A stretch of 24,000 nt of DNA from an uncultured Solobacterium sp. (GTDB lineage Bacteria; Bacillota_I; Bacilli_A; Erysipelotrichales; Erysipelotrichaceae): positions 68,995 to 92,994 of the forward strand of contig NZ_CAUVCV010000005.1 of NCBI RefSeq assembly GCF_963550625.1. Reading direction: 5' to 3'. Under the pieces are notes generated by a model. The model ran no database searches, was not told the DNA's origin, and was given only the letters and a program-made list of their open reading frames with translations. This document shows positions 1 through 24,000 of the stretch, one piece after another (positions within the stretch are counted from its first letter, which is position 1; every line of letters begins with the position of its first letter). Both the position numbers and the translations under genes were made by a program.

Positions 1-17
1 AACTCAAAAAAGAGGTA

Positions 18-491
18 TTGAAAGAATATCATTTGCGATTTGATTATGATGATGTGTTAGGTTGTAAAACAGGGGTTCCTCCTTGGGATTGTGGGATAGA
101 GAACCTACAAATTATAAACATCTATGTTCAAAGAAATTATTTTGCACAGAAGCAGTATATTGGGAAATATTTTGAATATATTGTAAATTCATATCGAAAT
201 AAGAAGGGATATACCTTTCGATTGTATGTCACGAAGGAAAATTTACCGCATCAATTTACAAATTTACATCCTGTCGATTTTGAAAGAGAAGAGTACACCA
301 TAGGTGGGAGAATCGTAACGGTACAGAAGTTATCTGACGAGGGAGATAAAGCACTGAATTTTTATCTGACTAGTGACGATTGGTATGGCTATAAACTTAT
401 GGGACTTATCGTTTATGAAAACCAAGAAACAATTGCGGATAGTACATCGGATATTCAAGAGATTCTTGAAAAGTTATTAAAAGACCATTAA
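18..491 (+). CDS. hypothetical protein, no family recognised; possibly 5'-partial
   Basis: 157-aa ORF from TTG 18, preceded by AGAGG. The frame has no stop between position 3 and 18, so the true start may lie upstream of the window. No motif recognised. Confidence 0.45.
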   Translation: MKEYHLRFDYDDVLGCKTGVPPWDCGIENLQIINIYVQRNYFAQKQYIGKYFEYIVNSYRNKKGYTFRLYVTKENLPHQFTNLHPVDFEREEYTIGGRIVTVQKLSDEGDKALNFYLTSDDWYGYKLMGLIVYENQETIADSTSDIQEILEKLLKDH

Positions 492-600
492 AAATAAGTA
501 TAAAAAGTCTTTAAATTCACATGGTATCAATTTATTCAAAAAGTTAGAAGAATTTTTAGTGAAATTCATCACGATAGCGCTTACATTCAAATGCTCTTAA

Positions 601-629
601 TTGACCGAAAACATATTAAAACATATAAT
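601..629 (+). promoter_or_regulatory. sigma-A type promoter of gap
   Basis: TTGACC (601-606), 17-nt spacer, TATAAT (624-629), about 25 nt upstream of the gap RBS. Confidence 0.6.
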
Positions 630-652
630 ATAAATGCAACAAAAGGAGGTCT

Positions 653-1684
653 TTGAAAGACAATATGACAGATGTAAGAGTTGCTATTAACGGTTTTGGC
701 CGTATTGGCCGTCTAGCTTTTAGACAAATGTTTGTAGCTGAAGGTTATGAAGTAGTTGCAATCAACGACTTAACAACACCTCACATGCTAGCTTACTTAT
801 TAAAGCATGATACAACACACGGTAAGTGGGATCATGAAATCTCTGCAGATGATGAAAAGGGAACAATCACTGTAGATGGTAAGGAAATTACAATTTATAA
901 GGAAGCTGATGCTAGCAACCTACCTTGGGGTCAATTAGACATCGATGTAGTTCTAGAATGCACAGGCTTCTACACAAGCAAAGCTAAGTCTGAAGCACAC
1001 ATCAAGGCTGGTGCTAAGAAGGTTGTTATCTCTGCTCCTGCAGGAAACGACTTACCAACAGTAGTTTACGGTGTAAACGAACATGTTGTTACAGCTGAAG
1101 ACAAGATTATCTCTGCTGCTTCATGTACAACAAACTGCTTAGCTCCAATGGCTAAGGCATTAAATGATTTATATCCAATCCAATCTGGTATCATGACAAC
1201 AGTTCATGCTTACACAGGCGATCAGATGATCTTGGATGGACCACAGCGTAAGGGTGACTTACGTCGTTCCCGTGCTGGTGCTTGCAATATCGTTCCTAAC
1301 TCAACAGGTGCTGCTAAGGCTATTGGTCTTGTAATTCCTGAGTTAAACGGCAAGTTAATCGGTGCTGCTCAGCGTGTTCCTGTTCCTACAGGTTCAACAA
1401 CACTCTTAATCTCTGTAGTTAAGGGTAAGGATGTAACTGTTGATTCTATCAACGCTGCAATGAAGGCTGCTGCTTCTGAAAGCTTCGGCTACAATGAAGA
1501 AGAAATCGTTTCTTCTGACATCGTTGATGAAACACATGGTTCTATCTTCGACGCTACACAGACAATGGTAGCTAAGATTGATGACGACACATACCAGGTA
1601 CAGACAGTTTCTTGGTATGACAATGAGAACTCATATACTTCTCAGATGGTTCGTACAATCAAGTACTTCGCAAACGTTAAGTAA
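653..1684 (+). CDS. gap: type I glyceraldehyde-3-phosphate dehydrogenase
   Basis: NAD-binding INGFGRIGR at the N-terminus, active-site [10 protein letters not shown]-terminal WYDNE. GGAGG at 645-649. Track start TTG 653 is only 3 nt from the SD; in-frame ATG 665 ([16 protein letters not shown]) is an equally plausible start. Confidence 0.95.
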
Positions 1685-1701
1685 TTAACCTACGCAAACT
1701 T

Positions 1702-1731
1702 AAAACACACTTCTTATGAGGTGTGTTTTTT
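1702..1731. terminator. bidirectional rho-independent terminator (copy T1 of a repeated hairpin)
   Basis: AAAACACACTTC-TTAT-GAGGTGTGTTTT: 12-bp stem with one G-U pair, A-tract 5' and T-tract 3'. Lies between the convergent gap and amidohydrolase genes. Confidence 0.8.
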
Positions 1732-1743
1732 ATTTATTAACAA

Positions 1744-3276
1744 TTACTTTTGGAAAACAATTCTGCCATTAACAATTGTCATAAACACTTCTAATTCACG
1801 ACAATCTATTGGATCAGTGTGTAATATGTCTCCATCAATTACAGTTAAATCTGCAAGTTTACCAACTGTGATTGAGCCTAAATCTTTTTCGCGATAAAAA
1901 TCGTAAGCACCACCGGATGTCCAACTTTCTAATACTTCAACAGGTGTTAAACAGTTTTCTTGATTGAAAGGAAGACCACCTTCTGGAAATAGACCAGTAA
2001 CAGAGTAATAGATAGATTCAGGAATATTATCAATAACAAGTGGTAAATCTGTACCGCAACATAGTGGAACCCCATAATCTTTCATCTTACGACGATTCCA
2101 ATAGTTTTTTCCGCGTTCCATCCCAATCATCTTTTTGATCATTCCAACTTTATCGTCATAACTAGTAATTGATTGAATTTGTGGATAGTATTCACAAATA
2201 ATGCCTAGATCTGCCATTCGTTTTAAATCCACTGGATCACTGAACTCAGCTTCGGTTATAGCATGGCGATTAACAAGTTTACCGTTATGATCTTTTTCAC
2301 ATAGGCTAAAAATATCTACGGCTTTAGCTACAGCGCCGTCACCTTGCGCATTTAGTGAAAACCGTGTACCTAGTCTATCTGCTTCTAGTACTTCATCTTG
2401 AATTAAATTCCAATCAATATTTAGTTTGCAGTTATAAGTTTGATTCTCATATGGGTACTTTAATAAGCCGTTTCCTTGAGAAATAGAACCATCGGTCATA
2501 CGGTTAAAACCAGAAAAGCGAATAAACTCAGAGTTAAATTCAGCCATCATTCTTTTTGCATATTCGAAGTCAGCATTTGAACTAACAGGCTGTGACATAA
2601 AATGTACACGAAGATTTAACTCGTTTTTAGATTCCAGTTCAGATAAGATATCTTGAAATCCACTAAATTGGTCAAAGCCAATTTCTTTTACGGAAGTAAT
2701 TCCACGCGAATTCAGCATAGACGTATATTTTTTGAATAATGGTTTAATAAAACTCTTATCTTTTAACACTTCATCTAATAATTTCCAAAACACTTCGTTA
2801 CAGTCTGCGGTTAAGTCAAATCCGTAATGATTGATTGCTGTTTTATTTATCCAGAAATGATCACCACTTATAGAAAAGATAACAAGACGGCAATTTGGAA
2901 ATAATTCCTCTAATCTCTCTGGACTTGGAACCGTAAAATTATCAGATATTCCATGGCCGAAAAGAGAATCTTGCATCGTATATTGAGATTTTAGAATTTC
3001 AATTACTTCGGTTTCAGTATTTGCTGTTGAAAGATCAATTCCGATATGACGTAGAGACCATCCAGTGAAGAAGGTATGTGCATCAAAAAAACCTGGCAAG
3101 ATTGTTTTGCCACTTAGGTCATATATAGGATAATTTTCTTGTAATGAAGAAGGGATAGGACCGTTTTCAACAGATTGAATTTTATTATTTTGTATGATTA
3201 TATAGCCGTTGATGATTCCTTGTTCATCAGAGCAAAAAATATGATCTGATTTTAAGATATATTGCGTAATAGACAT
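1744..3276 (-). CDS. amidohydrolase-family protein (YtcJ-like / Amidohydro_3 type), divergent
   Basis: 510 aa. The order of blocks LPGFFDAH, MTDGSIS, NAQGDGAV, NRHAITEAE, CGTDLPL and C-terminal GKLADLTVID matches the layout of COG1574-type TIM-barrel metal hydrolases. AGGAGG (minus strand, 3281-3286) lies just upstream of the ATG. Confidence 0.75.
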   Translation of the reverse strand: MSITQYILKSDHIFCSDEQGIINGYIIIQNNKIQSVENGPIPSSLQENYPIYDLSGKTILPGFFDAHTFFTGWSLRHIGIDLSTANTETEVIEILKSQYTMQDSLFGHGISDNFTVPSPERLEELFPNCRLVIFSISGDHFWINKTAINHYGFDLTADCNEVFWKLLDEVLKDKSFIKPLFKKYTSMLNSRGITSVKEIGFDQFSGFQDILSELESKNELNLRVHFMSQPVSSNADFEYAKRMMAEFNSEFIRFSGFNRMTDGSISQGNGLLKYPYENQTYNCKLNIDWNLIQDEVLEADRLGTRFSLNAQGDGAVAKAVDIFSLCEKDHNGKLVNRHAITEAEFSDPVDLKRMADLGIICEYYPQIQSITSYDDKVGMIKKMIGMERGKNYWNRRKMKDYGVPLCCGTDLPLVIDNIPESIYYSVTGLFPEGGLPFNQENCLTPVEVLESWTSGGAYDFYREKDLGSITVGKLADLTVIDGDILHTDPIDCRELEVFMTIVNGRIVFQK

Positions 3277-3323
3277 TTTTCCTCCTAGGCGAAACCCAAA
3301 AAAGCATATGAATATATGCTTGG

Positions 3324-3351
3324 TGTAGAGGATTTTGTTTCAAGTGTAGAT
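3324..3351. promoter_or_regulatory. candidate operator, copy A of the shared motif TGTAGAGGA..TTTCAA.GTGTAGAT
   Basis: Intergenic, 48-75 nt upstream of the amidohydrolase start. Shares three identical blocks (9+6+8 nt) with 4961-4991. Confidence 0.4.
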
Positions 3352-3391
3352 CTTATTTTGAATATAACACAAAAAATTAATAAATTACAAA

Positions 3392-4141
3392 TTATTCAGA
3401 TTTAAAAGTTTCAAATCCGTATTCTGCTTTGTCACATGGCATATAGGATGTTGTGAATTCAACAATGCTTCCACTAGAGTCATGCCCAATATATTGAAGA
3501 TTGTAAATATAACTATCAGAGGTTATACCCATAATTTTAGTAATTGGGTGAAATGCTTTTTGAATTGTAAGTTTTTGTTCAAATGAAATTGGAAAGTGCT
3601 CTTTCTGTTTCATGTAATCATAAAGCGAGGCCTTTGAGAAATCATGACCTTGGATATCACTAAAATATTTGAATGGGAGATAGCAGTATTCAAGAGCAAT
3701 ACTTTCACTATCAATCTTACGCAAACGGTGTAAAGCATATATTTTCTCGCCATGTTTTAAATTAAGCTTCTTCTCAATGTATGTTTGATCCTGAATAATA
3801 CCTTCTTCTAAGATGTAATTTTTGAGAGTTAGACCATGTTTATTAATAAATGCACCAAGGCCAATACTCTTACCTGTAGAATGATCGTTCAAATACAAAA
3901 TTTTATTTGTGATTTTCTTTGTCACAAAAGTGCCATTATTTTTAACTCGGAATAAATAACCCTCATCAATTAAAGTATTGATTGCATGTTTAACCGTCAT
4001 ACGATTTATGTGATAGAGTGCAGACATTTCTCGTTCACTAGGAATCTTTTCTCCAGGTAAATATTCACCATCTTTAATACGCTGGATAATTAAGTTTTTT
4101 AACTGAATATATAAAGGAATTTGGTAGTTCATAATTATCAC
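3392..4141 (-). CDS. GntR-family transcriptional regulator, HutC subfamily (UTRA-type effector domain)
   Basis: Winged-helix signature EKIPSEREMSALYHINRMTVKHAINTLIDEGYLFRVKNNGTFV plus a ~170-aa C-terminal domain. GTG at 4139-4141 abuts the TAG stop (4142-4144) of the upstream paralog. ATG at 4132 (MNYQIPLY) is an alternative start. Confidence 0.85.
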   Translation of the reverse strand: MIIMNYQIPLYIQLKNLIIQRIKDGEYLPGEKIPSEREMSALYHINRMTVKHAINTLIDEGYLFRVKNNGTFVTKKITNKILYLNDHSTGKSIGLGAFINKHGLTLKNYILEEGIIQDQTYIEKKLNLKHGEKIYALHRLRKIDSESIALEYCYLPFKYFSDIQGHDFSKASLYDYMKQKEHFPISFEQKLTIQKAFHPITKIMGITSDSYIYNLQYIGHDSSGSIVEFTTSYMPCDKAEYGFETFKSE

Positions 4142-4846
4142 CTAAATTAACTCGAATGAGAAGCGATCATACTTCATATAACTTTCAGTAAAAGCAAGAA
4201 CATGGTTATGCTTGTCGAATATACATCCAGAAAGCAAGGCTACATTTGCGGTGTTAGAAAGTTCTAAAGAATCTCGATAACTGTTTTCCGCTTCAATGAC
4301 ACGGATACGCTGTGTTGTTCTATAGAATTCAAATTGAAATTTATCTATCAAAATGTCATTTAAATTTTCAATATCTTCTTTATAATTCACGAGTTCAGGG
4401 GCAAGATTCACAGGGATAAAACAATAGTCCATACATACCGGTTCATGGTCTGCGATTAATAATCGCTTTATTTCAAAAAACTTTGTTCCAAGTGGCAAAT
4501 TTGTTTCACGGCATAAATATTTATCGGCTTCGATTTCAACAAATTTAAATAGCTTTGTCTCATATGTTGAAACGTTATCTTTTATAATTTCTGACATTAA
4601 ACGAATAGAATTTACATTTTTTGAAATTCGTTGTTTTGCTACAAAATACCCAACTTTAGGTACAACATCAACAATTCCCATTTCTTCTAGAATTTTCATA
4701 GCCGAACGAAGGGTTAAACGCTGAATTGAAAAAAGATCACATAATTCGCGCTCGCTTGGGAGCTTGTCCTGATATTTTAAATGTTGATCAGCAATATATT
4801 GTCTTATTTCATTGCTTATCATAATATCCAATGTCATAACTTTCAT
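4142..4846 (-). CDS. GntR-family transcriptional regulator, HutC subfamily (second, divergent paralog)
   Basis: DKLPSERELCDLFSIQRLTLRSAMKILEEMGIVDVVPKVGYFV winged-helix signature plus a UTRA-sized C-terminal domain. No SD before ATG 4846. Confidence 0.85.
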   Translation of the reverse strand: MKVMTLDIMISNEIRQYIADQHLKYQDKLPSERELCDLFSIQRLTLRSAMKILEEMGIVDVVPKVGYFVAKQRISKNVNSIRLMSEIIKDNVSTYETKLFKFVEIEADKYLCRETNLPLGTKFFEIKRLLIADHEPVCMDYCFIPVNLAPELVNYKEDIENLNDILIDKFQFEFYRTTQRIRVIEAENSYRDSLELSNTANVALLSGCIFDKHNHVLAFTESYMKYDRFSFELI

Positions 4847-4900
4847 GCACTTATTTTAACAACTTTGTATATATTTAATCAAATACAATAATGTAAGGGG

Positions 4901-4928
4901 TTGCAAACCTATTATCAACTGGTATAAT
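4901..4928 (+). promoter_or_regulatory. extended -10 promoter of the permease/kinase/deglycase operon
   Basis: TTGCAA (4901-4906), 16-nt spacer ending in TGG, then TATAAT (4923-4928), giving TGnTATAAT. Confidence 0.55.
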
Positions 4929-4954
4929 AAAATTAAATAGTGGTATATATGTAA

Positions 4955-7160
<2,206 letters not shown>

Positions 7161-7161
<1 letters not shown>

Positions 7162-7940
7162 TGGCAGTTATCAGAATGACATTCTTCTCTACTGCTTTAA
7201 GGATGACAACAAACTGTAATATATTAATACCCGATAATTCAAATGATGTAACACCAATATGTAATGGTCAGTATAAAACCTTATATCTATTACATGGTTT
7301 ATCCGGTAATGCAGAGGAATGGATTCGGTTTACAAAACTGGAATATTATGCAAAGAAATTTGGCTATATCATTGTTATGCCTGAAGTAGGAAGAAGTTTT
7401 TATACAAATATAGATGGGATTAATTATGCAAAATATATTGCGGAAGAACTTCCTAATTATTTAAGTCAGTGGTTTAAAATTCCAACACAAAAAGAGTGTA
7501 CTTATATTGCTGGTGAAAGTATGGGTGGATATGGAGCATTGAAAATTGGATTTAGTTATCCAAAACAATACCAATCGATAGCGGCATTATCACCAGTAAT
7601 ACATTTAGAAGAACTACGTTGTATGGTTGAGAACAAAGTGTTCGAAGAAATGGGTGTTGATGAGATTGATAGAATCATTTCTCAAAATGATTACTTTGAT
7701 ATCTATAAATATCTTGATAACAAACCAAGTAAAGATTACCCTTCTGTTATTCAATTGTGTGGGACAGATGATTTCTTGGTTGATAGCAATCAAAAGTTCT
7801 ATCACTATGCAAAGAATAAGATAGATATTACTTATCGAGAGTTAAGTGGTGATCATGAGTGGCCTGTATGGGATATTGCAATACAGAAAGCTATACAATA
7901 TTTTGAAAAATATGACATTGATCATTTTCGGCTATATTGA
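7161..7940 (+). CDS. esterase D / EstA-type serine esterase (PF00756-like)
   Basis: YLLHGLSGNAEEW, nucleophile elbow GESMGGYGA, C-terminal GDHEW. The N-terminus MAVIRMTFFS resembles streptococcal EstA. ATG 7161 overlaps the kinase stop (TAATG). The track start TTG 7155 is less likely. Confidence 0.85.
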
Positions 7941-7958
7941 GAAACGGAGAGATTAGAT

Positions 7959-9020
7959 ATGATAACAACAGAATTATGGAAAGAAAACGAAGGTGCTAAT
8001 CTCCGTAACTTTCATGAAGAACAAGATTTAAAAAGTGTAAATGGTGCATTAGCTTTACGCAAAGATATTGAAAAGATTATTGATAAAATTTGGGATGAAG
8101 GATTTGATAATATTTTCTATATTGGTATTGGAGGGACATATGCGTCCGCAATGCAAGTTGAAGTATATATGCGCGGAAGAAGTAAATTGCCAGTATTTGT
8201 AGAAAATGCAGCAGAGTTTTTAACAACAGGGAATAAAAGATTTACAAATAAGTCTATAGCGATTCTATCTTCCGTATCTGGCAATACTTTAGAGATGATC
8301 GAACTAGTGGATAAGGTACATGAAATTGGTGGAAAGGTATTTAGTTTTATCGATACACCAAATACAATTCTTGCACAACCGGATAAACAAGATTATCTAA
8401 TTTTGTATCCAAAAAATGAACAACTAAAATTCTACATGACCGCAAATTACTTCATGTATAAAAACGGGGAATTTGCAGAATATGATGACTACAACCAAAA
8501 TATGGAAAACTATTTAGCAGAAGCATTGGTCAATGTAGAAAAGCAAGCAGATACATGGGCGTACCAGTATGCTATGCAGAAAGTTGAATTTTTAGATAAA
8601 CATCCAGATTTACCTCACTATTTTATAGGTGCAGGTAACCAATATGGTGCAACATATTCATATGCTATGTGCTATTGGGAGGAACAAATGTGGATACGAA
8701 CAAAATCTATAAGTTCTCCTGAATTTTTCCATGGTATGCAAGAAATAATAGTAAAAGATACACCAATTACCTTATTTATCGGTGAAGATGAACAAAGACC
8801 GTTATCCGAAAGGGTTGCACGATTCCTTCCACAAGTAAATTCAAATTACGTTATTATTGATACAAAAGAATTTGAATTAAGCGGAATCAAAAAAGAATAT
8901 CGTGGCAGCATATCCCATCTGGTTATGCATGCAGTAAATAATCGCGTTGATGCGTATATGGAAAAATTCCTAAGACATCCATTGAGTATAAGAAGATATT
9001 ATCGCCAGTTCGATTATTAA
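7959..9020 (+). CDS. frlB: SIS-domain fructosamine-6-phosphate deglycase-like protein
   Basis: 353 aa. Phosphosugar-binding loop IGIGGTYASA, PEFFHGMQEI (E..HG) block and a C-terminal RRYY motif, as in FrlB/FraB-type deglycases (recalled). GGAGAG RBS 7 nt upstream. Confidence 0.85.
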   Translation: MITTELWKENEGANLRNFHEEQDLKSVNGALALRKDIEKIIDKIWDEGFDNIFYIGIGGTYASAMQVEVYMRGRSKLPVFVENAAEFLTTGNKRFTNKSIAILSSVSGNTLEMIELVDKVHEIGGKVFSFIDTPNTILAQPDKQDYLILYPKNEQLKFYMTANYFMYKNGEFAEYDDYNQNMENYLAEALVNVEKQADTWAYQYAMQKVEFLDKHPDLPHYFIGAGNQYGATYSYAMCYWEEQMWIRTKSISSPEFFHGMQEIIVKDTPITLFIGEDEQRPLSERVARFLPQVNSNYVIIDTKEFELSGIKKEYRGSISHLVMHAVNNRVDAYMEKFLRHPLSIRRYYRQFDY

Positions 9021-9040
9021 TATAATTTTTGAGATTAACA

Positions 9041-9073
9041 ATAAATATTATCGGTTTAGCCGATAATATTTAT
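9041..9073 (+). promoter_or_regulatory. perfect 14-bp stem-loop inside the operon (attenuator, partial terminator or mRNA stabiliser)
   Basis: ATAAATATTATCGG-TTTAG-CCGATAATATTTAT, followed only by GTTTC (weak U-tract). Lies in the 121-nt gap between the deglycase and the next gene. Confidence 0.45.
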
Positions 9074-9141
9074 GTTTCATATCATATTTTTAATATACAG
9101 AGAAATATCAGCCTTCATAAAGAAAGATAGGAGAGAATTTT

Positions 9142-9954
9142 ATGAAATTTGGGTTATTTACGTGCGGATATCAAAGATTTGATATTGAAAAAGCATTTCA
9201 AGATGCGCAAAGATTTGGATATGACTATGTTGAATTATGGGGTGCAAGACCACATGCATATCCTTATGATCTTGAAATATGTGCAAATAGAATCAATGAA
9301 TTAATAAAAAAATACAACATGCCTGTAACTGTATATACACCAGAATTAAACGCGTATCCATTTAATTTGATGTGGGAAAATGAAAGCATGCGTGATAATT
9401 CTTTAGAATATGTTTATAAATCTTTGGATTTCGCAAAAGCCATTGGTGCAGAATATACTTTAATTTCGGCTGGACATGCTGGTTTTGAAGCTACTGAAGA
9501 AATAATAAAAGAACGTTTATATGATAGTTTGGAAAAGATAATAGCGTATGCAGAAAAAGTTGGCATAAAAATTGTGTATGAACCATTAACAATTTATGAA
9601 TCTAATGTAACAACTACGTCTAACCAACTACTGGAATTATGTAATCACTTTAATTCTCCTTATTTCTTTGCAATGAATGATATTGTTGTACCGTATATAC
9701 AAGGAGAAAATATCATTGAATTTAATAAGAAATTAGGTAGTAAATTAGTACATATGCATGTAGTTGATAGTGACGGGCAATCTGAAGATCATTACTGTCC
9801 AGGTTATGGTAATTTGCCGTTAACGAATTTCATGCAAGAACTCATAGATAGTGGGTATGATGAAACGGTTACAATTGAATTGGTAACAAAATATCTAAAT
9901 GAACCTAGTATTTACGCAAAACTAGCAATTAATAATTTAAAAGAAGGGCTGTAA
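9142..9954 (+). CDS. xylose-isomerase-like TIM-barrel sugar(-phosphate) epimerase/isomerase (FrlC-like or SgbU/UlaE-like)
   Basis: 270 aa. Blocks FTCGYQR, ELWGARPHAY, YEPL, HVVDSDG and TIELVTKYLNEP fit PF01261-type enzymes. Size and several blocks resemble fructoselysine 3-epimerase FrlC as recalled. AGGAGAG RBS. Confidence 0.8.
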   Translation: MKFGLFTCGYQRFDIEKAFQDAQRFGYDYVELWGARPHAYPYDLEICANRINELIKKYNMPVTVYTPELNAYPFNLMWENESMRDNSLEYVYKSLDFAKAIGAEYTLISAGHAGFEATEEIIKERLYDSLEKIIAYAEKVGIKIVYEPLTIYESNVTTTSNQLLELCNHFNSPYFFAMNDIVVPYIQGENIIEFNKKLGSKLVHMHVVDSDGQSEDHYCPGYGNLPLTNFMQELIDSGYDETVTIELVTKYLNEPSIYAKLAINNLKEGL

Positions 9955-9956
9955 AT

Positions 9957-10781
9957 ATGTGGATGAAAGATTTATGGCACAAAGATAAAGTCATTATAGG
10001 AACGCTGCATCTAGATGCATTGCCTGGAGATCCAAGATATTCTGCTAGTGATAGTCTAGATATAATTATTGAACATGCAAGAATGGATCTAAAATCGTTA
10101 ATTAATGGTGGCGTAGATGCCGTGTTAATATCAAATGAATTTAGTTTTCCATATCAAAGAAAAATGGACTATGTTACTGTTGCATGTATGGCAAGAATAA
10201 TTGGTGAAATAAAAAAAGATATTACAGTTCCTTTCGGAGTTGATGCAATATCTGATGGAGCCGCAACATTGGAACTTGCTAGAGCTGTAGATGCAGATTT
10301 TTGTAGAGGTACGTTCTCGGGTGTGTATGTTGGAGATGGTGGTTTATATAATAATGATATTTCCAAACTCTTAAGAAGAAAAACAGAATTGCATTTATCT
10401 AATTTAAAGATGCTTTATTTTATTAATCCAGAATCTGACAAGAATTTAGATACACGAGATTTAACTGAAATCGCAAAATCGACAGTATTCAAAACGGGAG
10501 CGGATGGATTATGTATATCTGCCAGTGCAGCAGGACAAGATGTTAATGAAGTTTTAATTCAATGTGTTAAAGATGCATGTCCAAGTGTTGCAGTGCTAGC
10601 GAATACAGGATGTAGACCTGAAACAATAGAATCCAAATTAAAGTATGCAGATGCTGCAGTTGTTGGAACATATTTTAAGACAGACGGTAAGTTACAAGAT
10701 AGTAATGGAAATAATGTAAGGGTAGATGTAAACCGAGTTAAAGAATTTATGGATGTAGTTAATCGATTCAGAAAGGAATAA
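9957..10781 (+). CDS. BtpA/SgcQ-family TIM-barrel protein, function unknown
   Basis: 274 aa. N-terminal IGTLHLDALPGDPRY matches the family hallmark (G-x-H-L-x-x-L-P-G-x-P). Starts 2 nt after the previous stop. Confidence 0.75.
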   Translation: MWMKDLWHKDKVIIGTLHLDALPGDPRYSASDSLDIIIEHARMDLKSLINGGVDAVLISNEFSFPYQRKMDYVTVACMARIIGEIKKDITVPFGVDAISDGAATLELARAVDADFCRGTFSGVYVGDGGLYNNDISKLLRRKTELHLSNLKMLYFINPESDKNLDTRDLTEIAKSTVFKTGADGLCISASAAGQDVNEVLIQCVKDACPSVAVLANTGCRPETIESKLKYADAAVVGTYFKTDGKLQDSNGNNVRVDVNRVKEFMDVVNRFRKE

Positions 10782-10788
10782 TAAGGTT

Positions 10789-12327
10789 ATGACATCAAAA
10801 TATTTTGTTGGAATTGATGTAGGAACAAATGAAACAAAGGGTATTTTGATTGATGAAAATGGACGTGAAGTTATATCAGCATATACAGCACATGGTATTG
10901 AGAATCCAAAACCAAATTATTTCGAGCATGATGCGGATGAAGTTTGGTATAAGGATGTTTGCATTATTGCTCAAAAACTAATAAAGCAATCGCAAGTTGA
11001 TCCTAAAGATATTAAGAGTATCGGAATTAGTGCACTGAGTTCAGATTGTCTACCTGTAGATATTGAAGGAAAACCATTACGCAAAGCAATTCTCTATGGA
11101 ATTGATGCACGTGCACTATCCGAATGTCAAGAATTAACCGAAAAATGGGGAAGAGATAAAGTGATTGAGCTTTTTGGCAGACCGTTAGGATCAAGTGATA
11201 TAGCCCCAAAAATTCTGTGGATAAAAAATAATGAGCCGGATGTGTATAGGAAAACACATAAGTTTTTAACGGCATCCTCTTACATAACTTTTAAACTAAC
11301 GGGAAATTATACGATCGATAACTTCTTAGGCCTAGCAAGTTTTAATCCTCTGTATAGACGTGATGGTTCAATTAATGAGCAATATGCAGAAGGAGTATGC
11401 TTGACGGGTCAACTTGCAGACCTTAAAAAGACTACAGATATAGCCGGGTATATTACAAAAGAAGCAGCAAAGGATACTGGGTTTGCAGAAGGAACAGCAG
11501 TAATCACTGGTGGAGATGATTCTGGAGCTGAGGCCATTAGTAGTGGCGTTATGACGCCCGGAGATATGTTAGTACAAATGGGTTCGACTGTGTATATGAT
11601 TTTATGTACGGATAAATTGTATGATGATAATCGCCTATGGCGGGAAGAGTTTATAGTCCCGAATACATATGATATATCTGCCGGAACAAATACATCAGGT
11701 GCTTTAACAAAATGGGTCAGAGATACTTTCTATCCGGATAAAGTTAAAGAACAAGAACAAGGTGGTATTAATGCATACCAAGCTATGATGGAGGATTTAA
11801 AAGAAATTCCTATTGGCAGTGGAGGGTTGGTTGTTTTACCTTATTTTGCAGGAGAGAGAACACCAATTAATGATGCGCATGCAAAAGGAATCATCTTTGG
11901 ATTGAATCTAGCACATACTCGAAAACATATTATGAGAGCAGCATATGAATCCGTATGTTATTCGATTAAACATCACTTTGAAATATTTAAGGAGTTAGGA
12001 ATTCCTATAAACCAGATTATGGTAACAGGTGGTGGCACAAAAAATGAAGTATGGATACAAATGTTATCTGATGTACTAGGAATCAAACTACAGACACCAT
12101 CTGTGACTATTGGCGCAAGTTATGGTGATGCGCTTATGGCAATGATAGGAGTAAATCATATTAAGGATTTTGCGGAAGCAAAAAAGCTAATTGAGACAGG
12201 CAAAGTATATTATCCAAATTTAGAGAACACAAAAAAATATGAACCTTATTATAAGATATACATTGAGCTATATAAAAAGAATAAGGAATTAATGTCTACG
12301 ATGGATGAAATAAATCAACTTGCCTAA
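10789..12327 (+). CDS. FGGY-family carbohydrate kinase (xylulokinase/L-xylulose kinase-like)
   Basis: 512 aa. N-terminal YFVGIDVGTNETKGILID phosphate-1 motif and C-terminal VTGGGTKNEVWIQMLSDVLG FGGY signature. Confidence 0.9.
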   Translation: MTSKYFVGIDVGTNETKGILIDENGREVISAYTAHGIENPKPNYFEHDADEVWYKDVCIIAQKLIKQSQVDPKDIKSIGISALSSDCLPVDIEGKPLRKAILYGIDARALSECQELTEKWGRDKVIELFGRPLGSSDIAPKILWIKNNEPDVYRKTHKFLTASSYITFKLTGNYTIDNFLGLASFNPLYRRDGSINEQYAEGVCLTGQLADLKKTTDIAGYITKEAAKDTGFAEGTAVITGGDDSGAEAISSGVMTPGDMLVQMGSTVYMILCTDKLYDDNRLWREEFIVPNTYDISAGTNTSGALTKWVRDTFYPDKVKEQEQGGINAYQAMMEDLKEIPIGSGGLVVLPYFAGERTPINDAHAKGIIFGLNLAHTRKHIMRAAYESVCYSIKHHFEIFKELGIPINQIMVTGGGTKNEVWIQMLSDVLGIKLQTPSVTIGASYGDALMAMIGVNHIKDFAEAKKLIETGKVYYPNLENTKKYEPYYKIYIELYKKNKELMSTMDEINQLA

Positions 12328-12359
12328 AAATCACACTTCTTATGAGGTGTGATTTTTTT
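12328..12359 (+). terminator. rho-independent terminator (copy T2 of the repeated hairpin)
   Basis: AAATCACACTTC-TTAT-GAGGTGTGATTT followed by T-run, starting at the first base after the kinase stop. Core identical to T1 (1702-1731). Confidence 0.8.
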
Positions 12360-12497
12360 AGGTCATGACACAGACCTAACTGGTAAAGTGTTTTTTCCGA
12401 AAAGTCAAATACCTAACTTGATTAAATGATAGAATATAAGAATATTGACATACTGTAAATCAGAATTGATTTACCAAAAATTGTGGAGGAACAGCAA

Positions 12498-13139
12498 ATG
12501 AAAAAACGTATTGCTTTATTAGTTTATCCTGATTTTAGCTTACAAGAAGTAACTAACCTGATGTATTTCTTTCGGTGGGCTTTTGATACTTTTACGGATG
12601 TTATATATACAGATCTATCTCCTGTTAGGAGTGAAGAAGGAATATTAGTGCAGCCAGTAAAAACGTGTACTAAGTTTTGTAAAGAGGATTATGATTGCTT
12701 GATTCTTCCGGGATGCAGTAATTTAACGCAACCTATACGGAATAAAAAAATAAGAGAGTTTTTAGAGTCATTCGCAAATGATAATACTTTTGTTATTGGC
12801 GCAATTTGTGCTGGTCCAGTATTCTTGGCGCAAGCAGGTTTATTGAAAAATAAAAAATATACTGCTTCGTTATATGCTGAAATGATGGAATTGTTTAGTT
12901 TTGTTGAAGAAGATAATTTCTTGCCACAATCGGTAGTAGAAGATGAAAATATAATCACTGCTGTAGGCAGTGCATTTAACGAGTTTGCAGTACATGTTGC
13001 TAGAAAACTTGGTTATGAATGCCCGGATAAAATATTAAGTGGTTATATGGATTCAGATGATGCTAATGACTATATTCATCATCTAACGGAAGAAGATTTA
13101 CTAGAATTTAAAAAGGAATTTAAAGAATTTATTGATTAA
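12498..13139 (+). CDS. DJ-1/PfpI-superfamily protein (DJ-1-like nucleophile elbow) with acidic C-terminal extension
   Basis: KKRIALLVYPDFSLQEV start and AICAGPVFLAQAG cysteine elbow. GGAGGA at 12485-12490 is 7 nt before ATG 12498, which I prefer over the track start GTG 12483. Confidence 0.8.
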   Translation: MKKRIALLVYPDFSLQEVTNLMYFFRWAFDTFTDVIYTDLSPVRSEEGILVQPVKTCTKFCKEDYDCLILPGCSNLTQPIRNKKIREFLESFANDNTFVIGAICAGPVFLAQAGLLKNKKYTASLYAEMMELFSFVEEDNFLPQSVVEDENIITAVGSAFNEFAVHVARKLGYECPDKILSGYMDSDDANDYIHHLTEEDLLEFKKEFKEFID

Positions 13140-13192
13140 AAGTATGAATGATTATCAGATTTATTATTTCTGTTTATCAAAATATAACTGTT

Positions 13193-13223
13193 AAATCACA
13201 CCTCATGAGAAGTGTGATTTTTT
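13193..13223. repeat. copy T3 of the repeated hairpin, inverted relative to T1/T2; probable terminator
   Basis: AAATCACACCTC-ATGA-GAAGTGTGATTT plus T-run. Its reverse complement differs from T2 by one loop base. On the + strand RNA the stem carries a C-A mismatch. Confidence 0.6.
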
Positions 13224-13250
13224 GCGTCTTCTCTTTAGGTCGTAAAAATA

Positions 13251-13281
13251 TGTATCTTACATTGTAAATTATGCATCTTAG
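13251..13281 (+). promoter_or_regulatory. direct repeat pair, candidate LytTR binding site
   Basis: TGTATCTTA (13251-13259) and TGCATCTTA (13272-13280), 8/9 identical with a 21-bp period. They lie upstream of possible -35/-10 elements GAGACA (13292-13297) and TAATAT (13315-13320). Confidence 0.35.
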
Positions 13282-13353
13282 CGAAAATGGCGAGACAGTA
13301 TGAAATACTTGCGGTAATATCACATTAGAAAAGATACGAAGGGAGAATCGAAG

Positions 13354-13788
13354 ATGAAAGTGAATGTAGAACTATCAAAAGAATTTTCTCCTCCACATGT
13401 AACGATTTATGCGGATGCGATTACGGATGAAGTTCAGAGAGTGATTGATGTACTAGACTCTAAGGATATACCACTGATAGTGCAGAGCGAAGATCGGATG
13501 GTAGTCTTGAAAGCGGAAGAGATATATATGATACGTGTGGAGGGTGGAGACACTGTTATCTATACTGAAAACGAGAGGTATTATTCCCGAAAACGTTTGT
13601 ATGAGATGTTTGAGCAGATCGGGACTGGCTTTATGCAAATATCGAAACAAACTGTTATTAATCTTTCTTGTATAAAAAGTATAGAGACAGGCTTTGGTGG
13701 GACATTATTACTAAAGTTAAAGAATGGTTCTTCTGATTATGTATCAAGAAAGTATCTACCTGATCTAAAAAGATATCTAGGAATTTAA
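13354..13788 (+). CDS. stand-alone LytTR-domain transcriptional regulator (no receiver domain)
   Basis: 144 aa. The C-terminal ~100 aa (IYMIRVEGGDTVIYTENERYYSRKRLYEMFEQIGTGFMQISKQTVINL...SRKY) fit the LytTR DNA-binding domain. AAGGGAG RBS. Confidence 0.85.
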   Translation: MKVNVELSKEFSPPHVTIYADAITDEVQRVIDVLDSKDIPLIVQSEDRMVVLKAEEIYMIRVEGGDTVIYTENERYYSRKRLYEMFEQIGTGFMQISKQTVINLSCIKSIETGFGGTLLLKLKNGSSDYVSRKYLPDLKRYLGI

Positions 13789-13799
13789 GGAGGCAAAAC

Positions 13800-14240
13800 A
13801 TGAAAACAAAGAAACAAACACTGCTATTTAACATATTCATATCAATGGGTATTGCCGCAATGATGTTTATTATCGTTGGAGTTATTATTGATTGTATCTT
13901 CCATGGAAATATGGAGATGACAAATTACGCATTTTCTAAGATGGCTATCGCAACCGTGGTAATTGGACTTGGCTTTGGGATACCTGCAATAGTTTATGAC
14001 AATGAGAAGTTATCACTTTTTACACAGACAATTATTCATATGGGAACGGGTTGTATTGTTATGACTGTTACTGCGTATCTTGTGGGTTGGATTCCTATGA
14101 ATCATGGGCCACTACTAATGATTGCGATACTCGTAGAAGAGATTGCCGTTGCATTTGTTATTTGGTTTCTATTTTATCTACAACAGAAGAAACTGGTAAA
14201 ACAGATGAATCAACGAGTGAAAGAAATAAATAATGAATAG
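13800..14240 (+). CDS. small four-TM membrane protein (DUF3021-like partner of LytTR regulators)
   Basis: 146 aa with four hydrophobic segments and a basic C-terminal tail. AAGGAGG RBS overlaps the LytTR stop, with an 11-nt gap between genes. Confidence 0.7.
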   Translation: MKTKKQTLLFNIFISMGIAAMMFIIVGVIIDCIFHGNMEMTNYAFSKMAIATVVIGLGFGIPAIVYDNEKLSLFTQTIIHMGTGCIVMTVTAYLVGWIPMNHGPLLMIAILVEEIAVAFVIWFLFYLQQKKLVKQMNQRVKEINNE

Positions 14241-14242
14241 TT

Positions 14243-14276
14243 TAACGGTCTATCATAAGTAGGCCGTTATTTTTTA
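14243..14276 (+). terminator. rho-independent terminator
   Basis: TAACGGTCTA-TCATAAG-TAGGCCGTTA followed by TTTTTT. Confidence 0.7.
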
Positions 14277-14339
14277 GTTTGGGATGATAAATTATAATTT
14301 ACGTATTAAGATAGAGAGGTGCTTTTAAGGAGATTTATT

Positions 14340-15923
14340 ATGAAGTGGTATGAGAATGCGGTGTTCTATCATATTTATCCATTAGGATTAACGGATGCAC
14401 CGAAGAATAATGATTATCAAATTACAGAACATCGTTTGAATCAATTGGGTCCTTGGATTAAACATATCAAGGAAATTGGCTGTAATGCACTATATATTGG
14501 ACCATTATTTGAATCGGTTGGACATGGATATGAAACAACCGATTACTATAAGTTGGATTCTAGACTTGGGGATAATGAGGATTTAAAGAAGTTTGTGAAA
14601 GAATGCCATCATCAAGGTATTCACGTAATCTTTGATGGTGTCTTTAATCATACGGGAAGAGAATTCTTTGCGTTTAAGGATATTCAACAGAATCGTGAAA
14701 GCTCTCAGTATAGAGATTGGTATTGTAATGTGAATTTCCAGGGGAATAATGAATATAATGATGGCTTTTCCTATGATAACTGGGGTGGCTATAACTTACT
14801 TGTAAAACTCAATCAACAAAATCCAGCGGTAAGACAATACCTGTTGGATGTGGTGAAATATTGGGTAAGTGAGTTTGATGTGGATGGTATTCGACTAGAT
14901 GCGGCAGATGTATTAGACTTTGGCTTTATGCATGAGTTACGTATGCTGGCGAATGAAATCAAGCCTGAATTCTGGTTGATGGGGGAAGTGATTCATGGCG
15001 ACTATAGTCGTTGGGTAAATCCTGATATGTTACATTCTGTGACAAACTATCAATTATATAAAGCGTTATATTCTGGACATAATGAACATAACTATTTTGA
15101 GATTGCCCATACAGTGCGTTATCTATTAGATAAAGGTAATCTGCCATATCATCTTTATAACTTTGTGGATAATCATGATGTGGAACGTATTTATACAAGA
15201 CTACTCAATAAACAGGAATTTGTACCAGTACATATTTTGATGTATACACTACCGGGTATCCCTTCTATTTATTATGGTAGTGAGTTTGGCATTGAAGGAA
15301 GAAAAGAGAAACATTCCGATGCAGTTTTACGTCCTGCAATTAGCTTGGAAGATTATCCAAATGCAGTAAATGAGAATGGCTGTACCAATATTATCGCAAG
15401 ACTTGGAAAAATTCGACAGAAGAATCCAGTATTTACAGATGGAATTTACCACGAACTACGACTAACAAATCGTCAGTATGCTTTCTCACGTACAAATGAG
15501 ATAACACACGCAATCGTTGTGGTGAATAACGATGAAGCGGATTCATCACTAGAAATCCCAGCAAATGGAACTTATACAGAGCTACTGAGTGGAGAAGTTC
15601 AGTCTGTTGAAGGAAGTCTACACGTTCAATTGCAAGCATGTTCAGGACAAATCTGGATGAAAGACTATGATGAAACAGTAACTAGGAAAAGAGAAGTTAA
15701 GATTCCGGAAGTCAAGCAAGTTGCAGTAAAAGAGGAAGCAATCAAGCAGGCAACTGTCGATCATAGTAAATCTTATGAAGAGATGAGTGTTGAAGAACTA
15801 CAAGCATGTGTTCTAGAAAAACTTGCAAAGAATGGCCCTGTAACAGAACAAATGAAACGTGATGTCGCAAATAATGTTTATCATGATTCATTGGTTAACT
15901 GGGTAAAGAGCTTTAGAAATTAA
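14340..15923 (+). CDS. cytoplasmic GH13 alpha-amylase-family glycosidase with a non-catalytic C-terminal extension
   Basis: GH13 conserved regions DGVFNH, GIRLDAADV, WLMGEVIHG and FVDNHDVER. No signal peptide. AAGGAG RBS 7 nt before ATG 14340 (MKWYEN), which I prefer over the track start at 14319. Confidence 0.9.
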   Translation: MKWYENAVFYHIYPLGLTDAPKNNDYQITEHRLNQLGPWIKHIKEIGCNALYIGPLFESVGHGYETTDYYKLDSRLGDNEDLKKFVKECHHQGIHVIFDGVFNHTGREFFAFKDIQQNRESSQYRDWYCNVNFQGNNEYNDGFSYDNWGGYNLLVKLNQQNPAVRQYLLDVVKYWVSEFDVDGIRLDAADVLDFGFMHELRMLANEIKPEFWLMGEVIHGDYSRWVNPDMLHSVTNYQLYKALYSGHNEHNYFEIAHTVRYLLDKGNLPYHLYNFVDNHDVERIYTRLLNKQEFVPVHILMYTLPGIPSIYYGSEFGIEGRKEKHSDAVLRPAISLEDYPNAVNENGCTNIIARLGKIRQKNPVFTDGIYHELRLTNRQYAFSRTNEITHAIVVVNNDEADSSLEIPANGTYTELLSGEVQSVEGSLHVQLQACSGQIWMKDYDETVTRKREVKIPEVKQVAVKEEAIKQATVDHSKSYEEMSVEELQACVLEKLAKNGPVTEQMKRDVANNVYHDSLVNWVKSFRN

Positions 15924-15947
15924 AAATACCGCAGCTGCGGTATTTTT
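15924..15947. terminator. bidirectional terminator
   Basis: AAAATACCGCAGCTGCGGTATTTT, a perfect palindrome with A/T-runs on both sides, between convergent genes. Confidence 0.8.
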
Positions 15948-15952
15948 AATAT

Positions 15953-16609
15953 TTAGGCTTTACGTTCATGCATTAGAATAAATGGAATCAATAGAACAGC
16001 ACAAGAAATCCAGATGGTTGGATAACCTAACTGTTTGGATATTACACCACCAAGACCAGCACCAATTGCGAATATTACGATAATTCCAAAGTAATGCATG
16101 GATTGGTGAAAGTATGTTTTATCATTTGTACGAAAGAAAGCAGATAATCTTGCGGTAGCACTCTTGATATTACCGATACACATGGTACTAGCATATGTGT
16201 TTCCGTTAACCTTACGGAAAGATTGTACTTGTAAGGCGCAAGAGAATGAAACAAGCATATTTGCGATGTTGTTAAGATTACCAGGAATAAAACCCACGAT
16301 AAATAATGTAATGATTTCAATCAAAATGATATATTGTCTCCAGTGAAGAGAGTGCTTTTCTTTTAGTCTTCCCTGTAGTTGTTCTGCAACGAATACACCA
16401 ACAATAAAGGCAAAGATTGGTAAAAGGTAATTTAAGCTATGACCTAGATTTCCTTCCATCAAGTTCTGTGTCATTAAGACGAGATTGCCTGTTTGTGCAT
16501 TCGCAAAAACACGATTTCGTGTATTAAATGTATAGGCATCCTGCAAGCCTCCACTAAAAGCGAGGAAGGCAGAAGTGATAAATGCGTCTGACATCTGTTG
16601 TTCTTTCAT
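15953..16609 (-). CDS. YoaK/DUF1275-family membrane protein
   Basis: 218 aa, multi-TM. FSGGLQDAYTF and ANAQTGNLVL (TGN motif) are typical of DUF1275. Confidence 0.8.
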   Translation of the reverse strand: MKEQQMSDAFITSAFLAFSGGLQDAYTFNTRNRVFANAQTGNLVLMTQNLMEGNLGHSLNYLLPIFAFIVGVFVAEQLQGRLKEKHSLHWRQYIILIEIITLFIVGFIPGNLNNIANMLVSFSCALQVQSFRKVNGNTYASTMCIGNIKSATARLSAFFRTNDKTYFHQSMHYFGIIVIFAIGAGLGGVISKQLGYPTIWISCAVLLIPFILMHERKA

Positions 16610-16685
16610 AGTTCACCATCCTTCAAACTATTTCTAGAAAGTTCAGTCTAATATTAGGATGAATTGTAAATGAATACAAGACTAG

Positions 16686-16862
16686 TCAATAGAATGTAAA
16701 GGATACCATGTAAGAAAATATTCTGACATTAATTACGAAAATATGGGGAATGCTAAGTATCTAAAACTAGATCAATTAAAATGGAATAAAGATGGTAATC
16801 CAGTAGAGATAACTTTTGGATATCAAGACTACATTATTACAATTGCAAATCAAAATGAGTGA
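16686..16862 (+). pseudogene. possible 3' remnant of a degraded gene
   Basis: 58-codon open frame ending ...YLKLDQLKWNKDGNPVEITFGYQDYIITIANQNE*. It has no convincing RBS. The L-x-W-x-x-DG-x-P ending resembles C-termini of some glycoside hydrolases. It sits in an unusually long 362-nt intergenic region. Confidence 0.25.
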
Positions 16863-16971
16863 TAAATCCTAATAATGGCTAAGCGTGTAGCTTAGGATAT
16901 GGTTACTATTGTAGGTAATCTGTCAATATAATACAATTTGTTGTATAAATAAATTCATTAAGAGATATATT

Positions 16972-17778
16972 ATGTATGATGCAAAAAATAGTCAAATTAA
17001 ATTTTACGATGACACAATCAATTATGTTTCATTTGGTTATGGAAACAAGAATTTATTATTGATACCAGGTTTGAATACCGAGCGAATAAAAGGAAAAGCT
17101 TTACAACTTGCTTTTTTCTATAGAAATTTTTTGAGAGAATATAAAGTTTTTATATTTGACCATAAAGAACATATCAATGAGAATTATGAGATAAGTGATA
17201 TGGTGGAAGAAATTGCTTATTGTATAAAAAAGTTGAATATAGATAAAGTAGATGTTGTAGGGGTATCTCAAGGGGGGATGATTGCACAACTATTAGCTAT
17301 AAATTACCCTGATATTGTTGACAAACTAGTATTAGTGGCAACTACATCAAGAAATAATCCTACAACAAACAAGGTCATAGATAGATGGATTGTTCTAGCT
17401 GAAAATGGTAAGTTACAAGAACTGCAAAAAAATATGATTGAAACGGTTTATTCAAAAGGATATATAGCAAAAAATAAGTGGTTATCTATATTAGTACAAA
17501 TTCTAACTAAGCCAAAATCAGATCAACTTAATAGATTTATTATTTTAGCTAAATCATGCTTAAAATTTGATGTTTTTGATAAATTAGATAAAATTCAATC
17601 TAAAACTCTGGTTATAGGTGCTGCATTAGATCAAGTTATACCAGTAAAATTTTCTAATGAACTTGCTGAAAAAATGAATTGTCAGAAAATTATTTTTGAA
17701 AACTCTGGTCATGCAGTACATCAAGAAGTTTCTGATTTTAATAGAATAGTTTTAAATTTTTTGAGAAATAGTAATTAA
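16972..17778 (+). CDS. alpha/beta-fold hydrolase
   Basis: 268 aa. Nucleophile elbow GVSQGG and C-terminal SGHAVHQE histidine block. Visibly more AT-rich than its neighbours, with a weak RBS. Confidence 0.8.
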   Translation: MYDAKNSQIKFYDDTINYVSFGYGNKNLLLIPGLNTERIKGKALQLAFFYRNFLREYKVFIFDHKEHINENYEISDMVEEIAYCIKKLNIDKVDVVGVSQGGMIAQLLAINYPDIVDKLVLVATTSRNNPTTNKVIDRWIVLAENGKLQELQKNMIETVYSKGYIAKNKWLSILVQILTKPKSDQLNRFIILAKSCLKFDVFDKLDKIQSKTLVIGAALDQVIPVKFSNELAEKMNCQKIIFENSGHAVHQEVSDFNRIVLNFLRNSN

Positions 17779-17889
17779 GAATTTAACTTTTCACTTGCAC
17801 ATAGCTTAGCATTCACTAACCCTTTGAGGGAGGTATATTGAAAACTGTACTTTTAACCATTAAAATAGAAAGGCAGGAGGTAAACACGA

Positions 17890-19965
17890 ATGCTAAATAA
17901 ATTACCAGAAAAATTAACACTTCTACGAAAACATTACGGTCTTTCACAGGGTGATGTAGCAACAAAAATCAGTGTAAAGTTTACCGATTATATGAACTGG
18001 GAAAATGGCAATAGTATCCCATCAATATCAAATATTCGTAAGTTATCTATGTTGTTTGGTGTTCCGGTTGAATCTTTTATTGATAACAGAAAGGTAATTG
18101 AGTTACCTGAGATAAAGGTAGTACCACCAGTACAACCAGAGTCAAGACCAGAACCAGAACAAAAACTAGATGAAACATTAAAAACAAGTACAATTCATAC
18201 ACAAAGAGTTAATTCTGTTAAGAATGACTTAGGAAGTACACGTGTCATGGATGCAGGAAAGATTAAGACAGCCGCAAAGGCAGCAGATACAAATCAACCG
18301 AAGAAACAAGATACTCAAAACAATCGCAAGAAGATTTCTTATGCGATTATCGCCGGATGCTTGGTTGCGGTTATCGCAGTTGTAGCACTTATCTTACGTA
18401 TGACAACAGGTGGCGGTAAATCAAACTTTACTGTAGAAACTTCTGAACTAAACTGTATCGCAGAAGGTGATACCTATACATTATTTATTAATAAGAATAA
18501 TGCCTTAGAAGTTTATGGTGATTTCCAGTATAAGAATGAATTCCAGGATGTTGTACAAGTCAGTGCTTATGGAAGTCATGCGGTAGGCCTTAAGAAAGAT
18601 GGTACAGTCGTAACGACCGATAAGAATGAGGAAGTTACGAAATGGAAGAACATTAAGGCGATTGCGGCTGGAAAAGACCATACAGTTGGTTTAACAAGTG
18701 ATGGTAAAGTTCTTTGTGCAGGTAGTGAACTTGCGTGTCAAGTCAGTGATTGGACAGATGTAGAGAGCGTCTACGCTGGTGATGATGCGACATTTGCGAT
18801 TGTAAATGGACAGGTGAAAGTATCAGGTAACTCTGCAAACTTCAGTACAATTAGTGACGCAAAGAAGTTGGCTGTTGGTGATTCACAAGTACTTGTATTA
18901 AAGAAAGATGGTAGTGTAGCTGCTGTATCCTTAAAGGGAAACAGTACAAGTGATGTATCTAGCTGGGCTAAGATCGCATCCATTGCTGTAGGAAAAAACT
19001 ATGTCGTTGGTGTACATGAAGATGGCACAGTCAGTGTTGTCTCAGATGATAAAGATTTAAAGGAAACAGTCGAAGCTTGGACAGATGTAAAATATATCGC
19101 AGCGTATGATGATACACTCGTTGCCTTCAATCGCTCTGGTAAGATGTATGGTTATGGAGATAACTCCAGTAGCCAATACGATAATTCATTTAAGGCAGAT
19201 GCAAAACAACTATCACAAGTGAAGAATATTACATTCACAGTCACAACAGCGAATGTAAATATTGCGTGGGATCCAGTTGAAAATGCAGATTACTATGAAT
19301 TAACAATTAACACGAATCCAATTACAGAACATAAGAATATTATTTCAAATAGTGATAGTATCGCATCCTCATCCCTCAAGGATGGAGAGACATACGTCGT
19401 AACAATCACAGCACATTCCAAGAAGGAAGATAAGTATAAGACAAGTGAGAAGACTTCGATTAACTTTGCATATAGTGCAAAGACAGTACAGCTCAACTCA
19501 CCAACAGATATTACAGCGAATGGGTTACAGAATGCTTGGCATTTTGCTTGGTCAGCAGTAGAGAATGCAGATAAGTATAATATCTCAATTGATGGAACGG
19601 TTGCGGCATCTAATGTTGAAGGAACATCCATTACGATTGACGGTATCTCATTTGCGGAAGGCTCTGAACATGAAATTAGTATTACAGCTCTATCATCGAA
19701 CCCTGCATACACTGAAAGTGTACCAACAAAGGCTAAGATGAAGTATACTATCAGCAAAGGTAAGATTAAGGTTAATCTTGAAAAACCAGATGGTAGCAGT
19801 GCCGGTTCAAAGACATATGAGCTCAATGTAGGTTCGTACTATATTCAAAATATTATCAAACCTAGTGATATCCCAAGTGGATTCAAACTGTCAACTGAAC
19901 CTGTTCAAGCTGAAGTTATGAATGGGCAAACAACAGAAGTAACGATTAAATTAGAAGCAAACTAA
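17890..19965 (+). CDS. membrane-tethered XRE-family HTH protein with extracellular RCC1-like beta-propeller, two FN3-like modules and a C-terminal beta-sandwich-like domain
   Basis: aa 7-63: Cro/C1 HTH (LRKHYGLSQGDVATKISV...WENG...P). aa 149-171: single TM (ISYAIIAGCLVAVIAVVALILRM). aa ~187-430: seven 35-40-aa repeats (AYGSHAVGLKKDGTVVT, AAGKDHTVGLTSDGKVLCAG, AVGDSQVLVLKKDGSVAAV, AVGKNYVVGVHEDGTVSVV and others). aa 443-528 and 535-619: modules sharing W-x-x-VENAD-x-Y. GGAGG RBS. Confidence 0.85.
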   Translation: MLNKLPEKLTLLRKHYGLSQGDVATKISVKFTDYMNWENGNSIPSISNIRKLSMLFGVPVESFIDNRKVIELPEIKVVPPVQPESRPEPEQKLDETLKTSTIHTQRVNSVKNDLGSTRVMDAGKIKTAAKAADTNQPKKQDTQNNRKKISYAIIAGCLVAVIAVVALILRMTTGGGKSNFTVETSELNCIAEGDTYTLFINKNNALEVYGDFQYKNEFQDVVQVSAYGSHAVGLKKDGTVVTTDKNEEVTKWKNIKAIAAGKDHTVGLTSDGKVLCAGSELACQVSDWTDVESVYAGDDATFAIVNGQVKVSGNSANFSTISDAKKLAVGDSQVLVLKKDGSVAAVSLKGNSTSDVSSWAKIASIAVGKNYVVGVHEDGTVSVVSDDKDLKETVEAWTDVKYIAAYDDTLVAFNRSGKMYGYGDNSSSQYDNSFKADAKQLSQVKNITFTVTTANVNIAWDPVENADYYELTINTNPITEHKNIISNSDSIASSSLKDGETYVVTITAHSKKEDKYKTSEKTSINFAYSAKTVQLNSPTDITANGLQNAWHFAWSAVENADKYNISIDGTVAASNVEGTSITIDGISFAEGSEHEISITALSSNPAYTESVPTKAKMKYTISKGKIKVNLEKPDGSSAGSKTYELNVGSYYIQNIIKPSDIPSGFKLSTEPVQAEVMNGQTTEVTIKLEAN

Positions 19966-19981
19966 GTGCAAGGAGAAACAC

Positions 19982-20188
19982 ATGGACAGACTTTGGTATT
20001 ATACAAAACGAGGTAGCACAGAAAAATTTGGCCCATTTACAGATGCGGAATTAGTGCAGTTCATCAAACAAGAAATTCTTTGCAAGGATGACTATATCTG
20101 GATGCCAGATTTGAAGAGTTGGTTAGAAATATCAAATTCAATCTATGCAATCTACTTGCCGGCTTCAGATACAACAGTAGAAATATAA
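19982..20188 (+). CDS. small GYF_2 (DUF4339)-like domain protein
   Basis: 68 aa. WYYTKRGSTEKFGPFTDAELVQFIKQEIL..DDYIWMPDLKSWLEIS fits the W-Y-Y..G...GP.....L......G.I.....W..G...W pattern. AAGGAGA RBS 5 nt upstream. Starts 16 nt after the previous stop. Confidence 0.7.
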   Translation: MDRLWYYTKRGSTEKFGPFTDAELVQFIKQEILCKDDYIWMPDLKSWLEISNSIYAIYLPASDTTVEI

Positions 20189-20190
20189 AG

Positions 20191-20233
20191 AAAAGAATGT
20201 ATTTGTAGGAAAGCCCTATAAATACATTCTTTT
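20191..20233. terminator. bidirectional terminator
   Basis: AAAAGAATGTATTT and AAATACATTCTTTT form a 14-bp stem with a 15-nt loop, between convergent genes. Confidence 0.6.
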
Positions 20234-20245
20234 TGTATACATGCA

Positions 20246-20677
20246 TTATTTTCTACGAATGCTTTGAAGTGTTGTTGTACCAATGATTGTACCAAGACTA
20301 AGTGCGACAAGAGATAGAATACAATCAAATGCTTGTACTTCTGCTAGTCGGATATTGCCAGTTACTAGTGATGCGATCATATAGTGGAACATGTCTCCAG
20401 GAATCAATGGAATAATGGATGGGTAGATAAAGTAAGCAGTAGGAACCTGAAGCTTACGAGACATAAATTCACCGTAAAGCGAAGCAGCAAGTGCAGAAAT
20501 TAAAATGATGACAAAGCGATTATCCAGAAAACTAGAAAGTGAGATATTTACTAAGCGCACTAAGAATCCACCAAGACCTGCATATAGTAATTTATCTTTG
20601 CCATGAATCCCAAAGGTAACACTAAAAGCTAGTGAAGCAATAAAGGAAAATAGTAGAATCAATATGTTGTTTACCAT
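20246..20677 (-). CDS. threonine/serine exporter family protein, small subunit (ThrE_2/DUF3815, YjjB-like)
   Basis: 143 aa, four to five TM segments. Overlaps the upstream ThrE-type gene by 7 nt. Confidence 0.7.
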   Translation of the reverse strand: MVNNILILLFSFIASLAFSVTFGIHGKDKLLYAGLGGFLVRLVNISLSSFLDNRFVIILISALAASLYGEFMSRKLQVPTAYFIYPSIIPLIPGDMFHYMIASLVTGNIRLAEVQAFDCILSLVALSLGTIIGTTTLQSIRRK

Positions 20678-21447
20678 GCGCCTGTACCTCCCATTAGAAT
20701 TACAGCAAAGTACATGCCAGCTGCTAGAGAGGCACTTTCTAAGAATACATTTAGTAATTGTAGGATACCATTGAACTCATGGCCACAAATCAAATTACGA
20801 AATGCATTGACTAAAGGGATACCTGGAATCATGAGTAAGCTGATAGAAATCAAAGTCCACTGTGTATCTGCAATCAATCCTACTCTAACTAATAGAAAGG
20901 ATAGAATTGTGCCTAAGAACATACTAATAATATTGTTAATAATCTTCTCAGTACGTAGTTTGGAAAGACCTAGATTAATCCAGTATAGACAGAAAGAAAC
21001 TAATGCAGTCGCAATCATATCAGTTGGTTTACCACCTAGAATAAAACAAACACAAGTAATTGCGAGTACTTGGCAGAATAAAGTAGTTATAACACTATAT
21101 TTCTTTGTGTTTTGAGCTTGGTCTAGCACATTCTGTAATTGTTCAGCAGGGATAGGGTGGTTAGCAACTTGGTGCATAATATTGTTTAAAATACGTAGCT
21201 TTTCCAAGTTAATAGATATTGTAGGAATATCTAACTGTTTCATATATGTATTTCCATCAGTACCACAGAAACAAACACTTACATACTGATGTGTCATAAC
21301 AGTACTTAGCTCAGTTAACTGATACGCCTCTGCATTCTTTTCGATAGCGAACTCTACATGTTCAAGAGTTGAACCGTTTGATAGTAGTGCATGGGCTAAT
21401 TTTGTTAGATAATTTAATATCTGTTCCATTTCTAAACGAGTATTCAT
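20671..21447 (-). CDS. threonine/serine exporter family protein, large subunit (ThrE/DUF1212, YjjP-like)
   Basis: A soluble N-terminal helical region (LNYLTKLAHALLSNGSTLEHVEFAIEKNAEAY) followed by TM segments. AAGGAGA RBS 5 nt before ATG 21447 (MNTRLEM). The track start at 21525 has no RBS and is rejected. Confidence 0.8.
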   Translation of the reverse strand: MNTRLEMEQILNYLTKLAHALLSNGSTLEHVEFAIEKNAEAYQLTELSTVMTHQYVSVCFCGTDGNTYMKQLDIPTISINLEKLRILNNIMHQVANHPIPAEQLQNVLDQAQNTKKYSVITTLFCQVLAITCVCFILGGKPTDMIATALVSFCLYWINLGLSKLRTEKIINNIISMFLGTILSFLLVRVGLIADTQWTLISISLLMIPGIPLVNAFRNLICGHEFNGILQLLNVFLESASLAAGMYFAVILMGGTGAW

Positions 21448-21567
21448 CGGATTCTCCTTATTAGGCTTATAGTATATATTCAATATCCACACGTTAGCAA
21501 GAAAAAGTAGAGATAGTAATTTCAAGGGTTGAGATGAAACAATGTTATAGTAAAACAGGGTGATAAA

Positions 21568-22206
21568 ATGAAAGAAAAAATAGGTTCAGTTTATTCGATT
21601 GCAAAGGATAACCCATGGGTAACAAGCTGTACAGTTTCAAAAGAAGTGATGAAGAATGTCAGTTATTATTCCTTGGCAGAGAATACTGATATCAGTGCAG
21701 AAATCTACCCGTATTACAAATTGATCTATGTTCATACAGGAAGAGCAGTTGTCTATACAAATGAAGATGAAAAGACGGTTAATGTCGGTGAAGCAATCAT
21801 TGCGAAAATCAATATTCCTGTAGGAATTAAAACAGATCAAGGAACCATTTATACAGAAATCATGATAGGAGAAAATAGTATGATGAACAGCGCAGTAAAA
21901 CCAGGTGAAGTATTTGGCTTAAAGGATTTAGTACCATATCAGGATGGTAAGATTGTAAACATGGATGTTGCACACAATGAAAAGATGAAGTTTGTTGTGA
22001 TGGCATTTGATGCAGGAACAGGCTTGTCTGAACACGCAGCTCCAGGCGAAGCGCTAGTATTTGCGTTAGACGGTAGTGCAACAATTATCTATGAAGGTGT
22101 AGCACATGAAATCCATGCAGGTGAACAGTTCTGCTTTGCAAAGGGTGGCTTACATGCAGTAACCGCAACAGAAAAGTTCAAGATGGCTTTATTATTAACA
22201 TTATAA
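21568..22206 (+). CDS. bicupin-like cupin-domain protein
   Basis: 212 aa with two cupin-like halves (YKLIYVHTGRAVVY...VGEAI and HAAPGEALVFALDGSATIIYEG..HEIHAGEQF). Confidence 0.7.
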   Translation: MKEKIGSVYSIAKDNPWVTSCTVSKEVMKNVSYYSLAENTDISAEIYPYYKLIYVHTGRAVVYTNEDEKTVNVGEAIIAKINIPVGIKTDQGTIYTEIMIGENSMMNSAVKPGEVFGLKDLVPYQDGKIVNMDVAHNEKMKFVVMAFDAGTGLSEHAAPGEALVFALDGSATIIYEGVAHEIHAGEQFCFAKGGLHAVTATEKFKMALLLTL

Positions 22207-22213
22207 GAATTCT

Positions 22214-22246
22214 AAAATGTCTCAGTGATGAGGCATTTTCTTTTTG
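22214..22246 (+). terminator. rho-independent terminator
   Basis: AAAATGTCTC-AGTGAT-GAGGCATTTT followed by CTTTTT. Confidence 0.7.
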
Positions 22247-22270
22247 CCAAAAAGAAAACTGTACTCTCCA

Positions 22271-23323
22271 TTATAGAAATACGGAAAGTACAGTGAGGAA
22301 GAAACCAACAAATATAAACCAACCTAATAGATATCCCTTTAGATAATGCTTGCATAACGCAACATATTCACGAATCATTGCGCTTGGCCAGAAGTAGAAT
22401 GCGATAGGTGCACCAATGCCGATTGCTGGAATATCTAAAGAGCGACAAAGGAGTAATGCACGATAGACATGGAAGTTGGAAGTGACTACCGCAATACGCA
22501 TGCGGCCACCTCTACGCTTAATGATTTCATAGGAATTACGCATGTTTTCGAATGTATTAACACTCTTATCTTCCATGATGATTTGATGATTCTTAATGCC
22601 TTTATCAATTAGGTATGTACGCATGGCTTCCGCTTCAGATACTTTTTCATCGGAACCTTGGCCACCAGAAACAACGATATAACAAGAAGATACTGACTTA
22701 TTAAATACACGAATCGCCTTATCAAGACGATTGGCAAGTAGTTTCGTTGGTGTTAAACCATCAATTAATCCAGCACCTAATACAATAATGTAGTCAAAAT
22801 CAACATGTCGTGGAAGAATCTGGATGAATATGGAATAAAACATAAATGCGACGAATACAAGTGAAATATATAAGACACTAAATCCAAATCCCATTTTAAG
22901 CAGAGTTGGAAAATCTTGTATTAGATGAATCGAATGATCTATATAGTTGTTAACAGCCACTATCATTGAAGTTATGAAATAAAATTCACCAACTAAGATA
23001 AAGATTCCAAACGCTATGGATAGGAAACTTGTAATGTGGAAACCTTCCTTACGAAGCATCTGTACACTATTTACCATCAATAAGAATGGAATGATAAATA
23101 TCAAGAACATAAAGGTGGTGACAAATATACTGGAATATATCGTCGCAATCCTGGATATACCTGAATACTGCACAGATAAAACAAAGAGTGCAAATAGTAG
23201 GATTAATAAAAATACTGCATTACGAAAACGTCTAGAATCCTTGAAGAAGGAGCATAAGAATATCGCTAGTGATATGATCACCATAAATTCTGGTGTAAGA
23301 ATATAATTCATGAATGTAAACAT
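22271..23323 (-). CDS. YdcF/DUF218-family protein with N-terminal multi-TM domain
   Basis: 350 aa. About five N-terminal TM segments, then DUF218 blocks IIVLGAGL, VVSGGQG, EAEAM, DKSVNTFEN and VVTSNFHVYRA. No clear RBS at either candidate ATG. Confidence 0.8.
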   Translation of the reverse strand: MFTFMNYILTPEFMVIISLAIFLCSFFKDSRRFRNAVFLLILLFALFVLSVQYSGISRIATIYSSIFVTTFMFLIFIIPFLLMVNSVQMLRKEGFHITSFLSIAFGIFILVGEFYFITSMIVAVNNYIDHSIHLIQDFPTLLKMGFGFSVLYISLVFVAFMFYSIFIQILPRHVDFDYIIVLGAGLIDGLTPTKLLANRLDKAIRVFNKSVSSCYIVVSGGQGSDEKVSEAEAMRTYLIDKGIKNHQIIMEDKSVNTFENMRNSYEIIKRRGGRMRIAVVTSNFHVYRALLLCRSLDIPAIGIGAPIAFYFWPSAMIREYVALCKHYLKGYLLGWFIFVGFFLTVLSVFL

Positions 23324-23425
23324 AGCAAAATAGTAACATGAATAAAAGTATCTGTGTGTGAATAATATTAAAAACAGCTTAGTATTCTACTTTTAAGCTT
23401 CTTAGAATTACGCTATAATCAAATA

Positions 23426-23627
23426 AACCGTTGATCGGAAATAGTACTACAATATACCGGCTTAAGAGAGAGGCACATTTGGTGAGAGTGCTTTGGCAGA
23501 TGGTGTTGATGGGAATGCCTCCGAGAGGGTCTTCTTGATATGTAGAGAAGGACGTTGCACTAATGTTATCAGTGAAATTCTAAAGAGTGGATACGCATAG
23601 CGTCTTTTTAAGAAAGACGCTTTTTTA
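23426..23627 (+). promoter_or_regulatory. T-box leader (tRNA-Cys responsive) with terminator/antiterminator
   Basis: AGAGAGAG and GGTGAGA stem-I elements. Specifier-loop context GGGAA-UGC-CUCCGAGAG (UGC at 23516-23518). T-box AAAGAGUGGAUACGC with UGGA at 23588-23591. Terminator AGCGTCTTT-TTAAG-AAAGACGCT plus T6 (23599-23626). TATAAT at 23414-23419 upstream. Confidence 0.8.
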
Positions 23628-23641
23628 ACAGGAGGAAGAAT

Positions 23642-24000
23642 ATGATCAGACTGTATAATACAAAGACTTTACAAATCGAAGATTTTAAACCAATTCATGA
23701 GGGACATGTAGACATGTATGTATGTGGACCAACTGTGTATAACTATGCACATATCGGTAATGCACGACCAATGATTGTGTTTGATGTGCTGAAGCGATTA
23801 TTTGAAGCAGAAGGATATAGCGTTACGTATGTATCTAACTTTACAGACGTTGATGACAAGATTATTAAGAAGGCTGCCGAAGAAAACACAACCGAAGCGG
23901 TAATTGCACAGCGTTATATCGATGCGTATCAGGAAGTACGTACATTACTGAATACAGAACTTCCTGATATTACACCACGTGTTACAGAAACAATGGATAA
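23642..24000 (+). CDS. cysS: cysteine--tRNA ligase, 3'-truncated by the window end
   Basis: MIRLYNTKT...MYVCGPTVYNYAHIGNARP carries the class I HIGN signature in the typical CysS N-terminal context. AGGAGG RBS at 23630-23635. Confidence 0.95.
   Translation, partial: MIRLYNTKTLQIEDFKPIHEGHVDMYVCGPTVYNYAHIGNARPMIVFDVLKRLFEAEGYSVTYVSNFTDVDDKIIKKAAEENTTEAVIAQRYIDAYQEVRTLLNTELPDITPRVTETMD

Follow-up and report, generated by a model that had tools for sequence, protein, structure and literature searches.

Organization of the locus

The window, a stretch of 24,000 nucleotides of DNA from Solobacterium, a bacterium of the mouth and gut, contains in its block 1744-12360 ten intact genes that encode a YtcJ-like amidohydrolase, two HutC/GntR regulators, an FrlA-like permease, an FrlD kinase, an EstA-type esterase, a SIS deglycase, an FrlC epimerase, a BtpA/SgcQ protein and an FGGY kinase. 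An open reading frame check, together with Pfam and NCBIfam profile searches, bore out the position and family that the original prediction had given for each of them. The two regulator genes abut each other on the reverse strand (regulator A, 3392-4141, and regulator B, 4142-4846), and their products match the GntR HTH and UTRA domains (Pfam GntR 64.4 and UTRA 74.7 bits for A, 50.3 and 62.3 bits for B). Regulator A shares 23% identity with E. coli FrlR and 64-65% with the island regulator of Sphaerochaetaceae, and a regulator pair of HutC/GntR type accompanies the cluster in most taxa. The amidohydrolase gene is also on the reverse strand, separated from the regulator genes by a weak hairpin with a U-run (3297-3321, reverse strand; -8.3 kcal/mol, z -3.5) about 20 nt upstream of its ribosome-binding site. 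Sequence motifs in the divergent control region (4847-5020) indicate a putative promoter, predicted at 4901-4928 as an extended -10 type (TTGCAA-16-TATAAT with TG), and two conserved operator-like sites. Of the six TGGTATA/TATACCA half-sites in the window, three fall in this region. Across 10 Solobacterium-lineage loci, little or no variation is seen in the sites AGTGGTATATATGTAAACC and GTGTAGATAT(A/G)CCACAAG, while the sequence between them varies. Repression of the divergent promoter would be exerted by one or both of the HutC-type regulators at the conserved TGGTATA-type sites and, on the model of FrlR, would be lifted by a phospho-ketoamine.

The genes from the permease to the FGGY kinase lie on the forward strand and are closely packed. 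The proposed translational coupling of permease, kinase and esterase was found as described, with the permease stop TGA (6368-6370) overlapping the kinase ATG (6367-6369) and the kinase stop TAA (7159-7161) overlapping the esterase ATG (7161-7163). Short gaps follow between esterase and SIS (18 nt), frlC and btpA (2 nt), and btpA and FGGY (7 nt). The SIS-frlC gap is 121 nt and includes a perfect 15-bp palindrome (9041-9073; gap fold -21.5 kcal/mol, z -3.3), a candidate attenuator or second operator whose region is 92-96% conserved in most related Solobacterium-lineage loci; gap and palindrome together may mark a boundary between two transcription units within the island. An intrinsic terminator on the forward strand (12328-12360; hairpin of -21.4 kcal/mol, z -7.2, then a U-run) ends the island.

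A DJ-1/PfpI gene lies directly downstream (12483-13139), and the esterase family takes in S-formylglutathione-hydrolase-type thioesterases, so that repair or detoxification of endogenous glycation products and reactive intermediates, with DJ-1/PfpI included, might be considered as the function in place of nutrition. This is very improbable, as the strong terminator stands between the island and the DJ-1 gene, which is absent from sister Solobacterium loci (L008, L013) and present in 1 of 40 full loci, while the dedicated importer, with its high identity, points to a compound taken up from outside, and the organisms with the cluster are anaerobes of gut, rumen and mouth that encounter Maillard products from the diet.

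Predicted core enzymes for lysine-type ketoamines

The block is likely to serve the catabolism of lysine-type Amadori (ketoamine) compounds. It is arranged in a core and accessory scheme and represents a compact form of a supercluster that many taxa share. Its predicted frl-type character was supported by the scores, identities and catalytic residues of the core proteins. The FrlA-like APC permease (5021-6370), the sole transporter within the island, has the NCBIfam FrlA model as by far its top match (566.4 bits, E 4e-170, under the 800-bit cut-off) and is 56% identical to E. coli FrlA. The PfkB-family kinase (6367-7161) passes the fructoselysine 6-kinase equivalog at 320.6 bits (cut-off 247), clearly ahead of the ribokinase model at merely 71, and is 42% identical to E. 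coli FrlD. The AP_endonuc_2 TIM barrel protein (9142-9954) likewise passes the NCBIfam FrlC fructoselysine 3-epimerase equivalog (350.3 bits, cut-off 305), with 46% identity to E. coli FrlC.

PDB matches and conserved residues place the SIS-domain protein (7959-9020), a predicted phospho-ketoamine deglycase, in the Salmonella FrlB/GfrF clade. It matches 2a3n (1.7e-56), the experimentally characterised Salmonella FrlB 8GLR (7.8e-55), B. subtilis FrlB 3eua (9e-29) and FraB entries (about 1e-24). In alignment it keeps the mutagenesis-defined residues of Salmonella FrlB, including the catalytic Glu and His (Salmonella E224 and H240), 16 residues apart, and S91, S93, G94, T96 and E98, with Thr at the position of S46. 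Assignment as an E. coli FrlB equivalog was rejected (21% identity; 47.7 bits against a cut-off of 430), and the predicted FrlB-like deglycase thus stands as a member of the Salmonella clade but not of the E. coli one. Because this type of deglycase is PTS-linked in Salmonella, the locus combines elements of both the E. coli and the Salmonella system.

Fructoselysine is a sugar-lysine compound that arises on heating of food. A core fructoselysine/psicoselysine route of import, 6-phosphorylation, deglycation and 3-epimerization is well supported by these sequence comparisons. Both compounds would be brought in by the permease, C3 epimers would be interconverted by the FrlC-type epimerase, and phosphorylation at C6 by the FrlD-type kinase would supply the 6-phosphate from which the SIS deglycase, its Glu/His pair intact, would release glucose-6-phosphate and lysine.

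Accessory enzymes and their distribution

The esterase, the atypical amidohydrolase, BtpA and the FGGY kinase also appear to be genuine pathway members, in view of the stop/start overlaps, the synteny, and the return of searches seeded with BtpA or the amidohydrolase to frl-type clusters. Co-occurrence was evaluated in 40 species-representative loci having at least 8 kb on either side of the SIS homologue, and FrlD was found in 39 of them, FrlA in 33, FrlC in 31, the esterase in 30, the amidohydrolase in 29, BtpA in 24 and FGGY in 23, counts that come from phylogenetically non-independent loci and that whole-block horizontal transfer would inflate. The extra-enzyme set recurs near SIS homologues across dozens of species, which belong to Clostridia, Erysipelotrichia, Bacilli (Vagococcus, Cytobacillus) and Sphaerochaetaceae; gene order differs between taxa, and the clusters are modular, many being without esterase, BtpA or FGGY. 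In most taxa a larger version adds a second FrlD paralogue, Amidohydro_2, YjbQ and a HAD phosphatase, and this supercluster carries also a third AP_endonuc_2 protein. Since the larger version is widespread, the Solobacterium island is a reduced variant of it. The original prediction of an expanded frl island therefore held in that the extra genes are real members, sharing conserved synteny across two phyla, but not in the sense of a one-off arrangement.

The EstA/FphF-type serine esterase (7161-7940; Pfam Esterase 72.3 bits) has PDB matches to 4rgy (1.8e-43), FphF 6vh9 and tributyrin esterase 2uz0, and as these alignments start at residue 1, a signal peptide appears to be absent and the enzyme is probably cytoplasmic. 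The nucleophile motif is G-E-S-M-G at 118-122. Its gene is directly upstream of the SIS gene in all 53 of 53 loci which, with the start/stop overlap with the kinase gene, upholds its proposed status as a true operon member, and the replacement of the EstA type by a GDSL/SGNH esterase in one lineage suggests that the esterase step itself is retained by selection.

The 510-residue YtcJ-like protein (1744-3276) matches Amidohydro_3 (Pfam, 106.6 bits), as predicted for a divergent amidohydrolase, but the HxH motif is absent and most canonical metal ligands are lost. HxH is replaced by H67-x-F69 in 33 of 33 homologues, the carboxy-Lys position is N258, D410 is kept, and position 309 is Asn in the Solobacterium protein and His in 24 of 33 homologues; three canonical ligands are thus missing, with one ligand position alternating between His and Asn across the family. 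The AF2 model (pLDDT 87.5) is closest to the uncharacterised hydrolases 3igh and 3icj (TM 0.70-0.76), and no signal peptide was evident at the N-terminus by inspection. Given the lost ligands, the protein may not be a hydrolase at all, and an ordinary amidase role on an "amidated" substrate is weaker than was first assumed. The gene is linked to FrlA in 29 of 33 loci, independently seeded homologues adjoin frl genes in 3 of 3 cases, and it is found even in minimal clusters, e.g., in Butyrivibrio and C. neuense.

This last distribution, along with the invariable esterase of the kinase-SIS operon and its GDSL-type replacement, the presence of two kinases with one transporter, and a SIS clade separate from E. 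coli FrlB, could be taken to mean that all ten genes act in a single linear pathway on one, more complex substrate other than fructoselysine. Candidates would be an esterified, lactonised or N-acylated sugar-amino-acid conjugate, e.g., an opine-like or amide-type glycation product, requiring de-esterification, C-N hydrolysis, two phosphorylations and deglycation. Such a pathway is unlikely, however. FrlA, FrlD and FrlC reach or come close to equivalog level with their E. coli fructoselysine/psicoselysine counterparts, cleavage of 6-phosphofructose-lysine is proven for an enzyme that the SIS protein resembles, and the amidohydrolase has a degenerate metal site. The modularity of the clusters also fits optional branches better than an obligatory chain.

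The BtpA/SgcQ-family protein (9957-10781; NCBIfam BtpA/SgcQ 222.8 bits, cut-off 153.4) is a predicted phosphate-binding (beta/alpha)8 barrel. A PDB sequence search found no relative of it; Foldseek matches of its AF2 model (pLDDT 87.5) are GGGPS/PcrB, KDPGal aldolase, RPE, IGPS, TrpA, ThiE, HisF and PRAI at TMq 0.48-0.59, which, at TMq of 0.59 or less, is the generic phosphate-binding barrel as modelled. The FGGY-family kinase (10789-12327) is xylulokinase-like, with 3ifr as the best PDB match, and scores 308.3 bits with XylB, 231.8 with GntK and 201.7 with LsrK; assignment as a XylB equivalog was rejected, the cut-off being 380. FGGY co-occurs with BtpA in 23 of 24 loci. The barrel fold and a 66%-identical BtpA homologue situated among UlaD-like, RPE-like and AraD-like genes point to an action of BtpA on sugar phosphates, and clusters having BtpA, FGGY and an FrlD paralogue with no SIS gene within 8 kb (L130-L142) suggest that this branch may act independently of the deglycase.

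It is conceivable that two unrelated units adjoin here, a complete frlA-frlD-est-SIS Amadori operon and a separate, travelling frlC-btpA-FGGY operon for a free rare sugar (pentulose or hexulose). The 121-nt gap with its palindrome precedes frlC, the FGGY kinase is nearest to xylulokinase, gluconokinase and LsrK, 66%-identical BtpA homologues occur in ula/sgb-like pentulose-phosphate clusters without frl genes (L096-L099), and in other Erysipelotrichaceae loci the FGGY gene has RPE-like and AraD-like genes at its flanks. Outside Solobacterium, however, btpA is directly downstream of SIS on the same strand, with gaps of 20-300 nt, in 31 of 38 loci, and FrlD-like or SIS genes are nearby in 36 of 43 metagenome contigs from an independent BtpA-seeded search. 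With frlC, which would open the supposed sugar operon, passing the fructoselysine 3-epimerase equivalog, and that half of the island being without its own sugar transporter, the proposal is doubtful.

The comparative evidence favours a multi-branch ketoamine system. Candidate substrates would be derivatives that are acylated or esterified, or else ketoamines of two classes. A single transporter and an esterase with no apparent signal peptide imply that the accessory enzymes work intracellularly, on FrlA imports or downstream intermediates, and as glucose-6-phosphate needs no more processing, the model must assume substrates besides fructoselysine. The esterase, fixed just upstream of SIS, and the amidohydrolase would ready derivatised ketoamines or their phospho-forms for deglycation, whereas BtpA, just downstream of SIS, and its FGGY partner would form a sugar-phosphate branch salvaging a sugar moiety unable to enter glycolysis directly, e.g., from a non-glucose-derived ketoamine. 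Given that the four extra enzymes recur beside these genes in dozens of other gut bacteria, an extension of the known fructoselysine pathway, so far unstudied, probably exists.

Comparison with known systems

In keeping with the expectation that no locus of this composition had been characterised, a literature search found no paper describing one. E. coli frlABCD-frlR has in common with the island the APC permease, PfkB 6-kinase and 3-epimerase, a SIS deglycase step and a HutC/GntR regulator. It differs in its deglycase and gene order, in having one regulator where Solobacterium has two (each 21-23% identical to FrlR), and in being without the esterase, atypical amidohydrolase, BtpA and FGGY kinase. 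The closest relative of the Solobacterium SIS protein, at about 34% identity, is FrlB/GfrF of Salmonella gfr (8GLR, 2A3N), an experimentally characterised 6-phosphofructose-lysine deglycase having the same Glu/His pair and phosphate-binding Ser/Thr residues. In gfr, a mannose-family PTS couples uptake with phosphorylation (PMC10285752), whereas Solobacterium uses a permease and separate kinase, with no PTS genes and no GfrE homologue at the locus. The logic of kinase, SIS deglycase and GntR regulator is common also to B. subtilis frlBONMD-frlP/frlR and Intestinimonas AF211, the cluster of the latter consisting of kinase, deglycase and transporter (PMC4697335). Unlike Solobacterium, these systems have ABC importers and none of the four accessory enzymes.

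For the BtpA branch, the yiaK-S/ula pentulose-phosphate pathways are comparable through the 66%-identical homologue and its UlaD-, RPE- and AraD-like neighbours, and SgcQ of the E. coli sgc operon is the E. coli BtpA-family member, for which a literature search found no informative paper. LyxK is an FGGY kinase, and SgbU and UlaE are AP_endonuc_2 epimerases; the sgc and yiaK-S/ula operons, unlike the Solobacterium island, are without a ketoamine kinase or deglycase. Salmonella fraBDAE-fraR, for fructose-asparagine, again has kinase and SIS deglycase in common, and its one extra hydrolase, which remodels the amino-acid part, provides a precedent for accessory hydrolases. This hydrolase, FraE, is an asparaginase that resides in the periplasm and comes from an unrelated family, whereas the Solobacterium hydrolases appear to be cytoplasmic and have esterase and amidohydrolase folds.

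Gene layout, control elements and the fructoselysine core

All genes named in the original prediction were recovered in the ORF list. The minus strand carries the amidohydrolase gene (1744-3276) and the genes for two HutC/GntR regulators, A (3392-4141) and B (4142-4846), and the plus strand those for an FrlA-like permease (5021-6370), an FrlD kinase (6367-7161), an esterase (7161-7940) and a SIS deglycase (7959-9020), followed by frlC (9142-9954), btpA (9957-10781) and an FGGY kinase gene (10789-12327). The proposed coupling of permease to kinase and of kinase to esterase was likewise seen, the permease stop TGA overlapping the kinase ATG at 6367-6370 and the kinase stop TAA overlapping the esterase ATG at 7159-7163. 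The remaining gaps between the plus-strand genes are 18, 2 and 7 nt, with 121 nt 5' of frlC as the exception to this tight spacing, and the island ends in a strong hairpin and U-run (12328-12360; -21.4 kcal/mol, z -7.2). The island could not be distinguished from its flanks by base composition, and a plasmid search with the island DNA gave no match.

Of the core enzymes, the kinase scored 320.6 bits against the fructoselysine 6-kinase equivalog NCBIfam NF007321 (cut-off 247), with models for 5-dehydro-2-deoxygluconokinase, fructokinase and ribokinase following at 71-89 bits (ribokinase 71), and the FrlC TIM-barrel scored 350.3 bits against the fructoselysine 3-epimerase equivalog NF007360 (cut-off 305). 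The permease gave 566 bits with the FrlA model, its best match by far but below the curated cut-off of 800 bits, and 197 with the next family. Identities to the E. coli K-12 proteins are 56% (FrlA), 42% (FrlD), 46% (FrlC) and 21% (FrlB), and regulators A and B are 21-23% identical to FrlR.

The SIS protein reached 47.7 bits with the E. coli FrlB equivalog NF008481 (cut-off 430), and its closest solved structures are 2A3N (1.7e-56) and 8GLR (7.8e-55), with B. subtilis FrlB 3EUA (9e-29) and FraB entries (about 1e-24) among further matches. 8GLR is Salmonella FrlB, an enzyme acting downstream of a PTS, for which cleavage of 6-phosphofructose-lysine was proven experimentally and which has the catalytic pair E224 and H240 and the site residues S46, S91, S93, T96 and E98 (PMC10285752). 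Upon alignment to 8GLR, E224 falls in WEEQ (240-243) and H240 in FFHG (256-259) with the spacing of 16 residues kept; S91, S93, G94, T96 and E98 are retained within SVSGNTLE at 105, and S46 is replaced by T. The predicted FrlB-like deglycase was upheld as to the catalytic Glu/His and the match to Salmonella FrlB, and failed as to the E. coli FrlB model; the SIS protein belongs to the Salmonella FrlB/GfrF clade and is no E. coli FrlB equivalog. Neither the kinase nor the SIS protein proved closer to ribokinase or GlmS, the outcome that would have refuted the original prediction.

The divergent control region has an extended -10 promoter at 4901-4928 and contains three TGGTATA/TATACCA half-sites out of six in the window; neither frlC nor the amidohydrolase gene has a copy of the TGGTATA motif upstream. 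Two blocks of this region, AGTGGTATATATGTAAACC and GTGTAGATAT(A/G)CCACAAG, show little or no change across ten related loci, and the sequence between them drifts. The gap between the SIS gene and frlC holds a perfect 15-bp palindrome (9041-9073), kept in most related Solobacterium-lineage loci, that could act in attenuation or bind the second regulator. Scanning the full window against Rfam revealed no riboswitch and no other RNA family, leaving lysine-riboswitch control of the island unsupported.

A hairpin core of 20 nt, CACACTTCTTATGAGGTGTG, is present in three copies in the window (1706-1725, plus strand; 12332-12351, plus; 13197-13216, minus), against a chance expectation of none. These copies flank the island and a DJ-1/PfpI-family gene directly after it (12483-13139), serving as terminators, and may represent a REP-like terminator element or insertion scars; the same two flanking copies are found in one related locus, L008. 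The DJ-1/PfpI gene is present in Solobacterium loci L010, L011 and L091 and absent in L008 and L013, which indicates a variable cassette between two hairpin copies. It was rejected as an island member because of the intervening terminator and its absence from these two sister loci. Further along (17890-19965), a 691-aa protein combines N-terminal HTH_3/HTH_19 with RCC1 repeats and fibronectin type III, an unusual combination for a bacterial regulator.

The four accessory enzymes

The esterase belongs to the EstA/esterase-D-like family by Pfam PF00756 (72.3 bits, cut-off 22), matches EstA/FphF/tributyrin-esterase type structures in the PDB (4rgy at 1.8e-43, 6vh9, 2uz0) and has the nucleophile motif GxSxG as GESMG at 118-122, and its score with the S-formylglutathione hydrolase equivalog was 50.4 bits (cut-off 281.7). 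The alignments with its structural homologues begin at its N-terminal residues, so that it lacks a signal peptide. The FGGY kinase scored 308.3 bits with the XylB equivalog TIGR01312, below the cut-off of 380.25, and xylulokinase is still the nearest model; the models place it at family level, as an FGGY kinase.

The amidohydrolase has the fold of the uncharacterised YtcJ-type hydrolases 3igh and 3icj (TM 0.70-0.76). The Lys/Arg carboxypeptidase Cc2672 also matched at TM 0.55, too weak for transfer of function. The binuclear-metal site expected of a YtcJ-like enzyme, namely HxH of strand 1, a carboxylated Lys, two further His and an Asp of strand 8, was not found in the window protein, which has H67-x-F69, N258 for the Lys and N309 for a His, and keeps only D410. 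Across 33 homologues HxH is likewise H-x-F and the carboxy-lysine position Asn, position 309 is the His ligand in 24 and Asn in nine (counting the window protein), and all keep D410 and a WNRRKM motif. The amidohydrolase is conserved and constrained, yet probably not a standard binuclear amidase.

BtpA scored 222.8 bits with the BtpA/SgcQ model TIGR00259 (cut-off 153.4) and 212.5 bits with Pfam PF03437, and 122 with the photosystem-I BtpA equivalog, where the cut-off is 400. Neither a sequence relative in the PDB nor an assigned function in the BtpA/SgcQ literature was found. Its AF2 model is a (beta/alpha)8 barrel (pLDDT 87.5), for which Foldseek listed GGGPS/PcrB, KDPGal aldolase, RPE, IGPS, TrpA, ThiE, HisF and PRAI at TMq 0.48-0.59, a generic resemblance to the broad phosphate-binding barrel class. 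A reverse-Amadori role like that of PRAI/HisA is neither favoured nor contradicted by the Foldseek result, PRAI appearing only at rank 39. Genes for a PTE-type lactonase, a UlaD-like decarboxylase, and RPE-like and AraD-like epimerases flank a homologue of 66% identity, and these neighbours suggest ketose-phosphate chemistry for BtpA. The cluster holding this homologue (L099, 5668-10226; also L096, L098 and L109) is ula/sgb-like, comprising a PTE-family lactonase, an ORF of 141 aa, a UlaD-like OMPdecase/HUMPS protein, BtpA, an RPE-like protein and a class II aldolase/epimerase, with a Csm6 gene in the vicinity.

Conservation and variant architectures

The window proteins were compared by tblastn with 80 species-representative loci centred on SIS homologues. 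The SIS homologues of 91-94% identity are from Solobacterium and unclassified Erysipelotrichaceae MAGs (L007-L014), in which, where contigs reach, GAPDH lies upstream and LytTR downstream as in the window; these shared flanks indicate that the window is chromosomal DNA of the Solobacterium lineage. The gene set was further found in Oscillospiraceae/Ruminococcaceae (Gemmiger, Faecalibacterium, Anaerotruncus, Allofournierella, Pseudoflavonifractor), Lachnospiraceae (Schaedlerella, Faecalimonas, [Ruminococcus] faecis), other Erysipelotrichaceae, Sphaerochaetaceae and Pleomorphochaeta, and look-ups seeded with BtpA added Vagococcus and Cytobacillus among Bacilli. SIS identity between Bacillota and Spirochaetota is 73-80%, indicating horizontal spread, so that co-occurrence counts do not represent independent events. 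In the 40 loci whose flanks extend 8 kb or more to either side of SIS, FrlD was present in 39, FrlA in 33, FrlC in 31, the esterase in 30, the amidohydrolase in 29, BtpA in 24 and FGGY in 23, and Fisher tests of co-occurrence are indicative only, the loci being related by descent and horizontal transfer.

The extra enzymes, which the original prediction had placed in one island with the core, recur with it in the neighbourhoods compared. The esterase gene is immediately 5' of SIS in 53/53 loci, and BtpA follows SIS directly and in the same orientation in 31/38; the remaining cases are the Solobacterium lineage, where frlC intervenes, and one other locus. With the BtpA profile as seed, 43 metagenome contigs of 9 kb or longer were obtained, 36 of them with an FrlD-like kinase or SIS nearby, and all three amidohydrolase homologues of 47-49% identity adjoin frl-type genes. 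The cluster genes stay together despite many changes of order and orientation, and the pair of HutC-type regulators accompanies them in most taxa.

The commonest architecture consists of a divergent amidohydrolase, a block of a second FrlD paralogue, FrlC, Amidohydro_2 and YjbQ, a block of FrlA, GntR, FrlD, GntR, esterase and SIS, and a block of BtpA, HAD phosphatase and FGGY; a third AP_endonuc_2 protein is frequently present as well. The two PfkB paralogues of Vagococcus exceed the FrlD equivalog cut-off (346.6 and 330.1 bits), and the barrel next to them passes FrlC at 439 bits. The Solobacterium island, without the second kinase, Amidohydro_2, YjbQ and HAD phosphatase, is a reduced form of this larger cluster. 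Minimal forms were seen in Butyrivibrio and Pseudobutyrivibrio (amidohydrolase, FrlA, GntR, FrlD, GntR, SIS) and in C. neuense (SIS, FrlC, PfkB and permease, divergent from the amidohydrolase), and some loci have kinase and SIS alone. A GDSL/SGNH esterase lies within the cluster, without the EstA type, in L172 (6166-6786) and L103 (168-785), which may be a non-homologous replacement, a suggestive but single case.

Several other arrangements were observed. Human-gut metagenome loci (L130-L142) carry BtpA, HAD phosphatase, an FrlD paralogue, Amidohydro_2, YjbQ, two GntR and FGGY, along with an NhaC-family transporter and a MatE protein, but lack SIS deglycase, FrlA and FrlC in the surrounding 8 kb, and hint that the BtpA branch is workable without the known deglycase. 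In a 110-kb metagenome contig of Solobacterium-like synteny (L104), the island comprises amidohydrolase, two GntR, FrlA, FrlD, esterase, FrlC, BtpA, DJ-1 and LytTR; SIS and FGGY were not detected in it, which may reflect decay or divergence past the detection thresholds. Erysipelotrichaceae loci (L056-L063, L078) have a second FGGY (26-27% identity) with RPE-like and AraD-like genes upstream of the island FGGY and convergent to it, neighbours that suggest a tie to pentulose-phosphate metabolism.

Proposed pathway and relation to known systems

Cooked food and processed feed are rich in fructoselysine and related Amadori compounds, for which gut bacteria compete. The core steps of their use are well supported by the sequence comparisons: the substrate would be imported by the FrlA-like permease, the ketoamine epimerised at C3 and then phosphorylated at C6, and deglycation would yield glucose-6-phosphate and lysine. 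Coupling and synteny also support the four extra enzymes as parts of the same system; a main rival would instead make frlC, btpA and the FGGY gene an independent rare-sugar operon. With one transporter and apparently intracellular hydrolases, the accessory enzymes would have to act on FrlA cargo or its products. In the model favoured here, the esterase and amidohydrolase would prepare derivatised ketoamines, and BtpA and FGGY would salvage a sugar moiety that cannot enter glycolysis directly, roles that we infer.

A more far-reaching version, considered rather improbable, is that the conserved esterase-SIS-BtpA core and FGGY form a multi-branch Maillard-product pathway in which BtpA/SgcQ catalyses a new phospho-ketoamine or sugar-phosphate step, possibly independent of SIS. 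Such a route is hinted at because clusters with BtpA, FGGY and an FrlD paralogue exist without a SIS gene, and in other taxa the multi-branch pathway would also take in the second FrlD paralogue, Amidohydro_2, YjbQ and HAD phosphatase. Besides the rare-sugar operon, the main rivals to the favoured model are one linear pathway acting on another conjugate of greater complexity, and a function in repair. If solved, the pathway could show which further Maillard products are degraded by the microbiota and the chemistry used. The island gives a testable metabolic context to BtpA/SgcQ, to a YtcJ-like protein with a degenerate metal site and, through sister loci, to YjbQ.

To our knowledge, the bacterial routes characterised so far make do with a transporter or PTS plus a kinase and a deglycase, and in some cases add an epimerase or asparaginase; in many anaerobes of the gut, rumen and mouth, the richer gene set is the usual form. 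In line with the original prediction, no locus of the same composition was found in the literature searched for fructoselysine together with the accessory families. The four extra enzymes are absent from E. coli frl, Salmonella gfr and fra, B. subtilis frl and Intestinimonas AF211. The F. prausnitzii "fructoselysine operon" is of the PTS gfr type (PMC12136445) and the Intestinimonas cluster has an ABC importer, both unlike the island. The pathway logic is already familiar, and what is new are the conserved, uncharacterised accessory modules, including families of unknown function, joined to FrlA, FrlD and FrlC of the type found in E. coli frl and a deglycase of the type found in Salmonella gfr.

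Follow-up and report, generated by a model that had tools for sequence, protein, structure and literature searches.

A BtpA/SgcQ-family protein and an FGGY kinase as a possible second ketoamine branch of a Solobacterium frl-type operon

The three genes at positions 9142 to 12327 of the 24,000-nt Solobacterium sequence analysed here (the window) are best explained as the distal section of a single, extended operon for the use of Amadori compounds (glycated lysine), in which an FGGY-family kinase and a BtpA/SgcQ-family protein would form a second, probably pentulose-type, ketoamine branch. We favour this explanation tentatively, putting its chances as a whole at a little short of even. The host is a non-photosynthetic member of the Erysipelotrichaceae. 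The trio encodes, in order, a PF01261 epimerase (270 aa), a PF03437 BtpA/SgcQ protein (274 aa), and the kinase (512 aa; here called FGGY1), and is preceded, in the same orientation, by genes that appear to encode a complete fructoselysine pathway (Table 1).

Table 1. Predicted features of the window, in order of position.
Feature	Position	Strand	Basis
Amidohydro_3 metal hydrolase	1744..3276	-	PF07969, 106.6 bits
Tandem pair of GntR/UTRA (FrlR-like) regulators, divergent from the operon	3392..4846	-	GntR and UTRA domains in both
FrlA-like APC permease, glycated lysine (predicted)	5021..6370	+	FrlA is best NCBIfam match, 566 bits (below cutoff of 800); 56% identity to E. coli FrlA
frlD, fructoselysine 6-kinase (PfkB)	6367..7161	+	NF007321 equivalog, 320.6 bits (above cutoff of 247); 42% identity to E. 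coli FrlD
PF00756 esterase	7155..7940	+	PF00756, 72 bits
Double-SIS ketoamine-6-phosphate deglycase, Salmonella FrlB/2A3N type	7959..9020	+	phmmer against PDB: 2A3N 195 bits, 8GLR (Salmonella FrlB) 190 bits
Intercistronic stem-loop, deglycase gene/frlC	9041..9073	+	15-bp stem, 3-nt loop
frlC, fructoselysine/psicoselysine 3-epimerase (predicted)	9142..9954	+	PF01261 TIM barrel, 133.7 bits
BtpA/SgcQ-family protein, modelled phosphate-binding (beta-alpha)8 barrel	9957..10781	+	PF03437, 212.5 bits; TIGR00259, 222.8 bits
FGGY-family kinase (FGGY1), xylulokinase-like	10789..12327	+	FGGY_N 153.3 bits, FGGY_C 123.8 bits
Intrinsic terminator 3' of kinase gene, closing the operon	12328..12362	+	-21.4 kcal/mol, z = -6.9, then UUUUUUU

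The original prediction described three tightly packed genes 3' of a hairpin, separated by gaps of 2 and 7 nt, and the ORF coordinates match this exactly; the hairpin is also present, with a stem of 15 pairs in our scan rather than the 14 bp first given. It occurs only once in the window (RNA free energy -18.9 kcal/mol; z = -6.1 against shuffles), and is conserved across eight Solobacterium-type loci, with one variant in which an A-U to G-U change keeps the RNA pairing while breaking the DNA palindrome. Its U-tail (GUUUCAUAUC) is weak, so the hairpin can be no more than a leaky terminator or a stabilising element.

The window has the components of an frl-type operon: a ketoamine kinase, a phospho-ketoamine deglycase, and an amino-acid-type transporter, with a GntR/UTRA regulator. 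The E. coli frlABCDR genes, reportedly the fructoselysine/psicoselysine operon described by Wiame and Van Schaftingen, share with it the APC permease, the PfkB 6-kinase, FrlC, and the GntR/UTRA regulator, as well as a logic of phosphorylation followed by deglycation. There are also differences. Solobacterium has two regulators (each 21-23% identical to E. coli FrlR); such paired GntR genes are found at 45 of the 80 loci in a set of species-level genomes anchored on BtpA. Its deglycase is a paralogue of the Salmonella FrlB/2A3N type, and the model for E. coli-type FrlB gives the 7959 product 47.7 bits, under the cutoff of 430. SIS deglycases of the Salmonella FrlB/FraB type cleave the C-N bond of phospho-ketoamines; the Solobacterium protein is by sequence a member of this GlmS-like group, with Glu242 and His258 spaced 16 residues apart as in FrlB, FraB, and GlmS. 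The esterase, Amidohydro_3, BtpA, and FGGY kinase genes have no counterpart in E. coli frl. At 18 of the 80 loci, the place between frlD and the SIS gene is taken by an orthologue of the esterase (40-47% identical outside Solobacterium), and Amidohydro_3 orthologues occur at 30.

The first gene of the trio is predicted to encode a true FrlC, an option that the original prediction had allowed. Its product passes the NCBIfam equivalog NF007360 (350.3 bits, cutoff 305; the runner-up family, IolO, reaches 86 bits), shows 46% identity to E. coli FrlC, and in alignment with it keeps the Glu-Asp-His-Glu metal/catalytic tetrad (E in YEPL, D in MNDI, H in HMHVVD, and E in TIELV). Assignment as a UlaE/SgbU-type L-xylulose-5-P 3-epimerase was rejected, at 33-42 bits against cutoffs of 200-317.

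An orthologous kinase lies within 10 kb of BtpA in 50 of the 80 BtpA-anchored genomes, with a gap of at most 50 bp in 19 of them and at most 1 kb in 35; given this recurrence, the gene order is not due to chance. FrlC is present in 50 of the same 80 genomes, and at least two frl genes in 54. The taxa represented include Erysipelotrichaceae, Oscillospiraceae, Lachnospiraceae, Bacillaceae, Anaerococcus, Coriobacteriia, Sphaerochaetaceae, and Anaerolineaceae, and across several phyla, dozens of species have the trio together with an frl-type operon. A reciprocal set of 18 metagenome loci anchored on the kinase, each with at least 8 kb on both sides, contains an frl gene in every case, FrlC in 17, FrlD in 16, and BtpA in 14; FGGY1 occurs essentially only beside frl genes. 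A lack of conserved BtpA-FGGY adjacency, which would have spoken against the original prediction, is thus not what other genomes display. At two loci (L092 and L093), FrlC (there 53% identical to the E. coli protein) and FGGY1 form an isolated pair. Another locus (L052) has no PfkB, SIS, or FrlC gene; it combines an FrlA-like amino-acid permease and two GntR genes with three FGGY kinases, BtpA, and two epimerase-type genes (RPE-like and AraD-like). Two readings had been offered at the outset, a second ketoamine branch, possibly for C5 substrates, and an sgb/ula-like pathway, and the essentially frl-bound kinase, its pairing with FrlC alone, and the gene content of L052 all fit the first of them better. 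Counting against the branch, some FGGY1 loci have no BtpA within 10 kb.

The kinase itself has intact FGGY motifs (GIDVGT at residue 8, GGDD at 241, and GGGTKN at 414). Its best NCBIfam match is XylB, but this falls short of the cutoff (308.3 bits against 380.25 for TIGR01312, and 179.6 against 912 for PRK15027), as do all other models, among them that for the glycerol kinase GlpK (151.8 against 590.35). Neither xylA (xylose isomerase) nor any glp gene was found near it in the window, and both the xylulokinase and the glycerol kinase assignments were rejected; a housekeeping role of either kind, together with inactivity on ketoamines or rare ketoses, had been named as grounds for abandoning the original prediction. 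Its orthologues, at 48-71% identity, sit within frl clusters, whereas the kinase of ula-like loci (FGGY2) is 25-27% identical to it and belongs to a separate orthologous group. FGGY1 makes up an orthologous group of its own, linked to frl clusters.

The BtpA protein matches PF03437 (cutoff 30) over residues 10-269, and exceeds the TIGR00259 cutoff of 153.4. Members of its subfamily from different phyla share 64-93% identity, and their alignment has 127 invariant columns and an invariant His18-x-Asp20 after strand 1. An AF2 model (pLDDT 84.5) has the form of a (beta-alpha)8 barrel, whose conserved glycine-rich loops, NTG following strand 7 and VGT following strand 8, lie at the position of the phosphate site in such barrels; BtpA accordingly models as a phosphate-binding barrel. 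The invariant columns and these loops point to an enzyme, for which we propose an isomerase/deglycase or epimerase reaction on a phosphorylated ketose or ketoamine. Foldseek matches to the model (TM 0.5-0.6, 10-18% identity) include GGGPS/PcrB, HisA, TrpA, RPE, IGPS, and TrpF. They are generic, with GGGPS/PcrB ranked first, HisA sixth, and TrpF thirty-seventh; together with a profile comparison that found no homology between BtpA and RPE-like proteins, this counts against the branch. The equivalog for the cyanobacterial photosystem I biogenesis protein BtpA (NF045918) was rejected, at 122.4 bits against a cutoff of 400. A sequence search of the PDB found no BtpA relatives, and a literature search found no paper giving a function for BtpA/SgcQ, nor one describing a BtpA and FGGY kinase branch of frl operons. 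The statement in the original prediction that no function is established for this family agrees with these results and with a 2026 PNAS paper, in which the function of sgc is still called unknown.

The nearest named relative of the 9957 product is E. coli SgcQ (41% identical), which departs from it at positions invariant in the subfamily: SgcQ has CHLR in place of LHLD, and a different loop in place of GVYVGDGGLYNND. In the sgcREAQCBX cluster, as in Solobacterium, BtpA adjoins a source of phosphorylated sugar (a PTS in the first case, a kinase in the second), and an RPE-family gene like sgcE is also found beside BtpA in related loci. The sgc cluster differs in having a galactitol-type PTS and the M42 peptidase-like SgcX, and in having no FGGY kinase or frl genes.

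By homology, the upstream pathway would run as follows: FrlA imports the conjugate, FrlD converts it to fructoselysine-6-phosphate, and the Salmonella-FrlB-type SIS enzyme splits this into glucose-6-phosphate and lysine, with FrlC interconverting psicoselysine and fructoselysine, which are C3 epimers. The kinase and BtpA would then handle a related ketoamine not accepted by the PfkB kinase, most likely a pentulose-type conjugate such as ribulose- or xylulose-lysine. The only free primary hydroxyl of such a conjugate is exposed in the open-chain form, the form used by FGGY pentulokinases, and we infer that FGGY1 phosphorylates this terminal hydroxyl. BtpA would bind the product and catalyse the single step for which the neighbouring enzyme families offer no candidate. 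This is most likely an isomerisation between aldose and ketose forms (a reverse Amadori rearrangement of the TrpF/HisA kind) giving pentose-5-phosphate and lysine, possibly assisted by the Amidohydro_3 hydrolase; alternatively, BtpA might epimerise the ester so that the SIS deglycase can act on it. The distal branch, kinase and BtpA alike, is our conjecture at every step. Since the window already holds an SIS deglycase, a second deglycase is not strictly needed.

TrpF and HisA (phosphoribosyl-anthranilate and ProFAR isomerases) perform Amadori rearrangements on ribulose-5-phosphate scaffolds, giving 1-amino-1-deoxy-ribulose-5-phosphates, the class of compound proposed here as the BtpA substrate, and they belong to the same type of ribulose-phosphate-binding (beta-alpha)8 barrel. 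They have no detectable sequence homology to BtpA, their TM scores (0.54-0.57) are equalled by many other barrels, and no catalytic residues could be mapped; the modelled resemblance is a mechanistic lead rather than evidence of membership. A stronger version of the proposal, in which the BtpA/SgcQ proteins of this clade would constitute a new class of phospho-ketoamine isomerase/deglycase, distinct from the SIS enzymes, that reverses the Amadori rearrangement of pentulosamine-5-phosphates supplied by a dedicated FGGY "ketoamine 5-kinase," seems improbable to us as it stands. If true, it would mean a hitherto unrecognised pathway for glycation products derived from pentoses and the first biochemical function for PF03437, including E. 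coli SgcQ. The BtpA fold is unrelated to that of the SIS deglycases, and a deglycating BtpA would be a non-homologous solution to the same problem. The frl linkage of the trio gives the BtpA/SgcQ family a concrete, testable biochemical setting.

As a second possibility, the kinase and BtpA might serve a plain rare ketose or sugar acid in a pathway of the sgb/ula kind, with the kinase producing a pentulose-5-phosphate (e.g., L-xylulose-5-P) that BtpA isomerises or epimerises towards the pentose-phosphate pathway; the link to frl would then be one of shared regulation and neighbourhood only, both systems scavenging heat- or host-modified sugars. We consider this rather unlikely, although several observations agree with it. 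The same BtpA orthologous group is found in KGPDC-BtpA-RPE-like-AraD-like operons that also encode an ascorbate-type PTS and a PTE-type phospho-lactonase (L018, L019, L020, L026, and L084) and in a LacI-BtpA-FGGY2-UlaE-type-AraD-like operon (L079), and the frl-type and ula-like contexts are intermixed in the BtpA tree. The ula-like operons with PTS, phospho-lactonase, and decarboxylase carry no amino-acid-linked gene; this favours a plain sugar-phosphate substrate and counts against the ketoamine branch. SgcQ, too, sits with a PTS and the RPE-like SgcE, and XylB is the best model for the window kinase.

UlaD-, UlaE-, AraD-like, and FGGY enzymes are pentulose-5-phosphate enzyme families, all known from E. 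coli ula/sgb (UlaD/SgbH, UlaE/SgbU, UlaF/SgbE, LyxK), and all have relatives in loci related to this one: a UlaD-like decarboxylase (189 bits), a UlaE-type L-ribulose-5-P 3-epimerase (253 bits, cutoff 200), with true UlaE-type genes adjoining BtpA in L079, L048, L076, and L082, and an AraD-like (PF00596) protein in 24 of the 80. This company, with the XylB-like kinases and RPE-family genes beside BtpA, suggests a pentulose-5-phosphate scaffold. It does not support the proposal, made with the sgb/ula-like reading, that BtpA occupies the decarboxylase/aldolase slot: in related ula/sgb-like operons, BtpA has beside it genes for a decarboxylase of the KGPDC type, a class II aldolase/epimerase resembling AraD, and a 3-epimerase that is RPE-like or truly of the UlaE type, and with the decarboxylase, 3-epimerase, and 4-epimerase slots so filled a different step is left to it. 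E. coli ula/sgb has nothing that corresponds to BtpA, which is an extra component. The window itself argues against this pathway as well. A domain search found in it no KGPDC-type decarboxylase (PF00215; beside BtpA only in other genomes, of the L018 type), no AraD/UlaF/SgbE-type 4-epimerase (PF00596), no RPE or HAD gene, and no sugar transporter, the sole transporter being FrlA-like; of the ula/sgb set there is just the PF01261 protein, which is not UlaE/SgbU but FrlC. FGGY1 differs from the FGGY2 of the ula-like loci, keeps to frl genes, and can pair with FrlC alone, and in L052 genes of the ula-like kind are combined with an amino-acid permease.

As a third possibility, the kinase, BtpA, and (elsewhere) an HAD phosphatase might constitute an ATP-driven phosphorylate/epimerise/dephosphorylate shunt, in which BtpA, as a metal-dependent epimerase of a phosphorylated ketoamine, converts a non-metabolisable stereoisomer (e.g., tagatose-, sorbose-, or psicose-lysine) to fructoselysine or its 6-phosphate for FrlD and FrlB. 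An HAD Cof-type phosphatase gene directly downstream of BtpA in 19 of the 80 loci, giving the order BtpA-HAD-FGGY1, would be accounted for, while the ketoamine-branch model leaves it unexplained, a point against that model; RPE is among the fold neighbours of BtpA, the invariant His18-x-Asp20 is in keeping with such a role, and additional PF01261 paralogues ("APe281," 25 loci) point to the handling of several stereoisomers. We nevertheless think the shunt improbable, and well behind the sgb/ula-like pathway. The window has no HAD gene, BtpA has no sequence-level homology to RPE, the C3 epimer is already handled by FrlC at the unphosphorylated level, and, with RPE-like, UlaE-type, and AraD-like epimerases co-occurring with BtpA, more epimerase capacity seems redundant.

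Finally, incidental adjacency of a kinase with a housekeeping role (on xylulose or glycerol) and a membrane-complex biogenesis factor without enzymatic activity, recalling the photosystem I biogenesis phenotype in cyanobacteria from which BtpA takes its name (relatives are annotated in some sources as "membrane complex biogenesis BtpA family protein"), is very improbable: XylB tops the kinase matches, but the kinase and BtpA scores above, the enzyme-like conservation of BtpA, linkage across phyla in both anchoring directions, and close spacing within one terminator-bounded unit all contradict it.

The frl-type operons of other species depart from E. coli frl in further ways, with a second FrlD, Amidohydro_2 and YjbQ, an HAD phosphatase, or a second PF01261 paralogue. 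In most of the FGGY1-anchored metagenome loci, an Amidohydro_3 orthologue lies immediately upstream of the kinase.

The ends of the three trio reading frames (frlC, a BtpA/SgcQ gene and an FGGY kinase gene; see table) and the gaps of 2 and 7 nt between them are exactly those originally predicted. The original prediction had left the first gene as either a true frlC or part of an sgb/ula-like set. Its product passes the NCBIfam FrlC equivalog (350.3, cutoff 305), reaches 33–42 bits with UlaE/SgbU models, and shares with E. coli FrlC 46% identity and the E-D-H-E tetrad; the question is therefore settled in favor of FrlC without recourse to a tree.

Features of the window around the trio
Feature	Coordinates	Strand or orientation	Remarks
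Amidohydro_3 gene and two GntR/UTRA regulators	1744-3276 (Amidohydro_3)	divergent transcription (Amidohydro_3, -)	
Sigma-70-like promoter	4901-4928		TTGCAA-16-TATAAT with TG
FrlA-like permease		upstream of trio, same orientation	56% identical to E. coli FrlA
FrlD		upstream of trio, same orientation	equivalog passed, 320.6 > 247
PF00756 esterase	start 7155 (TTG)	upstream of trio, same orientation	start overlaps frlD
Double-SIS protein	7959-9020	upstream of trio, same orientation	353 aa
Stem-loop	9041-9073		15 pairs; -18.9 kcal/mol, z = -6.1
frlC (PF01261)	9142-9954	+	270 aa; far over Pfam gathering score
BtpA/SgcQ gene (PF03437)	9957-10781	+	274 aa; far over Pfam gathering score
FGGY kinase (FGGY_N + FGGY_C)	10789-12327	+	512 aa; far over Pfam gathering score
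Canonical terminator	12328-12362		-21.4 kcal/mol, then U-run
DJ-1/PfpI-family gene (PF01965)	12483-13139	+	85 bits
LytTR protein and DUF3021 membrane protein	13354-14240		conserved pair
Alpha-amylase-family gene	14319-15923		

The double-SIS protein reaches just 47.7 bits (cutoff 430) on the E. coli FrlB model; against 2A3N and the biochemically studied Salmonella FrlB (8GLR) it scores 190–195 bits. It keeps, at a spacing of exactly 16 residues, the Glu...His pair described as catalytic for the SIS deglycase in the FrlB paper. With an FrlA-like permease, FrlD and a Salmonella-FrlB-type SIS protein upstream, a complete fructoselysine (frl) route precedes the trio. The nearest genomes, Solobacterium metagenome-assembled genomes, have the same gene order and 90–94% protein identity. 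Across these clusters there are two distinct deglycase paralogues, the 353-aa Salmonella-FrlB/2A3N type of the window and a 341-aa type (2244-3269 in related locus L091, 14613-15641 in L005) that is 52–57% identical to E. coli FrlB and about 20% identical to the window protein.

BtpA/SgcQ is a widespread family with no known activity and with a member in E. coli. The 9957 product passes the BtpA family models, fails the cyanobacterial BtpA equivalog (122, cutoff 400), and shares 41% identity with E. coli SgcQ; a search of its sequence against all PDB chains gave no match at E ≤ 0.01. Its clade is unusually conserved (64–93% identity across phyla, 127 invariant columns). AF2 models it (pLDDT 84.5) as a (beta-alpha)8 barrel with invariant NTG and VGT loops after strands 7 and 8, where barrels of this kind usually bind phosphate; the two low-confidence loops, 63-65 and 122-130, carry further invariant residues and are likely active-site lids. 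Foldseek neighbors (GGGPS/PcrB, HisA, TrpA, RPE, KDPGal aldolase, ThiE, IGPS, HisF, TrpF) all lie at TM 0.5–0.6 and 10–18% identity, generic matches that identify the barrel class and not the function. The idea that the HxD motif is like that of RPE has no sequence support, since the BtpA clade showed no homology to RPE-like/SgcE proteins in a profile-profile comparison (probability 0.8%), and a class I aldolase was rejected because no barrel strand of the model has an invariant lysine at its catalytic (C-terminal) end.

The trio kinase has intact FGGY motifs. Its best specificity model, XylB, falls under cutoff (308 < 380), and it passes none of the others; it represents a distinct orthologous group, called FGGY1 here. 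In a BtpA-anchored survey of 80 species-representative loci out of at least 596 relatives, with neighbors classified by BLAST and clustering, FGGY1 lay within 10 kb of BtpA in 50, so that the proposed adjacency is indeed conserved in other genomes; the gap is at most 50 bp in 19 loci and at most 1 kb in 35. FrlC was as frequent within that distance (50/80), followed by GntR (45), Amidohydro_2 (42), YjbQ (41), a second FrlD paralogue (39; 370 bits on the FrlD model), the permease (38), window-type FrlD (36), Amidohydro_3 (30), window-type SIS (29), a second PF01261 paralogue (25), a HAD phosphatase (21) and the esterase (18). Carriers include Erysipelotrichaceae, Oscillospiraceae, Lachnospiraceae, Bacillaceae, Anaerococcus, Coriobacteriia, Sphaerochaetaceae and Anaerolineaceae; in Caproiciproducens, the entire frl cluster lies between BtpA and FGGY1.

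Reciprocally, all 18 FGGY1-anchored metagenome loci with at least 8 kb on both sides contain an frl gene: FrlC in 17, FrlD in 16, and BtpA in 14. In two Anaerovoracaceae-like contigs, an FrlC orthologue (53% identical to E. coli FrlC) lies 9 bp from FGGY1; the pair stands by itself, and BtpA, FrlD and a deglycase are all missing from its vicinity. FGGY1 is thus an frl-cluster enzyme with FrlC as its tightest partner and BtpA as a frequent but not obligatory third member. Amidohydro_3 is a core partner as well, although divergent and distant in the window, because in most of the metagenome loci anchored on the kinase (L105-L169) its orthologues (42–58% identity) lie immediately upstream of FGGY1 and share its strand. 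PDB searches with the Amidohydro_3 and Amidohydro_2 partners matched uncharacterized structures only.

A fixed array of FrlD paralogue, FrlC, Amidohydro_2 (PF04909) and YjbQ (UPF0047) occupies the place of E. coli frlB in 42 of the 80 BtpA loci (e.g., L007, 973-3958; L006, 2178-5148); the window lacks it. In 21 of the 50 loci with an FrlD, the fetched region contains neither type of SIS deglycase, and Amidohydro_2 with YjbQ (or BtpA) may therefore act as a non-SIS deglycase. Two close relatives (L147, L101; contigs BNJV01...) seemingly lack SIS, and one of them BtpA as well, but all their matches are fragmentary and point to frameshift-rich assemblies, not real loss. In six loci (L016, 13174-14892, and five others including L047 and L052) the BtpA/kinase genes are next to a transporter of the NhaC-type Na+/H+ antiporter family (PF03553); it may be an alternative importer or an exporter of lysine or another product.

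The same BtpA clade has a second context, adjoining RPE-family and AraD-like genes in 25 loci; a different kinase, FGGY2 (25–27% identical to FGGY1), is found in 17. In five of the 25, arranged as KGPDC-BtpA-RPE-AraD, a UlaD-like decarboxylase gene is accompanied by those for an ascorbate-type PTS and a PTE-type phospho-lactonase, and in locus L079 the order is LacI-BtpA-FGGY2-UlaE-type-AraD-like, with a PF01261 gene that passes a UlaE/SgbU subfamily cutoff (253 > 200). The two contexts are fused in 12 loci. In a neighbor-joining tree of BtpA they are intermixed by taxon, so the BtpAs of both form one orthologous group. The original prediction had offered BtpA as the decarboxylase or aldolase of an sgb/ula-like pathway. 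That role is rejected, because recognizable genes alongside BtpA already fill the decarboxylase, 3-epimerase and 4-epimerase/aldolase slots. The idea of BtpA as the UlaE/SgbU 3-epimerase arose from the KGPDC-BtpA-RPE-AraD loci, which lack PF01261; as a sole role it fails, since other loci pair BtpA with a true UlaE-type and/or an RPE-like gene, and simple replacement of UlaE is unlikely. Common to these BtpA partners is a pentulose-5-phosphate scaffold.

A plain sugar-phosphate substrate is the strongest rival to a ketoamine. It is unlikely but is retained because the ula-like BtpA contexts that have no amino-acid-linked gene argue for it. Links to amino-acid conjugates also occur outside frl: locus L052 has BtpA, FGGY2, RPE-like, AraD-like, two GntR and two further FGGY kinase genes and an FrlA-like amino-acid permease, with no PfkB, SIS or FrlC in the 13.9 kb covered. 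In outgroup L088 (9168-18370), which has the most divergent BtpA fetched (48% identity), the order is DeoR, BtpA, ABC sugar transporter, IF-2B (MtnA-like sugar-phosphate isomerase), M29 aminopeptidase, FMN reductase and FGGY kinase. As the E. coli sgc operon carries the M42 peptidase-like SgcX, BtpA-family genes recur next to aminopeptidase-like genes. A 2026 study found the sgc operon to be induced on nitrogen-containing substrates, and stated its function to be still unknown. Less probable again is a shunt in which a substrate is phosphorylated, converted and dephosphorylated, as the frequent BtpA-HAD-FGGY1 order (19 loci) suggests. A housekeeping or incidental reading is contradicted.

The trio very probably belongs functionally to the Amadori cluster. 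By homology, the window genes account for import, 6-phosphorylation, deglycation and C3 epimerization of fructoselysine-type compounds. FGGY1 would then phosphorylate the terminal hydroxyl of a ketoamine that a PfkB kinase cannot use; that its substrate is a ketoamine at all is put forward tentatively. A pentulosamine is an attractive candidate: ring closure of a 1-amino-1-deoxy-pentulose uses the C5 hydroxyl, open-chain ketoses are what FGGY pentulokinases phosphorylate, and ribulosamines exist in cells. BtpA would bind the phosphate ester and supply a step that no neighboring family covers, although any specific reaction is doubtful. The favored one would be a C1-C2 aldose-ketose (reverse-Amadori) isomerization yielding pentose-5-phosphate and lysine, perhaps with participation of the Amidohydro_3 hydrolase; TrpF and HisA catalyze such an isomerization on the same scaffold. 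The main alternative within this ketoamine scheme is that BtpA is an epimerase feeding the SIS deglycase.

Cooked food and glycated host proteins are rich in Amadori compounds such as fructoselysine, and these compounds help determine which bacteria flourish in the gut and mouth. Both FrlC and the frl pathway are already known, and a kinase and a deglycase are all that this pathway requires. Dozens of species in at least four phyla supplement this core with a fixed set of uncharacterized enzymes (BtpA/SgcQ, a dedicated FGGY kinase and Amidohydro_3; elsewhere Amidohydro_2 with YjbQ, and a HAD phosphatase), implying substrates or chemistry not yet described. Searchable literature on BtpA/SgcQ/PF03437, on fructoselysine with FGGY, and on frl genes with Intestinimonas or Collinsella yielded no link between Amadori catabolism and either BtpA or an FGGY kinase, and no description of either the conserved BtpA/SgcQ and FGGY addition to frl or the wider set (Amidohydro_3, Amidohydro_2 with YjbQ, HAD, second FrlD). 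The context narrows the search for a BtpA activity to a short purchasable or synthesizable list of phosphorylated ketoses and ketoamines, so that the long-standing annotation gap becomes directly testable, and it gives experiments a direct way to a first function for PF03437.

The stem-loop upstream of the trio is kept in related strains. Given its poor U-tail, we regard it as a leaky terminator or an RNA structure between cistrons and not as a hard operon boundary. A GntR operator was rejected: the window has no second copy, and one variant breaks the DNA palindrome while retaining RNA pairing through G-U. Two start codons are ambiguous: in several related contigs the kinase is called from an upstream start overlapping BtpA (521 aa; window 10789, L001 10797), and in related contigs a later esterase start is called (L001 7205; 259 aa vs 261).

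The DJ-1/PfpI gene directly past the operon terminator is strain-variable, with orthologues (92–96% identity) in L002, L010, L095 and L102 and none at that spot in L001, L003, L004 and L009; the family includes some glyoxalases or disputed "deglycases." The LytTR/DUF3021 pair and the alpha-amylase-family gene after it have, as far as can be seen, no relation to the trio. Besides the good promoter, the divergent region (4900-5000) has repeated TGGTATA motifs, including an inverted pair, GTGGTATAT and ATATACCAC, with a separation of about 40 nt; the two GntR/HutC-type regulators could plausibly use such motifs as operators.

Follow-up and report, generated by a model that had tools for sequence, protein, structure and literature searches.

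Single-pass transmembrane regulators with a helix-turn-helix (HTH) domain are a recognised and widespread class (PMC10269533). In members such as ToxR, CadC, and TcpP, a cytoplasmic N-terminal DNA-binding-type domain is joined by a flexible linker to a single transmembrane (TM) helix and an extracytoplasmic sensor. To our knowledge, a mechanism has been worked out for only a handful of these numerous transmembrane transcription regulators (TTRs), each of them ToxR-type and Gram-negative; BcrR is an XRE-type membrane-bound regulator. The GYF domain of GltJ (AgmX) from Myxococcus xanthus, the sole characterised bacterial GYF domain, is a cytosolic adaptor that forms part of a membrane scaffold recruiting cytosolic partners and whose beta-sheet binds a proline-rich sequence (PMC11135422). 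The most conserved residues of prokaryotic GYF domains sit on that beta-sheet, and bacterial GYF genes often lie beside genes for receptor-like TM proteins (PMC11135422). BLIP-II of Streptomyces exfoliatus is a propeller of seven three-stranded blades of ~35-40 aa each, and a BLIP-II-like propeller also forms the ectodomain of the plant receptor kinase CRINKLY4 (PMC4617170). Here we describe a gene pair that bears likenesses to each of these systems. The receptor/GYF_2 pair is itself undescribed, while the architectural class of its larger protein, that of the TTRs, is already known.

The pair lies in a 24,000-nucleotide stretch of DNA (hereafter the window) from an uncultured Solobacterium sp. 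A preliminary description of this DNA had proposed that a large protein runs from an N-terminal Cro/C1-type HTH inside the cell through a Pro/Glu/Lys/Gln-rich linker, one TM helix, a seven-repeat RCC1-like propeller, and two FN3-like modules to a beta-rich C-terminal domain, that a GYF_2 gene with a strong ribosome-binding site of its own starts 16 nt downstream, and that a single terminator ends both genes. This layout is borne out, with amendments to the linker and the propeller given below, and none of the outcomes that the description had named as refuting it came up. Both ORFs are on the plus strand, at 17890 to 19965 (691 aa) and 19982 to 20188 (68 aa), with a gap of 16 nt. The best promoter-like site of the region is of sigma-70 type (17838 to 17866, plus strand; TTGAAA, 17 nt, TAAAAT; 10/12 consensus matches), and 33/46 non-redundant orthologous loci carry the element gTTGAAAa-17-tTAAAATA 19-27 nt 5' of the ATG, frequently just past the terminator of the upstream gene. 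Strong ribosome-binding sites were read from the sequence for the large gene (AGGAGG, 17875 to 17880), whose GGAGG is kept in the anchored alignment of loci, and for the GYF_2 gene (AAGGAG, 19970 to 19975). An intrinsic terminator, common to the pair and the convergent ThrE-family genes, consists of a hairpin and a T-run at 20190 to 20239, flanked by the stop codons of GYF_2 (20188) and of the convergent ORF at 20246 to 20677. Its hairpin (20190 to 20234) has a 20-bp stem of -23.9 kcal/mol (z = -7.8; 0/200 shuffles fold as well); a consensus terminator scan did not pick it up. The gene pair is an autonomous transcription unit with its own conserved promoter and terminator, and the promoter looks constitutive.

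At the N-terminus of the large protein we identified a cytoplasmic XRE/Cro-C1-type HTH (aa 1-70, 17890 to 18099, plus strand), which at aa 7-61 matches HTH_19 (35.3 bits, cutoff 30.2, E 1e-8) and HTH_3 (32.6 bits, cutoff 23, E 8e-8); HTH_3 is matched by 59/59 family members. AlphaFold2 models this domain as five helices with pLDDT >90, and residues P6, K8, L9, R13, K14, and W37-E38-N39-G40 are invariant among orthologues. The nearest solved relatives by profile are DdrO (1.6e-7), the XRE regulator 6jq1, ImmR, SinR, PezA, HipB, and 434. The HTH, a predicted DNA-binding-type domain, may bind DNA. Its recognition-helix segment (consensus PVTEYMNWENG, KFTDYMNWENG in the window) starts the helix with Val or Phe followed by Asp or Glu, rather than with typical polar or basic base-contacting residues, a start that would also suit a protein-binding HTH. 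Across the 46 non-redundant loci, neither the promoter of the pair nor any intergenic region yielded a conserved dyad or operator.

The likeness to ToxR drawn in the preliminary description needs dividing. It holds for the architecture, with a recognised DNA-binding-type domain and a TM segment that places this domain on the predicted cytoplasmic side, but not for the DNA-binding domain, which in ToxR and CadC is an OmpR-type winged helix and here belongs to a different fold family. A further difference from TTRs such as ToxR is the sensor, which combines an FN3 arm with a propeller of BLIP-II type. Membership of the ToxR/CadC family proper was rejected, since Trans_reg_C gave no match. The protein resembles RodZ in its XRE-superfamily HTH, basic juxtamembrane segment, single TM helix, extracytoplasmic C-terminus, and standing as a core housekeeping gene, and differs from it in a much longer linker and an unrelated ectodomain; RodZ binds MreB through helix 4 of its HTH. 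Identity with RodZ was likewise rejected: HTH_25 had no match at E <= 1 in the window protein and was not one of the top families matched by the 59 members, DUF4115 had no match in the window protein or in any of these members, and no RodZ structure was among the 56 PDB profile matches of the HTH at E <= 1.

Between HTH and membrane, AlphaFold2 leaves residues 76-157 disordered, a linker of ~80 aa that spans 80-130 aa in the family. Its Pro-containing segment (aa 72-91, LPEIKVVPPVQPESRPEPEQ, 18103 to 18162, plus strand) is the site on which we propose that the GYF_2 protein docks. Two prolines of this segment are kept in at least 80% of orthologues (DNtk....P.......sv.IPF), and the motif [ST][ILVA]x[ILVM]P[FSYL] is found in 52/73 orthologues, with a Pro-rich run in its place in the clade of the window. 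The Pro/Glu/Lys/Gln-rich linker of the preliminary description is present, but its Pro/Glu-rich run belongs to this clade and is not a family-wide trait. In a second conserved motif, G-x-T-[RK]-V-[MI] (aa 115-120, GSTRVM, 18232 to 18249, plus strand), T117 is nearly invariant, whereas the rest of the disordered linker is variable. The only hydrophobic stretch of the protein is the TM helix at aa 149-171 (18334 to 18402, plus strand; Kyte-Doolittle 2.95), placed by AlphaFold2 at aa 158-172. Five K/R in the 15 residues before it versus one after predict an N-in orientation by the positive-inside rule, and KKK-type basic juxtamembrane clusters precede the helix across orthologues. The protein has no signal peptide, its N-terminus being the HTH itself.

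The membrane-proximal part of the ectodomain is a seven-bladed propeller of the BLIP-II/RCC1 superfamily (aa 186-432, 18445 to 19185, plus strand), with an RCC1_2 match of 67.6 bits against a cutoff of 22 and RCC1_2 matches in 59/59 family members. In an AlphaFold2 model built with 59 homologues (mean pLDDT 82.7 for the whole protein, >90 in HTH and ectodomain), the repeats fold, as had been expected, into a propeller of seven blades with pLDDT >90; each blade has three strands, as in BLIP-II, and not the four of RCC1, and in the repeat pattern the spacing after A-x-G is x4 instead of the x3 given earlier (IAAGKDHTVGLTSDGKV). BLIP-II (3qhy_B, 1jtd_B) is the best Foldseek match (E 4.6e-15, 249 columns covering 249/271 residues, 23% identity, target TM 0.65), ahead of UVR8, RCC1, and HERC, and it is also the best sequence match of phmmer against the PDB (E 0.007). 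Whereas BLIP-II is free and secreted, the propeller described here forms part of a membrane-anchored protein, together with an HTH, FN3 modules, and a tip. CRINKLY4/ACR4, like the protein described here, is single-pass with seven ~39-aa repeats modelled as a three-stranded BLIP-II/RCC1-like propeller (PMC4617170), so a BLIP-II-type fold can serve as a receptor ectodomain. CRINKLY4/ACR4 is, however, eukaryotic, has a kinase output, and carries Cys pairs in every repeat, in place of which we find an HTH and one invariant Cys pair (C276/C283); we claim no homology between the two past the superfamily level.

Beyond the propeller lie two modelled beta-sandwiches, FN3 module 1 (aa 443-528, 19216 to 19473, plus strand) and FN3 module 2 (aa 537-619, 19498 to 19746, plus strand), each with one copy of W-x-x-VENAD-x-Y (at aa 460 and 554). 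Pfam fn3 matches the window protein at aa 442-523 with 24.0 bits, just below the cutoff of 25, and is matched by 52/59 family members (best E 2e-12); Foldseek also aligned the ectodomain model with FN3 tandems. The C-terminal tip (aa 621-691, 19750 to 19962, plus strand) is confidently modelled as a beta-rich domain, had no Pfam match in the window protein or in family members, and is the fastest-evolving part (mean pairwise distance 0.80 vs 0.45 for the HTH). Relatives carry 0 to 3 FN3 modules and, at the position of the tip, a near-threshold MucBP match or Pro/Thr-rich tails, and the distal arm is modular across them.

The second gene (19982 to 20188, plus strand) encodes a soluble mini-protein whose identity as GYF_2 agrees with the preliminary description (36.7 bits, cutoff 25.8); its homologues carry PF14237, for which the NCBI name is DUF4339. 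The AlphaFold2 model (pLDDT 87) predicts a GYF fold (beta-beta-alpha-beta-beta), with the invariant residues W5, Y7, G17, P18, W40, and W47 on modelled strands. Foldseek matches include CD2BP2, GIGYF1/2, Smy2, and Myxococcus GltJ (query TM 0.60-0.70, probability 0.91-1.0, E 0.008-0.2), the model superposing on the GltJ GYF domain (7z3c) with a query TM of 0.70. The earlier statement that no described function was known for a pairing with a free GYF_2 domain needs updating, given that the GltJ domain is a characterised adaptor (PMC11135422). In GltJ and the ZnR-GYF proteins, the cytosolic GYF domain lacks the G-Y-F residues (PMC11135422), as it does here, and GltJ-like proteins also have a single TM pass, an extracytoplasmic domain, and, on the cytosolic side, a long disordered linker. 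By contrast, the GYF domain of GltJ is the N-terminal domain of the receptor, while here it stands alone as a 68-aa protein whose gene follows that of the receptor; the receptor of the pair has no ZnR domain and has an HTH, and its host is a non-motile Gram-positive without the Agl-Glt system. We found neither a hydrophobic segment nor a signal peptide in the GYF_2 protein sequence and on this ground rejected a pair of the ToxR/ToxS or VtrA/VtrC type, ToxS and VtrC being membrane-anchored periplasmic co-components in contrast to this soluble cytosolic partner. Residue 16 of GYF_2 (Tyr/Phe) covaries with loss of the linker motif (15/21 vs 2/52, a count that ignores phylogeny and reflects ~3-4 lineages), and we infer that the mini-protein binds the Pro-containing linker motif of its partner.

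The large protein has 435 homologues, none with a defined role and many of them full-length with 35-42% identity and the same Pfam set, and 94 relatives occur in species-representative genomes. The HTH always occurs together with the propeller. The GYF_2 gene is directly downstream of the large gene in 74/74 evaluable orthologous loci, down to 29% identity, and the two genes frequently overlap by 1, 4, or 8 nt; this conserved pairing, for which the preliminary description had suggested a check, fits a stoichiometric partner. The HTH and GYF_2 are jointly the most conserved parts (mean pairwise distance 0.45 each), divergence climbing towards the tip (0.58 to 0.61 to 0.80); in a mirror-tree test, GYF_2 had no preference for the cytoplasmic part of the large protein. 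The pair is a core, single-copy unit that is inherited vertically and is restricted to one Erysipelotrichaceae subclade, the carriers being Solobacterium, Bulleidia, and relatives that record titles identify as commensals of mouth, gut, and rumen. No conserved adjacent target gene was found in the orthologous loci, whose neighbourhood is made up of housekeeping genes (e.g. gap and cysS), and the gene context contained no mobile-element genes and, in any lineage, no protease gene linked to the pair. Ancestrally, the pair lay downstream of yvcK and whiA in a housekeeping neighbourhood, where GNAT and gap genes, an upstream terminator, and its own promoter separate it from those two genes; this synteny has been lost in the lineage of the window.

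Most likely, the pair passes an outside signal on to gene control, and we tentatively favour a model in which a transmembrane transcription regulator is bound at its linker motif by a cytosolic GYF adaptor. The large protein would be a single-pass N-in/C-out regulator with its XRE-type HTH in the cytoplasm, tethered to the TM helix by the 80-130-aa disordered linker with its short conserved motifs; with a tether of this length, the membrane-bound HTH could reach the nucleoid. Outside, the BLIP-II-type propeller would be the conserved ligand-binding part, and the variable arm of FN3 modules, PT-linkers, and beta-rich tip may reach into or through the wall. The co-expressed GYF_2 protein would bind the Pro-containing motif after the HTH via its conserved aromatic beta-sheet face and thereby gate or assemble the HTH (e.g. 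by dimerising or masking it), such that ligand binding by the ectodomain changes transcription from the membrane. The signal may be a protein or may come from the cell wall as one of its components; the target genes are putative. The preliminary description had left two readings side by side, a sensor/regulator and a scaffold anchored by the HTH, of which the former is the better backed, given the TTR class and an HTH profile that matches XRE repressors with no match to RodZ, HTH_25, or DUF4115. The likeness of the propeller to the protein-binding BLIP-II argues for a receptor-type ectodomain, and the linker Pro motif, the residue-16 covariation, and the co-conservation of HTH and GYF_2 argue for the adaptor. 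Conversely, the missing operator, the constitutive-looking promoter, and the lack of a conserved target gene count against a regulator, as the mirror-tree result and the atypical start of the recognition helix count against this explanation as a whole. In a more specific form, which we regard as doubtful, the free GYF adaptor reads the tether motif and a propeller ligand (a PBP, another beta-lactamase-fold enzyme, or a wall fragment) switches that contact, deciding whether the HTH engages DNA.

Several of the same observations could be read as a non-transcriptional envelope scaffold of the RodZ or GltJ kind, which we consider possible though on balance unlikely. The HTH would here be a protein-binding module, GYF_2 and the linker motifs would bring in partners from the cytosol (e.g. 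factors of the cytoskeleton or of cell-wall synthesis), and the propeller would engage an extracytoplasmic enzyme such as a PBP, with inside and outside machinery coordinated instead of genes. A core, single-copy, vertically inherited pair with a constitutive-looking promoter, an ancestral housekeeping setting downstream of yvcK and whiA, no operator in 46 non-redundant loci, and co-conserved HTH and GYF_2 would all suit such a role, and, according to PDB entry titles, BLIP-II binds class A beta-lactamase, which has a PBP-like fold. The only characterised bacterial GYF domain, that of GltJ, also works within a scaffold at the membrane to which cytosolic partners are recruited (PMC11135422). 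However, the HTH profile matches DNA-binding repressors and not RodZ, HTH_25 and DUF4115 are missing in 59/59 members, and the yvcK-whiA connection is interrupted by GNAT, gap, an upstream terminator, and the promoter of the pair and is gone altogether in the lineage of the window. A role chiefly as a surface adhesin or wall-associated protein that binds host or microbial ligands in oral or gut biofilms, with HTH and GYF_2 minor or autoregulatory, seems improbable to us. The modular distal arm of Gram-positive surface-protein elements (0-3 FN3 modules, Pro/Thr-rich linkers, near-threshold MucBP), the tipward rise in divergence (0.58 to 0.61 to 0.80), and hosts that are commensals of mouth, gut, and rumen are in keeping with it, but conservation is highest in the HTH and GYF_2 on the cytoplasmic side and not in the ectodomain, and the constant presence of the HTH with the propeller and strict retention of GYF_2 speak for a cytoplasmic side that is central to function; nor did a scan of orthologous promoters detect an autoregulatory operator.

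Less probable still is a latent transcription factor, in which an ectodomain signal leads to cleavage in the linker or TM helix and the HTH is freed, with or without GYF_2. DdrO and ImmR, repressors under the control of cognate proteases, are the closest solved relatives of the HTH, and the conserved short motifs of the long disordered linker could be protease or adaptor sites. Against this, no lineage links a protease gene to the pair, a cleavage site has no sequence evidence, and release is not needed, given how common regulators retained in the membrane are (PMC10269533). Matches of the HTH alone to phage RstR, to HigA/HipB/MqsA antitoxins, to RmrA and control proteins in PADLOC, and to PHROG repressors suggested that an XRE regulator and its small partner might make up a mobile-element, toxin-antitoxin, or anti-phage module. 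These matches, however, span only aa ~5-70 and are all under curated cutoffs (e.g. 41 vs 80 for NCBIfam RstR), GYF_2 has no match in PADLOC or PHROGs, and the large protein carries a TM helix and a 520-aa ectodomain. Such a module is effectively ruled out by the context, a vertically inherited locus on a housekeeping backbone with no mobile-element genes.

As a putative transmembrane regulator with a GYF adaptor, this family provides a Gram-positive, XRE-type example of its class, with a large protein that is a membrane-anchored relative of BLIP-II and an obligatory small cytosolic partner, the two being paired without exception in 74 loci down to 29% identity. The pair is a second, experimentally tractable setting for bacterial GYF domains besides GltJ, in hosts common in the human oral and gut and the ruminant gut microbiota. 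Both proteins suit work with small domains and soluble fragments, for which binding and DNA-footprinting assays are straightforward. If true, the adaptor-motif mechanism would add a new and simple means by which a membrane-bound transcription factor can be gated. Should the more specific adaptor switch hold, it would provide a clade-specific link from the state of the cell wall to transcription that involves neither phosphorylation nor proteolysis, and a case of bacterial receptor signalling by eukaryote-like logic.

The large protein (691 aa; ORF at 17890-19965, + strand) and the GYF_2 mini-protein (68 aa; ORF at 19982-20188, + strand) are of the form given in the preliminary description, with open reading frames, Pfam, hydrophobicity and a structural model agreeing on an HTH, a single TM helix, repeats, two FN3-like modules and a GYF_2 gene starting 16 nt downstream. 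Pfam places HTH_19/HTH_3 at aa 7-61 of the large protein and scores RCC1_2 well above its cutoff (67.6 bits vs 22), as it does GYF_2 in the small protein (36.7 bits, cutoff 25.8). The fn3 match at aa 442-523 reaches 24.0 bits, one bit below cutoff, and is secure at the family level, where 52 of the 59 members of the homologue set match. The signature W-x-x-VENAD-x-Y, said to be common to both FN3-like modules, does occur twice. Because five K/R lie in the 15 residues preceding the sole hydrophobic stretch (aa 149-171) and one after it, the N-terminus is predicted to be cytoplasmic, in keeping with the topology first proposed; a KKK-type cluster stands ahead of the TM helix in all orthologues.

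An AlphaFold2 model from an alignment of 59 homologues has a mean pLDDT of 82.7, with values above 90 at aa 1-70 and 185-691 and disorder at aa 76-157. The repeats (aa 186-432) fold as seven blades of three strands each, which bears out the propeller expected of them, and the closest structural match is BLIP-II, a propeller protein of the same blade and strand number (Foldseek E 4.6e-15, 249/271 residues, 23% identity). The UVR8, RCC1 and HERC propellers rank behind BLIP-II, which is also the top PDB match by sequence. FN3 sandwiches at aa 443-528 and 537-619 are followed by a small beta-rich domain (aa 621-691) that has no Pfam assignment. The conserved propeller is membrane-proximal and the FN3/tip arm distal, the arm being modular among relatives (up to three FN3 modules or none, Pro/Thr-rich linkers and a near-threshold MucBP match in one relative). 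Divergence grows outward, from 0.45 in the HTH through 0.58 in the propeller and 0.61 in FN3 to 0.80 in the tip. At the blade 3/4 junction of the extracellular propeller there is also an invariant Cys pair, C276/C283 (VLCAGSELACQVSDW; 18715-18738), which may form a disulfide or bind a metal or a ligand; its carriers are obligate anaerobes.

The GYF_2 protein, which contains no hydrophobic segment, is strongly conserved, with W5, Y7, G17, P18, W40 and W47 invariant. Its model has a GYF fold (pLDDT 87) and superposes on CD2BP2, GIGYF1/2, peptide-bound Smy2 and the GYF domain of GltJ, a membrane protein of Myxococcus xanthus. The GltJ domain is the one characterised bacterial GYF domain, shown by ITC and NMR to bind the proline-rich sequence of AglZ via its beta-sheet face, where the most conserved prokaryotic GYF residues are located; bacterial GYF domains usually belong to the cytosolic part of receptor-like membrane proteins or are encoded as operon-mates of them (PMC11135422). 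The conservation of the gene pair was borne out in full: a GYF_2 ORF of 60-80 aa stands behind the large gene on the same strand in 74/74 loci with the downstream region present, at a gap of at most 41 nt and commonly with a stop/start overlap of 1, 4 or 8 nt, and the pairing is kept down to 29% large-protein identity. A GYF_2 profile search returned 210 clusters, all of 59-88 aa; every source-named one came from the same clade, and none of these lay beyond it.

The nearest named homologue of the large protein is in Solobacterium moorei (90% identity), with unnamed clusters reaching 95-98%. Relatives number 94 in species-representative genomes, and the best 80 loci returned fall, a few differently named bins aside, in the Solobacterium / Bulleidia / Lactimicrobium / Galactobacillus part of the Erysipelotrichaceae. 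Six loci at 37-41% identity (L013, L016, L019, L025, L039 and L065) occur in bins labelled Lachnospiraceae, Bifidobacteriaceae, Duodenibacillus or Eubacterium, and their contigs are probably mis-binned or mislabelled. The scan found one locus per assembly, apart from L070 and L071 on two contigs of MAG JAFUCL01, each of which encodes an 843-aa version of the large protein together with GYF_2; they reflect either true duplication or assembly redundancy. In an exhaustive HMMER (phmmer) search of aa 1-95 against 1.84 billion representative proteins, single-HTH N-terminal matches were confined to the large-protein family, and RCC1_2 was present in all ten atypical-length matches scanned against Pfam; within this scope the HTH subtype was found joined to no other ectodomain. 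HTH, TM helix and propeller are thus the invariant core of the family. The same search drew very large tandem XRE-type HTH proteins, namely P0241 (1002 aa, 11 matched stretches), P0244 (4162, 16), P0268 (2873, 17) and P0259 (2332, 8), an odd architecture unrelated to the pair.

In distant members the order is yvcK, whiA, GNAT, gap, pair, cysS, mrnC, rlmB, a sigH-like gene and nusG, such that the pair sits in a housekeeping backbone with gap directly upstream. In the window, gap (GAPDH; 653-1684) is separated from the pair by ~16 kb of metabolic genes (within 653-17778), which seem to have been inserted in the S. moorei lineage. Among them are two tandem GntR/UTRA regulators, an amino-acid permease, PfkB and FGGY kinases, and SIS, BtpA, DJ-1, alpha-amylase, DUF1275 and alpha/beta hydrolase genes. 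Another small regulator/membrane-partner pair lies at 13354-14240, where the gene for a LytTR DNA-binding protein (13354-13788) is followed at once, on the same strand, by that for a DUF3021 membrane protein (13800-14240).

Each gene of the pair has a strong Shine-Dalgarno sequence. Most loci share a promoter (gTTGAAAa, 17 nt, tTAAAATA, 19-27 nt before the ATG), often directly behind the terminator of the upstream gene. Since this promoter is the same regardless of neighbours, the pair forms a bicistronic unit that stands on its own and is inherited vertically as a core feature rather than as a mobile island; the promoter looks constitutive. The single terminator proposed to close both genes was found by direct folding as a 20-bp hairpin with a T-run at 20190-20234 (-23.9 kcal/mol, z = -7.8), between the pair and convergent ThrE-type exporter genes. 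A consensus terminator scan of the pair region detected no terminator and missed this hairpin, which is AT-rich and strong and, because T-runs occur on both strands (20190-20239), is probably a bidirectional terminator. A 177-aa antisense ORF (19293-19826, - strand) lies wholly within the region of the large gene that codes for FN3, and is most likely a shadow ORF of no significance.

The Pro/Glu-rich linker described earlier is present in this protein, as a run restricted to the clade of the window. More widely kept, in at least 80% of orthologues, are two prolines directly behind the HTH (DNtk....P.......sv.IPF), and a motif [ST][ILVA]x[ILVM]P[FSYL] is found in 52/73. GYF_2 residue 16, in strand beta2, is Phe in 15/21 motif-lacking vs 2/52 motif-bearing orthologues (Fisher 4e-9, a statistic that ignores phylogeny, with the Phe cases in roughly three or four lineages), which is suggestive of covariation with the linker Pro motif. 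A second conserved motif, G-x-T-[RK]-V-[MI], lies ~30 aa before the TM helix at aa 115-120 (GSTRVM; 18232-18249), and the rest of the disordered linker is variable. Mirror-tree partial correlations of GYF_2 over 73 pairs are all small and similar across the large-protein parts (HTH 0.18, propeller 0.19, FN3 0.24, tip -0.02).

PDB matches of the HTH profile are DNA-binding XRE repressors (DdrO at 1.6e-7, an XRE regulator, Pli0006, ICEBs1 ImmR, SinR, PezA, HipB and 434 repressor), with no RodZ chain at E <= 1. We rejected identity with RodZ, as the profile favours repressors and HTH_25 and DUF4115, the defining domains of RodZ, are found nowhere in the large-protein family. Models of antitoxins, phage repressors and defence regulators gave sub-threshold matches to the HTH part only and none to GYF_2; together with gene context, this led us to reject a toxin-antitoxin, phage or defence reading, and a toxin-antitoxin or phage module is scarcely credible.

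The best-supported explanation, which we favour tentatively, is that the large protein is a transmembrane transcription regulator, a widespread class whose members are mostly single-pass and mostly carry an HTH (PMC10269533). We infer a mechanism in which GYF_2, as an obligatory cytosolic adaptor, would dock on the Pro-containing linker motif and gate the HTH, and the ectodomain would sense a protein or wall-derived ligand via its BLIP-II-type propeller; plant CRINKLY4, a receptor with a BLIP-II-like propeller for an ectodomain, offers a precedent (PMC4617170). Several results counted against a simple regulator, namely the constitutive-looking promoter, the lack of a conserved adjacent target gene and the lack of a dyad. 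A -10-anchored logo of 33 promoters held only -35, -10 and SD elements, and an exhaustive search for 5-nt dyads (spacers of 0-10 nt), covering 57 kb between genes at 46 non-redundant loci, turned up no dyad shared by more than 4 of them, with shuffles reaching 3-5. The HTH is nearly invariant within the family and must therefore be constrained by something conserved; candidates are an operator at another genomic site and a protein partner, for instance GYF_2. A RodZ/GltJ-like scaffold with no transcriptional role, to be set beside both the GltJ-like GYF fold and the repressor affinity of the HTH, is rather unlikely. A mainly adhesive surface protein, with the modular distal arm to be weighed together with the near-invariant HTH, is improbable, and a factor freed by proteolysis very improbable.

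The components and general architecture of the pair are of known kinds, HTH-based transmembrane regulators and GYF adaptors beside receptors being already in the literature. Homologues carry generic names only, and our searches found nothing specific on the function of GYF_2/DUF4339/PF14237 in bacteria or on RCC1_2 joined to a helix-turn-helix. What is new here, in that the literature searched does not describe it, is the way the components are combined: a protein joining an XRE HTH to a membrane-proximal propeller of the BLIP-II type is invariably encoded together with a free GYF mini-protein. The observation is well founded, and the two genes are paired with unusual strictness.
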